From: Proteiniborus sp.
GTDB lineage: Bacteria > Bacillota > Clostridia > Tissierellales > Proteiniboraceae
Direction of reading: 5' to 3'
DNA length: 64,000 nt
Assembly (NCBI RefSeq): GCF_040308045.1
Contig: NZ_JAWRHZ010000060.1
Location: 41,197-105,196 of the forward strand
Shown: one piece after another, positions 1 through 64,000 of the stretch
Numbering within the stretch: position 1 is the first letter of the stretch
How the letters are laid out: every line of letters starts with the position of its first letter
The notes under the pieces: generated by a model
Databases searched by the model: none
The model's input: only the letters and a program-made list of their open reading frames with translations
Told to the model about the DNA's origin: nothing
Made by a program: the position numbers and the translations under genes

Positions 1-1
1 A

Positions 2-487
2 ACTGAGCCTTTAAATTTCCCTAACACTGAAATAATAACTGGAAGCACAGAAGAAAATTTTCCAGCATACCAAACTGGCATAGGACTTACTATAATAGGG
101 ATAATAGAAAAGAAAAGTTGGAATCCACCAAAAACTATTGCAAATACATTAGCGGTAGTAGTTGGAATTCCAAAGGTAGGAAACGAAGTAATAAAAGACA
201 AGGGTAGAGAAGTACTATCGATTCCACACCTTTTAGAGCTAAAACACAATCCAGATGTTTATGAAATATTGCCAGTAGGTTCGAAAGGAATACTGCATGA
301 ACTAAAAGAAATGGCAAGAACAAATGGATTAGGATTTTGCCTAGATGATGAAATGTCATTAGACATAGAGAAATCAGCAGGACCTGCAACCTGCGCCATT
401 ATTTCAATAAATGAAAAAGAGTATAATAACTTGAAAAACAACTTTCCAATACCTGTTGAGAAAATTGGAAGATTTATAGAAAATTAA
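2..487 (+). CDS. 3' part of a gene entering from upstream of the window. The tail resembles the PurM/ThiL/HypE superfamily; possibly a CblS-type alpha-ribazole kinase
   Basis: Frame 2 is open from base 2 to the stop ending at 487; the track shows only the last 72 aa from an internal Met. The tail GSKGILHELKEMARTNGLGFCLDDEMSLDIEKSAGPATCAIISINEKEY resembles the C-terminal domain of AIR-synthase-related enzymes. It sits next to B12 genes. The product call rests on recalled similarity only. Confidence 0.45.
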   Translation, partial: TEPLNFPNTEIITGSTEENFPAYQTGIGLTIIGIIEKKSWNPPKTIANTLAVVVGIPKVGNEVIKDKGREVLSIPHLLELKHNPDVYEILPVGSKGILHELKEMARTNGLGFCLDDEMSLDIEKSAGPATCAIISINEKEYNNLKNNFPIPVEKIGRFIEN

Positions 488-504
488 TTTTTGAGGTGCA
501 TATC

Positions 505-1281
505 ATGAATACTGCTGTTCTTATTGAAAACCTAACTTTCAAATATGATATTGATGAAATATTGAAGAATATTGATATAAATATTCCGAAGGGTAGTTTT
601 GTTAGTATATTAGGACCAAATGGTTCTGGTAAAACTACTCTTCTGAAAAATATCTGCAATATATTAAAGCCTGATAACGGAAAGATTATAATAAATAATA
701 GAAATGTCACTAACATTAAATATAAGGAACTGGCAAAAATAATTGCTGTTGTCCATCAAAGCCCAGATATTCAATTTGATTTTTCTGTTTTGGATGTAGT
801 GCTTATGGGCAGGTTTCCATATATAGGAAGATTTAAAAGTGAAAGCAAGAAAGACATAGATATTGCAAAAGAAGCTATGCAAAATACAGGCATCTGGGAA
901 TTAAGAGATAAAAGCATCAATGAAATAAGTGGTGGAGAAAAGCAAAGAGTTATGATAGCTAGAGCTCTTGCTCAACAGCCAGAAATACTTATACTAGATG
1001 AACCAATATCTAACTTAGATATAAAATATCAAGTAGGAATACTAGAGCTATGCAAAAAGCTTAATAAAGAAAATAAACTAACTATTATAATGACATTGCA
1101 TGATATTAACCTTGCAGGAAGATATAGTGACTATTTAATTTTATTAGATAGAGGAAAAATTAAAACAATGGATACTCCCGAAAAGGTGTTAACTCAAGAA
1201 AACATATCTAATGTATACGATATTAAAGTAGATATATTAAAAAGAAATGGAGACAAAACCCCATATATTATACCAGTTTAG
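505..1281 (+). CDS. ABC transporter ATP-binding protein, FecE/BtuD (iron-siderophore/cobalamin) type
   Basis: Walker A GPNGSGKTT, signature SGGEKQR, Walker B ILILDEP. SD GAGGTG lies 6 nt before ATG 505; the track start GTG 496 lies inside that SD. Confidence 0.85.
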   Translation: MNTAVLIENLTFKYDIDEILKNIDINIPKGSFVSILGPNGSGKTTLLKNICNILKPDNGKIIINNRNVTNIKYKELAKIIAVVHQSPDIQFDFSVLDVVLMGRFPYIGRFKSESKKDIDIAKEAMQNTGIWELRDKSINEISGGEKQRVMIARALAQQPEILILDEPISNLDIKYQVGILELCKKLNKENKLTIIMTLHDINLAGRYSDYLILLDRGKIKTMDTPEKVLTQENISNVYDIKVDILKRNGDKTPYIIPV

Positions 1282-1462
1282 CAGTTTAGGGGTCAGGCTT
1301 TTATAATTTTATATTATACCAGTTTAGAGATGGTTAGGTGATTAGCTAAAAAATACTTGGTCCAAATTGCCATTAAATATCAAATATGGAATCTAGAAAC
1401 TAAAAACGGAAAAGGTATCTATTGAAACTGGAGAAAAAGAGAGGCAATTAGGAGGAAAATTT

Positions 1463-2821
1463 ATGAAAAGAGTAGTAATATCAGGAACTCATAGCGGATG
1501 CGGAAAGACTACAGTAAGCTTAGGAATAATGGCAGCACTTACTAAGAGAGGAAAAAAGGTAGCTCCTTTTAAAGTTGGACCAGATTATATAGATCCTAGC
1601 TTTCATAAATTTGTTACTGGAAATCCTTCATATAATTTAGATAGTTGGCTTTTAGACAGCAATACTATAAGGTATTTGTTCAACAAAGGCAATCAAAACA
1701 TGGACATATCTATTATTGAAGGTGTTATGGGAATGTATGATGGTTTTGGAATAGATAAAAGTAATGGAAGTACAGCTCATGTAGCTAAGATTACAAAAAC
1801 CCCAGTAATATTAGTAGTTGAAGCTAAAGCCATGTCTACAAGTGTAGCAGCTCTTGTAATGGGCTACATGATGTATGACAAAGATGTAGAAGTTAAAGGC
1901 GTAATATTTAATAAAGTATCTAGTGAAAAACACTATGAAATGCTTAAGCTTGTTGTTGAAAGAGATTTAGGTATAAAGTGTTTAGGATATTTACCAAAAA
2001 ATGAGGAAATATCTTTGAAAAGCAGGCATTTAGGCTTAATACCTGCAGATGAAGTAGAAGGACTTAAGAAAAAAACAGATGAGTTAGTAGAGCTTATAGA
2101 AAAACATATTGATTTAAAGACTTTAGAGGATATTGCAGAGATGGAAGATATAGAGCCTATAGAAAATCCTGCTAAAGAAATTTTTATGAAATATAAAGGA
2201 CTTAAAATAGGTATTGCAATGGATACTGCTTTTAGCTTTTATTATCAGCATAATTTGCAGCTAATGGAGGAAGCTGGAGTCCAGCTTTTACCTTTTAGTC
2301 CTGTAAATGATATTAATGTACCTATTGGAGTAGACGGTCTTTATATAGGCGGAGGCTTTCCAGAGATGTTTGCAGAGAAGTTGGAAGAAAATATCTCCAT
2401 GAGAGAAGATATAAAAGCGTTACTTGAAAGTGGCCTTCCTGCTTATGCAGAGTGTGGAGGGTTAATGTACCTTACAGAAGGAATAGTAGATTTACAAGGA
2501 CATTATTACAATATGGTTGGATTCTTTGGTACTAAATCTATGATGACTAAAAGATTAAATCGTTTTGGTTATGTAAATATTGATACTAGAACAGGATTAG
2601 AAACCCGTGCCCATGAGTTCCATAGATCATGTATAGAAGAAAATAGTGATTTAGAATACTACTATCATGTAACTAAGTATAGGGAAAAGTTAATAGATGA
2701 ATGGAAATGTGGATTAGTAAAGAATAATGTAGTGGCAGGTTATCCCCATGTTCATTTCTATAGCAATTTAAGTTTTCTAGAAGAGTTTTTAAATAAATGT
2801 TTAGAGTATAAAAAATTATAG
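1463..2821 (+). CDS. cbiA: Cobyrinate a,c-diamide synthase
   Basis: 452 aa. N-terminal P-loop GTHSGCGKTT and FKVGPDYIDPSFH; C-terminal glutamine amidotransferase part with AECGGLMYL. SD AGGAGG upstream. Confidence 0.9.
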   Translation: MKRVVISGTHSGCGKTTVSLGIMAALTKRGKKVAPFKVGPDYIDPSFHKFVTGNPSYNLDSWLLDSNTIRYLFNKGNQNMDISIIEGVMGMYDGFGIDKSNGSTAHVAKITKTPVILVVEAKAMSTSVAALVMGYMMYDKDVEVKGVIFNKVSSEKHYEMLKLVVERDLGIKCLGYLPKNEEISLKSRHLGLIPADEVEGLKKKTDELVELIEKHIDLKTLEDIAEMEDIEPIENPAKEIFMKYKGLKIGIAMDTAFSFYYQHNLQLMEEAGVQLLPFSPVNDINVPIGVDGLYIGGGFPEMFAEKLEENISMREDIKALLESGLPAYAECGGLMYLTEGIVDLQGHYYNMVGFFGTKSMMTKRLNRFGYVNIDTRTGLETRAHEFHRSCIEENSDLEYYYHVTKYREKLIDEWKCGLVKNNVVAGYPHVHFYSNLSFLEEFLNKCLEYKKL

Positions 2822-2836
2822 ACTGGAGGGGAGTAA

Positions 2837-3352
2837 ATGAATAATGGATATGTTCATATATATACTGGAAACGGGAAAGGAAAAACTACAGCTGCTTTAG
2901 GGTTGTCACTTAGAGCAGTATGTGCTGGAAAGAAGGTATACTTTGGACAATTTATAAAGGGTATGGAGTATAGCGAGCTTAAAAGTCAAAACATATTACC
3001 AAACTTTGAAATACACCAATTTGGAAGAAACTGTTTTATATTTAACAAACCTACTAAAGAAGACATACGATTGGCTAAAGATGGACTGGAAACCTGCGGA
3101 AGAATTTTATCAGAGGGAGAATATGATGTAGTTGTATTAGACGAATTAAATATAGCTATATTCTATAATCTATTTACTGCAGAAGAAGCTATAGCTGTTA
3201 TAAAAAATAGAGCTCCTCATGTAGAAGTCATAGTAACAGGCAGATATGCAGAAGAAAAACTAATAGAGTTTGCAGACTTAGTTACTGAAATGAATGAGAT
3301 AAAACACTATTATAGACAGGGAGTACAAGCTAGAAAAGGAATAGAGAACTGA
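2837..3352 (+). CDS. cobO: Cob(I)yrinic acid a,c-diamide adenosyltransferase (CobO/BtuR type)
   Basis: 171 aa. YTGNGKGKTTAALG P-loop and VVLDELN motif typical of CobO. Confidence 0.9.
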   Translation: MNNGYVHIYTGNGKGKTTAALGLSLRAVCAGKKVYFGQFIKGMEYSELKSQNILPNFEIHQFGRNCFIFNKPTKEDIRLAKDGLETCGRILSEGEYDVVVLDELNIAIFYNLFTAEEAIAVIKNRAPHVEVIVTGRYAEEKLIEFADLVTEMNEIKHYYRQGVQARKGIEN

Positions 3353-3442
3353 TAGCGACTAGTAGCTACGTTTATAGATTGTGCTTTCTTTGGTGTATCT
3401 TAAAGCTGTTAGTAATTAGGAAAATGAGGAGGAAGATTAGCT

Positions 3443-4063
3443 TTGGAAGAATATGTAAAAGATCCTAAAGAGATAGAGCGTAGAAGCTTTGAAATAATAA
3501 CAGAAGAACTGGGAGAAAAAAAGTTTGAAGAAAGTATAGACAAGATAGTTAAAAGAGTAATCCATACTACTGCAGACTTTGAATATGCTGATATACTTGA
3601 GTTTCATCCAAAGGCTATTGAAGCAGGAAAGAAAGCACTAAAGGAAGGCTGCTCTATATATGCAGACACCCAAATGATTATAGGTGGAGTAAATAAAAAA
3701 AGCCTTTCTAAGTATGGAATTCAAATATTCAATCTTGTTCACGATAAAGATGTGACAGAAAGGGCTTTAAAAACTGGCATTACTAGATCTATGGTAGCCT
3801 TAGAAAAAGCAGTATCAGATGAAAACATAAGAATATTTGCAATAGGCAATGCACCTACTGCATTGTTTACTTTAAAAAGGTTGATAGAAGAAGGAAAGGC
3901 AAAACCTGATTTGATAATAGGAGTACCTGTAGGATTTGTTGGAGCAGCAGAGTCTAAAGAATCTATTAGAGATTTAGGCGTACCATATATAATAACTAGA
4001 GGCAGAAAAGGCGGAAGTACTGTTGCAACAGCAATAATCAATGCCTTTCTATATATGATATAG
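3443..4063 (+). CDS. cbiC: Cobalt-precorrin-8 methylmutase
   Basis: 206 aa. VIHTTADFEYA and IGNAPTAL motifs. TTG start 9 nt after GAGGAGG. Confidence 0.9.
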   Translation: MEEYVKDPKEIERRSFEIITEELGEKKFEESIDKIVKRVIHTTADFEYADILEFHPKAIEAGKKALKEGCSIYADTQMIIGGVNKKSLSKYGIQIFNLVHDKDVTERALKTGITRSMVALEKAVSDENIRIFAIGNAPTALFTLKRLIEEGKAKPDLIIGVPVGFVGAAESKESIRDLGVPYIITRGRKGGSTVATAIINAFLYMI

Positions 4064-4072
4064 GATTAGGCT

Positions 4073-5188
4073 ATGTTAGAGAAGTATATTATAAAAGATG
4101 GTAAAAAGCTAAGATACGGATATACTACAGGCTCTTGTGCAACCGCAGCCTCTAAAGCTGCTGCTAAAATGCTTTTTTCTCAAAGAATATTAGACTCTAT
4201 AGAAATAGATACTCCTAAGGGATGGAAGCTTGAACTTAAAGTTGAAGAACCATCATTTAGTCCTGGTAGTGCAACTTGTTGTATCGAAAAAGATGCAGGA
4301 GATGATCCAGATTCTACTGACGGTTTAAAAATATATGCAGAGGTTACTAGAAACCATGAAAAGAAGATAAACTTAACAGGTGGTGTAGGTATAGGCATAG
4401 TAACTAAGCCAGGATTGTCAATACCAGTTGGAGAATATGCTATAAACCCAGTACCTAGAGAGATGATTTTAGCAGAGGTTGGCAAGGTAATTCCTGATGG
4501 AGAGGGTGTTGATGTTAAAATATTTGCACCTGAGGGAGTCCAAATAGCTAAAAAAACCTTCAATCCTAAGCTGGGTATTGAAGGAGGAATATCTATAATA
4601 GGTACATCAGGAATAGTGGAGCCTATGTCAGAGGAAGCACTTAAAAGCTCATTAGAGCTAGAACTATCTATATTAAAGGAACAGGGAGCTAAAAGAATAA
4701 TCTTTTCACCAGGAAACTATGGAAAGGATTTTGGATTAAAACATTCTCTAGATGAAAAGGTATTGATTAAGACTAGTAATTATATAGGATTTATGATAGA
4801 TAAAGCAGTTGAGTATGAGATAGAAGAGATTTTTTTTGTAGGACATATAGGAAAGCTTATTAAAGTTGCTGCTGGAATATTTAACACTCATAGCAAAGTG
4901 GCAGACGGCAGACTTGAAACTCTTGCAGCAAATTGTGCCTTACTTGGAGCGCCTCAACAGCTTGTAAAGCAAATAATGGAGAGTAATACTACAGAAGAAG
5001 CTATAGACTTTATTTTACTTAATAATATGGAAAATGTATTTGATTTCATTGCGCAAAAGATAAGCAGAAAATGTGAAGAAAGAGCTTATAACCAAATTAA
5101 ATTTGGAACATTAATTTTTTCTTTAAAGCATGGGATGGTAGGCATGTGCAACAATGGCAGGTTAATGTTGGAGGAATTTAAGATATGA
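4073..5188 (+). CDS. cbiD: Cobalt-precorrin-5B (C1)-methyltransferase
   Basis: 371 aa. LRYGYTTGSCATAASKAAA N-terminus is characteristic of CbiD. Confidence 0.9.
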   Translation: MLEKYIIKDGKKLRYGYTTGSCATAASKAAAKMLFSQRILDSIEIDTPKGWKLELKVEEPSFSPGSATCCIEKDAGDDPDSTDGLKIYAEVTRNHEKKINLTGGVGIGIVTKPGLSIPVGEYAINPVPREMILAEVGKVIPDGEGVDVKIFAPEGVQIAKKTFNPKLGIEGGISIIGTSGIVEPMSEEALKSSLELELSILKEQGAKRIIFSPGNYGKDFGLKHSLDEKVLIKTSNYIGFMIDKAVEYEIEEIFFVGHIGKLIKVAAGIFNTHSKVADGRLETLAANCALLGAPQQLVKQIMESNTTEEAIDFILLNNMENVFDFIAQKISRKCEERAYNQIKFGTLIFSLKHGMVGMCNNGRLMLEEFKI

Positions 5189-5805
5189 ACAAAATATCAG
5201 TAGTTGGACTAGGACCAGGTCATCCTGATTATATATTGCCTAAGGCACTAAGTATTATAAATGAGTCAGATATAATAATTGCAGGAAAGAGAAATCTCGA
5301 AAGCATTGATGTAAGTAGAAAAATCACCTTTATAGTAGGAAATAACCTTTCTCAGATGATAGAGTTTATAAAAGAAAATAGAGAAAGTAAAAAAGTATCT
5401 GTAGTAGTTTCAGGAGATACAGGATTTTATAGTATGCTTAGATATTTAAAGAAGCATTTCGGGGCTGAGGAGTTAGATGTAATAACAGGTATTAGCTCTA
5501 TGCAATATATGTTTGCAAGAATAGGACAAAGCTGGGAAGATGCTTATTTAGGAAGCTTACATGGTAGAGAAAATGAATTCGTTAAAAAAGCTAAAGAATA
5601 TGACAAGGTAGGACTACTTACTGATAATAAGTGGACTCCAAGTAAAATAGCTTCGGAGCTATTAATAAATGGAATCAATGAAAAGAACATGTATGTAGGA
5701 GAAAATTTATCATACGAAAATGAAAGAATAACCAAAGGAAGTATTGAACAATTTGCCGAGAAAAAAGAATACCATATTTGCGTGGTGGTGATAAGCAATG
5801 AGTAG
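5185..5805 (+). CDS. cbiE: Cobalt-precorrin-7 (C5)-methyltransferase
   Basis: 206 aa tetrapyrrole-methylase fold (VVGLGPGHPDY). 4-nt overlap with the cbiD stop. Confidence 0.85.
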   Translation: MNKISVVGLGPGHPDYILPKALSIINESDIIIAGKRNLESIDVSRKITFIVGNNLSQMIEFIKENRESKKVSVVVSGDTGFYSMLRYLKKHFGAEELDVITGISSMQYMFARIGQSWEDAYLGSLHGRENEFVKKAKEYDKVGLLTDNKWTPSKIASELLINGINEKNMYVGENLSYENERITKGSIEQFAEKKEYHICVVVISNE

Positions 5806-6388
5806 ATGGACGTATGCTACATCAGGTATACCTGATAATTTATTTAAACGTGGAAAAGTGCCTATGACTAAGGAAGAAGTAAGGGCAATTACTATAAGTA
5901 AATTGAGACTAAGAAATACAGATGTAATAGCAGATATAGGTGCAGGTACAGGTTCTATATCTATAGAAGCTGCCTTAGTTGCTAATGAGGGAAAAGTATA
6001 TGCAGTAGAAAAGAATAAAGAAGGGGTACAGCTTATTAATGAAAACATCAGTATTTTTGACGTGAATAATATAGATGTAATAGAGGGAGTAGCTCCAGAT
6101 GTATTATCTCAAATAGGAAAAGTTGATAAAGTAATCCTAGGAGGAACTGGAGGAAATATAATAAGTATATTTGAGTGGGTAACACACAATTTGAAACCAG
6201 GTGGCAGGATAGTGTCCAATGCCATTACAATAGAAAATTTGTACAAATCATTAGAGCTTATGAAGTCAAGCGAGTTTGATAATATGGAAGTTACAAGTGT
6301 ATCTATAGCTAAAGGAAGGGCAATAGGCAGTTTAACTATGATGGAGTCTCAAAATCAAATATACATTGTATCTGCTGATAAGAGGTAA
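5798..6388 (+). CDS. cbiT: Cobalt-precorrin-6B (C15)-methyltransferase, decarboxylating
   Basis: 196 aa. SAM-binding DIGAGTGS. 8-nt overlap with cbiE. Confidence 0.85.
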   Translation: MSRWTYATSGIPDNLFKRGKVPMTKEEVRAITISKLRLRNTDVIADIGAGTGSISIEAALVANEGKVYAVEKNKEGVQLINENISIFDVNNIDVIEGVAPDVLSQIGKVDKVILGGTGGNIISIFEWVTHNLKPGGRIVSNAITIENLYKSLELMKSSEFDNMEVTSVSIAKGRAIGSLTMMESQNQIYIVSADKR

Positions 6389-6399
6389 GGAGGACTAAT

Positions 6400-7155
6400 A
6401 TGAAGAAGGTGTACTTTATAGGTGCAGGACCTGGAGATCCTGACCTGATAACTATAAAAGGTAAAAAAATAATAGATGAATCTGATGTAATCATATATGC
6501 TGGTTCCCTTGTAAATGAACAGGTGTTACAAGGTAGAAAGGAAGAAAGTGTAGTATATAACAGTGCATCCATGACATTGGAAGAAGTCATAGAAGTGATG
6601 AATAAAAGTATTAAAGAAGGTAAAAAAGTGGCAAGAGTTCACACTGGAGATCCTAGTATATATGGAGCTATAAGAGAGCAAATAGATGCTCTTGAAAAAC
6701 TGGGAATAGATAGTGAAGTAATACCTGGTGTCAGTTCTTTTGTAGCCTCAGCAGCAGCTATCAAAAAAGAATTTACACTTCCCAATGTATCACAGACAGT
6801 AATATGTACTAGGCTAGAAGGAAGAACTAAAGTACCTGAAAGGGAAAGTCTTGAGAGCTTAGCATCACATAAAGCTTCTATGGCAATATTTCTTTCGGTT
6901 AATATGATAGACCAGGTTGCAGATAGATTAAAAGAACATTATAGTGAATCCACACCAATTGCAGTAATTCAAAAGGCTAGCTGGGAGGATCAAAAGATAG
7001 TCATAGGAAATCTTAGCAATATAGCTGAAAAAGTGAAGGCAGAGGGAATAAATAAGACTGCACAGATTTTAGTTGGTGGTTTTTTAGGCGATGAATATGA
7101 ACTATCTAAGTTATATGATAAGAACTTTAGTCACGGATATAGGAGTGCCAAATGA
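6400..7155 (+). CDS. cbiF: Cobalt-precorrin-4 C11-methyltransferase
   Basis: 251 aa. VYFIGAGPGDPDLIT and HTGDPSIYGA motifs. Confidence 0.9.
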   Translation: MKKVYFIGAGPGDPDLITIKGKKIIDESDVIIYAGSLVNEQVLQGRKEESVVYNSASMTLEEVIEVMNKSIKEGKKVARVHTGDPSIYGAIREQIDALEKLGIDSEVIPGVSSFVASAAAIKKEFTLPNVSQTVICTRLEGRTKVPERESLESLASHKASMAIFLSVNMIDQVADRLKEHYSESTPIAVIQKASWEDQKIVIGNLSNIAEKVKAEGINKTAQILVGGFLGDEYELSKLYDKNFSHGYRSAK

Positions 7156-8165
7156 GTTGGGCAGTAGTTACATTGACTAAAGATGGAACACAGCAAGGGA
7201 AGAGAATAAAGAATCTATTAGATGATATTAGATTAGATGTATATACTCAGGAAAAATGGGCTGATGAAGAAACCTTAGTAATAAATAAAAAGCTTGATGA
7301 ATTCATAGGAAGTATATTTTACAAATATGATATTATACTTTTTATTATGTCTACAGGAATAGTAGTCAGAAGTATAGCTAAGTACATTAAAAGTAAAACT
7401 ACTGATCCTGGAATATTAGTAATGGATGAAAGAGGACAGTTTATAATAAGCCTGCTTTCAGGTCATTTAGGAGGAGCTAATAAAGCTGCTAAGCTATTGG
7501 CGGATAAAATAGGAGGTCAGCTTGTAATAACTACTGCATCGGATGTAAAGGGGCTAATAGCAGTGGATACACTAGCTGAAGAATTAAAATGCTGTATATC
7601 CAATATGGTTGGTGCTAAAAACGTTACAGCACTTATAGTAAATGATGAGATAGTTCAAATAAAATCTGATATTAATATTGAAACGAAGCTTCCTAACAAC
7701 ATAGTAACAGAAGGAGAAGCAAAAGGCATAATATTTATTACAAATAGAATAATGAATTTAGACAATAAATATGAGGTACAGCTAATACCTAAGAACATAA
7801 TAATTGGCGTAGGCTGTAAATCAGGGCTCAGTAGTGAAGCTATAATAAATGCAGTAGAAGAAGCATTAGTTTCTTTAAATATTGACAATAGAAGTATCAA
7901 GCATTTTGCAACAGTAGATGTGAAGAAGAATGAAGCAGGAATATTTGAAGCTGCAAAACACTATAAAACCATTGTTAAGATAGTTGATAGAAAAGAAATA
8001 AAGACTGTAGAAAATGAATTTCAGTGTTCAGAGTTTGTGAGAAAAACAATAGGAGTAGGTGCAGTTTGTGAGCCATGTGCAGCACTTACTGCCATAAAGG
8101 GACATTTTCTCATGAGAAAACAAGCATATAATGGAATAACCTTATCTATATGGGAGGAAGTATAG
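7152..8165 (+). CDS. cbiG: Cobalt-precorrin-5A hydrolase
   Basis: 337 aa with CbiG-like N-terminal, middle and C-terminal parts. 4-nt overlap with cbiF. Confidence 0.85.
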   Translation: MSWAVVTLTKDGTQQGKRIKNLLDDIRLDVYTQEKWADEETLVINKKLDEFIGSIFYKYDIILFIMSTGIVVRSIAKYIKSKTTDPGILVMDERGQFIISLLSGHLGGANKAAKLLADKIGGQLVITTASDVKGLIAVDTLAEELKCCISNMVGAKNVTALIVNDEIVQIKSDINIETKLPNNIVTEGEAKGIIFITNRIMNLDNKYEVQLIPKNIIIGVGCKSGLSSEAIINAVEEALVSLNIDNRSIKHFATVDVKKNEAGIFEAAKHYKTIVKIVDRKEIKTVENEFQCSEFVRKTIGVGAVCEPCAALTAIKGHFLMRKQAYNGITLSIWEEV

Positions 8166-8906
8166 ATGAATAAAACAGGAAAGATATATGTAGTAGGCAT
8201 AGGACCAGGAAGTAAGGAACATATGACTTTCGAGGCTAAAACCGCTATAGAGAAGTCAGATATAATAGTTGGATATAAGACTTATATTGATTTAATAAAA
8301 GATATGCTGGAAGATAAAGAAGTGGCTTCTAGTGGAATGAAAAAGGAAATAGAAAGATGCACAGAAGCTTTAGAATATGCAAAGCAGGGCAAGACAGTAT
8401 CATTAGTTAGCAGTGGAGATTCTGGTGTCTATGGAATGGCTGGAATAATGTTTGAAGTAGCCTTTAAGGATGAAAGCCATGTAGAGGTAGAGGTGATACC
8501 TGGAGTTACAGCTGCAAATGCTGCTGCTGCTTCACTAGGTGCACCTATTATGCATGATTATGTAACCATAAGCTTAAGTGATTTGCTTACGGATTGGAGC
8601 TTAATTGAAAAGAGACTTCATTGTGCAGGAAAAGGTGATTTTGTAGTATGTCTATATAATCCTAAAAGCAAAGGAAGACAACAGCAAATCCAAATAGCTA
8701 GAGAAATACTACTAAAATATAAAAATGAAGATACAGTAGTTGGTATAGTTAGAAATGCTAAGAGAGCTGGAGAATCAATTGTAATAACAACACTTGGAGA
8801 CATGTTAAAATATGAAATAGATATGTTTACTACAGTTATTGTGGGAAATTCAAACACATATTCCGTAAAAGAAAAGATGATAACCCCTAGGGGCTATGAA
8901 TTATGA
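8166..8906 (+). CDS. cbiH: Cobalt-factor III / precorrin-3B C17-methyltransferase
   Basis: 246 aa. IYVVGIGPGSKEHMT and SSGDSGVYGMAG motifs. Starts immediately after the cbiG stop. Confidence 0.9.
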   Translation: MNKTGKIYVVGIGPGSKEHMTFEAKTAIEKSDIIVGYKTYIDLIKDMLEDKEVASSGMKKEIERCTEALEYAKQGKTVSLVSSGDSGVYGMAGIMFEVAFKDESHVEVEVIPGVTAANAAAASLGAPIMHDYVTISLSDLLTDWSLIEKRLHCAGKGDFVVCLYNPKSKGRQQQIQIAREILLKYKNEDTVVGIVRNAKRAGESIVITTLGDMLKYEIDMFTTVIVGNSNTYSVKEKMITPRGYEL

Positions 8907-9661
8907 TATTGGTCTTATCAGGGACATCTGATGGTAGAAAAATAATAGAGTTACTATCAGATAAGGGATATCCTGTTATAGCTTCTACAGCTACAGAGTA
9001 TGGAGGAATGTTGGTTGAATCTGATAAAAATCCAGTAGAAATAATATCTAGAAGATTAGAATGCTCAGATATGGAAAAACTCATAAGGGAAAAGAAAATA
9101 AAATATATAGTAGACGCTACCCATCCATATGCAGACAAGGTTTCAAAAAACGCCATGGCTGTAAGTAAATCTACTGGAATACAATATCTAAGATTTGAAA
9201 GAAAAGGACATGTATATGATGGAGTACGTTATTTCCCAGACTATAACAGTGCAACACTATATTTAAAAGAAACTGTGGGAAACATTTTATTAACTACTGG
9301 TAGCAATAACTTACAGGTTTTCACATCTTCTCTTGATATTAGCAGGCTATATGCAAGAGTTCTTCCTACCAATTCTGTAGTAAAGAAATGTGAAGAGCTA
9401 GGATTGCTTCCAAAGCAGATAATAGCAATTCAAGGGCCTTTTACAAAGGAGCTTAATAAAGCTATATACCGCAATTATAATGTTAAACATATGGTAACAA
9501 AAGATAGTGGAGACCCTGGAGGAACTAAAGAAAAGGTTATAGGAGCAATAGAAACTGGAGTAAATGTTGTTCTTATACAACGCCCTAATATAGAGTATAC
9601 AAACCTATGTAATAGTATAGAAGAAGTTATAAAGATTGTTAATAAAAGTTATAAAGAGTAG
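8903..9661 (+). CDS. cbiJ: Cobalt-precorrin-6A reductase
   Basis: 252 aa. MILVLSGTSDGR N-terminus typical of CbiJ/CobK. 4-nt overlap with cbiH. Confidence 0.85.
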   Translation: MILVLSGTSDGRKIIELLSDKGYPVIASTATEYGGMLVESDKNPVEIISRRLECSDMEKLIREKKIKYIVDATHPYADKVSKNAMAVSKSTGIQYLRFERKGHVYDGVRYFPDYNSATLYLKETVGNILLTTGSNNLQVFTSSLDISRLYARVLPTNSVVKKCEELGLLPKQIIAIQGPFTKELNKAIYRNYNVKHMVTKDSGDPGGTKEKVIGAIETGVNVVLIQRPNIEYTNLCNSIEEVIKIVNKSYKE

Positions 9662-9663
9662 CA

Positions 9664-9692
9664 GTTAAACTATTGTTAAACTATCGTTAAAC
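9664..9692 (+). repeat. Short tandem repeat, 2.6 copies of an 11-mer (GTTAAACTATT / GTTAAACTATC / GTTAAAC)
   Basis: Read directly from the sequence, between the cbiJ stop and the riboswitch. Confidence 0.6.
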
Positions 9693-9712
9693 ACAACTAA
9701 ATAGATAAAAAT

Positions 9713-9870
9713 TACAGGTTCTTTGATGAGAATAATAGGGAAAACGGTGTAAATCCGTTACAGCCCCCGCTACTGTAAGTGGGAACGAAATCATTATATG
9801 CCACTGGAGAAGTATTTTCTGGGAAGGTTTTGAAAGTAGGAAGTACCACGAGTCAGGAGACCTGCCTGTA
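9713..9870 (+). promoter_or_regulatory. Cobalamin (B12) riboswitch aptamer
   Basis: P1 helix TACAGG...CCTGTA. Conserved AATAGGGAA, GGTG.AAATCC, CAGCCCCCGCTACTGT and GCCACTG, plus the B12 box GAGTCAGGAGACCTGCC at 9850-9866. Confidence 0.9.
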
Positions 9871-9939
9871 AATTTTATAAATAAGCCTTCGGTGGGAAGT
9901 GGTTATTTTATGTGTAGATTTTTTGTGCATATTATAGAA

Positions 9940-9967
9940 CCATAGTCTAGAGGCTGTGGCTTTTTTT
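9940..9967 (+). terminator. Riboswitch expression-platform intrinsic terminator
   Basis: CCATAGTC-TAGA-GGCTGTGG stem (8 bp, two G-U pairs) followed by C and T7, about 65 nt upstream of cbiK. Confidence 0.75.
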
Positions 9968-10033
9968 ATTTGCTAAACACTATAAATATCCCTCGAAGGT
10001 ATAGCAATTAATTGTAATATAAAGGAGGTAATA

Positions 10034-10813
10034 ATGAAAAAAGGAATTGTTGTGGTTAGCTTTGGCACTAGTTTTGAAGAAACTAGAAGATTATGCATTG
10101 AAAGCATAGAAAGTAAAATAAGAAAAGGGTTTAGTGAATACCAAGTAGAGAGAGCATTTACTTCTCAAATGGTAATCAATAAGCTAAGAAAACGAGATGG
10201 TATATTAGTAAATAATGTAACAGAAGCATTACAGAAAATGAAACAAGAAGGGATTAATGAAATATTTTTACAGTCTCTCCACATAATACCTGGACATGAG
10301 TACAATAAGCTTTTAAGGCAGGTTGAATTGTTTATAGAAAAGAACAATGACATCGCTATGCATGTAGGGAAACCATTACTATATGATGATGTTGATTATG
10401 AGAAGGTAGTTAAGTCAATTGAAATCAAAAACCTAAATCATAATGAGGCTGTTGTTTTTATGGGGCATGGAACTGACCATAGTTCGGATAACAGCTATGA
10501 TTTATTAGAGAAACATTTTAGAAAAGAGTATTCAGACAATATATTTATTGGAACAGTAGAAGGCAGTACCACATTAGAGCATTTAATACCTAAGCTTTTA
10601 GAAAAAAGAATAGCCAAAGTAAAGCTAATGCCTTTCATGCTTGTTGCAGGAGATCATGCAATAAACGATATGGCTGGTGATGAAGATGATTCATGGAAGA
10701 ATAAACTAATAAGTAATGATTTCAAAGTAGAAATAGACTTAAGAGGTTTAGGTGAGAACATTAAAATTCAGGATATATTTGTATCTCATCTAAAAGATAC
10801 TATAAACAATTAA
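10034..10813 (+). CDS. cbiK: Sirohydrochlorin cobaltochelatase (anaerobic)
   Basis: 259 aa. MKKGIVVVSFGTSFEETR N-terminus, MGHGTDH and LVAGDHA motifs typical of CbiK. SD AAAGGAGG. Confidence 0.9.
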   Translation: MKKGIVVVSFGTSFEETRRLCIESIESKIRKGFSEYQVERAFTSQMVINKLRKRDGILVNNVTEALQKMKQEGINEIFLQSLHIIPGHEYNKLLRQVELFIEKNNDIAMHVGKPLLYDDVDYEKVVKSIEIKNLNHNEAVVFMGHGTDHSSDNSYDLLEKHFRKEYSDNIFIGTVEGSTTLEHLIPKLLEKRIAKVKLMPFMLVAGDHAINDMAGDEDDSWKNKLISNDFKVEIDLRGLGENIKIQDIFVSHLKDTINN

Positions 10814-10842
10814 TATTTATAAAATACTAGGAGGAATAACTT

Positions 10843-11895
10843 ATGAAAAAATCAAGAATAATGTCACTATTATTAATTATTGTAATGGTTAGCGCAATCT
10901 TTACAGGTTGCAATAAAAACACTGGAGTAGAAAACAACACACCAAGTAGCACTAATGAAAGCAACAGTGAAGAAGTAAAAACAAATGAAGATTCAGAATC
11001 AAAAGAAATAGTATCTGAGTATAGAGTAACTGTTAATAAAGATAATGTAGTATTTACAGATGCTAGAGGAGAAGAAGTAACTATAAAAAAGAATCCTCAA
11101 AGAGTAGTTTGCTTATACAACTCTTATCTTGATATTTGGGATAGCTGTGGCGGAAAAGTTATAGGTAGAGTAGAAGAATCTGAAGATAAGCCTGTTGAAA
11201 ATGCTATGTCAGCTGAAGTTGTTGGAACTGCAGGCGCTCCAAGTCTTGAGAAAATATTAGCATTAGAGCCAGACCTAGTTATTGTAACTAATGGATTTAA
11301 AGTACAAGCAGAAATGGCACCAGTATTAGAGCAAAATAATATTCAAGTTATATCCATAGTTAATGATTATTTGGAAGACTACTATAGAACAGTAAGACTT
11401 TTCACAGGTATAACAGAGAGAGAAGATTTATATGAAAAGCATATTAATGAAGTTAAAAAAGGTGTAGATGCAGTAGTAGAAAAGGCACCTAAAGATAAAA
11501 ACTACAAGACTTTAATAGTGTTTGCTACAGCGAAAAATATTACTGTAAGAAACTCTGAATCAATGGTAGGAGAAATGCTTAAAGATTTAAATACTATAAA
11601 TATATCTGATTCAGAAACTAACCCAGAAAACGCCAAAACATTTAGTATGGAGAAAATAATACAAGAAGACCCTGACTTTATATTTGTACAAACTATGGGA
11701 AGCGACAAAGAAAAAATAATGGAAAGATTAAAGCAAGATGTTGAAGATAATCCAGCTTGGGCATCACTTACTGCAGTTAAGGAAGGAAGATATATAGTTC
11801 TTCCAAAAGACTTGTATTTATACAAGCCAAATGCAAGATATGCAGAGGCATATGAGGGCTTAGCAAAAATACTTTATCCAGAAATATTTAATTAA
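10843..11895 (+). CDS. ABC importer substrate-binding lipoprotein, FecB/BtuF (cluster A-II) type
   Basis: Lipobox IFTGC and a Ser/Asn/Glu-rich linker. Periplasmic binding protein type 2 features (RVVCLYNSYLDIW, EPDLVIV). Lies downstream of the B12 riboswitch. Confidence 0.85.
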   Translation: MKKSRIMSLLLIIVMVSAIFTGCNKNTGVENNTPSSTNESNSEEVKTNEDSESKEIVSEYRVTVNKDNVVFTDARGEEVTIKKNPQRVVCLYNSYLDIWDSCGGKVIGRVEESEDKPVENAMSAEVVGTAGAPSLEKILALEPDLVIVTNGFKVQAEMAPVLEQNNIQVISIVNDYLEDYYRTVRLFTGITEREDLYEKHINEVKKGVDAVVEKAPKDKNYKTLIVFATAKNITVRNSESMVGEMLKDLNTINISDSETNPENAKTFSMEKIIQEDPDFIFVQTMGSDKEKIMERLKQDVEDNPAWASLTAVKEGRYIVLPKDLYLYKPNARYAEAYEGLAKILYPEIFN

Positions 11896-11904
11896 TAAAA
11901 ACAT

Positions 11905-11933
11905 GGCTGTATAGTCTTTAAGACTATACAGCC
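11905..11933 (+). promoter_or_regulatory. Intercistronic perfect 12-bp stem-loop between the binding-protein and permease genes
   Basis: GGCTGTATAGTC-TTTAA-GACTATACAGCC with no T-run after it. Likely an mRNA stabiliser or partial terminator that favours binding-protein excess. Confidence 0.55.
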
Positions 11934-11971
11934 TATAGATAAAATGTTAATACTAAGGGGAATTGAAAAAC

Positions 11972-12976
11972 ATGACCAGCAGTAATACAAAAAACGAAGG
12001 TATCAAAAAAAAGTTTGTTTTGTTTATTTTCATATGTATTTTCGTAGTCAGCTTTTTTATAAGTATAGGAAATGGAGCTGTGAATATATCTCCTAAGGAA
12101 ATAATTAATTCCATATTTTTTGATAAATCTACAGTAAACTATCAAATAATATGGAATGTTAGATTGCCTAGAACCATAGTAGCTGCATTTGTTGGCACAT
12201 GTCTAGCTTTATCTGGAGCTATACTACAGGGAGTTATGAGAAATCCTTTAGCAGGACCTAATATAATTGGAGTTTCATCTGGCGCAGGGCTTATGACATT
12301 GATTATTTTAATACTTCTTCCAGATTTTTATTATTTAGCACCTATAGGAGCATTTACAGGAGCATTATTAGCTACTTTATTTATATATTTTTTAGCTTGG
12401 AAGGAGGGGGTAGTTCCTACTCGTTTAATACTAGCAGGTGTGGCAGTCTCTTCACTATTGGGGGCAGGAACAAATGCAATAATGACTTTTTTTCCAAACA
12501 AGGTAGCTGGAGTTATTGGATTTATGGTTGGTGGCCTTTCTGCAACTAATTGGAAACATGTAACTACTATATTTCCATATGCAACAATAGGAATTATTTT
12601 GCTTTTATTTATACCAAACAAACTAAATATTTTAATGTTAGGAGATGAAGTAGCAACAGGTCTTGGAGTAAATGTAGAGAAAACTAGATTCATGTTTATT
12701 ATAATCTCATCACTATTAGCAGGTAGTGCAGTTAGTGTTGTAGGACTTTTAGGGTTTGTAGGACTTATAGTGCCACATATGACTAGATTATTTATAGGTT
12801 CAGATTATAGATATTTGCTGCCAGCATCTATTTTTACAGGCTCTAGTATAGTAATGCTCTGTGATACAGTAGCAAGACTTTTATTTGCTCCGACGGAAAT
12901 ACCTGTGGGAATTATAATGTCAGTATTAGGTGCTCCATTTTTCTTATATTTACTTAGAAGAAAGGGAGAGTATTAA
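11972..12976 (+). CDS. ABC importer permease, FecCD/BtuC family
   Basis: About 334 aa, multi-TM, with typical RLPRT and GVSSGAGL motifs. ATG 11972 sits about 10 nt after AAGGGGA; the track start TTG 11963 abuts the SD. Confidence 0.85.
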   Translation: MTSSNTKNEGIKKKFVLFIFICIFVVSFFISIGNGAVNISPKEIINSIFFDKSTVNYQIIWNVRLPRTIVAAFVGTCLALSGAILQGVMRNPLAGPNIIGVSSGAGLMTLIILILLPDFYYLAPIGAFTGALLATLFIYFLAWKEGVVPTRLILAGVAVSSLLGAGTNAIMTFFPNKVAGVIGFMVGGLSATNWKHVTTIFPYATIGIILLLFIPNKLNILMLGDEVATGLGVNVEKTRFMFIIISSLLAGSAVSVVGLLGFVGLIVPHMTRLFIGSDYRYLLPASIFTGSSIVMLCDTVARLLFAPTEIPVGIIMSVLGAPFFLYLLRRKGEY

Positions 12977-12977
12977 C

Positions 12978-13760
12978 ATGAAAATGAAGATTGAAAACAT
13001 AAGCGTAAATTATGGAGATAAAAAAGCGGTTAAGAATGTTAATTTTGAAATAAATTCTGGACAAATAGTAACTATAATAGGACCTAATGGCTCGGGAAAA
13101 TCTACTTTACTCAAAGCTATGAGCAGATGTTTAAAGCCATCTGAAGGCAATATTTATATAGATGAAACTAATATAAACCTAATTAATACTAAGGTTATTG
13201 CACAAAAATTGGCTATATTACCACAAGTAAAGAATGTATCCTCAGATGTTTCTGTAGAAGAGTTAGTATCCTATGGTCGATACCCACATTTGAAGTTTGG
13301 AAAAAGACTAAGAAAAGAGGATATGGAGATAGTAGACTGGGCCTTAGAAAAGACAGGACTTTGTTCTCTGCGAAAGAGATTTGTCGCAACACTTTCTGGA
13401 GGAGAAAGACAGAGAGCGTGGATAGCTATGTCCTTAGCCCAAAAGCCTAAAATACTTTTACTTGATGAGCCTACAACATTTCTTGACATATCTTATCAGG
13501 TAGAAGTTTTAGAGCTGGTAAAAGAATTAAATGAAACCTTAGGTTTGACTGTAGTCATGGTTCTACATGATTTAAATCAAGCTGCAAGGTATTCGGATAC
13601 AATTCTGGTGATAAAAGATGGAGAATTATGTGAATTAGGAGCACCAAATGAAATAATTAAAAAATGCTTATTGAAAAATGTTTTTAGGATAGATGCAGAT
13701 ATATATGAGGATAAGATAAATAATTGTCCATACTTTATTCCTAAAAAGACTATTGCTTAA
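12978..13760 (+). CDS. ABC importer ATP-binding protein, FecE/BtuD type
   Basis: Walker A GPNGSGKST, SGGERQR, LLLDEP. ATG 12978 follows AAGGGAGAG; the track start 12930 would overlap the permease by 47 nt. Confidence 0.85.
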   Translation: MKMKIENISVNYGDKKAVKNVNFEINSGQIVTIIGPNGSGKSTLLKAMSRCLKPSEGNIYIDETNINLINTKVIAQKLAILPQVKNVSSDVSVEELVSYGRYPHLKFGKRLRKEDMEIVDWALEKTGLCSLRKRFVATLSGGERQRAWIAMSLAQKPKILLLDEPTTFLDISYQVEVLELVKELNETLGLTVVMVLHDLNQAARYSDTILVIKDGELCELGAPNEIIKKCLLKNVFRIDADIYEDKINNCPYFIPKKTIA

Positions 13761-13786
13761 ATAAAAGATTTTGGAAGTGATACTTT

Positions 13787-14623
13787 ATGATACAAATAAA
13801 CAATGTTACAAAAAAGTTTGATGATTTTATCGCTGTAAATAATGTGAGCTTAAATATCGATGATGGAGATTTTATAGGACTTTTAGGTCCAAACGGAGCA
13901 GGAAAAACTACAATTATAAAAATGCTTACAGGACTATTGAAACCAACCTGTGGAGATATATACATTAACGGTCAGAAAATGACCAGAAATAATAAGGACG
14001 TAAAAAAAATATTAGGAATAGTGCCTCAATATACTAATCTAGATAAAGAACTTACAGCATATGAGAATTTAGTTTTTGCAGCAAAGCTTTTTAGAGTTAA
14101 GGATTATAAAAAAAAGATATTTGAACTTTTAGAGTTTATGGAGTTAGAAGGTTATAAAGATAGAAAAGCTATGAACCTTTCAGGTGGTATGGCAAGACGA
14201 TTAATGATTGCAAAAGCATTAATAAATGATCCAGAGATTATATTTTTAGACGAGCCTACTGTAGGTATAGATTTAAATGGCAGAAGAAAAATATGGGATA
14301 TACTGAAGGCAATGAAAGCCATGGGTAAAACTATTTTGCTAACTACCCATTATATTGAAGAGGCAGATTATCTTTGTAATAAGGTATGTTTAATAGACAA
14401 AGGAAAAATAATTGACAAGGATACTCCTGATAACCTTAAGAAAGACTTGGGAGCTTACACTATGGAGTACTTTGATAATGAGATGAAAACCAAATACAAA
14501 TTTTTTAAGAATAAAGAAGAAGTAATAAAATATACTACCGAAATTATGAGTTCAAATTATACTCTTAGGGAGACTACATTAGAAGATGTATTTTATAATT
14601 TTACAAATAGGAAGGTAATATAA
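13787..14623 (+). CDS. ABC-2 type exporter ATP-binding protein
   Basis: 278 aa. GPNGAGKTT, LSGGMARR, IIFLDEPTVGID. Confidence 0.8.
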   Translation: MIQINNVTKKFDDFIAVNNVSLNIDDGDFIGLLGPNGAGKTTIIKMLTGLLKPTCGDIYINGQKMTRNNKDVKKILGIVPQYTNLDKELTAYENLVFAAKLFRVKDYKKKIFELLEFMELEGYKDRKAMNLSGGMARRLMIAKALINDPEIIFLDEPTVGIDLNGRRKIWDILKAMKAMGKTILLTTHYIEEADYLCNKVCLIDKGKIIDKDTPDNLKKDLGAYTMEYFDNEMKTKYKFFKNKEEVIKYTTEIMSSNYTLRETTLEDVFYNFTNRKVI

Positions 14624-14624
14624 A

Positions 14625-15359
14625 ATGGAAGTACTTACTGTAATGTGGAGAGAATTTATTTTTTTCAAAAGAAGAATTGGCAAGATTACTTCTAGTGCTT
14701 TAATGAATCCTATTTTATACCTTATAGCATTTGGTTGGGGACTTGGAAGAGATGTGACAATAGAAGGGGCAACTTATATGCACTTTATTATACCAGGCAT
14801 AATAGCTCTTTCTACTATGAACACTAGCTTTAACGCAGTAGCTATGAGGATAAATATATCTAAATTACATGAGAAAAGCTTTGAATACTATTTAACCTCT
14901 CCTGTTAGAATGCCATTAATGGCATTAGGACATATATTATCAGGAGCCTTAAGAGGTATATATGCAACTGTACTAATTGTACTTGTATCCTATGTTTTTG
15001 GAATCAAGATAAATATAAATGGTTACTTTTTATTAATTTGTTTTTTAAACAGCTTCTTATTTTCTGCATTTGGATATGGTGCAGCCTTATCAATAGATAG
15101 CCATTATGATATGAATAGATTCACAACTTATATAATGACACCTATGTCTTTTTTATGTGGAACTTTTTTCTCTTTGAACAACTTACCTTTAGCCATAAAG
15201 AAAATAATAAATATTTTACCTCTTTCTCATGCATCTGTTTCCTTAAGGAGTATCGTTTTAAGAGGAGAATTTGACTATAAATCTATTTTTGTACTTTTTA
15301 CATATTCTGTTATTTTTTACTTTTTTGGAGTTTATATGAGCTTCAGAGAGATGAAGTAG
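14625..15359 (+). CDS. ABC-2 type exporter permease
   Basis: 244 aa, 6 hydrophobic segments. Starts 1 nt after the ATPase stop. Confidence 0.75.
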   Translation: MEVLTVMWREFIFFKRRIGKITSSALMNPILYLIAFGWGLGRDVTIEGATYMHFIIPGIIALSTMNTSFNAVAMRINISKLHEKSFEYYLTSPVRMPLMALGHILSGALRGIYATVLIVLVSYVFGIKININGYFLLICFLNSFLFSAFGYGAALSIDSHYDMNRFTTYIMTPMSFLCGTFFSLNNLPLAIKKIINILPLSHASVSLRSIVLRGEFDYKSIFVLFTYSVIFYFFGVYMSFREMK

Positions 15360-15544
15360 AAACTATGCAATGTATATATCCAAATTGAAGGAAGCATAGA
15401 GGAGAAAATATGATATAATTTGTTTAAATAAATATACATTAATCATTTGTAACTTATAAATTTGCTTATTTTATATAAATAGGAGGTGAAGATTTAGTGA
15501 GTTTGAGTAGTAGTTATAAGACTCATACCAGCTAAAGAAAATTC

Positions 15545-16135
15545 ATGAAATTCATTTTAGTTAGACATGGAGAAACAGAAGCAAATATAGGTGGTATATA
15601 CAGTGGATGGACGGATTTTCCTCTTACTGAAAAAGGCAGTAAAGCTATAAAAGCTACTGCTGAGGCATTGAAAAGATATGAAAATATAGAAATAATATAT
15701 TCAAGTCCTTTAAACAGGGCATTAACTACTGCCAAGGTCATATCAGCATCAATAAATAAAGAAATAAAGATAGTTGACAATTTAAGAGAGATGAATTTTG
15801 GAATATTTGATGGTAAAGAAAGAAGGCATATCCAAGAAAGTTATGCTAAAGAGTGGAAGTCCTGGATTGAAGATTATGTCAACTATAGAATACCAGAAGG
15901 AGAAAATCTGATAGACGTCTATAATAGAATAAAAGATTTTATAAACAAGCTTATTGAAGAAGATAAGGATTCAATAATAGTAACCCATGGAGGTATTATC
16001 CAGACTATGATTACATACCTTCTTGATTTAGGTTTAGATAAAATATGGCGTTTTCAATGTCCACCTGCTGGATATGTTGAGATAGAGTATATAGATAAAT
16101 TTGGGTATATAAAAAGGTTAACTAGCTGCAGCTAA
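15545..16135 (+). CDS. cobC: Histidine-phosphatase family protein, alpha-ribazole phosphatase type
   Basis: 196 aa. LVRHGETEAN catalytic RHG motif and a later TH(G)G. Lies in a B12 context. Confidence 0.8.
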   Translation: MKFILVRHGETEANIGGIYSGWTDFPLTEKGSKAIKATAEALKRYENIEIIYSSPLNRALTTAKVISASINKEIKIVDNLREMNFGIFDGKERRHIQESYAKEWKSWIEDYVNYRIPEGENLIDVYNRIKDFINKLIEEDKDSIIVTHGGIIQTMITYLLDLGLDKIWRFQCPPAGYVEIEYIDKFGYIKRLTSCS

Positions 16136-16232
16136 AAGTATTGAGCTAGTAGAATCTATAAACTTTATAAATCATTTTAAGTTACTTTTTATAAATAATC
16201 TAGAGAAAAGTTTAAATAAAGGGATTTTTTGT

Positions 16233-16943
16233 TTGTATCATTACCATAACAAGCAAAAAGTCCCTTTAGTTTTTCTAATTCTTTTTTTATATGAAAAAGC
16301 TAAATCCTTTATCAAAAAAGCAGGAAGCATTATTTTTGTAGCTTGTGTTGTGTTATGGATACTTCAATCATTTAGCTTCTCACTACAGTATTTAGAAGGA
16401 GAAATGATAGAACAAAGCATGTTAGCCAAGATTGGAGAAAGCATCAAATGGATATTTATTCCTCTTGGATTTGGAGATTCTTGGGCACCAGCTGTTGCTA
16501 CATTTACTGGACTTATTGCTAAAGAAGTTGTAGTAGCAACGTTTGCATCTGTTGGGTCAGTAATTGATATTACCTTTACACAAGTAACGGCCTTTGCTTT
16601 TATGGTATTTACTATATTTGCAGCTCCTTGCTTTGCGGCTATAGGAGCTATGAGAAGAGAATTTGGGAATTGGAAATGGACACTTTTTGCTATTGGATAC
16701 CAAACAGGATTAGCATATATATTAGCACTAATTGTCAATGTTGTTGGGGGAATAATATTTAAAGGAACTGAAGCGACTGTACCAAAAGTACTAGATATTG
16801 GAGCAATGGAAGCTGCATCTGAGGGAGTAGTCATTAATGGTGACATTGTACTAATTGTTTTTGGAGTTATACTTGCAATTGCTTTAGCAATAGGAATTAT
16901 TAGCCATTTAAATTCTAAAAAGCATGTTGTTGCTTCAGAATAG
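16233..16943 (+). pseudogene. feoB: 3' remnant of ferrous iron transporter FeoB (C-terminal membrane part only)
   Basis: From about EKAKSFIKKAGSIIFVACVVLWILQSF to the end, the ORF matches the last roughly 215 aa of FeoB. No G-domain or first membrane half is encoded upstream: 16136-16232 is AT-rich non-coding sequence. Confidence 0.7.
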
Positions 16944-16957
16944 AGGTGACCTAGATT

Positions 16958-17110
16958 ATGGTAGATTATATTATTGTTGCTTTAATTGGTGTAGGATTAT
17001 TTTTCTCTATAATGAGCATAAGAAGAAATAGACAGAAAGGTGGTTGCGCAGGTTGTAGCGGTTGCAATAGTTGTAGCAGTTGTAGCAGCTGCCATAATTT
17101 AAAGAATTAA
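16958..17110 (+). CDS. FeoB-associated Cys-rich small membrane protein (50 aa)
   Basis: Not in the track (<60 aa). SD AGAGGTGA lies 8 nt before ATG 16958. MVDYIIVALIGVGLFFSIMSIRRNRQKGGCAGCSGCNSCSSCSSCHNLKN: one TM segment followed by a CxxC-rich tail. Confidence 0.7.
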   Translation: MVDYIIVALIGVGLFFSIMSIRRNRQKGGCAGCSGCNSCSSCSSCHNLKN

Positions 17111-17210
17111 TGAAACAAACTAATAATAAAAATATACTTGCTTTAAAGATAAGGCTTTAAAAGGAGTAAAATTCTACATTATAAATTTTATTTGAAACGT
17201 TAAATTATGA

Positions 17211-17250
17211 AATACCTAAAGATAGAAATAATAATCTTTAGGTATTTTAT
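17211..17250 (+). terminator. Intrinsic terminator
   Basis: AATACCTAAAGA...TCTTTAGGTATT 12-bp stem followed by a T-run. Confidence 0.7.
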
Positions 17251-17397
17251 TTCTTAAGATGTCTATATTGATTTTCATCTATAAAATTGATAAGCTTTCA
17301 TTAAGGACATATAAGGTAAAAGGAACTATAGAGTAGAATCAAGCAGGTTTTAGATAATTAAATTTTAATAAAAAAAGTTATAATAGAGGTGATTTGT

Positions 17398-18204
17398 TTG
17401 AATATACTAGTTACTTTGGATTCTAATTATATTAAACCTTTGAAAGTCATGCTTAAATCACTTTTTCTCAATAATCCAGAAGAAAAGTTTGCTATTTATT
17501 TAATGCAGTCCAGTATTAGTCAGGAAGAATTACAAAATTTAAGTGATTATATAGAAAAACATGGTAGCAGATTAGAAGTAGTAGATATTGATGATAATTA
17601 TTTTGATGATGCGCCTATTCTTCTTCATTACACTAAAGCAATGTACTATCGCTTATTGGCATACAAATTTTTGCCTAAAGAACTTGATAGAATACTATAC
17701 TTAGATCCTGATATTCTTGTTATAAATCCAATTAAAGAGCTTTATAATACAAATATCAGTGATTATTTGTATGCAGCGGCATACCATGACTTTATTTCTG
17801 TTAAAGAAGTGAATAAAATAAGACTAAACCCTTATAAGATTGATGCATATTATAACTCTGGGGTACTTCTAATGAATCTAGAACAACAAAGGCAATCTAT
17901 TGATGACAAGCGTATATTTGGGTTTGTTGAAGAAAATCGTTCAAAATTGATTATGCCAGATCAAGATATACTAAATGCATTATACTCTAAAAACATAAAA
18001 ACACTAGATGAAATTCTGTATAATTATGATGCAAGATATTATCGCTACTACAAAATTAAGAGTAGTGGTATTCATGATATGGATTATGTTATAAATAATA
18101 CTGTAATTCTCCATTTTTGCGGAAAGAGAAAGCCATGGAAGAAAAGATATAGTGGAAAATTTCATTCTTTATATAAGCACTATGAAAGGTTGGCAATATA
18201 TTAG
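17398..18204 (+). CDS. Glycosyltransferase family 8 (GspA/LPS 1,3-galactosyltransferase-like)
   Basis: NILVTLDSNYIKPLKVMLKSL N-terminus, YLDPDILV (DxD) and HFCGKRKPW motifs. TTG 17398 sits 5 nt after AGAGGTGA; the track start GTG 17389 lies inside the SD. Confidence 0.8.
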   Translation: MNILVTLDSNYIKPLKVMLKSLFLNNPEEKFAIYLMQSSISQEELQNLSDYIEKHGSRLEVVDIDDNYFDDAPILLHYTKAMYYRLLAYKFLPKELDRILYLDPDILVINPIKELYNTNISDYLYAAAYHDFISVKEVNKIRLNPYKIDAYYNSGVLLMNLEQQRQSIDDKRIFGFVEENRSKLIMPDQDILNALYSKNIKTLDEILYNYDARYYRYYKIKSSGIHDMDYVINNTVILHFCGKRKPWKKRYSGKFHSLYKHYERLAIY

Positions 18205-18242
18205 TCTTGTAACTAAAAAGGTTTAGTTGAAAAAACAAAAAA

Positions 18243-18282
18243 TTGCTCCTTAACTTAAGATTTATATTAAGCTAAGGAGCAA
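18243..18282 (-). terminator. Intrinsic terminator of the peroxiredoxin gene
   Basis: 14-bp stem TTGCTCCTTAACTT / AAGCTAAGGAGCAA with one mismatch. A T-run follows on the minus strand only. Confidence 0.7.
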
Positions 18283-18286
18283 ATTA

Positions 18287-18898
18287 CTAGTCTTCAAAAG
18301 CCTCGCTAACTTTCCACTCTTTCCATACATTACCCACTAAATGTGGACCAGGTTTTAGAGTTGTCTTACCAGGTTTCCAACCTGAAGGTGTAACCTCTCC
18401 ACCTTTTGTAGCTCTAACAAGTTGAAAAGCTTTTATTTGTCTTATTGTTTCAGACACATTTCTGCCTACTGGTGGAGTAAGTACTTCAAATCCTTGAACT
18501 ATTCCATCTGGATCTATTATGAAACGTCCTCTAGTTTCTACACCACTATCCTCATCATAAATTCCATATAGCTTTCCTATATTACCATTTTGATCAGCTA
18601 CCATTGGGAATGGGATATCTTTTCCAATCATCTTAGATAATTCATGGTCATTCCACATTTTATGTACAAATGCAGAGTCTACACTTACAGAAAGAACTTC
18701 TACGCCTAATTCTTTTAATTCATTGTATTTTTCAGCAACTGCTGAAACTTCTGTAGCTCAGACAAAAGTAAAGTCTCCTGGGTAGAAGCAAAGTAGTACC
18801 CATTTTCCTTTATATTCTTCCAAATTAACATTTACGAACTTTCCATCAAAATATGCTGGTGCACTAAATAATGGTGCAGGTTTTCCTACTTTAATCAT
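18287..18898 (-). CDS. prxU: Selenocysteine-containing 2-Cys-type peroxiredoxin (Sec at the peroxidatic position, TGA at 18758-18760)
   Basis: Track ORFs 18758-19006 and 18287-18658 are in the same frame. Read-through gives ...[54 protein letters not shown]..., i.e. the Prx motif DFTFVCPTE with Cys replaced by TGA. The preferred start is ATG 18898 ([19 protein letters not shown] upstream), giving 203 codons. An alternative start is ATG 19006. Confidence 0.85.
18730..18747 (-). promoter_or_regulatory. SECIS-like hairpin downstream of the in-frame UGA
   Basis: The mRNA reads UGA-GCUACAGAAG-UUUCAGC-AGUU-GCUGAAA: a perfect 7-bp stem starting 10 nt after the UGA, with a G/U-containing tetraloop. 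Confidence 0.6.
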
Positions 18899-19222
18899 TT
18901 TTTGTTTCTCCTCCCTTACGTTTTGTGTTACTTCTTCATTAATCTCTTCTTCTGGCAATTTCATCAACTCAGGTCTTGTACAACCTGCTTTAATTTCTTC
19001 AGCCATAAAATCACCCTTTTCTATTAAATTTATCTATAGTTCATAAAAAACTATTTGTTTTTTCTATATTAATTTTACCCTTTAAATTTATATTGAAACA
19101 AAAATACAAAAGATTTAGTGAAGATATGGAACAATAAGCCGTACAAAACGTCTATATTTATAATTAGTTAAAATACCATAGCAAGTTATTTAACTAAAAA
19201 CATATAAAGGAGTGTAAATTCC

Positions 19223-19951
19223 TTGCAATTAAATAAAAAAAGGACAATAATTGCATTCATAGCTCTAATAGCTATATTCTTTGGCATAATTTTTATAAGA
19301 TTTAGCCAGGAAGATGCTCAATGCAAATTAGAATTAAAACCAAATCAAAGGCTAATAGACTGTGCATTTAACGAAAAATGGCTCTTTGCAATTATTGAAG
19401 AAAAATATGTAATTGATATAAAAAGAAACATTTTTATTTACAAGCGAGAAGGTTCATCTAAAAGTGCAAAGTGGGAAAAGGTAGCTGAATATGATTTTAC
19501 TACTATTGTTCCTTGGAAGATTAGAATAGGAAATATAGATTATACTGACGTACCTCAAGTAATCATAGGAGTGAACAAATCAACCCACTTTGATAAGGAA
19601 GTAAATAATAGACTTTTTGTATTCAACTGGGATGGAGAGAAACTCTATAAAAAATGGACTGGAACAAGGCTAGGCTATTATTTAAAAGACTTTTACATAA
19701 TAGATTTTCTAGATATAAAAGGAGATGAGTTAGTAGTTATCGATAAAAATGAAGAAGGAAGGGAGAGATTACTAGTTTATTATTGGCTAGATTTTGGTTT
19801 CCAGCTTTTGGCTGAAAGTGAATTCTATGATACAATAGAAGAGGTAAAATACTTAGATTATAATCTATTAGAGCTAGTATATAAAAATCAAGATAAAAAA
19901 GCTTCTGTAAAGTTAATGGTAAAAGAGGGGCAGATTATAGAAATTGATTAA
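19223..19951 (+). CDS. Hypothetical membrane-anchored protein
   Basis: 242 aa with an N-terminal TM segment (IIAFIALIAIFFGIIFI). TTG start after AAAGGAG. No motif recognised. Confidence 0.55.
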   Translation: MQLNKKRTIIAFIALIAIFFGIIFIRFSQEDAQCKLELKPNQRLIDCAFNEKWLFAIIEEKYVIDIKRNIFIYKREGSSKSAKWEKVAEYDFTTIVPWKIRIGNIDYTDVPQVIIGVNKSTHFDKEVNNRLFVFNWDGEKLYKKWTGTRLGYYLKDFYIIDFLDIKGDELVVIDKNEEGRERLLVYYWLDFGFQLLAESEFYDTIEEVKYLDYNLLELVYKNQDKKASVKLMVKEGQIIEID

Positions 19952-19967
19952 AATGGGAGGGAATAGA

Positions 19968-22238
19968 TTGAGACGGATAAGTAAGCTTTTAATTGTAATA
20001 ATCATACTAAATAGTATTTTGTTTGGTTGCACCAGGGGCAATAATGTTAATAATACAGATGATGAACCTACTAATACACAAGAAGATATTGTAGACATAA
20101 ATGAACCTAGTATGAATTGGACAGTACCAGAGGAAATTAAAAATATTCAAGTACCTTATAAATCTACTAATTACGAAGCTAATGTCAAGCCTTATACTAT
20201 AAAAGAAGACCTTTCTAATATTGAAAACATACATCGATTCTCTGGATTTACTGATGAACAGAAGAAAATGCTTTCTAGAAATGGATTTGTTGTGCTGCCT
20301 AGTAGGAGAACAAAAATACATTACATATATGAAGAAAATGAGTATTCAGACATACCTAATTTTATTACAGCAGACACAGTATTGCATCTATACCACCAGT
20401 TTTATGAGAAATCACTTCTTAATGTTGAAACAGAATATTTGTTCAAAGATTTGGATTCATTAACAGATAGGATGCTAAGCAAATCTATCTCTTTGCTAGA
20501 ACAAATAGAGGATAATGAACTGAAAGAAATACAGAAAAAAAACATAGCATATTTTCTAGTTGCTAAAATGCTTGTATCAGGAAATGAAAAGATAGAGAAA
20601 GCTGTAGATAATGATATTTTAGATTTAGCAAAGAAAGAATATAGTCTTATCCAAAATGCATCGGGGCAGGAAGATTCATCTTTATTTGAAAATGTACTTG
20701 ATTATTCACAATTTACAGTAAGAGGTCATTATACAAAAAATGAGTCACTTGAAAACTTCTTTAAGACCATGATGTGGTATGGTTTCACTCCTATTGAGTT
20801 AATGGACTTGAAGACAGATGAATTATATTATGAAAATACATTAAAGGCACTTTTGTTAACTTATACAGTTTTTATGGACTATAATGGAACTAATGATGTT
20901 AAAGCATGGAATAATATTTATGAGCCAACAGGTTTTTATGTAGGGCAATCAGATGACATAAATATTTTAGATATGAAAGATATGATTATTTCTGTATTTG
21001 GTAAGGATGCAAATGTCAATAAATTCATTGACAAATCCTACTATGATAAGCTCCACCAAGGGGTGAAGGATTTAAGAGAGCCCCAAATAGTAGGCAAGTT
21101 TGTAGAAAAAGACCCAACTAAAAACTTTAAATTTATGGGGCAGAGATATATTTTAGATGGGTATATAATGCAGGAACTAATGGAGCCACAGAAAAGGCCT
21201 GTCCCAAATGGATTAGATGTAATGGGAGTATTGGGAAGTAAGCATGGAGAAGACTTGTTATTTAAAGTTTATGAACCTCAAAAAGCATGGCCTTTATATG
21301 AAGAAAAATATAATGTACTAAAGGCAGCGGTGAGGAGTTATAAGGACGAGCTATGGAAAAGTAATCTATATAATGGATGGCTATGGTCAATTAAAAAACA
21401 ATTAACCGAATTTGATAATAATTCTGGAATGCCTATTTTTATGACTAATAATGCTTGGAAGAATAAATCCTTAAATGCTGCACTATCTAGTTATGCAGAA
21501 TTAAAGCATGATACTGTTTTATACGGAAAGCAGCCGGTAGCAGAGGCTGGTGGGGCAATGCCAGTTTGGGACCAGCACTATGTTGAGCCAAATATAGAAT
21601 TATATGATACATTGCTTTGGTTAATAGATTATACTACACAGAATTTAAAGTCTAGAGGGCTACTAAATGATGCTTTCAAAGAAGGCAGTAAAAGGAACAT
21701 TGAATTATTGCAGCTGTTAATAACAGTTTCATTGAAGGAGCTTAATAATGAACCTCTCACAGATGATGAAAAAAACAGTTTATTATGGGTAGGAGGTACA
21801 ATTGAAGCAATACAATATGATTATATCTTCGGAAGTGCATCTAAAGACGAGCTACTTAATGGCACTTATCCAATTGAAAAAAGTGCAATGCTTGTATCAG
21901 ATGTAGCAACACTGCCTGGCAGCCATTACCTAAGTATGGGAACGGGATATTTTGATGAAATCTACGTAGTTGTACCTGTTGAGGGCAAGTTATATTTAAC
22001 AAGAGGAGGAGTATATTCCTATTATGAATTTATTAGTGACAAGAGATTAACTGATGAAGAATGGCAAGAGCTTCATGGACTTAAGACTATAAAAGGAGAC
22101 GGCTATGAATATTTTGAGTTTGGAGAGCCATCTAAAAAGCTACCAACTCAACCATTTTGGGTAAATACATTTAAATCCAAGACAAACAATGTTAAAATAG
22201 AACCACCTGAAGTAGATTGGGAAAAAGAAAATAGGTAA
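19968..22238 (+). CDS. DUF3160-family lipoprotein
   Basis: Large ORF; the track start is 19944. GGGAGGG lies 6 nt before TTG 19968, giving the signal and lipobox RRISKLLIVIIILNSILFGC. FTVRGHYTKNE...MMWYG resembles DUF3160 (recalled). Confidence 0.65.
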   Translation: MRRISKLLIVIIILNSILFGCTRGNNVNNTDDEPTNTQEDIVDINEPSMNWTVPEEIKNIQVPYKSTNYEANVKPYTIKEDLSNIENIHRFSGFTDEQKKMLSRNGFVVLPSRRTKIHYIYEENEYSDIPNFITADTVLHLYHQFYEKSLLNVETEYLFKDLDSLTDRMLSKSISLLEQIEDNELKEIQKKNIAYFLVAKMLVSGNEKIEKAVDNDILDLAKKEYSLIQNASGQEDSSLFENVLDYSQFTVRGHYTKNESLENFFKTMMWYGFTPIELMDLKTDELYYENTLKALLLTYTVFMDYNGTNDVKAWNNIYEPTGFYVGQSDDINILDMKDMIISVFGKDANVNKFIDKSYYDKLHQGVKDLREPQIVGKFVEKDPTKNFKFMGQRYILDGYIMQELMEPQKRPVPNGLDVMGVLGSKHGEDLLFKVYEPQKAWPLYEEKYNVLKAAVRSYKDELWKSNLYNGWLWSIKKQLTEFDNNSGMPIFMTNNAWKNKSLNAALSSYAELKHDTVLYGKQPVAEAGGAMPVWDQHYVEPNIELYDTLLWLIDYTTQNLKSRGLLNDAFKEGSKRNIELLQLLITVSLKELNNEPLTDDEKNSLLWVGGTIEAIQYDYIFGSASKDELLNGTYPIEKSAMLVSDVATLPGSHYLSMGTGYFDEIYVVVPVEGKLYLTRGGVYSYYEFISDKRLTDEEWQELHGLKTIKGDGYEYFEFGEPSKKLPTQPFWVNTFKSKTNNVKIEPPEVDWEKENR

Positions 22239-22242
22239 ACTT

Positions 22243-22269
22243 AAAATCCACCTGGAACAGGTGGATTTT
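22243..22269 (+). terminator. Intrinsic terminator
   Basis: AAAATCCACCTG-GAA-CAGGTGGATTTT perfect stem. Confidence 0.85.
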
Positions 22270-22374
22270 AAGTTGTATCTTTGTTCTCTATAGCATTGAA
22301 AGTCTAAAAATGATATAACTATATATAAGGTTATAGTAGAAACTAGTCAATATATGTACTTTAGGAGGACAATT

Positions 22375-22836
22375 ATGGACTGCATTAGAAATGTAATAAA
22401 CGTTGTAGGTGCCATATATAGAGACCATAAATGGCTTATGATAAAAAGAAGTGAGAAAGAAGAATACGCACCTGGGATAATAGCAATGGTGGGGGGCAAG
22501 GTGGAGAATGAAGGAGAAGAATATAATATTTTTGAAAATACATTGAGAAGAGAAGTAATGGAAGAAGTAGGCATAGAGCTTAGTGAAGATATGCAATACG
22601 TTGATAGCATAGGATTTATATCTAAAAAATGGGGACCTGTTATAGATGTAATATTCCTCTGTAAGATTGAAAAGGGAGAGCCTTATTGTGCATCACCTAA
22701 TGAGGTAGGAGAAGTTTATTGGATGACAACGAAAGAAATTTTAGAAAACATAGAGATACCACATTGGGTAAAGAGTTGCATTAAAAAAGCGGACAAGCTA
22801 AGAACCCATACAAATGTTTCATATGACTCCTTATGA
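22375..22836 (+). CDS. NUDIX hydrolase
   Basis: Nudix box GGKVENEGEEYNIFENTLRREVMEEVGIE. ATG 22375 sits 6 nt after AGGAGG; the track start is 22354. Confidence 0.8.
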   Translation: MDCIRNVINVVGAIYRDHKWLMIKRSEKEEYAPGIIAMVGGKVENEGEEYNIFENTLRREVMEEVGIELSEDMQYVDSIGFISKKWGPVIDVIFLCKIEKGEPYCASPNEVGEVYWMTTKEILENIEIPHWVKSCIKKADKLRTHTNVSYDSL

Positions 22837-22960
22837 GAAAGCAATGCAAAGAGCACTAATTCAGTATAGAAATCCTAAAAATTATGATTTGGTATATGAG
22901 GCGCTTTAAAAGGCAGGAAGAATTGAATTAATAGGTTAAGAAGAGAAATACTTAACATGA
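22823..22960 (+). pseudogene. Degraded C-terminal remnant of a YgiQ-family (UPF0313) radical SAM gene
   Basis: One frame reads MTPYEKAMQRALIQYRNPKNYDLVYEAL*KAGRIELIG*EEKYLT*. This resembles the conserved YgiQ tail (..EKAMQRALLQYR.P.NY.LV.EAL.KAGR.DLIG..) but is interrupted by in-frame stops, and no upstream radical-SAM body is present. Confidence 0.4.
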
Positions 22961-23139
22961 CATATAATTATTTTCTGTTAATTGCTGAAGAGAATTTTTA
23001 GGTATGAATTGGATTAATATATATATTTAAATTGACAAAACTAATAATAAACAGTTAAATATTCATTCTTTTATTGATTTTTATACTCAGTGTGATAAAA
23101 TAACTTTTGTTGGAATTTTAATTGGAAAGAGGAATAATA

Positions 23140-24963
23140 GTGAAAACAAAAAGAGATGATATACGAAATTTAGCTATAATCGCCCACGTTGATCACGGTA
23201 AAACTACGCTTGTAGATCAGCTTTTGAGACAAAGTGGTACTTTTAGAGCAAATCAAGTAGTTACTGAAAGGGTTATGGACTCAAATGACCTAGAAAGAGA
23301 ACGAGGTATTACAATACTATCAAAAAATACTGCTGTACACTATAAAGGTACAAAAATAAATATAATAGACACTCCTGGACATGCGGATTTTGGTGGAGAA
23401 GTTGAGCGTGTTCTTAAAATGGTAAGTGGTGTAATACTAGTGGTTGATGCTTTTGAGGGTGCTATGCCACAGACAAAATTTGTATTAAAAAAAGCATTAG
23501 AATTAAATCTACCAGTAATAGTATGTATAAATAAAGTAGATAGACCAGAAGCAAGACCTAATGAAGTTATAGATGAAGTGTTAGACTTATTTATTGAACT
23601 TGGTGCAGATGATAGTCAGCTAGACTGTCCATTTGTATTTGCATCTGCTAAAAGTGGAACTGCTTCATTAGACATAAATACTCAAAAAGATAATATGGAA
23701 GATTTATTTGAGACTATACTAGAATATATACCAGCTCCAGAAGGAGAAAAAGCTGAACCTCTTCAAGTTCTAATATCTACAATAGACTACAATGAGTATG
23801 TAGGAAGAATAGGGATTGGAAAAGTAGAAAGAGGTAGTATCAATGTAAATGAACAGGCAGTAATAGTTAATTATTTAGAGCCAGATGTATTGAAAAAAGT
23901 TAAAATTACGAAGGTATATGAGTTTGAAGGGCTTAATAGAGTTGAAGTAGAAAGTGCGGAAATAGGAAGCATAATAGCAGTATCTGGTGTTGAAGGAATA
24001 CACATAGGAGATACAATCTGCTCACCTGAGCGTCCTGAGCCACTTCCTTTCGTGCAAATATCAGAGCCAACTATAGCTATGACATTTTCAGTTAACAATA
24101 GTCCTTTTGCAGGTCAAGAAGGAAAGTTTGTAACATCAAGACAGGTTAGAGAAAGACTATTTAAAGAACTCAATACTGATGTAAGCTTAAGAGTAGAAGA
24201 AACCGACTTAACAGATTCATTTAAAGTATCAGGAAGAGGAGAGCTTCATCTTTCTATTTTAATAGAAACTATGAGAAGAGAAGGCTATGAATTTCAAGTT
24301 TCAAAACCAGAGGTTTTATTTAGAACTATTGAGGGAAAGAAACATGAACCTATAGAAAAAGTTACTATAGATGTGCCAGAAGAATTTGTTGGTTCAGTCA
24401 TAGAAAAACTTGGACAAAGAAAAGGAGAGCTAGTTACTATGACACAGCCTACTGGAGGATATACTAGATTAGAATTTTTAATACCTGCTAGAGGGCTTAT
24501 AGGGTATCGTTCAGAATTTATGACTGACACTAGAGGTAATGGTATATTAAATTCAGTATTTGAAGGATATCAGCCATATAAAGGAGATATTCCAAGAAGA
24601 CCTCAAGGCTCATTAGTAGCTTTTGAATCTGGAGAAGCTGTAACATATGGGTTATATGCAGCACAAGAAAGAGGAACCTTATTTATTACACCAGGAACTA
24701 AAGTATATGAAGGTATGGTAGTAGGTCAAAATGCAAAGTCTGATGATATAGAAGTAAATGTATGTAAGAAAAAACAACTTACAAACACTCGAGCATCAGG
24801 CACAGACGATGCTCTAAGACTTTCACCACCTAATGTTATGAGCCTAGAGGAAGCATTAGAGTTTATTGAAGCAGATGAGCTACTAGAGATTACTCCCGAA
24901 AGTATTAGAGTAAGAAAAAGTATACTTGATAGTAGCTTAAGATATAAATCTAAAAAGAAATAA
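23140..24963 (+). CDS. typA: Translational GTPase TypA/BipA
   Basis: DIRNLAIIAHVDHGKTTLVD, DTPGHADFGGEV and NKVD G-motifs; about 607 aa. GTG 23140 sits 6 nt after AAGAGGA; the track start is TTG 23122. Confidence 0.9.
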   Translation: MKTKRDDIRNLAIIAHVDHGKTTLVDQLLRQSGTFRANQVVTERVMDSNDLERERGITILSKNTAVHYKGTKINIIDTPGHADFGGEVERVLKMVSGVILVVDAFEGAMPQTKFVLKKALELNLPVIVCINKVDRPEARPNEVIDEVLDLFIELGADDSQLDCPFVFASAKSGTASLDINTQKDNMEDLFETILEYIPAPEGEKAEPLQVLISTIDYNEYVGRIGIGKVERGSINVNEQAVIVNYLEPDVLKKVKITKVYEFEGLNRVEVESAEIGSIIAVSGVEGIHIGDTICSPERPEPLPFVQISEPTIAMTFSVNNSPFAGQEGKFVTSRQVRERLFKELNTDVSLRVEETDLTDSFKVSGRGELHLSILIETMRREGYEFQVSKPEVLFRTIEGKKHEPIEKVTIDVPEEFVGSVIEKLGQRKGELVTMTQPTGGYTRLEFLIPARGLIGYRSEFMTDTRGNGILNSVFEGYQPYKGDIPRRPQGSLVAFESGEAVTYGLYAAQERGTLFITPGTKVYEGMVVGQNAKSDDIEVNVCKKKQLTNTRASGTDDALRLSPPNVMSLEEALEFIEADELLEITPESIRVRKSILDSSLRYKSKKK

Positions 24964-25185
24964 AATCTATTGACACAAATATCACAATAAATTATTATTT
25001 ATATAATAATAGAATAATTCCGAGTTTATAATCCTAAAGACAATTGTCTATGGAATATAAACCTATGGGTATGAATAGAAATATTCATGCCTCCCGTGTT
25101 TGGAAAGGAGCCATATTTAACTACCGATATTGTTATACAACTATTGGTTTGTTTACTATTACAAAAAACTCCTTTTAGAAGGAGC

Positions 25186-25314
25186 TTTTTTATAATGAAA
25201 AGGGAAGCTTTACTTTATTATCTCATATAAAAGAACTTTCTATGAATGAGCTTTAAGCAGATTGCAGAAATCTTTGATTTCGTGCAAGTCGCTCTTATGC
25301 AGTGGCTCAAAAAA
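25186..25314 (+). repeat. Intergenic repeat element, full copy (part 1 at 25186-25251 plus part 2 at 25255-25314)
   Basis: Part 1 matches 35713-35778 at about 79% ungapped identity over 66 nt. Part 2 matches the reverse complement of 56781-56838 (core GATTTCGTGCAAGT..GC..TTATG.A.TGGCTCAAA). A 2-nt indel between copies and the lack of a start codon argue against coding. Confidence 0.55.
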
Positions 25315-25348
25315 GGCTACCTTATAATTCTTTTTAGGAGCCTTTTTT
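25311..25348 (+). terminator. Terminator-like hairpin in the hydrogenase leader (possible attenuator)
   Basis: AAAAGGCT(A)CC...GGAGCCTTTTTT, ending 37 nt before the hydA start codon. Confidence 0.55.
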
Positions 25349-25384
25349 ATATAATTCAATATTTATTATAGGGGGACAAATGTT

Positions 25385-27121
25385 ATGGAAAACGTTAACA
25401 TTACGATTGATGGTATCAAGACTCAAGTACCAAAGGGGACAACCGTTTTAGAAGCTGCTAGAGGATTAAGCATCCATATACCAACCCTTTGTTTCCTGAA
25501 GGGAATCAATGAAGTTGGTGCTTGTAGAATGTGCGTTGTAGAAGTGAAAGGGGCCAGGACTCTCCAAGCATCCTGTATTTTACCTGTTTCAGAAGGTATG
25601 GAAGTTAAAACAGCCTCAAAAAAAGTTAGAGAAGCTAGAGCAACAATTCTTAAGCTCATTCTTGCAAGGCACGAGAGAGAGTGCCTCACTTGTTCCAGAA
25701 ATCTTAACTGTGAACTTCAAAAGCTTGCTGAAGAAATGGGAGTAGATGGGCTGGAATATCAGGGAGAAAAAAATGTTTATGATATTGACCAGATGTCACC
25801 TTCAATAGTGAGAGATCCAAACAAATGCATACTTTGTGGAAGATGTATAAGCGTATGTAAAAGTGTTCAGGGAACAGCTGTGATAGATTTTGCTGGGAGA
25901 GGAATTAAAACAGTAGTATCTGCTCCTTTTAACAAAAGCTTGTCAGAGGTTGCTTGTATAAATTGTGGCCAATGTATAAAGGTGTGCCCTGTTGGCGCAT
26001 TAAGAGAGAAGGATGATAGGAATAAAATATGGGATGCCCTAGAAAATAATGATACGTATGTTGTTGTCCAGACTGCTCCTGCAGTTAGAGTTGCTTTAGG
26101 AGAAGAGTTTGGTATGCCTGTAGGGACTAATGTAGAAGGGAAAATGGTAACTGCACTTAGAAGATTAGGTTTTGATAGAGTATTTGATACAGATTTTGCA
26201 GCAGACCTAACAATTATTGAAGAAGGTACTGAGCTATTAGGCAGAATAAAGAATGGTGGAAAACTTCCAATGATTACATCTTGTTCACCAGGCTGGATAA
26301 AATATTGTGAACATTATCACAATGATTTTCTAGATAATTTGTCAAGTTGTAAATCTCCTCACCAAATGCTTGGGGCATTGACCAAATCTTATTATGCAGA
26401 GAAAATGGGCATAGATTCTAAAAAAATATTTGTAGTATCTGTTATGCCTTGCACAGCTAAAAAATATGAATCTGCAAGAGAAGAACTATCTGTAAACGGA
26501 TTCAAGGATGTGGACGCAGTTATTACAACTAGAGAGCTAGCCAAGATGATAAAGGAAGCTAGAATAGACTTTAAATCCTTAGAAAACCAAAGCTTCGATA
26601 AGGTTATGGGAGAATCTACAGGTGCTGCAGTAATATTTGGTGCTACAGGTGGCGTTATGGAAGCAGCTTTGAGAACTGTAGCTGATATATTGACAGGACA
26701 AGATTTAAAAGAAATAGAGTATGCTCCAGTAAGAGGACTTGAGGGCATTAAGGAAGCTACTGTAAAGATAGGAGATCTTGATGTAAAGGTGGCTGTTGCT
26801 CATGGTACAGGTAACGCAGGTAGACTTCTAGATAGAATTAGAAATGAAGAAGCTAATTATCATTTCATAGAGATAATGGGATGCCCAGGAGGTTGTATAA
26901 ACGGCGGAGGACAGCCAATTATTATGGATAAGGATAAGACAGATGAAGTGTGCAGGCAAAGAGCACAGGGATTATATACTATTGATAGAGAAATGCCTTT
27001 AAGAAAATCTCATAATAATCCAGAAATTAAAGCTTTATATGATGAATACCTAGGGAAAGCTAACGGACATAAGGCTCACCACCTACTACACACTCATTAT
27101 ATAAAGCGAGAAAGATATTAG
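25385..27121 (+). CDS. hydA: [FeFe]-hydrogenase, monomeric M3 (CpI-like) architecture
   Basis: 578 aa. N-terminal 2Fe-2S domain (CRMCVVEV) and a His/Cys cluster (HERECLTCSRNLNCELQ). Two ferredoxin motifs (CILCGRCISVC, CINCGQCIKVCP). H-cluster motifs L2 MPCTAKKYE and L3 EIMGCPGGCINGGGQP. L1 reads TSCSPGW instead of TSCCPxW. Confidence 0.9.
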   Translation: MENVNITIDGIKTQVPKGTTVLEAARGLSIHIPTLCFLKGINEVGACRMCVVEVKGARTLQASCILPVSEGMEVKTASKKVREARATILKLILARHERECLTCSRNLNCELQKLAEEMGVDGLEYQGEKNVYDIDQMSPSIVRDPNKCILCGRCISVCKSVQGTAVIDFAGRGIKTVVSAPFNKSLSEVACINCGQCIKVCPVGALREKDDRNKIWDALENNDTYVVVQTAPAVRVALGEEFGMPVGTNVEGKMVTALRRLGFDRVFDTDFAADLTIIEEGTELLGRIKNGGKLPMITSCSPGWIKYCEHYHNDFLDNLSSCKSPHQMLGALTKSYYAEKMGIDSKKIFVVSVMPCTAKKYESAREELSVNGFKDVDAVITTRELAKMIKEARIDFKSLENQSFDKVMGESTGAAVIFGATGGVMEAALRTVADILTGQDLKEIEYAPVRGLEGIKEATVKIGDLDVKVAVAHGTGNAGRLLDRIRNEEANYHFIEIMGCPGGCINGGGQPIIMDKDKTDEVCRQRAQGLYTIDREMPLRKSHNNPEIKALYDEYLGKANGHKAHHLLHTHYIKRERY

Positions 27122-27130
27122 GTGATATAT

Positions 27131-27610
27131 ATGAATAAGAAAACAAAAACATTAACAAGAACAGCTATACTATTAGCAATTGCTTTAGTATTTCAATTTG
27201 TAAAAATGGGGCAACTTATTACTGGTTCAGGCATTAACGCAGTACTAATCATTGCTGCTCAGATGTGTGGACTGCCTTGGGCTGCAGCTATTGGACTGAT
27301 AACACCATTTATGGCTGTAGTTTTAGGAGTTACACCTCCTGCAATGATTGTTGTTGTACCATATATTGTGTGTGGCAATGTTTTATATGTACTTACTTAC
27401 TCTTTATTAAAGAAACGAAGTAGGGTAGTAGGAGTTGCTGTTGCAGCGTTATTGAAATTTGGATTGCTGTACTCTGTAGTAAATTATTTCTTAACTGTGA
27501 AACCGCCAATAAAGGCAGCCTTAAGCTTTCCACAGCTACTAACTGCTTTAATAGGAGGTTCAATTGCTCTTATCATTTTACAAGTTATGGAGAGAATTGA
27601 TAAAAAATAA
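27131..27610 (+). CDS. Small polytopic membrane protein, ECF-transporter S-component-like
   Basis: About 159 aa, 5-6 TM. LTRTAILLAIALVFQF...ITGSGINAVLI resembles ECF S components (recalled). ATG 27131 is 10 nt after the hydA stop. Confidence 0.5.
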   Translation: MNKKTKTLTRTAILLAIALVFQFVKMGQLITGSGINAVLIIAAQMCGLPWAAAIGLITPFMAVVLGVTPPAMIVVVPYIVCGNVLYVLTYSLLKKRSRVVGVAVAALLKFGLLYSVVNYFLTVKPPIKAALSFPQLLTALIGGSIALIILQVMERIDKK

Positions 27611-27710
27611 TATAGCCAAAATATGAAGCATAAGGTAATAAAGATTAATTATTTTAAGCAGCCAAAGCCCGATATTCCAACGAGCTGAGGCTGTTTTCTT
27701 TTTACTTCAT

Positions 27711-28676
27711 CTATAGATAAACGCTATACAAGAATGCTACATATGCAACATATACAAATAATAAGATAATCCCTTGGACTCTATAAATCTTTTTTCTAAT
27801 AAATGATGGTATGACTAGAATCAATATCAACAGAAGGGCAACGGGAAAATCTAAAAATATATTCTGTCTTATTATGTCAAGTGGAGAGGTCAAAGCCGAT
27901 ATTCCAATTACCATAGTAATATTTAGTATATTAGCTCCTACTATGTTTCCAATAGCTAGGTTAGCATAGCCTTTTTTAAGAGATGTAAGAGCAGTTGCAA
28001 ATTCAGGTAGCGATGTACCCAATGCAATTATTGACAGAGCAATCACTGACTCGGGGACACCGATGCCTTTTGCTATGATTACACCGCTATGTATCAACAA
28101 TTCAGCACCTGCTAGTATTGATATGGCTCCTACAATGAAAAATACTCCAACCCTTAATTTCATTTTGGAATGTAGTTCAAACTTTTCACTAGCATTTTTT
28201 TTACCTATTTTATTTTTAAGAATAAAGAAATCAAAAAAAACATAGATAATTAACATAGCAATAAGTAAAAGTGCATCTGTTTTACAAACTGTGCCATCAA
28301 TTGCTAAATAGGACATTATAATAAAGTAAGAAACTAAAAGTATGGATTTTAGCCTAAAAAAATTGCTTGTTATTTTACTTGGTTTTGTTACATTTATAAA
28401 AGCAAGTACTAGACCAATGTTGCATATAATTGAGCCAATTGCATTTCCCACACTCATGGTAGTATATCCATCTTCAGCTGCAGATATAGAAACAATTGCT
28501 TCAGGTAAAGTTGTAGCTAGACTAACAATAGTGGCTCCAATGAGAACTTCTGGAAGACCTGAGGCTCTAGCTAGTGAAATTGCAGACTCAGTGAACCAGT
28601 CTCCACCCTTAATTATTAATAATAAACCAATAAAAAATAATAAGATGGCATATATCAAACTAAGTCCTCCAATCAA
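27711..28676 (-). CDS. Ca2+/Na+ antiporter (CaCA family, YrbG-like)
   Basis: 321 aa. Two alpha-repeats: GATIVSLATTLPE and ALGTSLPEFATAL. Confidence 0.85.
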   Translation of the reverse strand: MIGGLSLIYAILLFFIGLLLIIKGGDWFTESAISLARASGLPEVLIGATIVSLATTLPEAIVSISAAEDGYTTMSVGNAIGSIICNIGLVLAFINVTKPSKITSNFFRLKSILLVSYFIIMSYLAIDGTVCKTDALLLIAMLIIYVFFDFFILKNKIGKKNASEKFELHSKMKLRVGVFFIVGAISILAGAELLIHSGVIIAKGIGVPESVIALSIIALGTSLPEFATALTSLKKGYANLAIGNIVGANILNITMVIGISALTSPLDIIRQNIFLDFPVALLLILILVIPSFIRKKIYRVQGIILLFVYVAYVAFLYSVYL

Positions 28677-28807
28677 ATAATATTGTATAGTTCATGTGTA
28701 TTATAAAGAAATAAAAATATACATATGAATATTTGTTGGAGGAAAATTAGTTTATATATAGAACTGTAATATTATGAAAACTTAAAATATAGGAAGGAGA
28801 TGCTTAT

Positions 28808-30298
28808 ATGTTACTTGAAGTGAAAACAAAAAAATCTACCGATAGTTTTTCGGAGGTAATTGCACTACCATATTATGAAGGGATTGTAGACTCAGATATT
28901 AGTTTTCCTGTAAAAGAAGTTGAATATATGGTAAAAAACTTATTAAGTGAAGAGGAGTTTTTAGGAAAATATAATGAGATTCAGAGCTTCAGATTAGCGA
29001 GAAAAGATAATCCTAAGAAAGTAGTTTTATTGGGATTAGGAAATAAAGAAGAATTAGATTTAGAAAAACTCAGGAAAGTTTTTGCAAAAGCTATTAAAGA
29101 GGCTATAGAGTTTAAAGCAAAAAACATAGATATCTATCCAATAAGAGATAATAAACAACTCTCATTAAGTGAAATAACAAGGGCAATGACAGAAGGAGTC
29201 ATATTAGGAAGCTATAAATTTGATAAATATATTAAAGACAAGAAAGAGAATCCTATTAACAATATATATCTTGTTGGGGAGAATGCAGATGAAATAGTGG
29301 ATATTAATAAGGGAACAGAAGAAGGTAATATTTTAAGTAAAGCCACTATTCTAGCTAGAGATATGGTAAATGAGCCTGCAAATGTACTAACTCCTGCTAA
29401 ATTAGCTGCTATTGCAGAAAAAACAGGTAAAGAAAATGGTTTTGAGGTTGAAGTCTTAAAGGAAGATAAGATACGAGAACTGGGAATGGAAGCTTTTTTA
29501 GCTGTTGGGAGAGCTTCTGAAAATAGGCCAAGGCTAGTAGTTATGAGATATTTTGGTGACAAGAAGAATAAAAAGAATATTATAGGTCTAGTAGGAAAAG
29601 GCCTTACTTATGATAGCGGTGGTCTTTGCGTTAAACCCAAAAATGGAATGGTAAATATGAAGAGTGATATGGGGGGAGCAGCTTCAGTAATTGGAGCTAT
29701 AGAAGCAATAGCGAAAAGACAGTTAAAAGTAAATATAGTGGCAGTAGTAGCAGCATGTGAAAACTCGATTAATGGTAATGCATATAGAACAGGAGATATT
29801 ATTGGTTCTATGGCAGGAAAGACTATATTTATTGGAAGTACAGATGCAGAAGGTAGATTGACTTTGGCAGATGCTATTCACTATATAATCGAAAAAGAAA
29901 ATGCAACAAAGGTACTAGATATAGCTACATTGACTGGAGGAGCCGTAGTTACATTAGGCTCATCAGCTACAGTAGTAGTATCTAATGATGACGAATTTTA
30001 TAAGGCTTTAGAAGAGGCTTCAAAGGTAACAGGAGAAAAGGTATGGAGGATGCCTCATTTTGAAGAATACAAAGAGTTACTTAAATCAAATGTTGCAGAT
30101 TTGACAAACTCTGCAGGAAATCCTCAAGCCATAACAGCAGCTCTATTTGTTGGAGAATTTGTACAAGATAAACCTTGGATACACATGGATATAGCAGGCA
30201 CAGCTTTTACAAGTAAAAGCAGCGAATATATTGCTGAAGGCGGGACAGGAGTAGGAGTAAGGACTATTTATCAAATGGTAAAAGAAATATCTAAATAA
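28808..30298 (+). CDS. pepA: Leucyl aminopeptidase (M17)
   Basis: 496 aa. VGKGLTYDSGG, MKSDMGGAA and GSTDAEGRLTLADA motifs. Confidence 0.9.
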   Translation: MLLEVKTKKSTDSFSEVIALPYYEGIVDSDISFPVKEVEYMVKNLLSEEEFLGKYNEIQSFRLARKDNPKKVVLLGLGNKEELDLEKLRKVFAKAIKEAIEFKAKNIDIYPIRDNKQLSLSEITRAMTEGVILGSYKFDKYIKDKKENPINNIYLVGENADEIVDINKGTEEGNILSKATILARDMVNEPANVLTPAKLAAIAEKTGKENGFEVEVLKEDKIRELGMEAFLAVGRASENRPRLVVMRYFGDKKNKKNIIGLVGKGLTYDSGGLCVKPKNGMVNMKSDMGGAASVIGAIEAIAKRQLKVNIVAVVAACENSINGNAYRTGDIIGSMAGKTIFIGSTDAEGRLTLADAIHYIIEKENATKVLDIATLTGGAVVTLGSSATVVVSNDDEFYKALEEASKVTGEKVWRMPHFEEYKELLKSNVADLTNSAGNPQAITAALFVGEFVQDKPWIHMDIAGTAFTSKSSEYIAEGGTGVGVRTIYQMVKEISK

Positions 30299-30303
30299 AG
30301 GAG

Positions 30304-30335
30304 AGCCAAGGAGACAGGAACCTTGGCTTTTTTTA
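30304..30335 (+). terminator. Intrinsic terminator of pepA
   Basis: AGCCAAGG-AGACAGGAA-CCTTGGCT followed by T7. Confidence 0.85.
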
Positions 30336-30337
30336 GC

Positions 30338-30381
30338 ACCTTTATTTCGAGATTTAAGAAAATAAATCTTGAAATAAAGGT
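30338..30381. repeat. Long interrupted palindrome (18 bp paired)
   Basis: ACCTTTATTTC-G-AGATTTA-AGAAAA-TAAATCT-T-GAAATAAAGGT with no T-run. Followed by the perfect 16-nt palindrome AATATTAATTAATATT at 30401-30416 and a further AATATTAAT copy. Confidence 0.5.
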
Positions 30382-30450
30382 ACTATATTTATATATATTT
30401 AATATTAATTAATATTTTTAATTAAATTATTAAAAATATTAATATCAATA

Positions 30451-30479
30451 TTGACATTTTTAATTTAGAATAATATAAT
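30451..30479 (+). promoter_or_regulatory. Consensus sigma-A-type promoter for the ABC exporter pair
   Basis: TTGACA (30451-30456), a 17-nt spacer, then TATAAT (30474-30479). Confidence 0.7.
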
Positions 30480-30504
30480 CTTAATTAGAAAATATTGTAT
30501 AGAG

Positions 30505-32277
30505 GTGATAATATTGGAGAATAAGACTGATATGGGGATATTCAAGAGGTTACTTAGGATCTTTCCTCAAAAATCCTACTTTGTTATAGGATTAGTATGT
30601 TCAGTTTTTATGGCAGCAACAAATATAATAACATCCTATGTTATAAAAGAATTTCTTGACGCAGCTACTAACAGGGATATGGCTCTTTTCAAACAAACTA
30701 TTTACTTTGGTGTTGCTATTTTTATAATTGATACGTTATTAGTTTATTCTAGGAATAGGTTACATGGGATATATACTGAATCTGGGATAACTAGACTAAG
30801 AAAGCTAATAGCTGAGAAGGTAGTACGTATTCCTATTAGCCAGCTGGAAGAGAACCATTCAGGGGACTATGTTTCAAGGGCAACTAATGATATTGACAAA
30901 ATAAAGACATTTTTATCTACTACAGTATCAGAGATGATTTTAATTCCTCTTTCTGCAATTGGAGCTTTAATATATTTGTGCATTTTAAGTTGGAAGCTCA
31001 CTGTAATAAGCTTAATATTAACTCCTATATTGATTTTAGGTGCAAGTGTCTTGAGTGCACCTATAGGAAAGATAAGCAAGGAGCTTCAAGAAAAGCTTGG
31101 GAAAGTAAATTCTATTGTTCAAGACGTCATTGGAGGAATAGAGATTTGCAAAGCATATAATCTTGAGGAAAGCCTAGGGAAAAAACATGATGAGGCTGTC
31201 AATGATAGTGTGAAAAGCGGGAAACGCCTAGCAAAAGTAATGGCAGTATTAGAGAGCTTTTCCTTAGTACTAGGAATAATACCTTTTTTCACAACATTTA
31301 TTATAGGTGGATATTGGGCTATCGAAGGCACTATGACTGTGGGAAGTTTACTAGCATTTATAAATTTACTAAACTATTTGACTCACCCAATAAGCTATTT
31401 TCCTAGGTTATTAGGACAGTCGAAGAGTAGCCTAGCAGCTGCTGGCAGGGTTTTTGAAATAATAGATGCAGAGGAAGAAAGAATAGATGGGCTTAATTTT
31501 GAAGTAAATGGGACAATAAATGCTATTAGCTTTAATAATGTGGAATTCTCTTATCCAAATAGCGAAGAAAATGTATTAAATGGACTTAATTTTACTATTA
31601 AAAAAGGAGAATCAGTTGCATTAGTTGGACCTAGTGGTGGAGGAAAGAGTACAGTTATTAATCTATTGCTCGGTTATTATGATAAGTACAGTGGCGAAAT
31701 AAATGTAGGAGATAAGGAGCTTAAAGAATGGAATCTAAATAGCCTTAGGAACAGCTCTGCATTAGTATCTCAAGATACATATCTATTTCCTGAAACCATA
31801 AGGGAGAACATCAATTATGGAAAGCTAAATGCTAAGGATGAAGAAATCACTAATGCAGCTAAAAGCGCTAATGCAGATAGTTTTATAAACGAATTTGATA
31901 AGGGATATGAAACAGTAGTAGGTCAACTGGGGAATACCCTTTCAGGAGGACAAAAGCAAAGATTATCTATAGCTAGGGCGATATTAAAGGATGCACCTAT
32001 ACTTCTTTTAGACGAGGCAACCTCTGCCCTAGATACAGAATCTGAAGCCTTAGTTCAAGAAGCTTTAGATGAATTTATTAGAAAAAAAACTAGTTTAATT
32101 ATAGCCCATAGACTATCGACTATTAGAAATGTAGACAGGATTTTGGTTTTAAAAGATGGGAAAATAGTTGAAGAAGGAAGTCATGATGAATTAATTAAGC
32201 TAAATGGAGTTTATACTGACCTTTATAACAAGCAGCTTAAAAATCAGGAATTTACCTTAAGAAAAGAGGTGGTTTAA
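30505..32277 (+). CDS. ABC exporter, fused permease/ATPase (type I, heterodimer subunit A)
   Basis: 590 aa with a 6-TM domain. GPSGGGKST, LSGGQKQRLSIARA, LLLDEATSALD. Confidence 0.85.
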   Translation: MIILENKTDMGIFKRLLRIFPQKSYFVIGLVCSVFMAATNIITSYVIKEFLDAATNRDMALFKQTIYFGVAIFIIDTLLVYSRNRLHGIYTESGITRLRKLIAEKVVRIPISQLEENHSGDYVSRATNDIDKIKTFLSTTVSEMILIPLSAIGALIYLCILSWKLTVISLILTPILILGASVLSAPIGKISKELQEKLGKVNSIVQDVIGGIEICKAYNLEESLGKKHDEAVNDSVKSGKRLAKVMAVLESFSLVLGIIPFFTTFIIGGYWAIEGTMTVGSLLAFINLLNYLTHPISYFPRLLGQSKSSLAAAGRVFEIIDAEEERIDGLNFEVNGTINAISFNNVEFSYPNSEENVLNGLNFTIKKGESVALVGPSGGGKSTVINLLLGYYDKYSGEINVGDKELKEWNLNSLRNSSALVSQDTYLFPETIRENINYGKLNAKDEEITNAAKSANADSFINEFDKGYETVVGQLGNTLSGGQKQRLSIARAILKDAPILLLDEATSALDTESEALVQEALDEFIRKKTSLIIAHRLSTIRNVDRILVLKDGKIVEEGSHDELIKLNGVYTDLYNKQLKNQEFTLRKEVV

Positions 32278-34026
32278 TTGAAAAAGAATAGCAGCTTTCT
32301 AAGAATCTTTAAGTTTATGGGAAAATCATTTATTCCATATTCATTTGGGTTATTAGTGATTTCAATATTTGGACTTTTAATGCAGGTATTTCTTTCACTG
32401 ATATTCAAGGATATGTTTGATGCCATAACAGCAAAAGAATGGGTAACGATGATAAATGCAATAAAAAAATACGGAATATATGTCATAATCATATTTGCAA
32501 CTTACCCCATATTTACTTACATGGCTCAATGTTCTGCTGCGGTGACTACTGGTAATATTAGAAAGAATGTATTTTCTAAAGTAAATGTTCTTCCACTTAC
32601 CTTTATAAAAGGGAGACATAGTGGTGAGTTAGTCTCTAGACTTACTAATGATATTAACGAGGTTGAAAAGGCATACTCAAATTACTTTATTGATTTTTCA
32701 TCTAGAATATTAATGGGAATAGGCACTTTAATATTTACATTTATTTTAGATTGGCGTTTAGGAGGTATATCCATTGCAACAGGAGGACTAAGCCTTTTTG
32801 TAAATATCTACTATGCAAAAGTATTGAAAAACATGAGTCTTAAGATACAGGAAAATTTATCTAAGCTAAATGAAAGATTGACAGATTTATTAGAAGGAAT
32901 GCACATTATTAGAAGTTTTAATATCAGCAATGTGATATTAGGTAAATATAATAAAAATAATACAAAAGTTTTTGAGGTTTCACGTGATAGGGTAAATCAA
33001 AAAGCCATAGTTTCAGCTATGAATAATATTATTGGAATAATTAGCTTTGGAGGGATTGTAGGTGTAGGCTCGTACCTGGCAATTAAAGGCGAGATATCAG
33101 TAGGAGTAATTATTGCAGTTGTTCAGCTTCAAAATGGAGTAAGTTCACTGGCTAGAGGGCTTGGAGATTTTATATCTGAGCTTCAGGGCTCACTTGCTTC
33201 TGCAGATAGATTGTTTGAAATATTAGATGAGGAAGAAGAGCCTGAAAGCTTCCAGGTAATTGGGGACTGTGGGATAGAAGAAAATAGTGAAATTAGCTTT
33301 AATAATGTCAGCTTTGAATATGATGATGAAAAGGTTTTATCAGAGCTTACATTTAGTGTGCCTAAAGGCAAGGTTTATGCACTAGCTGGTCCTAGTGGCG
33401 GAGGTAAAAGTACTATTTTCAAGCTGTTACTAAATCTTTATCCACCTAAGGAAGGCAATATTGGCATAAGTGGAAATTCAATTGCTAACCAGCCAATTAG
33501 AAACATAAGAAAAAATATTGCATATGTCCCACAGGATGCATACCTGTTCTCAGGAACTATTATGGATAATATAAAACATGGAAGGGAAGATGCTACTTAT
33601 GAAGAGGTGGTAAATGCAGCTAAAATGGCTAATGCTCATGACTTTATAATGAATATGGAAGATAAATACGACACATTTGTAGGGGAAAAGGGCACCAAGC
33701 TTTCGGGAGGACAAAGGCAGAGAATAGCTATTGCAAGAGCAATACTAAAGGATGCTCCATTACTTTTACTAGACGAAGCAACTTCTTCTCTAGATACAGA
33801 ATCAGAAAAGCTAGTTCAAGAAGCGTTAAATAAATTAATGTCAGGTAGAACAACTTTAGTTATAGCACACAGATTATCTACTATTGAAGATGCAGATGAA
33901 ATATTAATTTTAAAGGATGGGAAAATAGCTGAGAGAGGAACACATAGTGAACTGCTAGAGTTAGGTGGTATATATGAAGGTTTATATACTCAGCAGTTTG
34001 GTAACGGAATAAAAGAGGCAATATAA
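32278..34026 (+). CDS. ABC exporter, fused permease/ATPase (heterodimer subunit B)
   Basis: 582 aa. GPSGGGKST, LSGGQRQRIAIARA, LLLDEATSSLD. Starts immediately after the upstream stop. Confidence 0.85.
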   Translation: MKKNSSFLRIFKFMGKSFIPYSFGLLVISIFGLLMQVFLSLIFKDMFDAITAKEWVTMINAIKKYGIYVIIIFATYPIFTYMAQCSAAVTTGNIRKNVFSKVNVLPLTFIKGRHSGELVSRLTNDINEVEKAYSNYFIDFSSRILMGIGTLIFTFILDWRLGGISIATGGLSLFVNIYYAKVLKNMSLKIQENLSKLNERLTDLLEGMHIIRSFNISNVILGKYNKNNTKVFEVSRDRVNQKAIVSAMNNIIGIISFGGIVGVGSYLAIKGEISVGVIIAVVQLQNGVSSLARGLGDFISELQGSLASADRLFEILDEEEEPESFQVIGDCGIEENSEISFNNVSFEYDDEKVLSELTFSVPKGKVYALAGPSGGGKSTIFKLLLNLYPPKEGNIGISGNSIANQPIRNIRKNIAYVPQDAYLFSGTIMDNIKHGREDATYEEVVNAAKMANAHDFIMNMEDKYDTFVGEKGTKLSGGQRQRIAIARAILKDAPLLLLDEATSSLDTESEKLVQEALNKLMSGRTTLVIAHRLSTIEDADEILILKDGKIAERGTHSELLELGGIYEGLYTQQFGNGIKEAI

Positions 34027-34108
34027 TGGGCTAATAAAATAACTTCATATTTCCTTCACATTTTCTTCTTATAATTAAGTTACCAAACATATAAGGAGGT
34101 ATTTAGTT

Positions 34109-34468
34109 ATGAAAAAGAAAATATTAGTTTTATCAGTAGTAGCTGTTTTGGTACTTTCATTTGGAGCAATGGCATTTGCGGAAACTGCAACTGACATTCC
34201 AAGCTGGTTCAAAGATATGATTAGCTGGAAAAAAGAAAAAGTTAATGAAGCAGTTAAATCAGGACAAATCACAGAAGAGCAAGCTAAGCTATTTAATGAG
34301 AGAATTGAGTACATGGAAAAATATCACGAAGAAAATGGCTTTAATTTCCCAGGAGATTGCCTAAATGATAATACTAGAGGAATGGGAAGAGGCTTTGGAA
34401 GAGGAATGATGAACGGCCAAGGTCAAAGACAGGGCATGATGAATGGATTTGGATGGAATAACAGATAA
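34109..34468 (+). CDS. Small secreted protein, DUF2680/YckD-like, with a Gly/Met/Arg/Asn-rich tail
   Basis: Signal peptide ending AFAE. GQITEEQAKLFNERIEYMEKYHEENGF resembles DUF2680 (recalled). Tail: RGMGRGFGRGMMNGQGQRQGMMNGFGWNNR. Confidence 0.55.
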   Translation: MKKKILVLSVVAVLVLSFGAMAFAETATDIPSWFKDMISWKKEKVNEAVKSGQITEEQAKLFNERIEYMEKYHEENGFNFPGDCLNDNTRGMGRGFGRGMMNGQGQRQGMMNGFGWNNR

Positions 34469-34480
34469 TTAGGTAAGCAA

Positions 34481-34504
34481 GGGGATAGATCAGAATCTAT
34501 CCCC
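34481..34504. terminator. Hairpin shared by convergent genes
   Basis: GGGGATAGAT-CAGA-ATCTATCCCC perfect 10-bp stem between the 34109-34468 (+) and 34505-35419 (-) genes. Confidence 0.75.
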
Positions 34505-35419
34505 TTAGTTCTTTTGAGTGTCATTAGGTGAAATTACTAAATTCCCTATTTCTGCATTTTTCCAAGCCTCAAATATAATTTCATTAAATTTATTCACATT
34601 CTTTATAACATAAGGAATATTGATTTTATAACTATTGGATGAATAAATATCTATCTTAAGAAATCCAGTTTTTAAATCATCTACAGTAGACACAACATTT
34701 TCAAAGTTTTCATCAAAAAGCTCAGGAATGCTAATATACACGGCAGCTACAATGTCCCAGTTGTAGAATCCTTTTGAGTTGTATAAGTCAATGAAATATT
34801 TGTACCATTCGTAGGATTTATTTTTTATATATCTATAAGCTTCTATAGTATCATCATTCATTAAACGCTCAAATTCTTTTTTTCCAAAAAAAGCCTGCAG
34901 GCATATATGTCCAGTTAATATAGTAACCTTGGCACCAGAGCTTAATACAGTATATGCAGCTAAAGCATCTGAAGAAAAATTCAGTTCATTCATGACCTTT
35001 CCTTCTATTATTAAGGGTTTAGTTATCCCACCCATTAGTACGATTTCCTTTACCTTTGTAAAGAAGTTGTTATCAAGTTGATAAGCTCCAAATAGATTAG
35101 TCAAAGAACCGGTAGCTAGAACCGTAATCTCTGAAGGAGCATTATTAACCATGTCTACTAGAAATTGTGATGCATTACTTTGTCTGTCATCTATAGATGC
35201 AGCTCCTTTAATTAGCGGTATATGGTTTATATTTAGTTCATCAAACATCTTTACAGTATTATTGTGAACATCCTCAATTGTACTGTTTCCAAAGGTTGTC
35301 GTAACTCCTATTAGCTCAATGTCACTTCTGCCAAGAAGGTACAAAAGAGCCAGACCATCATCCACATCTTTTCCATACAGTCCCATTGTGTTGTCACAAT
35401 CAAATATAACTTTTTTCAT
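34505..35419 (-). CDS. Nucleoside hydrolase (IUNH family)
   Basis: 304 aa. N-terminal FDCDNTMG...DVDDGLAL aspartate cluster. Confidence 0.85.
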   Translation of the reverse strand: MKKVIFDCDNTMGLYGKDVDDGLALLYLLGRSDIELIGVTTTFGNSTIEDVHNNTVKMFDELNINHIPLIKGAASIDDRQSNASQFLVDMVNNAPSEITVLATGSLTNLFGAYQLDNNFFTKVKEIVLMGGITKPLIIEGKVMNELNFSSDALAAYTVLSSGAKVTILTGHICLQAFFGKKEFERLMNDDTIEAYRYIKNKSYEWYKYFIDLYNSKGFYNWDIVAAVYISIPELFDENFENVVSTVDDLKTGFLKIDIYSSNSYKINIPYVIKNVNKFNEIIFEAWKNAEIGNLVISPNDTQKN

Positions 35420-35712
35420 ACAAACTCCTCGTTTCTTATATTTTCATAATTTATTATATAGCACCACACCTATCATTTCTAGGAAGTACCTGTAAGTGTC
35501 ATAGAAAATATCTATAATCAGACGCTGTATCATCAATAAATACTATAACAGAGAAAATGCGATAATTTAGCATGTTTGATAGATGTGCAAAACTTATCAC
35601 AACAAAAAGCAATTGAAATTTGCTACAATAGGATTGATATAATACCTTAGTTCAGATATATTTTTTTAGGAGCATTATATAAGCTAGTCTAAGTGATATT
35701 ATATCAATTAAT

Positions 35713-35778
35713 TTTTTTATAACGAATAGAAAAGTTCTACTTTAATGACCTATATAGAAGAACTTTCTATGAGTAAGG
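35713..35778 (+). repeat. Partial copy (part 1) of the intergenic repeat element
   Basis: About 79% ungapped identity with 25186-25251 (shared TTTTTTATAA.GAA...CTTTA..., AAGAACTTTCTATGA). Ends 11 nt before the start codon of the ABC binding-protein gene and explains the spurious N-terminal extension in the track ORF. Confidence 0.5.
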
Positions 35779-35789
35779 GGGAAGTACTA

Positions 35790-37025
35790 ATGAAAAAACT
35801 TATATTAATTCTACTGACATTATCTTTATTACTTGTAGTAACTGCCTGTAGCAAGGATGATACTAAAGAGTATAATTTATCAGAAAAGAACTGGGACACA
35901 ATTTTAGAAGAAGCCAGAGGGACTACTGTGAACTTCTATGGATATGGTGGAGATCAAAAGACTAATAGTTGGATTGATGGATATTTAGCAAATAAATTAA
36001 AAGAAGAATACGATATAACCATAAATAGGGTAGGAATAAATATAGATGAAATACTAAATAGCCTACTTAATGAGAAGCAGCTAAATGTACAGAATGGAAA
36101 AATAGATGTAGTTTGGATAAATGGGGAAAATTTCTTTACTGCAAAGGAAAATAACCTACTATTTGGACCATTTACTGACAAGCTTCCAAACTTCAATAAA
36201 TATGTAGATAAGAATTCAGTTGAGGTAAAGTATGACTTTGGCTATCCGGTAGAAGGCTTAGAAGCACCCTTCGGGAAAGCTCAATTTGTAATGATATATG
36301 ATAGCGCTAAGGTAGATAATGTCCCTAGCAACCACCAAGAGCTACTACAATTTGCTAAGAACAATCCAGGTAAATTTACTTATCCTGCACCTCCAGATTT
36401 CACAGGTAGTGCTTTCGTGAGAAATATAATTTATGATATAGTAGGTCATGAACAATTTATGGATATGGAAGCAGATGAAGAAATAGTAAGAGAAGCAATT
36501 CGGCCAGCTATAGATTATCTTATTGAGTTAAAGCCGTATCTATGGAAGGAAGGAAATACTTATCCAGCAGAAAGTGGATTATTAAATAATATGTATTCAG
36601 ATAATGAGGTCATAATGACCATGTCATATAATCCGAATTCAGCATCAGGAAAAATTGAAACTGGAGAGTTTCCTAATACATCAAAGACATTTATCTTTGA
36701 AAAAGGTACCATAGGAAATACCCACTTTTTAGCGATACCATATAATGCTTCAAATAAATCAGGTGCTTTAGCAGTTATAGACTATATATTAAGTGTTGAC
36801 GCTCAGGCTTCTAAGTATGTGCCTAAAACATGGGGAGACCTTCCAGTACTAGATAATAACAAGCTAAATGATGAAGAAAAAGAAGTATTTAATAGCATAG
36901 AACTTGGAGAGGCAACTCTTCCACAGGATGTGCTTTTAAATCATAGGGTGCCAGAAATGCCAGCAGATTTAGTACCAATAATAGAAAAAATATGGATGGA
37001 AACTGTTCCTGAAAAGGATGAATAA
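35790..37025 (+). CDS. ABC importer substrate-binding lipoprotein, YnjB-like
   Basis: ATG 35790 follows AAGGGGGAAG; the track start is 35745. Signal and lipobox LLLVVTAC. About 411 aa binding protein; the YnjB likeness is recalled, not tested. Confidence 0.75.
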   Translation: MKKLILILLTLSLLLVVTACSKDDTKEYNLSEKNWDTILEEARGTTVNFYGYGGDQKTNSWIDGYLANKLKEEYDITINRVGINIDEILNSLLNEKQLNVQNGKIDVVWINGENFFTAKENNLLFGPFTDKLPNFNKYVDKNSVEVKYDFGYPVEGLEAPFGKAQFVMIYDSAKVDNVPSNHQELLQFAKNNPGKFTYPAPPDFTGSAFVRNIIYDIVGHEQFMDMEADEEIVREAIRPAIDYLIELKPYLWKEGNTYPAESGLLNNMYSDNEVIMTMSYNPNSASGKIETGEFPNTSKTFIFEKGTIGNTHFLAIPYNASNKSGALAVIDYILSVDAQASKYVPKTWGDLPVLDNNKLNDEEKEVFNSIELGEATLPQDVLLNHRVPEMPADLVPIIEKIWMETVPEKDE

Positions 37026-37027
37026 GA

Positions 37028-37891
37028 TTGGAAAAGAAGTTAAAACCATTTATTATGCTCATACCTGTTATGATAGTCGTATTAGGAATATTCTTATCAG
37101 GACTTGTTATGGCATTTATGCAAAGCTTAGGATACTTTAGAGCAATAGGCTTAACTGAATTTACACTTAAATATTATAAAGAAGTGCTGACTAGCCAAGG
37201 ATTTCTATCTTCTCTTGGCTTTAGCCTTTATATATCTATGGTATCTTCAATTATTGCAGTGTTTTTAGGTGTACTCTTGGCTTACTCTATTCTCAGAAGT
37301 AAACACAGAAAAGGCATAGAAGAGATGATTTACAAGCTTCCTATAGTTGTACCACATATTGTTGCAGCCTTACTAGTGTATAATATTTTATCTCAAAGTG
37401 GAATATTGCCAAGGCTTCTATACAGCATCGGAATCATAGAGGAGCAGTCTCAATTTCCTTCTTTACTATATGATAAAAATGGTATCGGAATAATAGCAGC
37501 ATATCTTTGGAAGGAGATACCTTTCGTAGCTATGGTTGTATATACAATACTAAGCAACATCAATAACAAACTGTCAGCTGTGGCTCATAATCTTGGAGCA
37601 AACAATAGGCAAGTATTTTTTCATGTATTGCTTCCATTAATTATGCCATCAATACTTTCTTCTTTTATAATAATATTTGCATTTTCATTTGGGGCATATG
37701 AGCTTCCTTTTCTATTGGGACCGACTACCCCAAAGGCTTTACCTGTTAAAGCATATATAGAATATACAAATCCAAGCTTAGCTAATAGACCTTATGCAAT
37801 GGTTATAAATATGATATTGACCTTTGTATCCTTAATTTTAGTTTGGTTATACAATAAATCCTTTGAGTTGATTTCTAAATATAATAGGTGA
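37028..37891 (+). CDS. ABC importer permease (first of two, YnjC-like halves)
   Basis: 287 aa, 6 TM, MalFG-type EAA-like loop. 2-nt gap after the binding-protein gene. Confidence 0.85.
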   Translation: MEKKLKPFIMLIPVMIVVLGIFLSGLVMAFMQSLGYFRAIGLTEFTLKYYKEVLTSQGFLSSLGFSLYISMVSSIIAVFLGVLLAYSILRSKHRKGIEEMIYKLPIVVPHIVAALLVYNILSQSGILPRLLYSIGIIEEQSQFPSLLYDKNGIGIIAAYLWKEIPFVAMVVYTILSNINNKLSAVAHNLGANNRQVFFHVLLPLIMPSILSSFIIIFAFSFGAYELPFLLGPTTPKALPVKAYIEYTNPSLANRPYAMVINMILTFVSLILVWLYNKSFELISKYNR

Positions 37892-37895
37892 TTTC

Positions 37896-38708
37896 ATGAG
37901 AGAAAAACGTAATATAATTTATAGATTATTAATGTATTCAATGATATTCATATTAGTATTACCATTACTTGTATTAATAATATGGAGCTTTTCTAAGAAC
38001 TGGTCATGGCCTAATATATTTCCTAGGGAAATAGGAATAAGAGGCTTAAAATACTTTTTTGACCCTAAAAGTAAGTCTTTTAGTACCCTATTAAGCAGTG
38101 TTTATTTATCAATGTTAGTCACTGTCATAACACTCATTATAACTTTACCTGCAGCTAAAGCATTAGCATTATATGAATTTAAAGGCAAGAAGATAGCAGA
38201 ATTTCTAATTCTTGCTCCATTAATGGTTTCTCCTGTAGCAGTTGCTATGGGTATTCACCTATCATTTATCAATCTAGGACTAGCTAATACCTTTATGGGA
38301 GTAGTCTTAGTACATTTGATTCCTTGTATACCATATAGTGTGCGGATATTAAAGAATGTATTTGAAATAACAGGAGAATCTATGGAAATGCAGGCAAGGG
38401 TTTTAGGGGCTAATCCATTTCAAGCCTTTACAAATATTACGTTACCAATTATAGCACCTGGTTTAGTATCGGCAGGAAGCTTGGTATTTACAGTATCCTT
38501 TAGTCAATATTTCTTAACCTTTTTAATAGGTGGAGGTAGAATAGTTACATTTCCAATGCTGATGTTTCCATTTGTACAAAGTGGAGATAGAATGATGGCA
38601 TCAGTTTATAGTGTTGTATTTATAATTACTACATTAATTTGCCTTCAAATAATGGAGAAGGTTATAAAAAAATATTATAAAAGTGGAAATTACTTTTTTA
38701 TGAATTAG
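37896..38708 (+). CDS. ABC importer permease (second)
   Basis: 270 aa, 6 TM. Confidence 0.85.
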   Translation: MREKRNIIYRLLMYSMIFILVLPLLVLIIWSFSKNWSWPNIFPREIGIRGLKYFFDPKSKSFSTLLSSVYLSMLVTVITLIITLPAAKALALYEFKGKKIAEFLILAPLMVSPVAVAMGIHLSFINLGLANTFMGVVLVHLIPCIPYSVRILKNVFEITGESMEMQARVLGANPFQAFTNITLPIIAPGLVSAGSLVFTVSFSQYFLTFLIGGGRIVTFPMLMFPFVQSGDRMMASVYSVVFIITTLICLQIMEKVIKKYYKSGNYFFMN

Positions 38709-38724
38709 ATAAGGGGAGTTTACT

Positions 38725-39768
38725 TTGTCACAGATAATATTAAAGAATATTATAAAATTTTTTGGGAATAAAAAAGTTCTTGATGATGTGAATCTAGTCG
38801 TAAAGGAAGGGGAAATGATATCATTATTAGGCCCTTCTGGCTGCGGCAAAACAACAACACTAAATATAGTAGCAGGTCTTCTAAAGCCAGATAATGGAGA
38901 TATACTCATCGGAGATAGCTCTATTTTAAATATACCAGTTGAAAAAAGAGGTGCAGTAATAGTATTTCAAGACTATCTATTATTTCCTCACTTAAATATA
39001 GCCCAAAATGTAGAGTTTGGACTTAAAATGGCAAAGGTAGATAAGGTTAAAAGACAAAATCAGGTAAAAAGAATGCTTGAGCTAGTTCAATTAGATGGTT
39101 ACGAAAAGAAATATCCAAATGAATTATCAGGGGGGCAAAAGCAAAGAGTTGCTCTTGCTAGAGCATTGGCAATAGAGCCAAAGGTACTTTTACTTGATGA
39201 GCCATTTTCTAATCTTGATATGAGATTAAGAGAGAATATGAGAGATTTTACTCTTCAAATACAGAGAAAGCTCAAAATAACTACTATATTAGTTACTCAC
39301 GATAAAGAAGAGGCACTTATGACATCTGATAAAATAGCTGTAATGCTTGATGGCAAGATAAGACAATTCGGAACTCCTACAGAGCTTTACCAAAGACCTA
39401 TATCTCCAGAAATAGCTGACTTTTTTGGTGAGAAGAATTACATTAGCGGATATATAAATGATGGTATGTTTGTTTCAGATATAGTTAGTGTTAAAACCGA
39501 ATACAATGAGCATTTATCAGTAAAGGCAATGATAAAACCTGAAGACATAGAATTACTTGAGCCTAGTAATGACACTGATATCATAGGTATAGTAAAGTCA
39601 AGGAAATATGCAGGAGATAGGATATATTATACAGTTATAGCCAATGACTTGGAGCTAAAGTGTATATCAGAGCCAAGGAAAATATATGATGTAGGAGATA
39701 AGGTTGAGGTTAATATAGATTTTAATAATGTAGTATTTTTTCCATTAGAGAAAGAAGTGATACTTTGA
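38725..39768 (+). CDS. ABC importer ATP-binding protein (PotA/FbpC-like, with a C-terminal regulatory/OB domain)
   Basis: GPSGCGKTT, LSGGQKQRVALARA, LLLDEPFSNLD. 347 aa. Confidence 0.85.
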   Translation: MSQIILKNIIKFFGNKKVLDDVNLVVKEGEMISLLGPSGCGKTTTLNIVAGLLKPDNGDILIGDSSILNIPVEKRGAVIVFQDYLLFPHLNIAQNVEFGLKMAKVDKVKRQNQVKRMLELVQLDGYEKKYPNELSGGQKQRVALARALAIEPKVLLLDEPFSNLDMRLRENMRDFTLQIQRKLKITTILVTHDKEEALMTSDKIAVMLDGKIRQFGTPTELYQRPISPEIADFFGEKNYISGYINDGMFVSDIVSVKTEYNEHLSVKAMIKPEDIELLEPSNDTDIIGIVKSRKYAGDRIYYTVIANDLELKCISEPRKIYDVGDKVEVNIDFNNVVFFPLEKEVIL

Positions 39769-40439
39769 TTTCAATAATAGTTCCTGTCCTTAATGAAGAA
39801 AAAACAATAGAGAATACTCTTACTAGGCTTTGCGATCTTCAGGGAGAAAAAGAGATAATTGTTGTAGACGGTGGAAGTAGCGACAATACAGTAAAGATAG
39901 CATCTAAATATGTTATTGTAATAGAAAGCCAAAAAGGTAGAGCAAAGCAAATGAACACTGGTGCTAGTGTAGCCAGAGGAAGCATATTATGGTTTGTTCA
40001 TTCAGATTCTGTAGTGTCAGAGGATTCTTTAAAAGGTATAGAAAATGCTATTAATAAAGGCTATATAGGAGGAGGATTTTCTCTATACTTTTATGACTAT
40101 GACACGAAGTTTATGAGATTTGTGTCTAAAAGCTCTACGTGGCGAGCCAAGTATTTAGGATTGTATTTTGGAGATCAAGGAGTATTTGTCAGAAAAGAAA
40201 TTTTCTATAAGCTAGGTGGATATAAAGAAATAGAGCTTATGGAGGACTGGGATTTGGCTAAGAGGCTAGGGAAAAAAGGTAAAATGAAAACCCTTAATAT
40301 TAAAATAGGAACCTCGGCAAGAAGATTCAAAACTGGAGGACAGCTTAGAACATTACTTCAAATGCATAAGCTTAAAGCATTATACATTCTAGGGGTATCC
40401 CCTTCAAAGCTTAACAAAATGTATAGGGAGGCAAGATAA
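39765..40439 (+). CDS. Family 2 glycosyltransferase of the TIGR04283 type ('rSAM/selenodomain-associated transferase 2', annotated as arsenosugar-biosynthesis GT)
   Basis: SIIVPVLNEEKTIENTL..., EIIVVDGGSSDNT, GRAKQMNTGA and WFVHSDS signatures as recalled for this family. TTG start overlaps the ATPase stop by 4 nt. Confidence 0.7.
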   Translation: MISIIVPVLNEEKTIENTLTRLCDLQGEKEIIVVDGGSSDNTVKIASKYVIVIESQKGRAKQMNTGASVARGSILWFVHSDSVVSEDSLKGIENAINKGYIGGGFSLYFYDYDTKFMRFVSKSSTWRAKYLGLYFGDQGVFVRKEIFYKLGGYKEIELMEDWDLAKRLGKKGKMKTLNIKIGTSARRFKTGGQLRTLLQMHKLKALYILGVSPSKLNKMYREAR

Positions 40440-41134
40440 TGAAGGCACTTATACTTATGACAAGAATACCTATACCTGGAAAGACTAAAACTAGGCTAAT
40501 GGATATCTTTACAGGAGAAAGATGTGCAGAGCTCCATGAATGCTTTTTATTGGACTTATTTAATATGTTTTATTATATAAAGAACCATGTTGATATTTTT
40601 CTAACATATACACCTGAAGGAAGTTTAAACATAATCGAAGATATAGTACCAGACTATATAAAATCCTTTCCTCAAATAGGTGAGGATTTAGGTGTTAGAA
40701 TGAGCAATGCCATCGAGCATGTGCTTAAATTAGGCTATAGTGAAGTAATACTTATAGGCTCAGATATACCAGATATACAGCCAGGCGAAATCCTAGAAGC
40801 TTTTAGTATTCTAAAAGACAATGATATATGCCTAGGACCTACCTTTGATGGTGGATATTATCTTATTGGAATGAAAAAGCCGTACAGAGAATTATTTAAT
40901 AGCAAGCTAAAATGGGGAAGAAATTCAGTTCTTGAGGGAACTATGGATATATCAAATAACCTTGGCTTAAGTATTGGGTTAGCAGCTAAGCATATGGATA
41001 TAGATACAAAAGAAGACTTATATACCTTTAAGGACAAGGTGGATAAAGGAGAATTTATGCATAAACCTATTCCTGAAAATACTATTAGCTATTTAAATAA
41101 ATGTTGGGGAGAAGAGAAATATGCTGAGAGATAG
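40439..41134 (+). CDS. DUF2064 / TIGR04282-type transferase ('rSAM/selenodomain-associated transferase 1')
   Basis: ALILMTRIPIPGKTKTRL N-terminus and GSDIPD, GPTFDGGYYLIG motifs. The ATG overlaps the upstream TAA by 1 nt. Confidence 0.7.
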   Translation: MKALILMTRIPIPGKTKTRLMDIFTGERCAELHECFLLDLFNMFYYIKNHVDIFLTYTPEGSLNIIEDIVPDYIKSFPQIGEDLGVRMSNAIEHVLKLGYSEVILIGSDIPDIQPGEILEAFSILKDNDICLGPTFDGGYYLIGMKKPYRELFNSKLKWGRNSVLEGTMDISNNLGLSIGLAAKHMDIDTKEDLYTFKDKVDKGEFMHKPIPENTISYLNKCWGEEKYAER

Positions 41135-42215
41135 ATTGAGAAAACAGATAAAAAAGTATCTAGTAAATGGCGGCTTACCAGCTTTCCATTGTGAGCTAAG
41201 CGAAGATTCTAATTGTCATTATAACCGCAACGAAGAACTTATATGTCATCTTGAACGAAGTGAGGGATCTCTTTTAACTGAGTTTGGAAACAACTATCAT
41301 GTAGACTTCCTAGCTCAAGGAGAGTACAACATAAATTTTTTAATAAAATCAAATGAGAAAAAATATGTATTTCGAGTAAACACAGGAAGTCAGCTACAGC
41401 TAGATAATCAAATTAAGTACGAATATGATGCATTAAAGACACTAGAGATAAGTAGAGTTACTCCAAAGGCTTTCTACGTGGATGATACCAAGAGCTTTTT
41501 TGACTATGGCATTTTAATAATGGAATTTTTAGAAGGCAGACCATTAAAATACAACAAAGACTTAAATAAGGCTGCAAGCATATTTGCTAGAATACACTCT
41601 TTAAAACTATCAGATAGAGATGCTAGTACCTTTATAATCGAAGATAATATTTTTAATGAAAGGATTCTAGAAAGTAGTAGGCTTTTAGAGGATTTTTTTG
41701 TATCAAACATTGTTTCTAAAGAACTTAAGAACTTTTTTGATAGCTTTTTAAACTGGGCTGAAAAGAATAAGCATAATGAGAAGTATTTCATAGAAAATAA
41801 ATGGCATGTAATAAATAATACTGAAGTAAATTCACATAATTTCATAATAGGTGATACACACAGCTATCTAATAGATTGGGAAAAACCGGTTATTAGTGAC
41901 CCTTGTCAAGATTTGACTCAGTTTCTATCACCTACAACTACTCTTTGGAAGACTGAGTATGTATTAAGTAAAGAAGAAAAGGAAAACTTCTTTAAAACAT
42001 ATATTGATGGTCTTAATAGGAAAGACAATAACATTAGGGAAAGAGTTCATTTGTACACTCCATACCTATATCTAAGGGCGTTATCCTGGTGCGCTTATGC
42101 TTATGTAGAGTATAATAAGCCTGATAAGAATATAAAGAATATGGATACGTATAAGAAGATTTTGGATTATCTTGATATAGATTTTATGAAAAGATTACTT
42201 AAGCATTATTTTTAG
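41121..42215 (+). CDS. Phosphotransferase (APH/choline-kinase-like) family protein with a non-canonical catalytic loop
   Basis: 364 aa. LIDWEKPVISDPCQDL matches the kinase IDWE...D motif. The usual HxDxxxxN loop reads NTEVNSHN. 14-nt overlap with the upstream gene. Confidence 0.55.
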   Translation: MLRDRLRKQIKKYLVNGGLPAFHCELSEDSNCHYNRNEELICHLERSEGSLLTEFGNNYHVDFLAQGEYNINFLIKSNEKKYVFRVNTGSQLQLDNQIKYEYDALKTLEISRVTPKAFYVDDTKSFFDYGILIMEFLEGRPLKYNKDLNKAASIFARIHSLKLSDRDASTFIIEDNIFNERILESSRLLEDFFVSNIVSKELKNFFDSFLNWAEKNKHNEKYFIENKWHVINNTEVNSHNFIIGDTHSYLIDWEKPVISDPCQDLTQFLSPTTTLWKTEYVLSKEEKENFFKTYIDGLNRKDNNIRERVHLYTPYLYLRALSWCAYAYVEYNKPDKNIKNMDTYKKILDYLDIDFMKRLLKHYF

Positions 42216-42305
42216 CCTATAGATTTGACATATTATCAAGTCCATAGGTTTTCTTATATATATATTCATGGCTTCAAAATAACGTAGACTAGCAATATAA
42301 ATTAT

Positions 42306-42333
42306 ATCTATAGTTTAAAGCAACACTATAGAT
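42306..42333. promoter_or_regulatory. Inverted repeat (candidate operator) upstream of the rhodanese operon
   Basis: ATCTATAG-N12-CTATAGAT, about 90 nt upstream of the 42422 start. Confidence 0.3.
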
Positions 42334-42421
42334 AATTGCAATTACAATTTTTAAAGCTTGTATGTTAAAATCATATCGGAGTTAATATAATATAAAAACT
42401 GAAACTGGGGGAGAATTTACG

Positions 42422-43714
42422 ATGAAAAAATTATTATTAATATTCGTAGTAATGTTATCATTAGTATTAGTGGCTACTGGTTGTTCAAATAGTGCCGATA
42501 CAGAAGCCAAAAAGGAGTATAATTATTATACCGCAAAGGAAACGAAGAAAGCGATTGAAAATGGTGATGATATCATATTACTTGATATACAAGTAAAAGA
42601 AGAATGGGATGCTCACCACATTAAAGGAGCTATACCAACTCATGCTTATCCAGTAAAAACTGACGAAGAAAAAGCAAAGCTAGATGCTGCTTTACCACAG
42701 TTAGAGGGAGAAAAACCTATTATTGTAATCTGTCCTGGTGGTGCTGGTGGTGCTACTAGAACCATTGATTATCTTCAAACAAAAGGAATTAGTGCCGACA
42801 GGTTATTTATATTAGAAAATGGTCAAAGCAAATGGCCGTATGATGAATTATTAGAAGATAAAGAGACAGCAGAAGAAACTATAGAATTCGTAGACACTAG
42901 CTATATTGTTGATGTTGATTGGTTAAAAGAAAACTTAGGTAGAGAAGATATACTTATTCTAGATGCAAGAGGAGCAGATGCTTATGCCAAAGGACATATA
43001 CCAGGTTCAATTGCTGTAATGTGGCAAAACTTTGCTGATATGTCAGGAGCACCTGGTGAAAATCTTAATTGGGGGACTGTACTTGAACCAAAGGCTTTAT
43101 CAGAAAAGCTATCTGAATTTGGAATAAGCAAGGAAAAAGAAATTGTAGTATACACTAGCACAAATGGTGGCTGGGGTGAAGATGGAAGAATAGTTTGGAT
43201 GCTTAATAGAGCAGGTTTTGATAATGTAAAGATGCTAGACGGTGGATTTGAATACTGGAAAGCTAACAAATATGAAGTATCTAAGGATATAATTGAGCCA
43301 ACTGCTGTAGCTGTTGAAGTAACAGCATTAGATAATTCAACTAATATTGAAACTGGAGAATTTGCAAGTAAAATAGGCAAAGTAGTCATAATAGATGTTA
43401 GAGAAAAAGACGAATATGAAGGAGCACAAAAATTTGGTGAAGTAAGGGGCGGACACTTACCAGGAGCCATAAATATAACATTTAATAAATTCTTAAATGA
43501 AGATGGTACACTAAAAACTGCACAAGAAATTAAGGCTATCCTTGATGAAAATGGAATTGAAAAGGATGATGAAATAATAACATATTGTACTGCGGGTATT
43601 CGTTCTGCTCACATGCAGGTAGTCCTATCTATGATGGGATACGAGAATGCAAAAAATTATGATGCTAGTTTTCATGCTTGGGCAGGAAGTGCAGATTTAG
43701 AATTACAAAAATAA
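42422..43714 (+). CDS. Secreted lipoprotein with three rhodanese modules (sulfurtransferase, YnjE-like)
   Basis: Lipobox LVATGC. Cys loops VICPGGAGGATR (module 1) and YCTAGIRSAH (module 3); module 2 lacks a Cys. Confidence 0.8.
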   Translation: MKKLLLIFVVMLSLVLVATGCSNSADTEAKKEYNYYTAKETKKAIENGDDIILLDIQVKEEWDAHHIKGAIPTHAYPVKTDEEKAKLDAALPQLEGEKPIIVICPGGAGGATRTIDYLQTKGISADRLFILENGQSKWPYDELLEDKETAEETIEFVDTSYIVDVDWLKENLGREDILILDARGADAYAKGHIPGSIAVMWQNFADMSGAPGENLNWGTVLEPKALSEKLSEFGISKEKEIVVYTSTNGGWGEDGRIVWMLNRAGFDNVKMLDGGFEYWKANKYEVSKDIIEPTAVAVEVTALDNSTNIETGEFASKIGKVVIIDVREKDEYEGAQKFGEVRGGHLPGAINITFNKFLNEDGTLKTAQEIKAILDENGIEKDDEIITYCTAGIRSAHMQVVLSMMGYENAKNYDASFHAWAGSADLELQK

Positions 43715-43743
43715 GAAGGCTAACCCTAAAGGTGTGAATTATA

Positions 43744-44457
43744 TTGAAAAAAATATTGGATTTTTTGAAAAAAATTAAAAAGCCAACTTGGATTAAGCTG
43801 GCAGTAATAATAGCTTTGATTTGTGCTTATTTATTTATTACTCCAGTAAAGGTAGCCATAAATAGAGCTGTATTTATTTTTAGCATGCTAGATGTAGAGG
43901 CAATAAAGGGATATATATTATCCTTTGGAATATGGGCACCGGTAGTATCCTTTTTACTAATGATATTTCAGTCAATAGCTGCACCGCTACCAGCATTTTT
44001 GATAACATTTGCCAATGCAGCTTTATTTGGATGGGTAAAGGGAGCAATACTTTCATGGACATCTTCCATGGCGGGGGCTGTTTTGTGCTTCTATATTGCT
44101 AGAATATATGGTAGAACTACTGTTGAAAGGCTTACAAATAGATTTGCTCTGCAAGAGGTAGATAAATTTTTTGATAAATATGGGAATTATGCGATTTTAA
44201 TTGCTAGATTACTTCCTTTTGTATCTTTTGATATTGTCAGCTATGCTGCTGGGCTTACTTCAATGAGTCTATGGTCTTTTTTATGGGCAACAGGTCTCGG
44301 GCAACTTCCAGCAACTATTGTGTATTCATACGTGGGAGGAATGTTAACTGGCGGAGTTAAAACTTTTGTAACAGCATTACTTATACTATTCTCATTGAGC
44401 ATATTAATATTCTTAATTAAGAAATTATGGGATGAGAAAAACAAGAAAACTGTTTAG
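43744..44457 (+). CDS. TVP38/TMEM64 (DedA/SNARE-associated) family membrane protein
   Basis: 237 aa, multi-TM, ARLLPFVSFDIVSYAAGLT signature. Confidence 0.8.
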   Translation: MKKILDFLKKIKKPTWIKLAVIIALICAYLFITPVKVAINRAVFIFSMLDVEAIKGYILSFGIWAPVVSFLLMIFQSIAAPLPAFLITFANAALFGWVKGAILSWTSSMAGAVLCFYIARIYGRTTVERLTNRFALQEVDKFFDKYGNYAILIARLLPFVSFDIVSYAAGLTSMSLWSFLWATGLGQLPATIVYSYVGGMLTGGVKTFVTALLILFSLSILIFLIKKLWDEKNKKTV

Positions 44458-44576
44458 TTAAAAGAGCTAGGGGTTGTTTAAAAGAAGCAATCCCTTTATC
44501 TATGCAGTAGCTAGCATTCAGAGAGTAGGCTTACTCTGAACTTGTATTTAGAGTTAATTAATGAAGGGTGTTTAAA

Positions 44577-45692
44577 ATGATTATTAGTGACAAAACAATG
44601 AAAATAATCAAAGAAGAGCAAAAATGCATAGGATGTAATGCCTGTATGAAAGGATGCCCTATGCTTGATAAACTCTGTGATTCACCAAAGGTACTGCTTA
44701 AGGACTTATTAGAAACTGGAACCTTTGATTATAAACTACCTTATTCCTGTATGCTTTGCGGGTACTGTACTAAAGTATGTCCTAAAGGAGTAGACCTAAA
44801 GAGCTTATTCTTAGAGCTTAGAAGAGATACAGTTAATCAAACAAATGGAAAGCTGCCTAAAGACCTTGGAACAAGTACAGTAGACTTCCATCAGAAGTTT
44901 AGCTTTTCAAAGCTATTTACATCAGGTATACAAAATCTACAATCTGATACTATATTTTTTCCAGGCTGTGCACTTATGTCATATAGCTTTGAAATAGTGC
45001 AGAAAACTTACAATTATCTTGGAGAAAAAATTCCTGGTATAGGTATATATAATAAATGCTGTGGTAAGCCTACAAGCTTTATGGGTAAGGAAGGGAAATT
45101 TAAAGAATATTTCTCAATGCTAGAAAATGAGTTTCAGAGTAAAAAGGTTAAGAAAGTGATTACTGGATGTCAAAATTGTTTTATGACAATATCTAATAAT
45201 AGCAATGCTGTAGAAGTAGTATCTCTATGGGAGGTGCTATCCTCTATAGGTGTTCCAGAAAATAGAAAAGGCATAGGAGAAAATATTGAGAATGAATTTA
45301 CTATCCATGACCCCTGTCCTACTAGAAATGTAAATGTAATTCATGAATCTGTTAGAAATATCATTGTTCAATTAGGACTCAAAGTAAAAGAAATGAGATA
45401 CAACCGTGGAAGGACTTTATGCTGTGGATCTGGAGGCATGGTTTCTGTAACTCAAAACCATATATCAAAGACACATACTGAAATAAGAGCTAATGAAGCA
45501 AGCACAGATTATATCATCACATATTGTCAGGAATGTGTAGAGTCAATGCGAAGAGGCGGAAAGAGCTCTTTTCATATACTTGACTTGCTTTTTAATGAGA
45601 AATTCGAAGATATGGAGCAAAAAAATAATTCAACATTAGAAAAATGGCTAAATAGGTATAAGGGAAAAAAGATTAAAGCTACATCCACTTAG
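44577..45692 (+). CDS. Fe-S oxidoreductase with two 4Fe-4S ferredoxin motifs and two CCG domains (HdrD/GlpC-like)
   Basis: CIGCNACMKGCP and CMLCGYCTKVCP, then NKCCGKP...GCQNC and LCCGSGG...YCQEC. ATG 44577 sits 6 nt after GAAGGGTG; the track start GTG 44568 lies inside the SD. Confidence 0.75.
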   Translation: MIISDKTMKIIKEEQKCIGCNACMKGCPMLDKLCDSPKVLLKDLLETGTFDYKLPYSCMLCGYCTKVCPKGVDLKSLFLELRRDTVNQTNGKLPKDLGTSTVDFHQKFSFSKLFTSGIQNLQSDTIFFPGCALMSYSFEIVQKTYNYLGEKIPGIGIYNKCCGKPTSFMGKEGKFKEYFSMLENEFQSKKVKKVITGCQNCFMTISNNSNAVEVVSLWEVLSSIGVPENRKGIGENIENEFTIHDPCPTRNVNVIHESVRNIIVQLGLKVKEMRYNRGRTLCCGSGGMVSVTQNHISKTHTEIRANEASTDYIITYCQECVESMRRGGKSSFHILDLLFNEKFEDMEQKNNSTLEKWLNRYKGKKIKATST

Positions 45693-45711
45693 TTATGTTA
45701 GGAAGTGAATT

Positions 45712-46377
45712 ATGAAGAATAAAAAGAATGCATTTAGATTGATAGTTTTAATTATATTAGTAATTGCGACTGCAGTGTTACTTAATAAATATAATTTTCT
45801 AAAAGGATATGGTCCCAATGAAATAAAGGAATATATTCAAGGTAAAGGGGCTATGGCTCCAATTATATATGTAGTAGCTTTAACTCTGTTACCTTTGCTG
45901 CTATTTCCTGATTCAGTTTTAGTTATTGCAGGAGGGATGATATTTGGTCTTTGGGAAGGAGTGGTCCTTACATCTATAGGATCCTTATTAGGTGGAATTA
46001 TAGCGTTTATTATTTCAAGAGTATTAGGAAAAGCAGTAGTTAAAAAGATTATAAAAAGAGATATAGTTTTTTTTGATAATAAAGGTACAAAAAGTGCATT
46101 TTTATTGATATTGATGCTAAGATTGATACCATTATTTCCATTTAAGATAGTAAGCTATAGTGCAGGTCTTACAGATATGAAACTGAGAGATTTTTCTTTA
46201 GCAACTGTTATTGGTTCATTACCAGGAATAATAGTATATTCAAACCTTGGGGATAAGACTACAAAATTAGGAACTACAGAATTCTATATTTCCATAGGAT
46301 TAGTAGTATTTCTGTTTGCAGTTTCATTAATAATAAAAAAGGTACTTCAACAAAAGGATAAAAGCCCTGGCTGGTAG
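45712..46377 (+). CDS. TVP38/TMEM64 family membrane protein (second copy)
   Basis: 221 aa, RLIPLFPFKIVSYSAGLT signature. Confidence 0.8.
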   Translation: MKNKKNAFRLIVLIILVIATAVLLNKYNFLKGYGPNEIKEYIQGKGAMAPIIYVVALTLLPLLLFPDSVLVIAGGMIFGLWEGVVLTSIGSLLGGIIAFIISRVLGKAVVKKIIKRDIVFFDNKGTKSAFLLILMLRLIPLFPFKIVSYSAGLTDMKLRDFSLATVIGSLPGIIVYSNLGDKTTKLGTTEFYISIGLVVFLFAVSLIIKKVLQQKDKSPGW

Positions 46378-46553
46378 ATTTCACATATAGTGAGTTCCCT
46401 AGCAGGGCTAAAGTTTTCGAAAGATAAGCATTTAAAAATTTTATAAAGTTATAGACACTTATTATTTTTTTCAGTAATCATTTTATTCATGATTTATTTA
46501 TGCTAATATATTTTTGGTCTCACAATAATTATTTAAAAAAGAGGAGCGATAAA

Positions 46554-47957
46554 ATGTTAATGAACTTAAGAAAAGCAGCTTTGCCAATTATTTTATTATT
46601 ATTAATATCATTAAGCTTATCTGCTTGTTCAAATAAGTCAGTAGAAACAGAAAATAAACAGGTTGTTGAACAACAAGATAAAGAAGAGGAAAAAGGAATT
46701 CAATCAATTTCTACAGAAGATTTAAAGGAAAAGCTAAATGATAACTCATGGGTAATTGTTGATACCCGAATCAATGATGCTTACAATGGTTGGAAACTTG
46801 AAGGGGTAAAAAGAGGTGGACATATAGAGGGAGCAGTAGACTTTTCTGCTAATTGGTTAAGCACAGAAGTAGAAAACAAAGATGCTATTTTAAGTGAAGC
46901 AATTAATGCTAAAGGTATCGATCCATCTAAAAATATAGTACTATATGATGCTAATGGGGAAGATGCTTTAAAGGTTGCAGAATACCTAAAAGATAAAGGA
47001 TATGAAAATCTATATAATTATAACGTAAAAGAGTGGACTGAAGACGAAAGTCTTCCTATGGAAATCTACGAAAACTATAAATTGATAGTACCTGCTAGTA
47101 TAGTTAAGGATATACTAGATGGCAAAACACCAGAAACATTTGAAGATTCTACACAAATAAAGATAGTTGAGGCAAGCTGGGGCGAAGAAGATACATCATA
47201 TGCAAATGGGCATGTACCTACAAGCTTCCATATAAATACTGATTGGATAGAACCACCACCAGCTTGGATGTTAGCTGATGACGCAACACTGACAGAATTT
47301 GCACTAAACAATGGATTTACAAAGGATGATACTGTAATAGTAACTGGTGAAGCTCAAATGGCAGCTTATCGTGTAGCTACAGCACTAAGATATATTGGAG
47401 TTAAAGATGTAAGAGTATTAAATGGTGGTTTAGGAGCTTGGATATCTGCAGGATATGATGTTGAAACAGAAAGCCATAAACCAACTCCAGTTACTGATTT
47501 TGGAGCTAAAATACCAGTAAATCCAGATTTAATTGATACTATAGAAGAGCTAAAAGTAAGCTTAACAAAACCTAATGAATTTATATTAGTAGATAATCGT
47601 ACTTGGGAAGAACATATAGGAAAAAGTTCTGGTTACTCTTATCATGATTTGAAAGGTCGTATACCTGGTTCAGTATTTGGATATGCTGGAAAGACTGACT
47701 CCAACTCATTAGATTACTATCGTAATATAGATAATACTATGCGTAATGCCGATGAAATATTAGCTATGTGGAAAGAGTATGGAATAGATACAAACAGACA
47801 TCTTTCATTTATGTGTGGAAGTGGATGGCGTGCAGCAGAAGTACTATATTATGCTCAAGTGATGGGTCTTGAGAATACATCTCTATATAGCGATGGTTGG
47901 ATTGGCTGGAGTAATAACCCAGAAAATCCTGTAGAAACTGGAGAGCCAGCAAACTAA
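46554..47957 (+). CDS. Secreted lipoprotein with three rhodanese modules, YnjE-type active-site loop
   Basis: AGAGGAG lies 7 nt before ATG 46554; the track start is 46500. Lipobox LSLSAC. Only the last module has a catalytic Cys (FMCGSGWRAAE), resembling the CGTGWR loop recalled for E. coli YnjE. Confidence 0.8.
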   Translation: MLMNLRKAALPIILLLLISLSLSACSNKSVETENKQVVEQQDKEEEKGIQSISTEDLKEKLNDNSWVIVDTRINDAYNGWKLEGVKRGGHIEGAVDFSANWLSTEVENKDAILSEAINAKGIDPSKNIVLYDANGEDALKVAEYLKDKGYENLYNYNVKEWTEDESLPMEIYENYKLIVPASIVKDILDGKTPETFEDSTQIKIVEASWGEEDTSYANGHVPTSFHINTDWIEPPPAWMLADDATLTEFALNNGFTKDDTVIVTGEAQMAAYRVATALRYIGVKDVRVLNGGLGAWISAGYDVETESHKPTPVTDFGAKIPVNPDLIDTIEELKVSLTKPNEFILVDNRTWEEHIGKSSGYSYHDLKGRIPGSVFGYAGKTDSNSLDYYRNIDNTMRNADEILAMWKEYGIDTNRHLSFMCGSGWRAAEVLYYAQVMGLENTSLYSDGWIGWSNNPENPVETGEPAN

Positions 47958-47958
47958 A

Positions 47959-48432
47959 ATGTATAGAGAAAAAAACGCAAAGGGTATAATTAAGAGAGTA
48001 ATATATGCCATAGTAGCGCTTTTACAAGTAGCCTTGATAGTTGCTGTATTTGTAATAAACAATCTGACTACAAAAAAGGCAGGGGTAATGAGACATGTTT
48101 ATTCTAGGAGACTACAATATGAACAGAGCATATTTACTCAAGTTAATTTGATAAAGCATAATATTATACTAATTGTATTATGCATTCTGTTTGCTGTTCT
48201 ATTATTCTATGCTATCAAGAGAAGAAGAAAAATATTTACCGGAATCCAGATAACAATAGGGCTTATAATTAGCTTGTTGACGGCTATTGCCATTAATAGT
48301 AAGTGTTTTATAGACATGCTAGCATATCCTTACTATATCATAGCATTTGAACTAGCGTTATTGATTCAGATTATTGTTATCATAATAGTAATATTACAGG
48401 TCTACTTTAGACAATATAATAAGAGATATTAA
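47959..48432 (+). CDS. Hypothetical 4-TM membrane protein
   Basis: 157 aa. Starts 1 nt after the rhodanese stop. No motif recognised. Confidence 0.5.
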   Translation: MYREKNAKGIIKRVIYAIVALLQVALIVAVFVINNLTTKKAGVMRHVYSRRLQYEQSIFTQVNLIKHNIILIVLCILFAVLLFYAIKRRRKIFTGIQITIGLIISLLTAIAINSKCFIDMLAYPYYIIAFELALLIQIIVIIIVILQVYFRQYNKRY

Positions 48433-48448
48433 ATTCTCATCTTAGAAG

Positions 48449-48488
48449 CCTGCTATATAATCAGTACTGATAATATAGCAGGTGTTTT
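48449..48488 (+). terminator. Intrinsic terminator ending the 42.4-48.4 kb unit
   Basis: CCTGCTATAT...ATATAGCAGG long stem followed by TGTTTTT. Confidence 0.8.
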
Positions 48489-48566
48489 TATGTTAGATTC
48501 TCTATACTTTTTATTCTTTATTTGATAGACTAATATTTAGAGACTCAAAATAAAAGAGGTGAAATA

Positions 48567-49112
48567 ATGAAAAAGTATTTAGAAATGTTCTCAGTTTTTT
48601 TCAAAATAGGTGCCTTTACAATAGGTGGAGGGTATGCCATGGTTCCGCTTATTGAAGCTGAAGTTGTAGATAAGAAAAAATGGATTGAAAAGGATGAATT
48701 CGTAGATACTCTTGCATTAGCCCAATCTGCACCAGGACCTATAGCCGTAAACACAGCTGTGTTTGTAGGCTTTAAAATGGATAGATATAAGGGTGCTTTT
48801 TTTACTACATTAGGAGCAATACTGCCATCATTTTTAATTATTTTAGCTATTGCAATGTTTTTTAAAGAAATAAAAGACCTTAAAGCAGTAGAAAGTGCAT
48901 TTAAAGCCATAAGACCAGCGGTAGTAGCCCTGATAGCTACATCAGTTATTAGTTTATCTAAAAGCTCAAAGCTAAAGGGAAAGGCCTTTATTATACCTAT
49001 AGTAGTTGCAGCGTGTGTTACTTTTTTAAAAATAACTCCTATTTTATTTATTATAATAGCAGTAATTGGTGGAAATCTTTATATGGCTAAAAAAGGAGGT
49101 AGCAAACAGTGA
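48567..49112 (+). CDS. chrA: Chromate transporter (CHR family, half-size subunit)
   Basis: 181 aa, FTIGGGYAMVPLI motif. Confidence 0.8.
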   Translation: MKKYLEMFSVFFKIGAFTIGGGYAMVPLIEAEVVDKKKWIEKDEFVDTLALAQSAPGPIAVNTAVFVGFKMDRYKGAFFTTLGAILPSFLIILAIAMFFKEIKDLKAVESAFKAIRPAVVALIATSVISLSKSSKLKGKAFIIPIVVAACVTFLKITPILFIIIAVIGGNLYMAKKGGSKQ

Positions 49113-49633
49113 TATACCTAAGACTCTTTATAACATTTTTTAAAATAGGACTTTTTAGCTTTGGTGGAGGATATGCCATGCTACCTTTGATACAAACTGA
49201 AGTAGTAGATGTAAACAATTGGCTTAGTGTCAGTGAGTTTACAGATATAGTTGCCATATCACAGGTTACTCCTGGACCTATTGCAATAAACAGTGCTACA
49301 TATATAGGCTATACAGTTACGAATAGTGTTTTAGGCTCTGCTTTTGCAACATTAGGAGTTGCAATGCCTTCTATAATTATTATGCTAATAATATGTAACT
49401 TCTTTTTTAAATTTAAAAACAACAAATACGTAGAAAATGCTTTTGTTGGACTTAGACCAGTAGTAGTGGGGCTTGTATTGTCAGCGATGCTACTTTTAAT
49501 CAATAAAGAGACATTTATTGACTACAAAAGTATTATATTCTTTGCATTAGCTTTCTTTGCAACCTATAAATATAAGATTCATCCAATATTACTTACATTG
49601 GTTGCAGGAATTTTAGGATATATTATTTACTAA
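49109..49633 (+). CDS. chrA: Chromate transporter (CHR family, second half-size subunit)
   Basis: 174 aa, FSFGGGYAMLPLI motif. 4-nt overlap with the first half. Confidence 0.8.
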   Translation: MIYLRLFITFFKIGLFSFGGGYAMLPLIQTEVVDVNNWLSVSEFTDIVAISQVTPGPIAINSATYIGYTVTNSVLGSAFATLGVAMPSIIIMLIICNFFFKFKNNKYVENAFVGLRPVVVGLVLSAMLLLINKETFIDYKSIIFFALAFFATYKYKIHPILLTLVAGILGYIIY

Positions 49634-49646
49634 GGAGGAGTGAATT

Positions 49647-51263
49647 TTGAATTTTAAATTTGATCCATTAACTTATAGTTATCCTTCTAGAAGAAATGTG
49701 GTTTATGGTAAGAAAGGTATGGTTGCCACAGGTAATCCGTTAGCAGCGCAAGCAGGGCTTGAGATACTTAAAAAAGGCGGTAATGCTATTGATGCAGCCA
49801 TAGGGGCAGCAGCTACACTAACAGTTGTAGAGCCTACAGCAAACGGAATAGGCGGAGATGCCTTTGCATTAGTATGGACAGGAAACAAGCTTCATGGCTT
49901 GAACAGCAGTGGACCTTCACCTAAATCAATAAGTGCAAAAGCTTTAAAAGAATTAGGTTATACAGAGATGCCTAAATACGGTCTAATACCAGTTAACGTA
50001 CCGGGTGCACCAGCTGCTTGGGCAGAGCTATCAAAGAAGTTTGGAAAGTTAACCTTTGAGGAAGTACTAGAGCCTGCCATTAAATATGCAGAGGAAGGCT
50101 TCACTATTCAGCCAGGTGTAGGGGCTGGATGGGCAGCTGCATTTATGAAATATACCAAGGAAAGAGAAAACAAGGAAGAGTTTCAGACTTGGTTTGATAC
50201 CTTTGCACCAAACGATAATTGTCCTAAAATCGGAGATTATGTTACATTAAAAGACCATGGAAGAACTCTAAAAGAAATAGCAAAAACCATGGCTGAAAGC
50301 TTTTACCGTGGAGAGCTGGCAGAGAAAATAGATGCATTTTCTAAGAAATACGGTGGATATATTACAAAAGAAGATCTAGCTGATTACCATCCAAGATGGG
50401 TTGAGCCAATAAGCACCGACTATAAAGGATATGAAGTATATGAAATACCTCCAAATGGTCATGGAATAACTGTACTGATGGCACTAAATATATTAAAAGA
50501 AATGGAGCTAGGGGCTAAGGATTCCTTTAATAGTACACATCTGCAAATAGAAGCCTTAAAATTAGCCTTTGTAGATGCTCAGAAATATGTAGCTGATCCA
50601 AAGGTAATGAAGGTAAAAACTGAGGAATTGCTTTCTCAGGAGTATGCTAGAGAAAGAAGAAAATTAATAACAGACAAAGCAATAATGCCTGAGGCTGGAC
50701 AGCCATCTAAAGGTGGAACAGTTTATCTTTGTACAGCAGATGAAGAAGGAAACATGGTTTCATACATTCAAAGTAATTACATGGGATTTGGTTCAGGACT
50801 AGTAGTACCTAATACAGGTATTTCACTACATAATAGAGGAGCAAACTTCAATCTAGATGAAGAATCAGATAATTGTATTGGAGGATGCAAAAGACCGTAT
50901 CATACAATTATTCCAGGATTTTTAACTAAGGACGGAAAACCAGTAGGACCTTTTGGAATCATGGGAGGATTTATGCAGCCACAGGCCCATCTCCAAGTTA
51001 TGATAAATACTATAGATTATAATATGAATCCACAGGAAGCACTAGATAGACCAAGATGGCAATGGGTTGGAGGTAAGACTATAGAGGTGGAGCAGAGTTT
51101 TGATAACAGACTAGCGCTAGAGTTAGCAAGAGCGGGACACGATATAGTAGTGAAGGCTAACAGCGTAGCCTTTGGAAGAGGCCAAATAATCTGGAGAAAT
51201 GATGATGGTGTTCTATGCGGTGCAACAGAACCGAGAACGGATGGACAGGTAGCAGTTTGGTAA
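49647..51263 (+). CDS. ggt: Gamma-glutamyltransferase family protein (no signal peptide)
   Basis: 538 aa. GGNAIDAAIG, GIGGDAF and the autoprocessing-site context GGTVYLC. TTG start after AGGAGGAG. Confidence 0.85.
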   Translation: MNFKFDPLTYSYPSRRNVVYGKKGMVATGNPLAAQAGLEILKKGGNAIDAAIGAAATLTVVEPTANGIGGDAFALVWTGNKLHGLNSSGPSPKSISAKALKELGYTEMPKYGLIPVNVPGAPAAWAELSKKFGKLTFEEVLEPAIKYAEEGFTIQPGVGAGWAAAFMKYTKERENKEEFQTWFDTFAPNDNCPKIGDYVTLKDHGRTLKEIAKTMAESFYRGELAEKIDAFSKKYGGYITKEDLADYHPRWVEPISTDYKGYEVYEIPPNGHGITVLMALNILKEMELGAKDSFNSTHLQIEALKLAFVDAQKYVADPKVMKVKTEELLSQEYARERRKLITDKAIMPEAGQPSKGGTVYLCTADEEGNMVSYIQSNYMGFGSGLVVPNTGISLHNRGANFNLDEESDNCIGGCKRPYHTIIPGFLTKDGKPVGPFGIMGGFMQPQAHLQVMINTIDYNMNPQEALDRPRWQWVGGKTIEVEQSFDNRLALELARAGHDIVVKANSVAFGRGQIIWRNDDGVLCGATEPRTDGQVAVW

Positions 51264-51283
51264 GTAATAACATATAATACTTA

Positions 51284-51327
51284 AAGACTTCATAGATGAA
51301 CTTAGGTTCTTATGAGGTCTTTTTTTG
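51284..51327 (+). terminator. Intrinsic terminator
   Basis: AAGACTTCATA...TATGAGGTCTT 11-bp stem (one G-U pair) followed by T7. Confidence 0.8.
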
Positions 51328-51424
51328 AGCATAGTTATAGAAATATTATATTAATTAGTCTAAATAAAAATAGAATTTAATATAGTTCAATAGGGACTTA
51401 GTTTTAGTAAGGGGGGTATAAACT

Positions 51425-52072
51425 TTGATTCAATGGTGGAATGGCATTCCTTCATTTGAAAAAGTGTTTTGGTATTTTGCTATACCTTTCAGTGTAGTGT
51501 TTATTATACAACTAATATTAACCTTCATGGGAATGAATGATGACACAGATGTTGGAGATGATCATAGCATGTTTGACCACTCTGATGCACACGATTTAGA
51601 TCTTGACAGTGGAGAGAGCTTAGATGGTATGTCCTCATTTCACTTCTTTACAGTAAGAAATTTTATCATCTTCTTTACTGTCTTTGGGTGGACAGGAATA
51701 GTAGGTGCAAACTCTAATTTAAGTAATACAGTAACAATTATACTTTCTATATTGTTAGGCTTAATAGTCATGGCAATAGTTTCAGGAATATTCTATCTTA
51801 CAAATAAACTTGTTGAAAATGGCACCATGAGCTTGGCAAATGCAATGCATTGTATAGGTGAAGTATATATAACTATTCCTGCAAATGGAAATGGCGTTGG
51901 TAAAGTTAGCATAACTCTACAAGGGTCATTAAGAGAAATAGAGGCTATGACAGAAGGAGATGAAATTAAGTCGGGAGAATTAATAAAAGTAATAGGAGTA
52001 GTAAATAATCAAGTTCTTGTAGTAGAAAAGCATTCCAAAAGTTATAAATTAATAAAAGAGGAAGCTTACTAA
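51425..52072 (+). CDS. NfeD-family membrane protein (YuaF-like)
   Basis: N-terminal TM segments, an acidic linker, and a C-terminal OB-fold-like GEVYITIPANGNGVGKVSITLQGSLREIEA. Confidence 0.7.
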   Translation: MIQWWNGIPSFEKVFWYFAIPFSVVFIIQLILTFMGMNDDTDVGDDHSMFDHSDAHDLDLDSGESLDGMSSFHFFTVRNFIIFFTVFGWTGIVGANSNLSNTVTIILSILLGLIVMAIVSGIFYLTNKLVENGTMSLANAMHCIGEVYITIPANGNGVGKVSITLQGSLREIEAMTEGDEIKSGELIKVIGVVNNQVLVVEKHSKSYKLIKEEAY

Positions 52073-52095
52073 AATCAAAAAAGGGGGGGGATTAC

Positions 52096-53514
52096 ATGGG
52101 TTCACTTTATCCAATAATACTTGTCACTGTAATAGTAATAGTGATATTTAGTACTATTGCAGCTATTTTTAGAAGGTACAAGAAATGTCCTTCAGACAAA
52201 ATACTTGTAGCCTATGGTAAGACCGGAAAAGGAGCAGATGGAAACTACAGATCAGCTAAATGTATTCATGGTGGAGCAGCCTTTATTTGGCCAGTAATAC
52301 AAAGCTATGAGTTCCTTGATTTAACACCTATTTCTATTGATGTAAATCTTACAAATGCACTAAGTAATCAAAACATAAGAGTAGATGTACCTTCTAGGTT
52401 TACAGTAGGTATCTCAACAGAACCAGGAGTCATGACTAATGCTGCAGAAAGGCTGCTTGGTCTTCAGCTTAAGGAAGTTCAAGAATTAGCAAAGGACATT
52501 ATCTTTGGACAATTGAGACTCGTAATAGCCACTATGGAAATAGAAGAAATCAACTCAGATAGAGATAAGTTTCTTGCCAATGTTTCTAAAAACGTTGAGG
52601 GCGAGCTTAAGAAAATCGGACTAAAGCTTATAAACGTAAACGTAACAGATATTAGAGATGAGTCAGGCTACATAGAGGCATTAGGAAAAGAAGCTGCTGC
52701 TAAGGCAATAAATGATGCAAAGAAAAATGTTGCTGAAAAAGACCGTGACGGTGCAATAGGTGAAGCAAATGCCAAAATGGATGAGAGAGTACAAGTAGCA
52801 GAAGCTAATGCTACAGCAGTAGAAGGAGAAAACAAATCTAATATTACAATAGCTAATTCAGAAGCAGAAAAAAGAGAAAAGAAAGCAGAGGCAGAAAGAA
52901 GAGCAGTTGCAGCAGAAAAGGTTCAGGCTGCTAAGGCTTTAGAAGAAGCATACTCTGCAGAGGAGCAGGCGGAAAAAGCTAGAGCTAGCAAGGAAAGAGC
53001 AACAATGGAAGCTGATGTCATCATTCAAGCTCAAATAGAAAAAGAGAAGGTAGAAATAGCTGCTGAGGCAGAAGCAGAAAGAATTCGCCGTCAAGCAAAA
53101 GGAGAAGCAGATGCAATACTTTTTAAAATGCAGGCTGAAGCTCAAGGTATTATGGAAATCTTAAGTAAGCAGGCGGAAGGATTCCAAAAGCTTGTTAATG
53201 CAGCAGGTGGAGATTCTAAGGATGCGATTATGCTAATGATAGCAGATAAGCTTCCAGAGCTTGTGAAAACTCAAGTTGAAGCTATAAAAAATATTAAGAT
53301 AGACAAAGTAACTGTATGGGACACTATGAATGGCAAGGGAGATGGAACTCCAGCTACAGCAAACTTCTTATCAGGAATGCTAAAATCTATACCTCCTTAT
53401 GAGGATTTATTTAGGATGGCAGGCATGGAATTACCTAAATATTTATCTACATCCTTAAAGGAACATGAAGTAGTCAGCGGAGATGCTATTAACCAAGAAC
53501 AAAAAACTGTTTAA
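52096..53514 (+). CDS. Flotillin (SPFH domain, FloT/YuaG-like)
   Basis: 472 aa. N-terminal TM segment and SPFH domain, then a long Ala/Glu/Lys coiled coil (EAERRAVAAEKVQAAKALEEA...). Confidence 0.85.
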   Translation: MGSLYPIILVTVIVIVIFSTIAAIFRRYKKCPSDKILVAYGKTGKGADGNYRSAKCIHGGAAFIWPVIQSYEFLDLTPISIDVNLTNALSNQNIRVDVPSRFTVGISTEPGVMTNAAERLLGLQLKEVQELAKDIIFGQLRLVIATMEIEEINSDRDKFLANVSKNVEGELKKIGLKLINVNVTDIRDESGYIEALGKEAAAKAINDAKKNVAEKDRDGAIGEANAKMDERVQVAEANATAVEGENKSNITIANSEAEKREKKAEAERRAVAAEKVQAAKALEEAYSAEEQAEKARASKERATMEADVIIQAQIEKEKVEIAAEAEAERIRRQAKGEADAILFKMQAEAQGIMEILSKQAEGFQKLVNAAGGDSKDAIMLMIADKLPELVKTQVEAIKNIKIDKVTVWDTMNGKGDGTPATANFLSGMLKSIPPYEDLFRMAGMELPKYLSTSLKEHEVVSGDAINQEQKTV

Positions 53515-53580
53515 AAATAAAAAATTTACAAATAAATTAAAAGCAATTATCTTGGATATACTAAATCTGAGGTGATTGCT

Positions 53581-54516
53581 TTGTTTAATTTAAAGAAAAA
53601 TACAGCCCTAAGGGTTTTAATAATTTTAGCTATAACCATACTTGCAACAACTGCATGTACTAAAAATCCGGAAAAACCTAATATAGAAAAAAAAGAAGAA
53701 AAAGTTCCGGAAAAACTAAAAGCTATGCAAGGTAAAAACGAAGATATAATTAAAGAAATAGAAAAAATTGTTGAGGAAATGAAAAAGCCAGAAGAACCTA
53801 AGAAACCAGAAGAAAAAGCCCAGCAACAGCAGCAAGGACAAGGTGATGGCGGTGGAGGCAGCCAAGGTGGCGGAGGCGGAGGTAGCCAGGGCGGTGGTGG
53901 TTCGGATTCAGAGGGAGGAAGCGGACAAGATCAGCAGAAAACTTCTGAAAAGACTGGTGGAGAGAAGAAGCCTGAAACAAAACAAGAAAAAATTGATACT
54001 ATGTGGAAAGCAGTTAAAAAAACCTCTGAGGATTTACATACATCTTGGGGGGATTATGAAATAATAGCTATAGAAAAGGGAGTTAAGAAACAGGAATTAT
54101 CAAAATTTGAGGATACAATAAATAATTTAACAGTAGCAGTCGAAGATAAAAATATTATTAATTCATTATTTTATTCAAACGAAGTAACATATAACATGGC
54201 TCCCTTCTTCGATGCATATAAGGATAATCGTGAAGGCGAATTGATGAGGATAAAATACTTTACAAGGCAAGCTCATTTACACGGAGGAACAGGTGATTGG
54301 GATAAAAGCGAAGAGAGCATAAGACAAGCAGAAGAGGCAATGAATATTGCTAGAGCAAGGATTAAGCTTAATAAAGAAGATCAACAGCTTATGGAGAAAT
54401 TAAATATATCATTAACGAATATGAAAACATCTATTCCCATGAAAAATGTAGAACTTATAAAGATAAAGAGAGATATTGTGTTAAAGAATGTGGATGAAAT
54501 AAGAGATAAACTATAA
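53581..54516 (+). CDS. Lipoprotein with a Pro/Glu/Lys then Gln/Gly/Ser low-complexity linker
   Basis: TTG 53581 sits 5 nt after GAGGTGA. Lipobox LATTAC. Linker QQQQGQGDGGGGSQGGGGGGSQGGGGSDSEGGSGQDQQ followed by a helical C-terminal domain. Confidence 0.6.
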   Translation: MFNLKKNTALRVLIILAITILATTACTKNPEKPNIEKKEEKVPEKLKAMQGKNEDIIKEIEKIVEEMKKPEEPKKPEEKAQQQQQGQGDGGGGSQGGGGGGSQGGGGSDSEGGSGQDQQKTSEKTGGEKKPETKQEKIDTMWKAVKKTSEDLHTSWGDYEIIAIEKGVKKQELSKFEDTINNLTVAVEDKNIINSLFYSNEVTYNMAPFFDAYKDNREGELMRIKYFTRQAHLHGGTGDWDKSEESIRQAEEAMNIARARIKLNKEDQQLMEKLNISLTNMKTSIPMKNVELIKIKRDIVLKNVDEIRDKL

Positions 54517-54563
54517 AGGAACAAAAGCCATCTTTTACCGTCTAATATAAAAAAGGCACGGGG

Positions 54564-55547
54564 GTGGCTATTGTGTTTTTAAAGAATAAAAAAAGATTAT
54601 TAAGCTTTATATTAATCATCTTATTATTTACATTAATGATTTCAGGCTGTTCTTCTAAAGGTATTTATGACTCAAAAACCAGTGAATCACCAGCTCAATC
54701 AGCACCTGCTGAAGCTAAGTATACAAGTGATATGGCAGATGCAGTTAGAGAGGAATCGGGCTTCAATTATAGTCAAGTTGCAGGCGAAGCTGAACAAAGT
54801 ACAGAAAATACAAATGCTGAGACCAATATAGGCAGGAAAATAATAAGATCGGCAAATGTAGAACTAGAAACAAAGGAATTTGACAAAACCACAAATATAA
54901 TTACAGAGAAGACAAACTTTCTCGGAGGCTATATAGAAAGCTCCAGCATATCAGGTGGACGACCAGTAAATAAAGAAGATTTTAGAAATAGAGTAGCTTC
55001 ATTTAGACTTAGAATTCCTGAAAAAAGCTTTGAACAGCTACTACTTGATTTTAGCGACATAGGAAATGTAATAAAGATAGAACGCGGTGGAGAGGATATT
55101 ACAAGTCAGTATTTTGACACTGAAGCAAGACTTAAATCTCTATCAATCCAAGAAGAAAGACTACTAGATATATTAAGAAAAGCAGATAAAATAGAGGATA
55201 TCATAAATCTAGAAAGAGAACTTTCTAATGTTAGATATCAAATAGAAAGCTATACAGGTACTTTAAGAAAATGGGATAATTTAGTTAGCTTTTCAACTAT
55301 AGATTTAATAATATACGAGGTTAGAGAAATACAAGCTCCAGAACCTGTTACACTTGGAGATAGAATAGTAGACGGATTCAGTAAATCCATAAAAGAAATT
55401 ATTAACCTAGGAAAAGAGCTTATAGTTGCAATAGCTGTATTACTTCCTGTTTTATTTATTCTAGCAATCATAGGATTAGTAGCTTATTACATTTTTAAGA
55501 AAGTTGTAAAAAGAAGAGTTAAGAAAATAGATAAAGATGAAGATTAA
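54564..55547 (+). CDS. DUF4349-domain protein (lipoprotein N-terminus, C-terminal TM anchor)
   Basis: Lipobox MISGC. KIIRSANVELETKEF...GGYIESS, FRLRIP, DITSQYFDTEARLKSL...LERELSNVRYQIES pattern of DUF4349 (recalled). C-terminal TM segment. Confidence 0.7.
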   Translation: MAIVFLKNKKRLLSFILIILLFTLMISGCSSKGIYDSKTSESPAQSAPAEAKYTSDMADAVREESGFNYSQVAGEAEQSTENTNAETNIGRKIIRSANVELETKEFDKTTNIITEKTNFLGGYIESSSISGGRPVNKEDFRNRVASFRLRIPEKSFEQLLLDFSDIGNVIKIERGGEDITSQYFDTEARLKSLSIQEERLLDILRKADKIEDIINLERELSNVRYQIESYTGTLRKWDNLVSFSTIDLIIYEVREIQAPEPVTLGDRIVDGFSKSIKEIINLGKELIVAIAVLLPVLFILAIIGLVAYYIFKKVVKRRVKKIDKDED

Positions 55548-55621
55548 AAAGTACTATATTTTTTCTTCTGATGAGCTATAATGTATATGTAGAACATAAC
55601 AATATTCTAGAGGTGAATAAA

Positions 55622-56458
55622 ATGGATAATGAAGCATTATTGAAATACTATATATACAATGGTGAAATAGTACCTATATCAAAGGATGATGGATTTAAGG
55701 AAGCAACTTCACCATTGATATATGAAGTGATTAGAATTATTGATGGTGTTCCAGTATTTCTAGAGGGACATATAGAGAGAATGAGAAAGTCAGCTGAACT
55801 AATAGGTAAGACTATAAAAAAATCTGATGAAGAGATTACAGAGGAAATACATAAGCTAATAGATGCTAATAAAGAGCATAACATGAATATAAAGCTTTTA
55901 TGTACTAACATAGATAGCCCAAATCAGACATTTATGATTTATTATAATAAAAGCAGCTATCCAGAAAAAGAAGTATATGCAAAGGGAATCCATACTATTC
56001 TATTCGACTCTGAAAGGGAAAACCCCAATGCAAAAATAGTTAATGCTGATTTGAGACAGAGAATTAATGATGAAATTAAAGCACAAAATGCCTATGAAGC
56101 TCTTTTAGTAAATAGAAATGGATACATTACAGAAGGTAGCCGCTCAAATATGTTTTTTGTAAAGGGTGACAAGGTCTATACAGCACCAGCAGGAGATGTG
56201 CTCTTAGGAATAACAAGAAATGAAATTATGAACGTATGTAGGGAGAGGGACATAGAAGTAATAGAGGAAGAAGTTCACAAGAATTCTTTAAAGGGCCTTG
56301 ATGGAGCTTTTATGACAGGTACATCAGTCAATGCTCTTCCTATAGCGACTATAGATGATATCAAGCTAGACTCGGTAAACAATCATATTATCAAAAGAAT
56401 AGCAGAAGGCTATTTACAAAAAATGCAGGAATATATAAAAATAAATATAAAAAAATAA
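55622..56458 (+). CDS. Class IV (fold type IV) aminotransferase / aminodeoxychorismate-lyase-like
   Basis: ATG 55622 sits 6 nt after AGAGGTGA. EGHIERM, TEGSRSNMFFV and GITR motifs. Confidence 0.8.
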   Translation: MDNEALLKYYIYNGEIVPISKDDGFKEATSPLIYEVIRIIDGVPVFLEGHIERMRKSAELIGKTIKKSDEEITEEIHKLIDANKEHNMNIKLLCTNIDSPNQTFMIYYNKSSYPEKEVYAKGIHTILFDSERENPNAKIVNADLRQRINDEIKAQNAYEALLVNRNGYITEGSRSNMFFVKGDKVYTAPAGDVLLGITRNEIMNVCRERDIEVIEEEVHKNSLKGLDGAFMTGTSVNALPIATIDDIKLDSVNNHIIKRIAEGYLQKMQEYIKINIKK

Positions 56459-56479
56459 TAAAATTTTCCAAAAAAGGTA

Positions 56480-56508
56480 TTGCAATATGTAAAAAATGGT
56501 GGTAATAT
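56480..56508 (+). promoter_or_regulatory. Putative promoter with an extended -10
   Basis: TTGCAA, a 17-nt spacer ending in TGg, then TAATAT. About 55 nt upstream of the 28-codon ORF. Confidence 0.45.
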
Positions 56509-56564
56509 AAAAAGGTAGCCTAATTTAGTAGGCTTTACCAATAATGAAAAGGAGGCCGTGAAAG

Positions 56565-56651
56565 ATGTTAATGAGAAATTTGAACAGAACTAACAGAATT
56601 GAAAACAGAAATAATAACGGCCTGCGAACAGGTAGAAGAGTTAATTTATAG
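56565..56651 (+). CDS. 28-codon Asn/Arg-rich micro-ORF
   Basis: GGAGG lies 9 nt before the ATG. MLMRNLNRTNRIENRNNNGLRTGRRVNL, followed by a terminator. Whether it is translated is uncertain. Confidence 0.35.
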   Translation: MLMRNLNRTNRIENRNNNGLRTGRRVNL

Positions 56652-56686
56652 TTATTTTTTGATGATAAAATAATTATGATGTTTCT

Positions 56687-56715
56687 AGTCGCAGGTGTAT
56701 AGTCTGCGACTTTTT
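56687..56715 (+). terminator. Intrinsic terminator
   Basis: AGTCGCAG-N9-CTGCGACT followed by a T-run. Confidence 0.75.
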
Positions 56716-56753
56716 ATATTTTTATGCACTTTTATTGTGTTGAAAAATAATAT

Positions 56754-56782
56754 AGTCGTGGGCTAGATGCTCGCGACTTTTT
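56754..56782 (+). terminator. Second terminator-like hairpin
   Basis: AGTCGTG-N11-CGCGACT (one G-U pair) followed by TTTTT. The stem sequence is related to that of the previous hairpin. Confidence 0.5.
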
Positions 56783-56838
56783 GTTTGAGCCAATACATAA
56801 GCAACTTGCACGAAATCAGAGAATTCAGCAATATGCTT
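56781..56838 (-). repeat. Partial copy (part 2, inverted) of the intergenic repeat element
   Basis: The reverse complement AAGCATATTGCTGAATTCTCTGATTTCGTGCAAGTTGCTTATGTATTGGCTCAAACAA aligns to 25255-25314 with a 2-nt indel. Confidence 0.5.
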
Positions 56839-56862
56839 GTAGTTTTGTATTAAAAAGCCGCA

Positions 56863-56893
56863 GAGTAACTATCTGCGGCTTTTATTATGCCTG
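56863..56893 (+). terminator. Third intrinsic terminator
   Basis: AAAAGCCGCAG-N9-CTGCGGCTTTT. Confidence 0.7.
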
Positions 56894-57026
56894 TATTTCA
56901 AAAACATACTATAAATTCAACAAAAAACCAGAATGGACATTTTTAATTGCTCAATCGTTATATATATGAAAGCACGTAAGCGGAGGTAGATTTTATGTAT
57001 TAGAAATATTTAAGGAGGTGATTTGC

Positions 57027-57149
57027 ATGAATGACGTCTTACAGCTGGTAACTTCATTTTATTTACTCGAGAAAAGTGCCAAGAAAAAGGATAAGAAAAG
57101 ACATAGGGACTTTAAGTTAAGCTTAGATCCTGAGAAAAAAGTACATTAG
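57027..57149 (+). CDS. Micro-ORF P1 (40 aa), Lys-rich; divergent member of the array
   Basis: AAGGAGGTG lies 6 nt before the ATG. MNDVLQLVTSFYLLEKSAKKKDKKRHRDFKLSLDPEKKVH. Confidence 0.5.
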   Translation: MNDVLQLVTSFYLLEKSAKKKDKKRHRDFKLSLDPEKKVH

Positions 57150-57178
57150 TATAACATATAGCATTGGAGGTGATAGAT

Positions 57179-57304
57179 ATGTTTATACAAAATCCGATAG
57201 AAGCAAATATTTTGCTATATGATTTAGATAAAGATTCTCGTTTAGAAGAATTTTTAAGGCTAGAAAGTAAAAAGACTAAAAAGAAAAGCGATAGGATGTG
57301 GTAG
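57179..57304 (+). CDS. Micro-ORF P2 (41 aa)
   Basis: GGAGGTG lies 6 nt before the ATG. MFIQNPIEANILLYDLDKDSRLEEFLRLESKKTKKKSDRMW. Confidence 0.55.
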   Translation: MFIQNPIEANILLYDLDKDSRLEEFLRLESKKTKKKSDRMW

Positions 57305-57305
57305 T

Positions 57306-57413
57306 ATGTTTACAAGCTTAATAATGCAATATGATTATCATAAAGATTTTCGTTTAGAAGAATTTTTGAAGCTAGAAAGCAAAAAGACTAAAAAGAAAAA
57401 ATATATGAAATAG
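57306..57413 (+). CDS. Micro-ORF P3 (35 aa)
   Basis: The ATG is 1 nt after the P2 stop, suggesting coupling. MFTSLIMQYDYHKDFRLEEFLKLESKKTKKKKYMK. A 49-nt block is nearly identical to P2. Confidence 0.5.
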   Translation: MFTSLIMQYDYHKDFRLEEFLKLESKKTKKKKYMK

Positions 57414-57492
57414 TATTATGTTCAGTCTTTCTAAGCTAAATCGGAAAAAATAGATTTTCCAAAACACATTACAGGATAGGCAGGTGATATGT

Positions 57493-57618
57493 ATGAATTT
57501 ATTAGGGGTAACTGTTACAGAATTTGAACTAAAAAAATATGAAACAAAAAAAGATGTTGGTTTAAATGAGTATTTAAGACTAGAGTTCAAAAAAAATAAA
57601 AATATTTGGAGGAGATAA
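57493..57618 (+). CDS. Micro-ORF P4 (41 aa)
   Basis: AGGTGA lies 5 nt before the ATG. MNLLGVTVTEFELKKYETKKDVGLNEYLRLEFKKNKNIWRR. Confidence 0.5.
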   Translation: MNLLGVTVTEFELKKYETKKDVGLNEYLRLEFKKNKNIWRR

Positions 57619-57622
57619 TGTG

Positions 57623-57715
57623 ATGTTTGATTTTAATATTATGAACGATTTTGAAGTTAGATTTTATAGGGGGTTAAATGAATACTATAAACTTGAATTT
57701 GAAAACAATACCTAG
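57623..57715 (+). CDS. Micro-ORF P5 (30 aa)
   Basis: GGAGGAG lies 8 nt before the ATG; the SD overlaps the end of P4. MFDFNIMNDFEVRFYRGLNEYYKLEFENNT. Confidence 0.5.
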   Translation: MFDFNIMNDFEVRFYRGLNEYYKLEFENNT

Positions 57716-57742
57716 CTACGCTATCAGATAAATCAAACATGG

Positions 57743-57772
57743 GGCAGATGTTAATAAGTGTTAATATCTGCC
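57743..57772 (+). promoter_or_regulatory. Stem-loop between the micro-ORF array and the GNAT gene
   Basis: GGCAGAT-N16-ATCTGCC with no T-run; the loop contains a direct repeat GTTAAT..GTTAAT. Confidence 0.35.
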
Positions 57773-57803
57773 TGCATATCAAACCTAACAAGGGGGTTAT
57801 AAA

Positions 57804-60800
57804 ATGGGAGATATTAAAATAGTAGAATACGATAAAATGTATGCTAAATCATTAGCGGATATGTGGAATATGAGTATGGACAGTTGGGGTGGTTCGGATA
57901 GCATATACACTGAAGAAAGTGTAATTGAAGAAAATGAAAATACAGGAAATCTAAACATATATGTAGCTTTAGATGGAGATGAGGCTGTTGGATATTGCAG
58001 CTTTTCAGAATATAGGCAGGATGAGGGAGCCTTATACATTCCTACATTAAATGTTCGTCCAGATTACCATGGGAAAAAGGTAGGAAAAGCATTAGTACTT
58101 CAGGCTGTTAAAAGAACTATAGAGTTAGGGTGGCCTAGGATTGACTTATACACTTGGCCAGGCAATACAAAAGCAGTTCCGTTATATAAGAAGTGTGGCT
58201 TCTTCTGGGAGAAAAGGGATGATTCTACGCATTTAATGAATTTCATACCTACAGTATTGCAAACAGATGCTGTGAAGGAATTCTTTGAAGTGTTTGACTG
58301 GTACCAGGATTGTAAGAGAAATATTGAAATAAAGCCAGATGGAAATGAAGAAGATAAGTTTTCAAATTATGAGTACATATGGGAAAAGGACGAAAAGTAT
58401 CTAAGAATGGGTTTTGACAGAAAAGGAAGGGGATTGCGTTTAATCGAGACTGATGATTATCTAATAAGTGCAGATATTCAAGAGCAAGAGCTAGTTTTCG
58501 GAAGGGAATATAATATAAGCTACAACATTGTAAATAAAACTGGTAAAAAATTAGATATAACTATTAATGGAGAGGATGATAAAAATATTAAGTTTTCCTT
58601 TAAAACAGTCTCGTCAGTAGAAGATAAGCAAACCATTACTGCTAGCTTTTTTGTTGATGCAATAGAAGAGGAGCAAAGTCATTGGAGAACCCATCCTTGT
58701 GTGCTAGCTAATATATCAATTAATGGTAAAAATGCTTTGTTTAAGATAGGAATTAAGCCTAAGTTTCCAGCAAAGCTTTCCTTATCAGCACCAAATACAC
58801 ATAAGTTGAAGAATACAAGTTCAGAATTTTATATTGATATTGAAAACAGCTTTAAGGAAAAGGCTGTATTCCAGTTTGTATTACCTGAATCAGATAATAT
58901 AATAATTCAAAATAGGAGCTTTAGCATAACATTAGCTTCACAAGAAAAATCCTCTATAATGGTGCCATACATTTTAAATAAATCATTTTCATATGAGGCT
59001 ACGATAAGTATTAAGGCAAATCTTTCAAATAGCTCTGTGGAATTTAAGAGAAAGATATCCTTACAATTTAGTGGATATAATAGTAAATTTGGTGGAGAGT
59101 CAGATGAATATTGGAGCGTGTTTAATGGAAGCTATTCATTACATTTAACTAAGTTCGATAATGACTTAATATTAAGAAGAATACCTGGAATCAGTCATGA
59201 AGTGGTAGCATTCTATCCTAAGATTGGATTGCCTTTTTCTCTTGAATTCTCTAAGGAAAGGCCTCACACAGTAGAAAGTTATTGTGAAGGTGATTACATT
59301 GCTTTAAAAGCTTTTTATAGCTCAAGAGACTTTAAACATATACAGATTGTATCTATATCAAAGCTATATGCTAATGGTTTGGTAGAACACAGCTATGAGA
59401 TACAGAACACTAATGATGTAGATGCTGATGAGGAAGTATGGTTTAGTCAGAGCTACTATTATGATCTTATAGATGCTATCATTCCTTACGAAGATAAGTA
59501 CATAAAATTAATTGGAGAAGATAGCAGTGGCTTAGATTTTTGGGATAGCAATAAATTTACTGAGAACTGGATTTACTCCAGCGAGGAAAATGCAACTATC
59601 AGCCTATGCTGGCCAGTGAAGGACAAAATAAAATTCAACAACTGGTATTTGTCAATTGACAAAAATCTAGGCAAGATTCCTGCTCATTCAAGTATATGTA
59701 CAGAACCATGCTATATGGCAATAGATACCTTTAAGGATTGGAAGGAATTAAGAAGATTTGCAATGAAGGATGGCTGTCAAGATAATAACAAGCTGAACAC
59801 CACTGATAAGCTTGAAATAAATATTAACAATGGAAATCCATTTGTAGGTGACAGATTTGATGTAAGGATAAAAGACTATAGAAAATCTTATTTTGATGGA
59901 AAAATGAAACTAAGTTCAATTAATGATTCCATTAAAGAGCTTGAGAAAAAATTCAGTATTATTGATCAAGCTAATGAGACTGTATTTTCTGTTACTGGAA
60001 ATAACACTCCTAAAATTGATACATTAGCATTGAATATTGATTTTGATTCAGTATTGCTACAGAAGAAGTCGGCAGTATTTAAGATTGACGACAATGCAGT
60101 GATTAAGAAAAATAGAAATATGAGAAACGGAATGGAAACTTTATCACTTGATAATGGAGAAATGATAATTAAAACTTCTCCGCAGTTTTCAGGTACTATA
60201 TATTCTCTACTATACAACTCTAAGGAATGGCTCGATACTTCTTTTCCTGAACCTAGACCTAAATCATGGTGGAATCCATGGTTTGGTGGAATAGTAACAT
60301 TGCCAGAAGAAATGACTGCGAGGTCATTTGCTGAAGAAGATAGAGAAGCGGATTTCGTAGAACTAAACGATAATGTAGGAAATACTTGGAATGGAATAGT
60401 CATAAGAACAAATATAAAGAAAAATGAAAAATTCAAGGGACTTAAGATAGCACAGTACTATTTAATGCTTCCAGGAGTACCAGTACTATGTCAAACTACA
60501 GAAATTACTCAAGAGACAGGTTATTATTTTAATTCTAAGAGCTTCATGACAGATATGTATCTTAAGCTAGATGAAGAGTATAAAAACAGCATGGTAACCA
60601 TAAAGACTCTCTCTGGACAATTAGCAACATATAAAGCAGTAAAAGACTATGATATTAAAACTGATGGAGCTTTGATTTTCAGTAGTGTAAATAGGGAGGA
60701 TAAGCTGATGGTTTATAATAATGGAAACATTCCTATGTATGGCTTTACCGATAACGAAGCAATAGGGGCCTGTATAATTAATAAAATGGATATTAAGAAT

Positions 60801-60896
60801 AATGAAAAGGTCTTCTTACCAGCAAGCTTTTTAATATTTACTAATGAAGTAATGGATGATGACATGTTGAAATGCTTAAGAAATATAAGATTTTAG
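57804..60896 (+). CDS. 1030-aa protein: N-terminal GNAT acetyltransferase domain fused to a roughly 870-aa region of unknown function
   Basis: AAGGGGG lies 7 nt before the ATG. GNAT core GYCSF...LNVRPDYHGKKVGKALVLQAVKRTIELGW...NTKAVPLYKKCGFFWE. The rest is beta-rich and I recognise no motif in it. Confidence 0.8.
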   Translation: MGDIKIVEYDKMYAKSLADMWNMSMDSWGGSDSIYTEESVIEENENTGNLNIYVALDGDEAVGYCSFSEYRQDEGALYIPTLNVRPDYHGKKVGKALVLQAVKRTIELGWPRIDLYTWPGNTKAVPLYKKCGFFWEKRDDSTHLMNFIPTVLQTDAVKEFFEVFDWYQDCKRNIEIKPDGNEEDKFSNYEYIWEKDEKYLRMGFDRKGRGLRLIETDDYLISADIQEQELVFGREYNISYNIVNKTGKKLDITINGEDDKNIKFSFKTVSSVEDKQTITASFFVDAIEEEQSHWRTHPCVLANISINGKNALFKIGIKPKFPAKLSLSAPNTHKLKNTSSEFYIDIENSFKEKAVFQFVLPESDNIIIQNRSFSITLASQEKSSIMVPYILNKSFSYEATISIKANLSNSSVEFKRKISLQFSGYNSKFGGESDEYWSVFNGSYSLHLTKFDNDLILRRIPGISHEVVAFYPKIGLPFSLEFSKERPHTVESYCEGDYIALKAFYSSRDFKHIQIVSISKLYANGLVEHSYEIQNTNDVDADEEVWFSQSYYYDLIDAIIPYEDKYIKLIGEDSSGLDFWDSNKFTENWIYSSEENATISLCWPVKDKIKFNNWYLSIDKNLGKIPAHSSICTEPCYMAIDTFKDWKELRRFAMKDGCQDNNKLNTTDKLEININNGNPFVGDRFDVRIKDYRKSYFDGKMKLSSINDSIKELEKKFSIIDQANETVFSVTGNNTPKIDTLALNIDFDSVLLQKKSAVFKIDDNAVIKKNRNMRNGMETLSLDNGEMIIKTSPQFSGTIYSLLYNSKEWLDTSFPEPRPKSWWNPWFGGIVTLPEEMTARSFAEEDREADFVELNDNVGNTWNGIVIRTNIKKNEKFKGLKIAQYYLMLPGVPVLCQTTEITQETGYYFNSKSFMTDMYLKLDEEYKNSMVTIKTLSGQLATYKAVKDYDIKTDGALIFSSVNREDKLMVYNNGNIPMYGFTDNEAIGACIINKMDIKNNEKVFLPASFLIFTNEVMDDDMLKCLRNIRF

Positions 60897-60908
60897 GAGA
60901 ATAGTCAT

Positions 60909-61304
60909 ATGAAAATAATAGATGCCCATTTGCACTTTTCTAGAATTGAAAGCTTTGAGAAAACAGCTAAGGATATTTCCTTTGTAGATTATTCTGCATT
61001 AGGACTGAATAAGGAGTTTGAGAATAATAATATTATAGCAGGGATTGGAATGGGAGTAACAGAGGAAATGAAAGGAGGATTCCCTGACGTTTCCTCCTCT
61101 AATCCCATGAGCCTCGACTTAGAACATAAGCTACCAAGTAAATTAGCATATTGTGTTGGTATTAATCCAGTTAAACTGGTAGGAGAATCAAAAGAAAAAG
61201 AGCTCTTACAAATTGAAGAAGCATTAAAGAATAATTCCATTGGCATAAAGATATATGCAGGGTATTATCCATTTTATGTATTTAGCAAGCTAAAGAATAA
61301 GTAA
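60909..61304 (+). pseudogene. Truncated amidohydrolase-family gene (N-terminal third to half only)
   Basis: MKIIDAHLHF... metal-binding HxH start and ...GIKIYAGYYPFY, then a stop after 131 codons. 61305-61412 is non-coding. Full-length relatives, as I recall them, are about twice this size. Confidence 0.5.
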
Positions 61305-61412
61305 ATCTAATATAGCTATTAATTATACTAAAGCTATTTTGATTATTAGTAATCAAAGTGATAAACTAGTAATATATGTTATTTAGCAACAATATTTTGA
61401 GGGGGTGCCACA

Positions 61413-62843
61413 ATGCAGGTTAGTATGTCAAGGTATTTGCAAGAGAAGAAGCAGTTACTAAAGGAACTAGTTTCTGAATTATCCAAGTCTTTTAAATATG
61501 TATCTGTTTTAGGAGCAGATACATGTGGTAAGACATATTCTGTTTACAAGACAGGAATTAGCTTAAACGATTCAGAATGGACTGAGAGAGGATTTGTAGT
61601 GAGAGTTCATAATGGATACAATTACTCAGAATATTCCTTTAATAGACTATCAGAAGAAGGATTAGGTTCACTAATCGAAAACATAAAGAATAAGGTTAAT
61701 AATGATATTAACAGACTGAAAGAATCAGCAGTGAAGATAGGTACTTATCCAGTTATTGAAGAGGATAAGATTGCAGAAAAGGTTTTCAAAGAAGTAGAGA
61801 TACTTCCTGAGGAAGTAAGTGCTGAGGAAAAAATTAAGACAATGACTAGAATAAAGGATGAGGCCTTTACTTATTCAGATTTGCTAGTGGATTTTAGAAT
61901 AACCTATGGAGACTGTCATGTATCAAAAATCTTTATTTCTCAAAATAAAGATTTAGAGCAATCCTACATATGGAGTCAGGGAAGTCTTTCAGCAGTAGTT
62001 AGAAAAGATGATAATACCAAGTTTTACTATGATAGTGTAGCGGGACTAAAGGGTGTTGAACTACTTGACGAGCTTCAGCATAAAGTAAAAGAAGTAATAT
62101 CGTATGCAGAGAAACTTCTAGATGCAAAGAAAATCATCCCAGGAGAATATGATGTCATATGCTCACCAGGAATAGCAGGCTTAATAGCACATGAGGCTTT
62201 TGGACATGGTGTTGAAATGGATATGTTCGTTAAAAATCGAGCAAAGGCTGCTGAATTTATTAATAAAGAAGTGGCATCAGAGTTAGTAATAATGCATGAT
62301 GGAGCAGCTGCAGCAGAAAATGTATCCTCATACTTTTTTGATGATGAAGGCGTTCTTGGAACCGATACAATAATAATAGATAAAGGAATTCTCAAAACTG
62401 GAATATCAGATTTACTTTCAGCACTAAGGCTAGGTACAAAGCCTACTGGCAACGGTAAAAGAGAATCCTTTGAAAGGAAAGCCTATGCAAGAATGACTAA
62501 TACATTCTTCGAAGGTGGTAAAGATAAACTTGAGGATATGATTGCTTCAGTAAAAGAAGGCTACCTTCTTGACGTTATGTTAAGTGGTATGGAAGACCCA
62601 AAAAACTGGGGAATTCAGTGTATGATTCTAATAGCAAAGGAAATAAAAAACGGAGTGCTAACAGGAAATATTATGTCTCCTGTTATTATGACTGGCTATG
62701 TTCCAGATGTTCTAAAATCCATCTCTATGGTATCAGAGGAAGTGGAGATTTTTGGTTCAGGAGCTTGTGGAAAGGGCTACAAGGAGTGGGTAAAAGCAGC
62801 TGATGGAGGTCCATATATTAAAGCAAGAGTGAGGTTGGGATAA
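61413..62843 (+). CDS. tldD: TldD-family metallopeptidase
   Basis: 476 aa. HEAFGHGVEMD (HExxxH) and a C-terminal GxC...GG region. GAGGGGGTG lies 5 nt before the ATG. Confidence 0.85.
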   Translation: MQVSMSRYLQEKKQLLKELVSELSKSFKYVSVLGADTCGKTYSVYKTGISLNDSEWTERGFVVRVHNGYNYSEYSFNRLSEEGLGSLIENIKNKVNNDINRLKESAVKIGTYPVIEEDKIAEKVFKEVEILPEEVSAEEKIKTMTRIKDEAFTYSDLLVDFRITYGDCHVSKIFISQNKDLEQSYIWSQGSLSAVVRKDDNTKFYYDSVAGLKGVELLDELQHKVKEVISYAEKLLDAKKIIPGEYDVICSPGIAGLIAHEAFGHGVEMDMFVKNRAKAAEFINKEVASELVIMHDGAAAAENVSSYFFDDEGVLGTDTIIIDKGILKTGISDLLSALRLGTKPTGNGKRESFERKAYARMTNTFFEGGKDKLEDMIASVKEGYLLDVMLSGMEDPKNWGIQCMILIAKEIKNGVLTGNIMSPVIMTGYVPDVLKSISMVSEEVEIFGSGACGKGYKEWVKAADGGPYIKARVRLG

Positions 62844-64000
62844 TGATAGATAAAATAAAAGAAATATTATCAAATATTGAGGGTCTAGACGGATGGAAGC
62901 TCAATGAGAAGAAAGTAGAATCAAAGGAATTATTCTTTATAAAAAAAGAGCTTGATATGAATAGAGCTAAGGATGTACACCATATAAGCATCACTGTTTA
63001 TAAGGATTTCGAGGAAGACAGCAAAAAATATAGAGGCTCATCTACAACTGCAATACATCCTACTATGAATGAAGAAGAAATAAAAAATGCGATAACTAAT
63101 GCCCTATATGCTGCAGGCTTTGTTAAAAATGAATACTATCCATTAGTGGAGCCTAAGGTAGAGATTCAACCGATAATGGAAAATAGATTTTTCAAGGAGT
63201 CTATGTCAAACTGGATGCCTAAGCTTACAGACGAAATCTTTATTGCTGATAAATATGATAATGGGTGGATTAATTCAGCTGAGCTTTTCCTAGACAAGGT
63301 AAATATAAGAATACTTAACTCTGAGGGAGTAGATGCATCATACGAAACCTACAGGGGAGAGCTTGAGTTTATTACAAATTGGAAGGAAGATGAAGGCGAA
63401 GAAGTAGAGCTTTACCAGGATATTGTTTTTTCTGATTATGATGACAAATTCATAACCGAATCTGTAAATGAAATGCTTAAAATATGTAGAGATAAAGCAA
63501 TTGCAAAACCTACACCTATGATAAAAGATACACCTATAATATTATCTGGAGAGCCAGTAAAGGAATTCTTTTACTACTACTATGACCAAGCAGCAGCACG
63601 CTCGATCTATGAACAGACTTCAACTGCTAAGATTGATAAAAACATACAGGGTGATGATGTAAAGGGAGACAAAGTTAACATTGAACTTGACCCTTATCTA
63701 GACAACTCTACAGCTTCAGCACCTTATGATGAAGATGGTCTAAGGCTAGCTAGAGTTTCATTATACGAGGATGGTGTATTAAAAAGATATTGGGGCAATA
63801 CAAGATTTTCTCATTATTTAGGTATCAATCCGACAGGTACCATAAGAAATGTATTAGTAGAAGGTGGCAGTAAGACCTTAGAAGAAATCAAAGAAGGTCC
63901 TTATCTAGAGCTTAAAGTATTTTCTGATTTTCAGATGGATACATTGACAGGTGATTTTGCTGGTGAAATAAGATTAGGCTGGTACAATGACGGAGAGAAA
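62843..64000 (+). CDS. pmbA: PmbA/TldE-family protein (partner of TldD), 3' end beyond the window
   Basis: The ATG overlaps the tldD TAA by 1 nt. The frame is open for 386 codons to the window end. No HExxxH. ...GPYLELKVFSDFQMDTLTGDFAGEIRLGW is typical of the PmbA_TldD fold. Not in the track because it runs off the end. Confidence 0.75.
   Translation, partial: MIDKIKEILSNIEGLDGWKLNEKKVESKELFFIKKELDMNRAKDVHHISITVYKDFEEDSKKYRGSSTTAIHPTMNEEEIKNAITNALYAAGFVKNEYYPLVEPKVEIQPIMENRFFKESMSNWMPKLTDEIFIADKYDNGWINSAELFLDKVNIRILNSEGVDASYETYRGELEFITNWKEDEGEEVELYQDIVFSDYDDKFITESVNEMLKICRDKAIAKPTPMIKDTPIILSGEPVKEFFYYYYDQAAARSIYEQTSTAKIDKNIQGDDVKGDKVNIELDPYLDNSTASAPYDEDGLRLARVSLYEDGVLKRYWGNTRFSHYLGINPTGTIRNVLVEGGSKTLEEIKEGPYLELKVFSDFQMDTLTGDFAGEIRLGWYNDGEK

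Follow-up and report, generated by a model that had tools for sequence, protein, structure and literature searches.

Encoded side by side in Proteiniborus (Clostridia) are an ABC importer, a kinase/transferase module and a set of rhodanese, DedA/TVP38 and Fe-S proteins, and the question is whether they belong to one system and what that system would do. By sequence comparison, the cluster and a divergent hydrolase gene make up a 'type A' Firmicute form of the neighbourhood represented in E. coli by ydjXYZ-ynjABCD/ynjE/ynjF.

Gene content and transcription signals

The window (the whole stretch of DNA analysed, 64,000 nucleotides) carries the cluster as 13 ORFs on one strand, the plus strand, from 35745/35790 to 48432. 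All 13 ORFs, the family calls (by Pfam and NCBIfam profiles), the 206-nt gap and the terminator were borne out as described in an earlier note on this DNA, the outline of which nevertheless left out a conserved, divergent gene for an IU-type nucleoside hydrolase (IUNH; 34505-35419, minus strand; PF01156, 9e-39). This hydrolase is 60% identical to the one adjoining the Niallia cluster and scored far under all NCBIfam equivalog cutoffs in the profile search.

The hub of the system is the YnjB-family binding lipoprotein (SBP, 35790-37025; NF008633/PRK11622, 494 bits, cutoff 203), whose start at 35790 has a GGGGG ribosome-binding site. Its relatives form more than 7113 clusters at 90% identity, and at least 587 species carry relatives. 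Two ABC permeases (37028-37891 and 37896-38708, each with PF00528, BPD_transp_1) and a YnjD-like ABC ATPase with a C-terminal TOBE_2 domain (38725-39768; PF00005 and PF08402) complete the importer. The AF2 model of the SBP (pLDDT 86) retrieved cluster-D SBPs of mixed ligand types with Foldseek, neither sequence nor structure comparisons separated a ligand class, and no riboswitch hinting at the ligand was found.

Downstream lie a GT-A transferase (GT2, 39765-40439; TIGR04283, 242 bits, cutoff 182), a DUF2064/CofC-like protein of nucleotidyltransferase fold (40439-41134; TIGR04282, 189 bits, cutoff 134; PF09837 and PF01983), which matches PDB 3CGX at 9e-25, and a putative kinase of the APH/choline-kinase fold (41121-42215; PF01636). 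The GT2 lacks a membrane segment, and the solved structures closest to it are of a generic kind, so that a lipid acceptor for this enzyme would be conjecture. The true start of the kinase is probably about 30 codons downstream of 41121; most of its 944 homologues are 333-337 aa long. Top Foldseek matches of its AF2 model (pLDDT 84) were choline kinases, APH(2'')/(9) and LicA, with choline kinases and LicA nearest in fold, and its catalytic loop is atypical (NTEVNSHN, aligning to HCDVNHNN of 7S3L), NxE standing where HxD is canonical.

Directly 3' of the kinase stop lies a terminator-like hairpin (42214-42250, plus strand; dG -13.6, z -4.6) followed by UUUUCUU, and the 206-nt gap between the kinase gene and the Rhd1 gene (42216-42421) contains a perfect 9-bp inverted repeat, ATCTATAGT-N10-ACTATAGAT (42306-42333, plus strand), as a putative signal. 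The second unit ends in an intrinsic terminator (48449-48490, plus strand), whose hairpin (48449-48482; dG -19.5 kcal/mol, z -4.6) has a U-run behind it, UGUUUUUAU. These terminator-like hairpins suggest that the cluster is split into at least two transcription units.

Unit 2 opens with Rhd1 (42422-43714; PF00581 three times), a three-rhodanese-domain lipoprotein with a C-terminal tandem of the SseA/TST type, the active loop CTAGIR and tandem sulfurtransferases as its best PDB matches. It is followed by VTT1, a COG0398-type DedA/TVP38 membrane protein (43744-44457; PF09335), an HdrD-like cytoplasmic Fe-S protein with 2x[4Fe-4S] and two CCG domains (44568-45692; PF02754 twice, Fer4 families), and VTT2, a second COG0398-type DedA/TVP38 protein (45712-46377; PF09335). 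The CCG protein corresponds to the C-terminal half (positions 298-657) of NF045663, 'diclust_near_Sec', at 256 bits, under the cutoff of 530, and in sister loci a GltD-like flavoprotein corresponding to the N-terminal half sits before it.

Rhd2 (46500-47957, with a start likely at 46554 or 46560) is a three-domain rhodanese lipoprotein of the YnjE/EanB family with the loop CGSGWR; lipoboxes are legible in the SBP (VTAC), Rhd1 (ATGC) and Rhd2 (LSAC). In the PDB it resembles the C-S bond-forming EanB (3.5e-76, 38% identity) no less than YnjE (3e-69, 34% identity). Compared with EanB, Rhd2 keeps the equivalents of Tyr353 and Cys412, has Ser for Thr414 and is a lipoprotein, and all ABC-linked Rhd2 homologues have the catalytic Tyr, a CG[ST]GWR loop and lipoprotein signals. 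The Tyr/Cys pair is present in YnjE too, which makes it a family trait and no proof of EanB chemistry. The idea that the set is duplicated does not hold: Rhd1 (SseA/TST-type) is no copy of Rhd2 (YnjE/EanB-type), the two being 23% identical, and E. coli likewise has two DedA genes. The last gene encodes a small 4-TM protein of 157 aa (47959-48432; four hydrophobic segments), for which no family match was obtained in Pfam or NCBIfam; in Neobacillus niacini a homologue, 41% identical, comes after the Rhd2 homologue.

Relationship to the E. coli locus and conservation of gene neighbours

The E. coli order ydjXYZ-ynjABCDE, given in the earlier note, is correct per the gene map, and the likeness goes beyond common domain types to sequence homology by BLAST and to synteny. 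The SBP is 35% identical to YnjB (3e-73), the ATPase 39% to YnjD, VTT1 58% to its orthologue YdjZ over the full length, and VTT2 about 31% to each of YdjX and YdjZ. YnjC is fused in E. coli, whereas two permeases here match its two halves (weak BLAST matches). The position held in E. coli by YnjF is taken in Proteiniborus by the kinase/TIGR04282/TIGR04283 module, which thus replaces YnjF and is not an addition to the E. coli genes, a point that the earlier note missed. In E. coli, FNR activates the operon as well as ynjE (PMC3688515), and YnjE is periplasmic, without good TST/MST activity (PMC10215317). A related system is already catalogued; the Firmicute version described here is a new variant.

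We surveyed 80 loci (79 in the co-occurrence counts) from at least five phyla, anchored on a YnjB-type SBP. The proteins that recur beside the SBP in these loci are VTT (36), APH (28), YnjF-like (27), rhodanese (25), IUNH (25), CCG (22) and GT2 (19) proteins. Together they make up an envelope system around a YnjB-type ABC importer that spans several phyla and is mostly associated with anaerobes. The APH kinase is the cytoplasmic enzyme linked most frequently to the SBP (28 of 79 loci). The IUNH family adjoins the SBP in 25 of 79 loci, including 15 of the 19 with GT2 and none with YnjF, and in Halodesulfovibrio the SBP and IUNH genes overlap as a pair.

YnjF-like proteins fall in PF01066, with phosphatidylinositol-phosphate synthases as their nearest relatives. 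In the surveyed loci they co-occur neither with APH (0 both, 27 and 28 alone; Fisher 2.5e-7, in a test that ignores phylogenetic non-independence) nor with IUNH (0 both, 27 and 25) or GT2 (0 both, 27 and 19), and loci of the hydrolase, kinase, TIGR04282 and TIGR04283 type are interleaved with the YnjF type on the SBP tree. This exclusivity and interleaving indicate repeated takeovers, one module displacing the other from a shared functional position.

Comparison of neighbourhoods found the two halves of the cluster co-conserved elsewhere, often rearranged. Rhd1-VTT-CCG-VTT lies upstream of SBP...APH in Tissierella praeacuta, still other gene orders occur in Anaerococcus, Oribacterium, Halanaerobiales and Eggerthellaceae, and TIGR00374 flippase-like proteins are present in Bacillaceae versions. 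Because the same families recur beside YnjB-type SBPs in dozens of species with differing gene orders, the arrangement is far beyond chance. Among the 45 loci with full 10-kb flanks, DedA/VTT, rhodanese or CCG proteins were found in 12 of 13 with GT2, 15 of 17 with YnjF and 1 of 12 with neither module; the importer stands alone in 12 of the 45.

Candidate function and alternatives

The Sec peroxiredoxin on which the earlier note based selenium use by the organism is real (FTFV-U-ATE, TGA at 18758-18760, minus strand), and the organism decodes Sec. TIGR04282 and TIGR04283 are tied by name to a radical-SAM selenoprotein, in line with the earlier note, with JGI names reading 'rSAM/selenodomain-associated transferase'; in databases TIGR04283 is called either 'arsenosugar biosynthesis glycosyltransferase' or 'rSAM/selenodomain-associated transferase 2'. 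The sulfur/selenium part of the proposed chemistry gained support from sister loci, which carry split YedE/FdhT-like and TusA/YedF-like proteins, a CoA-disulfide reductase-rhodanese and a PrdB-like selenoprotein with an in-frame TGA. LysR regulators adjoining them match NF040786, 'selenium metabolism-associated LysR' (LysR_Sec_metab), three over the cutoff and three just under, with the next family about 90-155 bits behind. The arsenic part gained none, with no ArsS or radical SAM in the 64-kb window or next to GT2 in any GT2-bearing locus and ArsS absent from all surveyed loci. The window contains no YedE, YedF, LysR_Se, GltD-like partner or YdjY, and of the 80 loci just 1 has SelD within 10 kb; the preference for selenium therefore depends on what the sister loci contain and on the curated names of families, names that are themselves guilt-by-association.

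The reading that we prefer, at a probability of roughly 45%, is a conjugation pathway that is fed by the importer and coupled to sulfane-sulfur or selenium chemistry at the cell surface. Unit 1 (35790-42215) would bring in a small organic molecule, perhaps a riboside or alcohol, and pass it in the cytoplasm from the nucleoside hydrolase to the choline-kinase-fold kinase, the CofC-like nucleotidyltransferase (TIGR04282) and the GT-A transferase (TIGR04283), in what would be a salvage-type route of phosphorylation, nucleotidyl activation and transfer. Since a single YnjF-like CDP-alcohol phosphatidyltransferase fills the position of this module elsewhere, the product is most likely a conjugate bearing the imported head group, plausibly lipid-anchored. 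Unit 2 (42422-48432) would carry out chalcogen chemistry at the membrane: the TST-type surface lipoprotein Rhd1 may take up sulfane sulfur or selenium, and the surface lipoprotein Rhd2, with its C-S-bond Cys/Tyr pair, may pass it to an organic acceptor. Movement of the conjugate from one membrane face to the other would fall to the two DedA/VTT proteins (COG0398 DedA proteins are no UndP flippases, are similar to eukaryotic scramblases and are frequently fused to disulfide reductases; PMC10127716), and the HdrD-like protein would reduce the resulting (hetero)disulfide or selenosulfide in the cytoplasm. On the whole, the system would acquire sulfane sulfur or selenium and traffic it via an organic carrier, selenium being favoured because sister loci have LysR_Se, YedE/YedF-like proteins and a selenoprotein as neighbours. 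Homology, gene composition and co-conservation are established here, whereas the sequence of reactions, a lipid product and the choice between sulfur and selenium are inferred. That persulfide or selenium chemistry feeds a sugar- or phospho-conjugate, as the earlier note proposed, is what we likewise infer, and the function of the cluster is now directly testable.

It is unlikely that the cluster instead makes a thio-heterocycle outside the cell and takes it up, with an EanB-like Rhd2 placing polysulfide sulfur (or selenium) on a carbene-forming acceptor such as an imidazolium, thiazolium or purine riboside, the SBP and ABC importer capturing and importing the product, and the hydrolase, kinase, nucleotidyltransferase and GT2 salvaging it into a cofactor-like molecule, with no lipid. 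The resemblance of Rhd2 to EanB described above, the tight SBP-hydrolase linkage (overlapping in Halodesulfovibrio) and the many invariant aromatic and acidic SBP residues, which judged by eye would suit a cationic ligand, argue for it, as does a proposal from the Seebeck laboratory (PMC9516567) that heterocycles may be sulfurised by YnjE and by EanB-like enzymes. However, this leaves unexplained the exclusivity with the CDP-alcohol phosphatidyltransferase and the constant DedA/VTT or flippase-like proteins; the YnjE/EanB-type rhodanese occurs in a minority of loci only, its Tyr/Cys pair is shared with YnjE, and no EgtD/EanA-type methyltransferase was found near the cluster. The exclusive alternation of modules would fit the scavenging of envelope lipid head groups, a likewise unlikely explanation in which no sulfur or selenium is acquired: an imported alcohol or sugar would enter a membrane lipid much as choline enters phosphatidylcholine via Pcs or LicABC, DedA would distribute that lipid, and the rhodaneses and CCG protein would merely protect or remodel it. 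The choline-kinase-like fold, the VTT and flippase-like neighbours and the DedA literature (PMC10127716) are consistent with this, but the consistent partners specific to sulfur or selenium would then be left without a reason: exported rhodaneses of two kinds, split YedE/YedF-like proteins, a CoADR-rhodanese, LysR_Sec_metab and the PrdB-like selenoprotein.

An organoarsenical (arsenosugar-type) pathway, in which 5'-arsinoyl-adenosine, imported or made locally, would be cleaved, activated and glycosyl-transferred, is very improbable. Both transferases exceed the curated cutoffs of families with arsenosugar names in NCBIfam, the hydrolase, kinase, nucleotidyltransferase and glycosyltransferase form the chain that such a route needs, and ArsR/SmtB regulators occur in 5 loci; against this stand the missing ArsS and radical SAM, the absence of a methyltransferase from the cluster and flanks, recurrent partners that are sulfur/selenium proteins, and family names inferred from neighbourhood. 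No more credible is the chance juxtaposition of an ordinary polyamine-type importer operon and an unrelated sulfurtransferase/DedA operon, even though the SBP is annotated as 'putative spermidine/putrescine transport system substrate-binding protein', a terminator-like hairpin and the 206-nt gap part the halves, and the importer can stand alone (12 of 45). The halves occur together in many genera in varied orders and orientations, loci with either module are strongly enriched for the second half (12/13 and 15/17 versus 1/12), and E. coli keeps both in one FNR-activated operon, so that synteny largely refutes chance.

Gene content and homology to E. coli y-genes

Profile searches bore out the family that the earlier note had assigned to each of the 13 ORFs. 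The binding lipoprotein (SBP, 35790-37025) matched the YnjB family (NF008633/PRK11622) at 494 bits against a cutoff of 203, the GT2 protein matched TIGR04283 at 242 bits (cutoff 182), and the DUF2064 protein matched TIGR04282 at 189 bits (cutoff 134). Profile matches were likewise obtained for two BPD_transp_1 permeases, an ABC ATPase with a TOBE_2 domain, an APH-fold kinase (41121-42215), the three-rhodanese lipoproteins Rhd1 (42422-43714) and Rhd2 (46500-47957, with a CGSGWR loop), an HdrD-like CCG protein (44568-45692; 2x[4Fe-4S] and 2xCCG), and the VTT/TVP38 proteins VTT1 (43744-44457) and VTT2 (45712-46377, the second such protein in the cluster), both by PF09335. The small 4-TM protein at the end of the cluster was placed in no family by these searches. 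Database entries with 100% identity exist for the kinase, the GT2 protein and the SBP, those of the kinase and GT2 under the name Proteiniborus sp.

The E. coli K-12 genes ydjXYZ-ynjABCD, ynjE and ynjF are b1750-b1758, and the earlier note had their order right: ydjX-ydjY-ydjZ-ynjA-ynjB-ynjC-ynjD, then ynjE, with ynjF on the opposite strand. They are conserved y-genes for which we know of no physiological role. Judged by BLASTP, the homology of the window cluster with this set is real. VTT1 is 58% identical to YdjZ over its full length, VTT2 about 31% identical to YdjX and YdjZ, the SBP 35% identical to YnjB (3e-73), the ATPase 39% identical to YnjD, and Rhd2 34% identical to YnjE over its full length (1e-73), while both permeases match the fused YnjC, in its two halves. 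As in E. coli, a YnjB-type SBP, a YnjC-homologous permease and a YnjD ATPase are encoded together, accompanied by two COG0398 DedA proteins and an exported three-domain rhodanese, and an Fe-S or Cys-rich protein is encoded between both DedA genes. In contrast to E. coli, the protein at the ydjY position is the non-homologous CCG/HdrD-like protein, the permease is split between two genes, a TOBE domain extends the ATPase, the 4-TM protein and another rhodanese lipoprotein, of TST type, are present, and a nucleoside hydrolase (IUNH), the kinase and the TIGR04282 and TIGR04283 proteins are found where E. coli has YnjF. No tblastn match to YdjY (NF040466) was found in the window using E. coli, Niallia or Clostridium YdjY queries, nor were YnjA (AhpD/CMD-like) or YnjF (a CDP-alcohol phosphatidyltransferase) matched within it. 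The E. coli operon and ynjE are activated by FNR (PMC3688515). Several components are unusually well conserved across phyla: VTT1 is 58-62% identical to E. coli YdjZ, the SBPs of Proteiniborus and Niallia share 75% identity, and the Rhd2 homologue in Neobacillus reaches 71-73%. These identities suggest strong constraint and/or horizontal transfer of modules.

The 206-nt gap reported after the kinase gene (42216-42421) and the terminator that ends the cluster (48449-48482, dG -19.5, z -4.6) are both real. A terminator-like hairpin also lies directly 3' of the kinase stop (42214-42250, dG -13.6, z -4.6), and a further stable hairpin with a weak U-tail between VTT1 and the CCG gene (44469-44495, dG -16.6, z -3.6) may be an internal attenuator or RNA-processing site. 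With these hairpins, the 13 genes therefore probably form at least two transcription units. Within the gap, upstream of Rhd1, a perfect 9-bp inverted repeat, ATCTATAGT-N10-ACTATAGAT (42306-42333), may be an operator. We rejected ACTATAGAT as an operator motif of the cluster, as it is over-represented in the window yet not cluster-specific. Between the convergent DUF2680 and nucleoside hydrolase genes, a strong 12-bp hairpin (34479-34506) probably terminates transcription in both directions and marks where the system ends on the left. When 33.5-49.5 kb was scanned with Rfam (E<=1) for a riboswitch or leader RNA that might hint at the ligand, no element of any kind was matched.

Two alternative modules beside a conserved importer

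To place the cluster among its relatives, an alignment of four YnjB-type SBPs was searched against one genome per GTDB species. Relatives were found on at least 587 stretches, and the best 80 loci, from Clostridia, Bacilli, Negativicutes, Spirochaetota, Desulfobacterota, Anaerolineae and Eggerthellaceae, were taken with 10-kb flanks. Locus content was determined by tblastn with the window and E. coli proteins and by de novo ORF clustering, with counts made over 79 loci, and both analyses recovered a recurring toolbox around the importer. Its commonest members were VTT proteins (36/79 loci), APH kinases (28), YnjF-like CDP-alcohol phosphatidyltransferases (27), rhodaneses and IU-nucleoside hydrolases (25 each), CCG proteins (22), GT2 (19) and DUF2064 (14). 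LysR regulators, CoA-disulfide-reductase-rhodanese proteins and GltD-like flavoproteins neighboured the importer in 9 loci each, split YedE and YdjY in 8 each, a PrdB-like selenoprotein in 7, TusA/YedF-like and flippase-like proteins in 6 each, and ArsR in 5. The window cluster is a member of a widespread modular system homologous to ydjXYZ-ynjABCD/ynjE/ynjF.

Within this system the transferase/kinase/hydrolase module is an alternative to YnjF. YnjF (27 loci) shared no locus with the kinase (28 loci; Fisher 2.5e-7, a descriptive value that ignores shared ancestry), with the hydrolase (25 loci) or with GT2 (19 loci), so that no surveyed locus combines type A (IUNH, kinase, TIGR04282 and TIGR04283, as in the window) with type B (YnjF, as in E. 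coli). On a neighbour-joining tree of the SBPs the two types are interleaved, which indicates that one module has taken the place of the other repeatedly. The YnjF-like proteins belong to PF01066, with phosphatidylinositol-phosphate synthases as their nearest relatives. The transferase/kinase/hydrolase module is, in addition, coupled to the DedA/rhodanese/CCG module: of the 45 loci whose flanks were complete, 12 of the 13 with GT2 and 15 of the 17 with YnjF had VTT, CCG or rhodanese genes, compared with only 1 of the 12 with neither.

The divergent nucleoside hydrolase gene (34505-35419, minus strand), whose product is 60% identical to one adjoining the Niallia cluster, belongs to the system. 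This IU-type hydrolase has an insertion in its N-terminal Asp motif (DCDNTMGLYGKDVDDG) and represents a divergent subfamily tightly linked to YnjB-type SBPs; in Halodesulfovibrio (L081, 9986-12272) the hydrolase gene overlaps the SBP gene and no permease is encoded close by. The AF2 model of the kinase (pLDDT 84) was closest in Foldseek searches to choline kinases, LicA and aminoglycoside kinases, a generic choline-kinase/APH neighbourhood at TM 0.5-0.65. Its catalytic loop (residues 233-240) reads N-T-E-V-N-S-H-N, compared with the canonical Brenner motif H-x-D-x-x-x-x-N; 30 homologues share this loop without variation, the IDWE metal-binding motif is retained, and the protein may not be a normal kinase. 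The idea of an anomeric ribose kinase gained no specific support because methylthioribose kinase was outside the top 50 Foldseek matches. The PDB neighbours of GT2 were also generic. For the SBP, there was no PDB sequence match, profile matches were limited to weak PotD/agropine-type ones, and Foldseek with its AF2 model returned cluster-D SBPs for 2-AEP, iron, polyamines, sugar phosphates and PLP alike; since ligand types were mixed among the matches, these comparisons were uninformative as to ligand class.

Rhodaneses, DedA proteins and selenium-associated neighbours

Rhd1 and Rhd2, taken for duplicates in the earlier note, are not: they fall into different subfamilies and are 23% identical. 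The nearest solved relatives of Rhd1 are tandem SseA/TST-type sulfurtransferases. Like ExtH (NF040901) of the Geobacter selenite/tellurite reduction operon, a protein associated with the chemistry of chalcogen oxyanions, Rhd1 is an exported rhodanese-like lipoprotein, although Rhd1 and its homologues matched NF040901 partially, at 25-91 bits, far under the cutoff of 200, and the window, unlike the ExtH operon, has neither an ExtI-type porin nor a cytochrome context. Rhd2 matched EanB, the anaerobic ergothioneine synthase of Chlorobium limicola (PDB 6H98, 6KTV), with E 3.5e-76 and 38% identity, slightly better than YnjE (3e-69), and shares with it the three-domain rhodanese architecture and the CG[TS]GWR loop. 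EanB Cys412 and Tyr353 are conserved in Rhd2 and Thr414 is replaced by Ser. The same residue pattern is found in YnjE and in every ABC-linked homologue, all with lipoprotein or signal sequences; it is therefore not discriminating, and the substrate need not be hercynine. Unlike EanB, which is cytoplasmic, Rhd2 has a lipoprotein signal peptide and is a surface lipoprotein. To our knowledge, no acceptor has been identified for any YnjE/EanB-like rhodanese apart from EanB. YnjE itself is periplasmic and a poor thiosulfate/mercaptopyruvate sulfurtransferase (PMC10215317).

The two VTT proteins scored 44 and 24 bits against the UptA equivalog of COG0586 DedA UndP flippases, below its cutoff of 250, and their best relatives, YdjZ and YdjX, are COG0398 proteins. 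COG0398 makes up about 27% of bacterial DedAs, and we know of no substrate for it. Its members lack the residues typical of UndP flippases and are similar to eukaryotic scramblases, and fusions with disulfide reductases are frequent among them (PMC10127716). Such fusions, known from the literature, are echoed in Clostridium tagluense (L004, 15237-18833), where a second set of VTT, YdjY, small protein and pyridine nucleotide-disulfide oxidoreductase genes lies 4 kb from the importer cluster.

The Sec-peroxiredoxin gene pointed out earlier (18287-18898, minus strand) is real, with TGA at 18758-18760 and a peroxidatic Cys position that reads FTFV-U-ATE, and the organism therefore decodes Sec. In the sister loci, the relatives of the window cluster, a typical clostridial type-A order is IUNH< YedE_C TusA-like YedE_N SBP perm perm ATPase GT2 DUF2064 kinase LysR< GltD-like CCG rhodanese. 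The best match of the YedE halves is NF033796 (selenium metabolism membrane protein YedE/FdhT), below cutoff, with TsuA-type thiosulfate transporters scoring next and nearly as well. The LysR regulators scored 228-299 bits against NF040786 (selenium metabolism-associated LysR; cutoff 250), with 3/6 above cutoff and each about 90-155 bits ahead of the next family. A comparative-genomic study put forward YedE, YedF and LysR_Se as genes of selenium metabolism (Lin et al. 2015, PMC5322559), and the sister type-A loci resemble that set in carrying a split YedE, a YedF/TusA-like protein and a LysR matching NF040786. From the window, YedE, YedF, LysR_Se and the GltD-like flavoprotein half are all absent. 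Its CCG protein corresponds to the C-terminal half of NF045663 (diclust_near_Sec, pyridine nucleotide-disulfide oxidoreductase/dicluster), matching positions 298-657 only, at 256 bits against a cutoff of 530 for the full-length fusion; in the sister loci the GltD-like protein, encoded by a separate upstream gene, matches the N-terminal half.

Bacillaceae versions of the system add a TIGR00374 flippase-like protein and a PrdB-like protein whose gene has an in-frame TGA (NPG-U-YICH). The PrdB-like protein, encoded within the cluster in Niallia sp. (L002, 3639-4397) and also in L008, L051, L054, L056, L058 and L060, appears to be of an undescribed selenoprotein subfamily (179 bits against a PrdB cutoff of 300), and its gene is next to those for a small protein (about 83 aa) and for the flippase-like protein. 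SelD was found within 10 kb of the SBP in 1/80 loci (L017), a linkage too weak to use. In E. coli K-12 (L001/L086, 1,833,401-1,848,008) selD, encoding selenophosphate synthetase, lies 5.6 kb beyond ynjF, which may be coincidence because SelD is near the SBP in so few other loci. We would also like to note that the families making up the selenium signature all handle sulfur as well, which, like the lack of YedE, YedF, LysR_Se and the flavoprotein half in the window and the rarity of SelD near the SBP, counts against a strict selenium reading.

A model of importer-fed conjugation and its alternatives

Our preferred reading, to which we give a probability of about 0.45, joins importer-fed conjugation to the movement of sulfur or selenium at the cell surface. 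The importer would bring in a small organic molecule, perhaps a riboside, which would be phosphorylated, activated by nucleotidyl transfer and then transferred to give a conjugate, plausibly lipid-anchored. This conjugate would be used by the surface rhodaneses, the DedA proteins and the cytoplasmic HdrD-like reductase to move sulfane sulfur or selenium.

Salvage by a kinase, a nucleotidyltransferase and a transferase is known from LicA/LicC/LicD (phosphocholine) and AmgK/MurU (MurNAc), with CDP-alcohol phosphatidyltransferases such as Pcs as a one-step alternative. The window system follows the logic of LicABC- and AmgK-MurU-type routes, namely import, phosphorylation by an APH/choline-kinase fold, NDP activation and transfer, and it parallels the Lic/Pcs alternatives in that other genomes have a single CDP-alcohol phosphatidyltransferase instead. 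Unlike LicC, LicD and MurU, however, its nucleotidyltransferase is CofC/DUF2064-type and its transferase a small GT-A, neither of them homologous, and its kinase departs from those of the Lic/AmgK routes in the NxE catalytic loop. Pure scavenging of a lipid head group we consider unlikely. We are similarly doubtful that an EanB-like enzyme synthesizes a thio-heterocycle outside the cell for subsequent uptake. The likeness of Rhd2 to EanB speaks for it, and a role of EanB-like enzymes in sulfurising heterocycles has been suggested (PMC9516567). Pfam scans found no methyltransferase in or around the cluster, and so no histidine methyltransferase of the EanA/EgtD type.

Arsenosugar-type chemistry, which the earlier note had kept in view, is very improbable. 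TIGR04282 and TIGR04283 were named rSAM/selenodomain-associated transferases 1 and 2 and are now called arsenosugar biosynthesis glycosyltransferases, a pair that we take to be linked to ArsS (TIGR04167); these database names rest on neighbourhood only. Like the ArsS-linked pair, the window proteins are encoded adjacently and in the same order, and both are above their curated cutoffs. Unlike that pair, they are coupled to an ABC importer, a kinase, a nucleoside hydrolase and S/Se-handling proteins. No ORF of at least 90 aa with the CxxxCxxC motif of ArsS and other radical-SAM proteins was found in the 64-kb window by a motif screen (as distinct from an HMM search), and none adjoined GT2 in any GT2-bearing locus surveyed. 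Most ORFs between 28.8 and 56.5 kb were scanned with Pfam and gave no match to ArsM, another methyltransferase or an ars gene, and the window has no ArsR-type match. Chance adjacency of the two halves of the cluster is hardly credible either. The earlier note had allowed that the halves might never be conserved together in other genomes; they do occur together, in many orders, so that this concern falls away. The order is Rhd1-VTT-CCG-VTT-SBP-...-kinase in Tissierella praeacuta, and in Anaerococcus the halves form opposite-strand blocks. The rest of the probability goes to some explanation other than these.

A further reading, a carrier cycle for chalcogen import that would be a previously unrecognised trait for utilising selenium or sulfane sulfur, is speculative and in our estimate improbable. 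YnjF, or the kinase with the TIGR04282 and TIGR04283 proteins, would build a lipid-anchored or exported organic acceptor, and the COG0398 DedA proteins would expose it on the outer face. Surface rhodaneses would load it with sulfur or selenium, an EanB/YnjE-type enzyme making the C-S/C-Se or S-Se bond outside the cell. The loaded head group would return through the YnjB importer or by flipping. In the cytoplasm, sulfide or selenide would be set free by CCG/flavoprotein or PrdB-like selenoprotein reductases, and the carrier would be re-activated. If true, the cycle would supply functions at once for ydjXYZ-ynjABCDEF, the COG0398 DedA proteins, YnjE-type rhodaneses and the TIGR04282/3 transferases.

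We found no literature on the system as a whole, with TIGR04282/3, DUF2064, ynjB/ynjBCD and ydjY receiving incidental mentions only; fragments are catalogued in curated databases under names such as rSAM/selenodomain-associated transferase, diclust_near_Sec, rhoda_near_glyco and ydjY_domain. The locus and its relatives place the y-genes, COG0398 DedA proteins, YnjE/EanB-like rhodaneses and TIGR04282/3 in one modular system with two interchangeable conjugation modules and a sulfur/selenium signature. This comparative pattern brings several orphan families together under a single hypothesis that can be tested, E. coli serving as the genetic model, and if selenium is the cargo, it would mean a new route of selenium acquisition, a poorly understood matter in bacteria. 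The flanks of the cluster also have a thiol/oxyanion flavour, with an M17 leucyl aminopeptidase gene upstream (28808-30298) and a split chromate-transporter pair and a gamma-glutamyltranspeptidase gene downstream (48567-51263).

Follow-up and report, generated by a model that had tools for sequence, protein, structure and literature searches.

TldD/E, a housekeeping protease that about 60% of bacterial genomes encode, usually outside biosynthetic clusters (PMC10885120), shortens unstructured N-termini until it is stopped by a modification (PMC5810440, PMC10885120). Arrest peptides carry a conserved C-terminal motif, as do the micro-ORF peptides described here. The DNA that we analysed, a 64-kb stretch of Proteiniborus sp. 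referred to below as the window, encodes such micro-ORFs, a 1030-aa GNAT fusion, a shortened amidohydrolase and a tldD-pmbA pair, which an initial annotation joined into one dedicated peptide system. Every feature was found in place, with matching gene layout and spacings (Table 1), and the core of that model, real peptide genes that lie with the gene of the GNAT fusion, held up; the roles given to TldD/PmbA, to acetylation of a conserved lysine and to the terminators as insulation did not.

Table 1. Features of the locus, in window coordinates (SD, Shine-Dalgarno sequence; HMM, peptide-family HMM)
Feature	Position	Strand	Details
Promoter-like site	56480..56508	+	TTGCAA, 17 nt, TGgTAATAT (extended -10); read from sequence
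Leader ORF, 28 aa (MLMRNLNRTNRIENRNNNGLRTGRRVNL)	56565..56651	+	SD AGGAGG at 56550-56555
Three tandem intrinsic terminators	56687..56883	+	T1 56687-56711, T2 56754-56778, T3 56853-56883
pep1, 40 aa (MNDVLQLVTSFYLLEKSAKKKDKKRHRDFKLSLDPEKKVH)	57027..57149	+	SD AAGGAGG; divergent first array member
pep2, 41 aa (..DKDSRLEEFLRLESKKTKKKSDRMW)	57179..57304	+	SD GGAGG; HMM E = 2e-6
pep3, 35 aa	57306..57413	+	recent tandem duplicate of pep2; HMM E = 1e-6
pep4, 41 aa (..KKDVGLNEYLRLEFKKNKNIWRR)	57493..57618	+	HMM E = 7e-8
pep5, 30 aa (..YRGLNEYYKLEFENNT)	57623..57715	+	terminal subtype, ending -N-T
Stable hairpin without U-tail (GGCAGAT..ATCTGCC)	57743..57772	+	between array and GNAT gene; read from sequence
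GNAT fusion, 1030 aa	57804..60896	+	N-terminal GNAT, Ig-like beta-sandwiches, C-terminal galactose-mutarotase-like domain
Amidohydrolase remnant, 131 aa	60909..61304	+	lacks about 154 internal codons, reading frame kept
tldD promoter-like site	about 61348-61376		TTGATT-17-TGaTAAACT; read from sequence
tldD, 476 aa	61413..62843	+	PF19289 E = 2e-43; HExxxH present (HEAFGH)
pmbA/tldE, at least 385 aa	62843..64000	+	cut by window end; start overlaps tldD stop (TAATG)

A peptide family upstream of the GNAT fusion

The five co-oriented micro-ORFs of the window (57027-57715) end 88 nt before the 1030-aa ORF, which is separated by 12 nt from the amidohydrolase-like ORF, itself 108 nt from tldD. They encode one previously unnamed family of peptides of 30-41 residues with the C-terminal motif [KR]D-x-G-L-x-E-[YF]-L-[KR]-[LH]-E-[YF]-[KR][KR]. 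The family is rare (about 21 clusters in sets of 5.8e9 and 1.8e9 proteins) and present in seven lineages of related anaerobic bacteria, belonging to at least four genera (Proteiniborus, Brassicibacter, Sporosalibacterium and Dethiothermospora). In all of these the array lies immediately before a homologue of the 1030-aa protein, in the same orientation. On all contigs whose length allows a judgement the order is the same, namely promoter, leader ORF, three tandem terminators, peptide array, hairpin, GNAT fusion and amidohydrolase, with an M29 aminopeptidase and/or an MFS exporter between hairpin and GNAT fusion in some lineages. We infer that 56480-61304 is one conditionally expressed, co-transcribed operon.

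The first array member, pep1, is not detected by the family HMM and shows similarity to the peptide that opens the Brassicibacter array (MTDLL..KRDFGFEEYSKLELRR). Orthologues of both pep1 and pep2 occur in L021 and in the 88%-identical relative L001. The pep2/pep3 duplication is a 98-nt direct repeat with 84% identity, and pep3 is missing from L001. The terminal subtype is the last ORF of the array in most lineages, ending in NNT, NDT, NKT, HYT or HNT, or in NNP in L021. Copy number ranges from 2 to 7, with recent tandem amplification, and Proteiniborus DW1 keeps the enzymes with just one or two peptides. The hairpin behind the array is conserved in L001 and has analogues in L022 (7888-7915), L107 (9258-9286) and L111 (5789-5819).

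The proposal that the micro-ORFs are real, conserved peptide genes, beyond what chance would produce, is supported by their sequences. A GGAGG-type Shine-Dalgarno sequence stands 6-9 nt before each of them except pep3, which has only a weak AGGA at about 9 nt, and the last codons of pep4 contain the Shine-Dalgarno sequence of pep5. Between genera, whose GNAT proteins share 46-65% identity, the codons of the motif change synonymously and its amino acids stay. Differences between orthologues are in excess at third positions (35/32/57 by codon position; 47 synonymous and 56 non-synonymous codons), and one Brassicibacter peptide has, from end to end, 6 synonymous differences and no non-synonymous one. 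In several assemblies these ORFs were also predicted by independent gene callers, and the annotation of Proteiniborus sp. lists pep4 as a hypothetical protein (P0126).

A leader ORF and tandem terminators before the array

The promoter-like site ahead of the leader was not listed by the promoter scan because it matches only 8/12 consensus positions. Its sequence is conserved in L001, L019 and L021, and promoter-like sites occupy the equivalent relative position in L022 (TTGCCA-17-TGcTATAAT), L111 and L113. The leader peptide has a conserved motif, [NK][KR]IE[NY], and the leader RNA folds far more strongly than shuffled sequence (z = -6.7). A switch segment in the leader (ACGGCC, 56617-56622; CCTGCGA, 56621-56627) has two alternative potential pairing partners, the SD-proximal GGCCGT (56553-56558) and the 5' arm of terminator 1, and both the SD helix and the antiterminator helix covary between genera. 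The SD helix is GGCCGU:ACGGCC in the window, GGCUGUA:UACAGCC in L110, GGUCGUAU:AUGCGGCC in L111 and GGUCGC:GCGACC in L022; the antiterminator helix is CCUGCGA:UCGCAGG in the window, ACAGCCUG:CAGGCUGU in L110 and ACCUAGAA:UUCUAGGU in L022.

T1 and T2 are terminator-like hairpins, and T3 is a perfect 12-bp hairpin followed by a U-run. Triple terminators also lie between leader ORF and array in L022, L107, L110 and L111, where 0.1-0.2 would be expected by chance (in L022 one was listed by the scan and two were read from the sequence), and each peptide-bearing lineage examined has them. L113 has no array, and its leader and terminators stand directly 5' of the GNAT fusion; the array therefore sits inside the regulated unit. 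Similar tandem terminators, with a leader ORF, precede GNAT-fusion genes of unrelated lineages (Fictibacillus, L029, L032, L036, L041). The terminators had been taken to isolate the locus from the aminotransferase gene. Since leader and terminators are conserved before the array, and promoter and leader lie upstream of them, the comparison of loci identifies the three terminators as a conserved attenuator of the operon instead. The promoter would drive the short translated leader ORF, whose RNA would take two alternative pairings, one hiding the leader's own Shine-Dalgarno sequence and the other acting as antiterminator, and we infer that read-through requires a ribosome paused at the leader's conserved ..[KR]IE[NY].. 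stretch.

The GNAT-fusion module and its neighbours

The only Pfam match of the 1030-aa protein is GNAT (residues 19-133, within a domain of about aa 1-165), and aa 166-1030 have no sequence match in Pfam or the PDB. Weak best matches of the GNAT domain include protein N-alpha-acetyltransferases (NAA30, NAA50, RimI). The AF2 model has a pLDDT of 87.4 for the whole protein and 95.6 for the C-terminal domain (aa 762-1030), whose predicted fold resembles the carbohydrate-type GalM and YeaD mutarotases (Foldseek TM 0.58-0.66). There are 1135 homologues of about 1030 aa, all from Bacillota where the organism is named, and with the amidohydrolase they form a widespread two-gene module (>1,100 homologues), a full-length amidohydrolase lying directly 3' of the GNAT fusion at 64/97 loci (median gap 28 nt). 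The full-length enzyme of L001 has 285 aa (PF04909, E = 4e-26). Aligned with it, the window copy, which is under every Pfam cut-off, has lost about 154/285 codons; it is a shortened fragment, as first described, but one with both termini kept around an in-frame internal deletion rather than a 3' truncation.

About 100 other loci carry the module without such peptides, among them those of the close relatives L112, L113 and L114 (46-48% identity). Since the module mostly occurs without them, the peptides cannot be a general substrate of the GNAT fusion, and the basal substrate of the module is therefore something else. The GNAT fusions of peptide-bearing loci group together in an NJ tree. The linkage claimed for the window extends, for the small ORFs, to the whole peptide-bearing set of seven lineages but not to the about 100 other loci, and for tldD/pmbA to two genera only. 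Extra small GNAT genes are clustered downstream in many loci, with a run of at least nine in Dethiothermospora, and a small GNAT gene can also sit between array and GNAT fusion. Three peptide-bearing lineages (Brassicibacter, Sporosalibacterium and the MAG L110) have an orthologous M29 aminopeptidase in that position, with 72% identity between lineages, and Brassicibacter alone has an MFS_3 exporter there; both genes fit a peptide-processing locus. Proteiniborus is without the M29 aminopeptidase of its sister genera. No RiPP-class enzyme or RRE was detected with Pfam and NCBIfam. A class IV aminotransferase gene belongs to the local synteny of all peptide-bearing lineages, so common inheritance, and not selection, could account for the linkage.

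The pmbA gene is full length in L001 and L019 (433-436 aa). Only Proteiniborus and Brassicibacter have tldD next to the GNAT fusion; the remaining GNAT-fusion loci, about 100 in number, all lack TldD/PmbA, and it is not beside the module in the peptide-bearing Sporosalibacterium and Dethiothermospora. In L019 and L107 variable GNAT genes are inserted between the module and TldD/PmbA, and the gap before tldD is 94-243 nt in every locus, the 94 nt being measured behind the inserted GNAT gene of L019. Together with the promoter-like site before tldD, this distribution suggests that tldD is probably a separate transcription unit and that TldD/PmbA, once counted as part of the system, is most likely an adjacent housekeeping operon and a bystander.

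Possible functions of the proposed operon

We tentatively favour, with a probability of about 0.4, the reading that the peptides are clade-specific cargo of an attenuator-controlled operon and are matured by its enzymes; a link between peptides and enzymes is plausible. In its favour are the rarity of the family and its constant place before a GNAT fusion, the signs of coding, the attenuator that takes in the array, the M29 and MFS genes, the grouping of the GNAT fusions in the NJ tree and the N-alpha-acetyltransferases among the weak matches of the GNAT domain. Read-through would transcribe five paralogous, translationally coupled small-peptide genes, and the stem-loop after the array would probably raise peptide mRNA above enzyme mRNA. 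The downstream products would be the large, cytoplasmic GNAT / beta-sandwich / mutarotase-like protein and its usual amidohydrolase partner, inactivated here. The variable N-terminal 15-20 residues of the peptides would be trimmed, perhaps by the M29 aminopeptidase where the operon encodes one, and by cellular peptidases in Proteiniborus, where that gene would have been lost. Through their conserved C-terminal GL-x-EYLKLEY(K/R)2 module the peptides would bind to the large protein, whose GNAT domain would N-acetylate this module; in Brassicibacter they could also be exported by the MFS protein. The peptide-free module, the enzymes of DW1 with so few peptides, the lack of a detected RiPP-class enzyme or RRE, the carbohydrate-type fold predicted for the C-terminal domain, the lack of an invariant lysine in the family and the shared aminotransferase synteny all speak against maturation.

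A somewhat less likely reading is that GNAT fusion and amidohydrolase together act on a small molecule, acetylating or hydrolysing an amino sugar, glycoside or xenobiotic, and are induced by a ribosome-pausing attenuator. The peptides, not chemically modified by the GNAT, would then be co-regulated small accessory proteins of one clade, for example secreted peptides, regulators or factors that bind ribosomes or enzymes. The wide occurrence of the module without peptides, the predicted mutarotase-like fold, the leaders and tandem terminators in unrelated lineages and the additional small GNAT genes downstream are all consistent with this. However, fold similarity is not evidence of substrate, since the P1 domain of YidC has the same fold, and a small-molecule module explains neither the constant location of the array inside the operon nor the aminopeptidase and exporter genes between array and enzyme in three lineages.

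The dedicated system of the initial annotation, in which the GNAT fusion binds Lys-rich peptides or acetylates their lysines and TldD/PmbA then trims them, is unlikely. All genes are co-oriented, TldD/PmbA has stayed next to the module throughout the Proteiniborus species and in Brassicibacter, the trimming mode of TldD/E would suit the variable N-terminal stretch (PMC5810440, PMC10885120), and TldD/PmbA could substitute for M29 in Proteiniborus. However, these points are set against the distribution, spacing, promoter-like site and housekeeping nature (PMC10885120) of TldD/PmbA described above; moreover, the KKTKKK tails are limited to Proteiniborus, and no lysine is invariant in the family, which argues against acetylation of a conserved one. 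Still less likely are cis-regulatory uORFs, arrest or relay peptides that tune downstream translation or mRNA stability and have no function as free peptides. Their position in the operon's 5' region behind the attenuator, the C-terminal location of the motif, the likeness of the leader's ..KIE[YN].. to the peptides' ..K[LH]E[YF].. and the overlap of stop codons with the following Shine-Dalgarno sequence agree with such a role, but variable copy number and recent amplification point to dosage, the last ORF is followed by a hairpin and lies 88-250 nt from the next gene, entire genes (M29, MFS, small GNAT) can intervene before the GNAT fusion, and the Brassicibacter peptide is conserved over its full length. 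Untranslated chance ORFs in an AT-rich repeat are very improbable: the array region is AT-rich (GC about 27-30%) and intergenic DNA is also well kept between window and L001 (83%), yet Shine-Dalgarno sites on most copies, the motif conserved through synonymous changes, the third-position excess and the independent gene predictions all point to translation. If the peptides are indeed matured by the enzymes encoded with them, the locus may represent a new peptide-maturation pathway.

Peptide genes upstream of the GNAT fusion

Five co-oriented micro-ORFs, pep1-pep5, precede the gene for the 1030-aa GNAT fusion, as the initial annotation had described, and we conclude with high confidence that they are real coding genes of a single peptide family. 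A GGAGG-type Shine-Dalgarno (SD) sequence lies 6-9 nt upstream of four of the five, pep3 having only a weak AGGA, and pep2-pep5 have in common the motif [RG]-L-[EN]-E-[FY]-[LY]-[RK]-L-E-[SF], with pep1 being a divergent family member. In other genera, codons within the kept motif have changed synonymously (Leu TTA/CTA/CTG/TTG, Glu GAA/GAG), with Arg/Lys swaps as well. Between orthologous peptide copies, 35, 32 and 57 differences fall at codon positions 1, 2 and 3, and the differing codons comprise 47 synonymous and 56 non-synonymous ones; all six changes in one Brassicibacter peptide are synonymous. The pep3 gene arose by a recent 98-nt tandem duplication of pep2 and has no counterpart in the relative L001 (88% identical). 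The SD of pep5 is supplied by the stop region of pep4 (TGG AGG AGA TAA), and in Dethiothermospora the end of each copy (..TAT AGG AGG TAA) likewise gives the SD of the next. In most arrays the terminal ORF is a distinct subtype that ends in -N-T or -K-T. One motif position alternates between K and R, the family has no invariant Lys, and only Proteiniborus has the KKTKKK tails. The peptides have no match in Pfam, NCBIfam or PDB sequence searches.

Homologous loci were collected by a single-protein scan of genome contigs (mostly Fictibacillus), an alignment-based metagenome scan and exact-protein look-ups. A profile search of 5.8 billion proteins returned only 19 peptide clusters, and two more came from an exhaustive HMMER search of 1.84 billion representatives. 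An HMM run over all small ORFs in the 114 fetched loci gave seven peptide-bearing lineages: Proteiniborus sp. (the window and L001), Proteiniborus sp. DW1 (L019/L020), Brassicibacter mesophilus (L107-109), Sporosalibacterium faouarense (L111), Dethiothermospora halolimnae (L022/L105/L106) and two MAG lineages (L021/L103 and L110). Copy number per array ranges from 1-2 up to 7. Each of the seven lineages has the array directly 5' of the GNAT fusion and co-oriented with it, the adjacency expected of RiPP precursors; the co-occurrence of enzyme and precursor likewise expected does not hold, the family being absent from ~100 GNAT-fusion loci. In a neighbour-joining tree the peptide-bearing GNAT fusions fall in one clade, alongside those of the array-less loci L113 and L114.

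Positions of features in the window and in homologous loci
Feature	Locus	Position	Remark
Lipoprotein-like ORF	window	53572-54516	long low-complexity Gly/Gln/Ser tract (GGGGSQGGGGGGSQGGGGSDSEGGSG)
DUF4349 protein	window	54564-55547	
Class IV aminotransferase	window	55571-56458	
Stem-loop	window	56517-56534	AGCCTAATTTAGTAGGCT
Leader ORF	window	56565-56651	28 aa, SD-led
Conserved leader segment	window	56586-56611	14 identical nt, ATTGAAAACAGAAA
Conserved leader segment	L022	6805-6830	14 identical nt, ATTGAAAACAGAAA
Terminators T1-T3	window	56687-56883	three tandem hairpins
T2-T3 spacer	window	56779-56852	~51 nt missing in L001
T3-pep1 insertion	L001	~7165-7316	152 nt
pep1-pep5	window	57027-57715	
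GNAT fusion	window	57804-60896	plus strand, 1030 aa
Amidohydrolase-like ORF	window	60909-61304	131 aa
tldD	window	61413-62843	HEAFGH motif
pmbA	window	from 62843	start in TAATG; runs past the window end
GNAT gene run	L022	11271-19087	
GNAT gene run	L113	6053-13002	
GH29 alpha-L-fucosidase	L112	1766-3031	directly upstream of GNAT fusion
GH4	L114	13029-14336	

The leader region and its terminators

We predict the operon structure of the locus with high confidence. The elements follow one order in seven lineages: a promoter-like site, an SD-led leader ORF, three tandem terminators, the array, a stable hairpin without a U-tail, and the enzyme genes. Each region has 3-4 terminators, where 0.1-0.2 would be expected. 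The motif [NK][KR]IE[NY] is conserved in the leader peptide, and a 14-nt segment encoding IENR is identical in the leader ORFs of the window and L022 within surroundings that have diverged. A switch segment inside the leader ORF has two alternative pairings, each showing covariation across genera, and folding of the window leader is much more stable than that of shuffled sequence (z = -6.7). An SD-led short ORF, an intrinsic terminator downstream and a mutually exclusive antiterminator overlapping the ORF are thus all present, the structure of a leader-peptide attenuator. Rfam scans of the leader and array region and of seven related loci returned nothing relevant.

Alternative pairings of the switch segment in four lineages
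Locus	With the leader's own SD region	With the 5' arm of terminator 1
window	GGCCGU:ACGGCC	CCUGCGA:UCGCAGG
L110	GGCUGUA:UACAGCC	ACAGCCUG:CAGGCUGU
L111	GGUCGUAU:AUGCGGCC	weaker, 6/8 pairs
L022	GGUCGC:GCGACC	ACCUAGAA:UUCUAGGU

The three terminator hairpins had been identified correctly in the initial annotation, which took them to insulate the locus from the aminotransferase gene. However, in L113, which has the same upstream synteny and no array, a leader ORF and tandem terminators stand 48 nt before the GNAT fusion, and a leader ORF with 1-3 tandem terminators precedes GNAT-fusion genes in unrelated lineages, among them Fictibacillus, L029, L032, L036 and L041. Therefore, we read the three terminators as the attenuator of the GNAT operon, with the array inside the regulated unit. 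Leaders and terminators before GNAT-fusion genes may constitute a class of attenuators that is widespread in this gene family and has so far gone undescribed. The trp and his attenuators and the antibiotic-inducible erm, cat and ABC-F leaders of Bacillota likewise combine an SD-led short ORF and a following intrinsic terminator with a mutually exclusive antiterminator helix that overlaps the ORF, a pairing that covaries here. Unlike these leaders, the present one has three tandem terminators, a conserved leader-peptide motif and a switch segment that also pairs with the leader's own SD.

Several other observations concern the leaders. In the array-less, unrelated loci L036, L041, L029, L032/L034 and L003/L008/L010, an SD-led short ORF lies within 400 nt upstream of the GNAT-fusion start, often begins M-x-M-[IRK] (MDMIKF.., MKMIRL.., MKMKRT.., MIMMINL..), and is followed by 1-3 tandem terminators with related arms (CTGCGGC, CTACAG or CCTGTGG) and a U-run. 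The [KR]IE[NY] part of the leader motif resembles K[LH]E[YF] of the array peptides, a likeness that could come from paralogy or from a shared nascent-chain motif. The leader spacers are indel-prone, as the T2-T3 and T3-pep1 intervals of the window and L001 show. A stem-loop that is conserved in L019 and partly in L001 sits where the leader transcript is predicted to start; a terminator scan lists it as terminator-like for the minus strand alone, and it may stabilise the 5' end.

The enzyme genes and their neighbours

The 1030-aa protein is 100% identical to a Proteiniborus sp. GNAT family N-acetyltransferase, and its sole Pfam match is to GNAT (PF00583, residues 19-133), at 61.9 bits against a gathering cut-off of 20.7. 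In the acetyl-CoA-binding segment, Y88, G90 and G94 are invariant among 40 homologues and K91/K92 nearly so. There are 1135 detectable homologues of ~1030 aa, and all those named by organism are from Bacillota. Residues 166-1030 gave no match in Pfam, NCBIfam or PDB sequence searches, and the literature searched held no description of either the GNAT fusion or the peptide family. In the AF2 model (pLDDT 87.4) the GNAT domain is followed by an almost all-beta region, and a fold search finds Ig-like and mutarotase-like domains in the protein. Whole-chain Foldseek matches (LacZ, complement C3) were non-specific multi-beta-sandwich hits with TM <0.2, and a single-domain model was used instead. Modelled alone (pLDDT 95.6), the C-terminal domain, residues 762-1030, matches the galactose mutarotases GalM and YeaD (TM 0.58-0.66, E ~1e-8) as well as the mutarotase-like domains of GH36 and GH38 enzymes and YidC P1 (overall TM 0.55-0.66); on this model it is a galactose mutarotase-like domain of beta-supersandwich fold, an assignment that holds at fold level only.

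A census of 102 loci with neighbour clustering gave the GNAT fusion one robust partner, a 285-aa amidohydrolase (PF04909) that immediately follows it in the same orientation in 64 of 97 loci, at a median gap of 28 nt. The 131-aa ORF previously annotated as amidohydrolase-like carries an in-frame internal deletion of ~154 of the 285 codons, with both termini kept; it scores 16.5 bits to TatD_DNase, below the cut-off, and does not form the intact TIM barrel of PF04909 (Amidohydro_2). The L001 orthologue is intact (92.8 bits), and in L021 the gene is wholly missing. We are highly confident that the amidohydrolase has decayed in the window.

The tldD and pmbA genes are also as initially annotated, and so are the gaps of 88 nt (array to GNAT fusion), 12 nt (GNAT fusion to amidohydrolase-like ORF) and 108 nt (that ORF to tldD). 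PF19289 matches both proteins (E = 2e-43 and 5e-20) and only TldD has HExxxH, as in a MEROPS M103 pair. The E. coli M103 metalloprotease TldD/TldE (PmbA) is likewise a heterodimer-type pair with overlapping stop and start codons and HExxxH in TldD only, and like it the window pair is probably housekeeping and not cluster-specific; the window proteins score far below the NCBIfam equivalog cut-offs. The proposal that this pair trims the peptides called for its linkage to the GNAT fusion in other genomes. That linkage largely failed to appear, because the pair adjoins the GNAT fusion-amidohydrolase module only in Proteiniborus and Brassicibacter and was not found in the fetched 7-8 kb flanks of Sporosalibacterium, Dethiothermospora and all other GNAT-fusion loci (~100). 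Where present, it follows variable inserted GNAT genes (L019, L107) or gaps of 108-243 nt, and in the window a promoter-like site, TTGATT-17-TGaTAAACT, lies upstream of tldD; moreover, the sequence-tolerant protease TldD/E is found in ~60% of bacterial genomes, its genes usually lying apart from biosynthetic clusters (PMC10885120, PMC5810440). We hold with high confidence that the synteny, which is the pair's sole link to the array peptides, is lineage-restricted, and TldD/PmbA is probably a bystander at the peptide locus, although Proteiniborus, which has no M29 gene here, might conceivably use it opportunistically.

A different peptidase lies closer to the array in sister genera. The Brassicibacter array is followed by genes for an M29 aminopeptidase, an MFS_3 transporter, the GNAT fusion, the amidohydrolase, a GNAT and TldD/PmbA; that of Sporosalibacterium by M29, the GNAT fusion and the amidohydrolase; and that of the MAG locus L110 by a small GNAT, M29 and the GNAT fusion. 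The M29 proteins of Brassicibacter (L107) and L110 are 72% identical, and M29 occurs once in all other fetched loci, on the opposite strand. The position of M29 between array and GNAT fusion is the strongest support for a peptide-processing function, and it points to an aminopeptidase rather than TldD/PmbA as the processing enzyme.

The wider neighbourhoods vary. The lipoprotein-like, DUF4349 and aminotransferase genes are syntenic upstream of the operon in Proteiniborus loci, the latter two also in Brassicibacter and Sporosalibacterium. Downstream gene runs in Dethiothermospora (L022, also L105/L106; at least nine small same-strand GNAT genes with a radical SAM gene and an amidohydrolase) and in L113 (DJ-1/PfpI, a beta-lactamase-family gene, several GNAT genes and a methyltransferase) resemble 'GNAT islands'. 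Glycoside hydrolases neighbour two peptide-less GNAT fusions (L112, L114), in weak agreement with the mutarotase-like fold; neighbour clustering of GNAT-fusion loci gave no systematic glycoside-hydrolase enrichment. In L051, L065 and L080 the GNAT fusion is preceded, at 10-78 nt, by a gene for an ABC-F-type ATPase. We dropped these genes as evidence for a role in antibiotic resistance, since an apparent ABC-F neighbour cluster turned out to mix generic ABC ATPases and ABC-F is directly upstream in these three related metagenomic loci only, too small a number to interpret.

What the operon may do

We rate this locus as an operon of small peptides and putative tailoring enzymes, controlled by a predicted leader-peptide attenuator. 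Multi-copy precursors with GNAT tailoring are known from RiPP clusters, for example microviridin (MdnD) and goadsporin (N-acetylation by GodH), and bottromycin combines an N-terminal core and a follower peptide with an aminopeptidase and an amidohydrolase. The present locus resembles such clusters in its tandem paralogous peptide genes immediately 5' of enzyme genes, the hairpin after them, the acetyltransferase, the peptidase and exporter of sister genera, the amidohydrolase of most related loci, and bipartite peptides with a variable and a conserved part; unlike in RiPP clusters, the conserved part is C-terminal and the GNAT-fusion family is far more widespread than the peptides (comparison based in part on PMC10885120). 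The only families that Pfam and NCBIfam recognise at the locus are GNAT, amidohydrolase and TldD/PmbA, neither a class-defining RiPP enzyme (LanB/C/M, YcaO, radical SAM, ATP-grasp) nor a PqqD-like RRE being detected in the operon. A PqqA-like Glu/Tyr cross-link, suggested by the GLE..Y motif, was therefore rejected, the sole radical SAM gene being 3 kb downstream and in Dethiothermospora only. Size, composition and gene content also led us to reject a GNAT toxin-antitoxin system and a leaderless bacteriocin. Leaderless multi-peptide bacteriocins such as aureocin A70, garvicin KS and enterocin L50 are, like the array products, several cationic 30-45-aa peptides encoded in tandem without signal or leader sequences. 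The array peptides, however, are highly charged (acidic and basic) and neither hydrophobic nor Trp/Gly-rich, genes for an ABC exporter or for immunity are lacking in the window, and the peptides occur together with a cytoplasmic GNAT fusion.

The initial annotation had the GNAT fusion acetylate or bind Lys-rich peptides. We tentatively suggest, at a probability of roughly 0.4, that the co-operonic enzymes mature the peptides by N-terminal trimming together with binding and N-acetylation by the GNAT fusion. The absence of an invariant Lys and of a RiPP hallmark enzyme counts against this, as does the far wider distribution of the GNAT-amidohydrolase module, and the modelled mutarotase-like fold would suggest a carbohydrate ligand. 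Moreover, the class IV aminotransferase is syntenic upstream in all peptide-bearing lineages, so the link between array and module may simply be inherited. In the main rival explanation the module would modify a small molecule and the peptides would be co-regulated accessories; with M29 genes placed between array and GNAT fusion, we consider this possible but rather unlikely.

Peptide maturation can be joined with the regulatory findings into an undescribed ribosomal-peptide pathway restricted to Proteiniborus and some members of the Thermohalobacteraceae (Tissierellales), with trimming, capping and an attenuator switch, a composite that we regard as doubtful as a whole. The M29 aminopeptidase, or TldD/PmbA as a 'pencil sharpener' in genera without M29, would shorten leaderless 30-41-aa peptides from their N-terminal end until trimming halts at the conserved GL-x-EYLKLEY(K/R)2 module, which the recruited giant GNAT/mutarotase-like enzyme would bind and cap by acetylation. 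The new triple-terminator leader-peptide attenuator would switch on the whole unit, and the likeness of the leader arrest motif to the product peptides would hint at feedback control.

The conserved system at this locus is real and testable. Its peptide family, the GNAT-fusion domains beyond GNAT and the triple-terminator leader have no described match in Pfam, NCBIfam, Rfam, PDB or the searched literature. If the co-operonic enzymes do mature the peptides, the locus would represent a new family of peptide natural products or signals and offer the first functional handle on a family of >1,100 proteins of ~1030 aa, of which ~870 residues are without a Pfam model and whose amidohydrolase partner is equally uncharacterised. 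Apart from peptide maturation, the triple-terminator attenuator with its covarying helices is a clean, testable regulatory element with no Rfam match, and its inducing signal, once identified, would disclose the cue for the GNAT fusion module across Bacillota.

Follow-up and report, generated by a model that had tools for sequence, protein, structure and literature searches.

Organisation of the locus

An array of five micro-ORFs, P1 to P5, lies at 57027-57715 on the + strand of the window, by which we mean the whole 64,000-nt stretch analysed here. P1 (57027-57149) encodes a basic, Lys-rich micro-protein of 40 aa. It is followed on the same strand by P2 (57179-57304, 41 aa), P3 (57306-57413, 35 aa), P4 (57493-57618, 41 aa) and P5 (57623-57715, 30 aa). 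The lengths and the common strand had been given in the initial annotation and were read in the sequence, as were four SD sites with the spacing described there: AAGGAGGTG-6-ATG, which belongs to P1, GGAGGTG-6-ATG, AGGTGA-5-ATG and GGAGGAG-8-ATG. The SD of P5 is formed by the final P4 codons UGG AGG AGA. P3 abuts P2 translationally, its ATG lying 1 nt past the P2 stop as had been claimed, and has only a weak SD, unlike the other four ORFs. Runs of Lys codons (AAA AAG) are found in P2 and P3. The ORFs had also been called invisible to the ORF track. They are partly annotated, however: P1, P2 and P4 are already in RefSeq as hypothetical proteins (WP_352420255.1, WP_352420256.1 and WP_352420257.1, respectively), and P3 and P5 are included, unnamed, in public gene calls.

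The array region has a G+C content of 27%. It contains five ATG-initiated ORFs of at least 29 codons on the + strand, covering 84% of it, and none on the - strand. When the region was simulated 5000 times with a first-order Markov model and the same cut-off, the mean was 0.5 ORFs with 8% coverage and the maximum was four, and the observed value was reached in 0/5000 simulations. An antisense ORF (57372-57590) overlaps the array in part and is 72 aa long here and 52 aa long in the related locus L001.

The first gene after the array (57804-60896, + strand) encodes a protein of 1030 aa, hereafter GNAT-1030, with a RimI-like GNAT domain (residues ~1-165; Pfam Acetyltransf_1, E = 8.5e-17) and ~860 aa of all-beta sandwich domains. 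It has 1135 homologues across Bacillota. Its AF2 model (pLDDT 83.8), compared with the PDB by Foldseek, matched only generic beta-sandwich proteins (LacZ, complement C3/C5; TM < 0.2) and gave no functional clue. The next gene (60909-61304, + strand) is a shortened TatD/amidohydrolase-like gene of 131 aa, compared with 285 aa in relatives, and tblastn of the L001 TatD-like protein against the window found no match covering at least 50%. It is followed by a TldD-like M103 metalloprotease of 476 aa (61413-62843, + strand; Pfam PmbA_TldD_3rd, E = 2.2e-43; NCBIfam TldD), in whose translation an intact HEAFGH (HExxxH) motif was read. A PmbA/TldE-like gene (62843-64000, + strand) overlaps the TldD stop by 1 nt and runs off the window; tblastn gave 82% identity to L001 PmbA, and its orthologues are Pfam-annotated. 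The locus thus has both parts of a TldD/TldE (M103) pair, an HExxxH TldD and an adjacent TldE/PmbA partner.

Upstream of the array lies a structured leader RNA (56553-56623, + strand), in which AGGCCGUGA (56553-56561) pairs with UAACGGCCU (56615-56623) in a long-range helix. In an alignment of 19 loci, 91.8% of the cells were paired, compared with 21-37% when the 3' partner was slid. Compensatory double changes were observed at 7/9 pairs, and equally good shuffles were obtained in 0/500 trials. A regex census of the regions upstream of GNAT-1030 loci found the helix in 20/92, where 2.5 were expected by chance. Each array for which upstream sequence is available is preceded by this covarying leader RNA. 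Rfam 15 gave best matches of E = 0.27 in the window region, far below the gathering score, and nothing at the leader in eight related loci; the array had no Rfam match either. This search ruled out a T-box or other known riboswitch as the identity of the leader.

The leader contains a 28-codon ORF, P0 (MLMRNLNRTNRIENRNNNGLRTGRRVNL; 56565-56651, + strand), which is uncalled in public gene sets and whose translation is predicted. It starts 7-9 nt past a GGAGG, and from the pairing the leader helix is predicted to sequester this SD. Wherever P0 was read out in other leader-bearing loci, an ORF of 22-30 codons occupies this position. Attenuation through the Asn codons of P0, three of which lie ahead of the 3' helix arm in Proteiniborus, was considered and dropped because these codons are not kept in Ornithinibacillus and other lineages. 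P0 together with the covarying helix is a plausible attenuator. Further upstream, TTGCAA and TG-n-TAATAT separated by 17 nt (56480-56508, + strand) were read from the sequence. They have 8/12 consensus positions and an extended -10 TG and fall below the promoter-scan threshold; they could conceivably be the promoter of the leader/array transcript.

Three terminator-like hairpins with U tracts (56687-56711, 56754-56778 and 56853-56883, + strand) lie between the leader and P1. A terminator scan found three sites, two of which are among these + strand hairpins, where 0.3 were expected. The third hairpin folds at -19.6 kcal/mol (z = -4.8). The three-hairpin layout is also found in L094 and L092. 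Between the array and the GNAT-1030 gene there is a strong stem-loop without a U tract (57739-57777, + strand; region MFE -24.6 kcal/mol, z = -3.2), and L001, L090, L003 and L007 have a stem-loop of different sequence at the same place.

Family relations and conservation of the peptides

P2-P5 share a core near the C-terminus, K-K-D-x-G-[LFY]-x-E-[YF]-x-[KR]-L-E-[FYLS], and on sequence comparison they belong to one peptide family, previously unnamed. The family HMM scored 63.6 bits for P2, 45.7 for P3, 50.3 for P4 and 44.8 for P5. P2 represents a subtype with ...RLEEFLRLESKKTKKK..., P3 is a paralogue of P2, P4 represents a subtype with KKDxGLxEYLRLEFKK..., and P5 is the array-terminal subtype, ending in ...KLEFENNT. 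The aromatic core position varies among F, Y and S and the next one among S, F, L, Y and C. Across the family 0-12 residues follow the core, so that the distance from core to stop is variable. All five peptides had initially been regarded as homologous, with P1 as a distant paralogue. The homology holds for P2-P5; P1 gave an hhalign probability of 0.6% and no match to the family HMM. Since P1 has no detectable homology to P2-P5, the array consists of four paralogues and one other gene. P1 is itself a conserved micro-ORF and encodes a second and unrelated micro-protein; its orthologues in L001 and L090 have identical length and a dN/dS of 0.20-0.33.

P2 and P3 share a 49-nt block (57239-57287 and 57351-57399) with exactly three mismatches, as had been reported, and this block is part of a 98-nt repeat with 84% identity. 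A recent duplication had been deduced from it. This is doubtful, because L090 (63% identity) also has distinct P2-type and P3-type copies, and the Lys specific to P3 is present in its P3-type copy. The duplication is therefore probably an old one, and gene conversion or constraint may account for the near identity of the block.

The peptides lie outside the described families, in agreement with the initial failure to recognise them. NCBIfam, including its RiPP-precursor models, and Pfam gave no match to P1-P5 at E <= 1 except for one chance-level Pfam match (E = 0.14); the PHROGs profile comparison gave nothing under E = 0.086, and the best match among PDB sequences had E = 0.18. Only peptides of the same clade came back when 5.8 billion proteins were searched by profile and 1.84 billion representatives exhaustively with HMMER, and neither search linked the family to a larger protein or named family. 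Billions of public proteins thus yielded only ~20 peptide clusters. In a scan of JGI metagenomes, the pattern G[LYF][END]EY[LAK][RK]LE gave 214 stretches, none of which was confirmed, and a stricter degenerate DNA pattern gave no match. We found no description of a GNAT/TldD-linked peptide family in the literature.

The family HMM, run over six-frame translations, found same-strand arrays of one to eight copies in other Proteiniborus genomes and in Brassicibacter and Dethiothermospora (loci L001/2, L003-5, L086-91, L006, L007/L096, L092, L094 and L095). The arrays take 0.3-0.8 kb, and nearly all copies have their own strong SD. Orthologues are equal in length to within one codon, and frames, starts and SD sites are kept even in relatives with just 49% GNAT identity. 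P2 has orthologues in L001 and L090 (dN/dS 0.15-0.66). P4 has one in L001, and its subtype also occurs in Brassicibacter and Dethiothermospora. The array-final ORF ends in N-x-T or K-T in L001, L006, L007, L095 and others and in NNP in L090. The N-x-T/K-T subtype is the last in most arrays, and the paralogue subtypes and their order are conserved. The Dethiothermospora array has three nearly identical copies, and some decayed copies exist, for example at 5760-5819 of L090.

Pooled pN/pS was 0.46 (p = 6e-4) and 0.32 (p = 3e-12). It was 0.15 in the core, where the GNAT gene gave 0.13-0.19, and 0.53 in the N-terminal part, which bears out the earlier description of a conserved C-terminal part and variable N-termini. 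Codons for conserved Gly, Leu and Glu residues vary mostly in the third position. The initial annotation had named frame-breaking changes in syntenic relatives, or dN/dS near 1, as findings that would speak against coding; no such changes were found, and the ratio is well below 1. Frame conservation and purifying selection across species, the general marks of protein-coding genes, are thus both found. Because the frames and SD sites are kept and pN/pS is low, the array ORFs are very probably real coding genes of a new family.

The five peptides have a GRAVY of -0.74 to -1.05 and a net charge of -3 to +5, and the peptides overall are strongly hydrophilic (GRAVY -0.7 to -1.5) and of mixed charge, with no Cys and few Ser/Thr. 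AF2 predicted a single long helix for P2, with the highest confidence over the core. P2-P5 can thus be described, from sequence and modelling, as a birth-and-death family of hydrophilic, Lys-rich, predicted helical peptides of 27-41 aa.

Possible roles of the peptides

Linkage of the peptides to GNAT and TldD genes is frequent, as had been expected, but not obligatory. All Proteiniborus-type contigs long enough to show TldD/PmbA have it. In L094 the peptides are followed directly by TldD/PmbA and GNAT-1030 is missing. In Brassicibacter an M29 peptidase and an MFS transporter lie between the array and the GNAT. In Dethiothermospora the array is followed by GNAT-1030 and at least ten further GNAT genes, and there is no TldD/PmbA within 10 kb. 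The L095 array abuts a convergent M3 peptidase gene, has no co-directional gene after it and has neither GNAT-1030 nor TldD/PmbA. Of 85 genome loci with GNAT-1030, two carry peptides, and one of these, in Brassicibacter (L006), is the only locus of the 85 where TldD/PmbA lies alongside. GNAT-1030 with the TatD-like gene occurs in ~75 other loci without such peptides. No enzyme partner is universal across the arrays. In the window the neighbours are only the GNAT fusion, the shortened TatD-like hydrolase and TldD/PmbA. Relatives add GNATs, the M29 peptidase and the MFS transporter, and a radical SAM gene is present only in the Dethiothermospora cluster. Pfam and NCBIfam revealed no class-defining RiPP maturase (YcaO, LanB/C/M/KC, radical SAM-SPASM, ATP-grasp, MNIO, PEARL etc.) in the window, and no RRE-like Pfam domain was found among the neighbours in the window or the relatives examined. 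The RiPP-type design with a follower peptide or recognition tag, suggested in the initial annotation, is at most a possibility and is weakened by the missing maturase.

We tentatively favour the explanation, at slightly less than an even chance, that the array holds genuine micro-protein genes of a new family whose products serve as substrates or precursors. The role itself, as substrates or precursors of co-transcribed peptide-handling enzymes, is possible and is held with a little more reserve. The layout suggests that the array is probably the first set of cistrons of an operon gated by the upstream structured leader and three terminators. Owing to the stem-loop behind the final ORF of the array, the peptide mRNA would build up relative to that of the enzymes, and the peptides would be abundant, stoichiometric substrates or precursors of the acetyltransferase and peptidases. 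TldD/PmbA, a sequence-tolerant 'pencil sharpener', would remove the ~20 N-terminal residues, which are poorly conserved, joined in this by the M29 aminopeptidase in Brassicibacter. Acylation of an amino group would fall to the RimI-like GNAT, or in Dethiothermospora to its many GNATs, and the conserved C-terminal helix would remain as functional product or docking element. TldD/E threads unfolded N-termini regardless of sequence and halts at a steric block (PMC10885120), which would explain why the N-terminal part is free to vary. The one to eight copies, the near-identical copies of Dethiothermospora and the positional stem-loop look like features of dosage or of a precursor. The recurrent linkage to TldD/PmbA, M29 and GNAT genes, the intact HExxxH motif of the TldD and the predicted helix also speak for this role. 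Several observations weigh on the other side: the peptides are without Cys and poor in Ser/Thr, the window has neither a class-defining RiPP maturase nor an RRE domain, its own TatD-like gene is shortened, an enzyme partner common to all arrays is missing, and ~75 GNAT-1030/TatD-like loci are peptide-free. The co-occurrence argument is also weakened by phylogenetic non-independence, because only ~5-6 lineages are involved. It is unlikely, though worth stating, that the locus represents a new class of ribosomal product without a leader-recognising maturase, in which TldD/PmbA (with M29 in some species) would trim, the GNAT would cap or acylate the Lys-rich helix, and the leader RNA/attenuator would act as the switch. 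This leader RNA/attenuator would then also control the widespread 1030-aa GNAT family in other Bacillota.

The main rival, to which we give a somewhat lower probability than to the substrate role, is that the peptides are stand-alone helical micro-proteins. They would function unprocessed and at full length as adaptors, inhibitors or regulators, the amphipathic helix would dock onto a protein or nucleic-acid partner, and the neighbouring enzymes would be co-regulated without acting on the peptides. Arrays are retained in loci whose downstream enzymes differ or are missing (L094, L095 and L096), and the constant neighbour, where upstream sequence is available, is the leader RNA. The conserved subtypes and order, with N-x-T/K-T mostly last, suggest distinct, non-redundant roles. 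The N-terminal parts are still somewhat constrained, as their pN/pS indicates, and the simple AF2 helix is typical of partner-binding micro-proteins. However, near-identical tandem copies and rapid change of copy number are easier to explain by dosage of a product that is consumed than by regulators, there is no partner to name, and the recurrent association with oligopeptidases (TldD/PmbA, M29 and M3) would be a coincidence.

It is improbable that the micro-ORFs are cis-acting regulatory uORFs, whose conserved nascent C-terminus would tune the downstream operon by ribosome arrest or attenuation. The array does sit 5' of the enzyme genes, after the leader/terminator module, most of the conservation falls within the last ~15 residues, a trait of arrest peptides, P2 and P3 have the AAA AAG runs, and a regulatory RNA neighbours the array wherever upstream sequence is available. 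This reading is hard to reconcile with up to eight copies, nearly all strong-SD, over 0.3-0.8 kb, with distinct conserved subtypes, with the variable core-to-stop distance, and with the L095 array, which lacks a co-directional downstream gene; moreover, a plausible attenuator already exists in P0 with the covarying helix. Less probable still are leaderless secreted peptides of the PSM or multi-peptide-bacteriocin type, that is, tandem amphipathic helices acting on competitor membranes or in biofilm. The layout resembles the psm-alpha and aureocin A70 operons, with tandem ORFs of 20-45 codons that have their own SDs and no signal or leader sequence, the helix is predicted by AF2, and the Brassicibacter operon has an MFS transporter, but the peptides are hydrophilic with mixed charge, their hydrophobic face is too short for membrane insertion, and an ABC exporter or immunity gene is missing from the window and most relatives. 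The view that the array contains no genes, but chance ORFs, decayed remains of a larger gene or a repeated non-coding RNA element, is barely credible and largely refuted: SD-like purine runs are frequent in AT-rich intergenic DNA and some copies have decayed, but the ORF content was never reached by simulation, pN/pS is significantly below 1 with third-position variation dominant at conserved residues, frames, starts and SDs persist in distant relatives, Rfam has no match, and the opposite strand has no ORF of at least 29 codons, the antisense ORF being shortened in L001.

This unnamed family joins the few bacterial micro-ORFs with evolutionary support, which here consists of purifying selection, synteny across Proteiniborus and two Thermohalobacteraceae genera, and conserved paralogue order. 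It offers a concrete peptide candidate for operon-encoded TldD/PmbA and for GNAT-1030 (>1000 homologues), which have no known physiological substrates in Bacillota, and it brings to light a covarying leader RNA that is missing from Rfam. Processing or acylation of the peptides, if it occurs, would make this a RiPP-like pathway of inverted layout, with a conserved C-terminal product and a disposable, unconserved N-terminus; otherwise the arrays would be a clean model of tandem birth-and-death evolution of micro-proteins.

Comparison with known systems

RiPPs processed by TldD/TldE include microcin B17 (McbA), klebsazolicin, the Yersinia microcin C analogue and the pearlin clusters encoding TldD/E-like proteins. 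Like these, the locus has short peptides at the head of the operon, an HExxxH TldD/PmbA pair in the operon and a stem-loop after the structural genes. Digestion from the N-terminus that tolerates sequence (PMC10885120) fits the non-conserved N-terminal part of the array peptides. Unlike these, the array has no YcaO/McbBCD, MccB, LanB-like enzyme, RRE domain or Cys/Ser/Gly-rich core, and the Dethiothermospora locus lacks TldD/PmbA. The conserved part is also C-terminal here, so that it would necessarily be the product or a docking site.

The psm-alpha genes of Staphylococcus aureus, aureocin A70 and enterocin L50 are tandem ORFs of 20-45 codons with their own SDs, encode helical peptides without signal or leader, and were long overlooked by annotation. 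The array shares the tandem short ORFs with their own SDs, the absence of a signal or leader sequence, the (predicted) helix and the neglect by annotation. The known peptides act on membranes, are either hydrophobic or cationic amphipathic, and are accompanied by ABC exporters, whereas the array peptides are hydrophilic (GRAVY about -1) and most loci have no exporter. PSM and leaderless-bacteriocin sequences taken as examples had positive GRAVY. The combination of positive GRAVY, high pI and ABC exporter or immunity genes that marks this class is not found here.

PqqA and MftA, precursors of cofactors, are encoded by very short ORFs that are sometimes multi-copy and have an invariant Glu/Tyr core near the C-terminus. 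Unlike these systems, the window has no radical-SAM/RRE pair, radical SAM being confined to the Dethiothermospora cluster, and the varying aromatic residue (F/Y/S) and next position (S/F/L/Y/C) argue against one fixed cross-link. The likeness lies in very short ORFs in multiple copies and in a conserved Glu/Tyr core, rather than a leader, near the C-terminus.

The arrest peptides SecM, MifM and TnaC have conserved C-terminal residues that are read by the exit tunnel, and TnaC, SecM, MifM and ErmCL are single ORFs, each coupled to one mRNA switch. The array resembles them in having short ORFs upstream of other genes and selection on C-terminal residues. It differs in its one to eight strong-SD copies, its conserved subtypes and the variable tail after the core. 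In layout, it is not a single uORF controlling the next gene via an mRNA switch. A role of the TnaC/SecM/MifM/ErmCL kind would fit P0, within the covarying helix, better than the array.

Five short coding ORFs and their reading frames

The five tandem micro-ORFs described by the initial annotation are present in the window on the + strand. P1 (57027-57149, 40 aa), P2 (57179-57304, 41 aa), P3 (57306-57413, 35 aa), P4 (57493-57618, 41 aa) and P5 (57623-57715, 30 aa) are flanked by a class-IV aminotransferase gene (55571-56458) and the gene (57804-60896) of a 1030-aa protein, GNAT-1030. The array DNA is 27% G+C. ATG-ORFs of at least 29 codons number five in this region, spanning 84% of one strand, and none on the opposite strand; this ORF content was matched in 0 of 5000 Markov-1 simulations, which gave 0.5 ORFs on average and 4 at most. 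The SD sites and their spacings are exactly as stated earlier, P3 does start 1 nt past the P2 stop, and the 49-nt block shared by P2 and P3 has the claimed 3 mismatches and sits inside a 98-nt repeat of 84% identity.

Orthologues of these ORFs in related loci differ in length by at most 1 codon and are separated by no frame-breaking change, and nearly all copies across arrays retain a strong SD. The dN/dS values of orthologous peptide pairs are 0.11-0.66, which is not near 1, compared with 0.13-0.19 for the GNAT gene (Nei-Gojobori). Pooled pN/pS is 0.46 against L001 (Fisher p = 6e-4) and 0.32 against L090 (p = 3e-12), and third positions carry most of the variation at conserved Gly, Leu and Glu codons (GGT/GGC/GGA/GGG, TTA/CTA/CTT/CTG/TTG, GAA/GAG). 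Because frames and SDs are kept and the selection statistics agree, P1-P5 are very probably protein-coding. In several arrays, the SD of one ORF is supplied by the final codons of the preceding ORF. The last P4 codons, UGG AGG AGA followed by UAA, are the SD of the next ORF (57606-57622), and in Dethiothermospora UAU AGG AGG UAA at an ORF end plays the same role (L007 5406-5417 and 5513-5524). Since these codons form the next SD, the terminal W/Y-R-R residues are under a dual constraint of coding and translation initiation.

The peptide family in relatives

Relatives were gathered in two ways, via the GNAT protein and via the peptides themselves, and same-strand arrays of variable copy number were found at the equivalent position. 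L001/L002 (GNAT identity 88%) carry orthologues of P1, P2, P4 and P5, and L090 (63%) carries P1, P2, a P3-type copy and P5. L003-5, L086-89, L091 and L094 (82-83% where the GNAT is present) have one or two copies of the form M..LLELL.FP...KHTG[FY]EEYA[KR]LE... and, at the array end, a short ORF ending FIDNT or FIDST. Brassicibacter mesophilus (L006, 66%) has four copies, L092/L093 at least three, L095 two, and Dethiothermospora halolimnae (L007/L096, 49%) seven 33-codon copies, three of the array's copies being nearly identical, plus a 27-codon terminal copy. By NCBI taxonomy, the family occurs in Proteiniborus (Clostridia incertae sedis) and two Thermohalobacteraceae genera (Tissierellales).

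A family HMM built from 19 peptides of several loci retrieves P2-P5 at 45-64 bits and matches nothing else in the 64-kb window. P2-P5 are one family, as proposed; P1 is not detectably related to it (hhalign probability 0.6%), but is itself conserved in L001 and L090 (dN/dS 0.20-0.33). About 15-20 variable residues precede the consensus K-[KR]-D-x-G-[LFY]-x-E-[YF]-x-[KR]-L-E-[FYLS]-[KR]-[KR], after which some Brassicibacter and Dethiothermospora copies end at once, and P2-P4 continue into a Lys-rich tail. The layout noted earlier, a conserved C-terminal core and a variable N-terminal part, holds, with pN/pS of 0.15 in the 10-codon core and 0.53 in the N-terminal part.

Subtypes and their order are conserved among arrays. 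The final ORF ends N-x-T or K-T in most of them (...EFENNT, ...ECRNKT, ...YINKT, ...FIDNT), except in L090, where it ends NNP. The KHTG[FY]EEYA-type loci have a second conserved type of terminal micro-ORF of 26-31 aa, e.g. MIILLKGSTNKRNNEVSEKLTSDFIDNT (L003 7804-7890, L086 5784-5864, L091 3002-3088, L094 8243-8338), whose resemblance to the P5 type is confined to the last residues, ...F-I-D-[NS]-T. It had been suggested that the P2/P3 duplication is recent. This is probably not the case, because L090 carries both types and P3-type copies share a Lys at a position that is Arg in the P2 type; gene conversion or constraint may instead account for the close match in the 49-nt block. L090 also has a decayed family copy at 5760-5819, an in-frame remnant (..YRLEVFLKLKSKRL..) just 5' of the P5 orthologue, and L092 has an intact copy (3578-3670) with a GTG start preceded by AAAGGAGGTGA. 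Both indicate that arrays gain and lose copies rapidly, and decayed copies such as that of L090 point to birth-and-death evolution.

Leader RNA, terminators and neighbouring genes

Upstream of the array, a possible promoter (56480-56508) is followed by a structured leader RNA (56515-56651, + strand). Its segments AGGCCGUGA (56553-56561) and UAACGGCCU (56615-56623) form a long-range helix of 9 bp that shows covariation. In an alignment of 19 loci, 91.8% of cells are paired, compared with 21-37% when the partner is slid. Compensatory double changes occur in 7 of the 9 pairs (variants GGCCG/CGGCC, GGUCGCG/GCGACC, GACCAU/AUGGUC and GGUUGUAU/AUACAACC), and the pairing was equalled in 0 of 500 shuffles. 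The helix buries the SD of P0, a short + strand ORF (56565-56651) of 28 codons here and 22-30 in leader-bearing loci. The leader, which matches no Rfam family and is undescribed, is conserved upstream of GNAT-1030 in Proteiniborus and Thermohalobacteraceae and also lies 5' of it in peptide-less lineages (uncultured Clostridia, Ornithinibacillus, Paucisalibacillus). Candidate functions for it are those of an attenuator or a riboswitch. Between leader and P1 lie three + strand terminator-like hairpins with U tracts (56687-56711, 56754-56778, 56853-56883), in the same number and order in L092 and L094; the first two are alike (AGTCGCAGG...CTGCGACT and AGTCGTGGGC...GCTCGCGACT). The last peptide gene is followed by a strong stem-loop that lacks a U tract (57739-57777). 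It is present in every lineage examined, with a different sequence in L001, L090, L003 and L007.

On the other side of the array are genes for peptide handling or acyl transfer. In the window, L001 and L090, GNAT-1030 is followed by a TatD-like gene and the M103 protease pair TldD and PmbA (the TatD-like gene is truncated in the window and absent in L090), and L003 and L086 add an Acetyltransf_19 gene. In the window, the TatD/amidohydrolase-like gene (60909-61304, + strand) has 131 codons compared with 285 in L001, L003 and L086, with about 100 nt of non-coding DNA on its 3' side; a deletion or a pseudogene is the probable explanation. In Brassicibacter, the array precedes an M29 aminopeptidase, an MFS transporter, GNAT-1030, TatD-like, a GNAT, TldD and PmbA. 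In L094, it leads directly to TldD and PmbA without GNAT-1030; in Dethiothermospora to GNAT-1030, at least 10 more GNAT genes, TatD-like, radical SAM and an M48 peptidase, with no TldD within 10 kb; and in L095 to a convergent M3 oligoendopeptidase gene. Linkage to GNAT/TldD genes is frequent, but L094, Dethiothermospora and L095 show that no single enzyme accompanies every array. The TldD/PmbA pair is present on all Proteiniborus-type contigs that extend far enough to include it. In D. halolimnae, L096 13271-22759 is an unusually dense GNAT island with interspersed small ORFs, the TatD-like and radical SAM genes amid the GNATs and the M48 gene after them.

An NCBI Proteiniborus entry matches the GNAT-1030 of the window with 100% identity. 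In the AF2 model of GNAT-1030 (pLDDT 83.8), a RimI-like GNAT comes first and beta-sandwich domains make up the other 860 or so residues; the PDB offers no informative structural neighbour. The family is large and uncharacterised, with 1135 homologues, most without the peptides, and 465 confirmed matches when one genome of each GTDB species was scanned; hosts include Brevibacillus, Paenibacillus, Fictibacillus, Neobacillus, Alkaliphilus and Halanaerobiales. The TatD-like gene nearly always comes next after GNAT-1030; the pair is widespread and occurs in about 60 of 85 fetched genome loci. Among these 85, two have peptides, and only one of the two, Brassicibacter, has TldD/PmbA adjoining GNAT-1030.

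An SDF-family (sodium:dicarboxylate/amino-acid symporter) gene lies between the class-IV aminotransferase and the leader in Brassicibacter (L006 1186-2469), Dethiothermospora (L096 6506-7753) and L094 (6297-7586), and is missing in the window, which has a gamma-glutamyltranspeptidase gene at 49647-51263. Together with an M3 peptidase gene close by in relatives, these give the neighbourhood a flavour of amino-acid and peptide metabolism.

Possible roles of the peptides

The array is probably co-transcribed with the downstream genes once the terminators are read through, and the stem-loop would favour build-up of the peptide-coding section of the mRNA, giving more peptide message relative to enzyme message. 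The favoured reading is that the linked enzymes use the peptides as substrates or precursors. TldD/E threads unfolded N-termini without sequence preference and halts at a steric block (PMC10885120), which would give a reason for the unconserved N-terminal half and the conserved C-terminal core. The GNATs could acylate the Lys-rich products or the new N-terminus. We hold this reading, TldD trimming plus GNAT acylation, only tentatively, because no enzyme partner is universal and a classical RiPP maturase is absent. The observation of the initial annotation is confirmed, and its interpretation is supported in part.

AF2 with the family alignment predicts a single long helix, with top confidence (pLDDT 87) over the core. 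The main rival, that unprocessed helices are themselves functional micro-proteins, is possible but somewhat less probable than trimming and acylation. The other readings fit the data less well. That the ORFs are regulatory uORFs is improbable. With GRAVY values of -0.74 to -1.05, P1-P5 are hydrophilic; most are basic, and none contains Cys. A PSM- or leaderless-bacteriocin-like role is more doubtful still. Non-coding or chance ORFs are very improbable.

At a cut-off of E <= 1, Pfam and NCBIfam searches with P1-P5 returned a single chance-level Pfam match, and PHROGs and the PDB gave none. A word-indexed search of 5.8 billion proteins returned 23 clusters, and HMMER, run exhaustively against 1.84 billion representatives, gave 17 matches, 16 of them same-clade peptides of 29-41 aa. 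The only name that any source gives is "hypothetical protein", and RefSeq already has entries for P1 (WP_352420255.1), P2 (WP_352420256.1) and P4 (WP_352420257.1), and our literature search found no description; the family is undescribed. The general plan, micro-ORFs in tandem placed before genes for processing enzymes, is familiar, but the layout is unlike every known class: the core that is conserved is C-terminal, the N-terminus is not conserved, and no maturase can be recognised.
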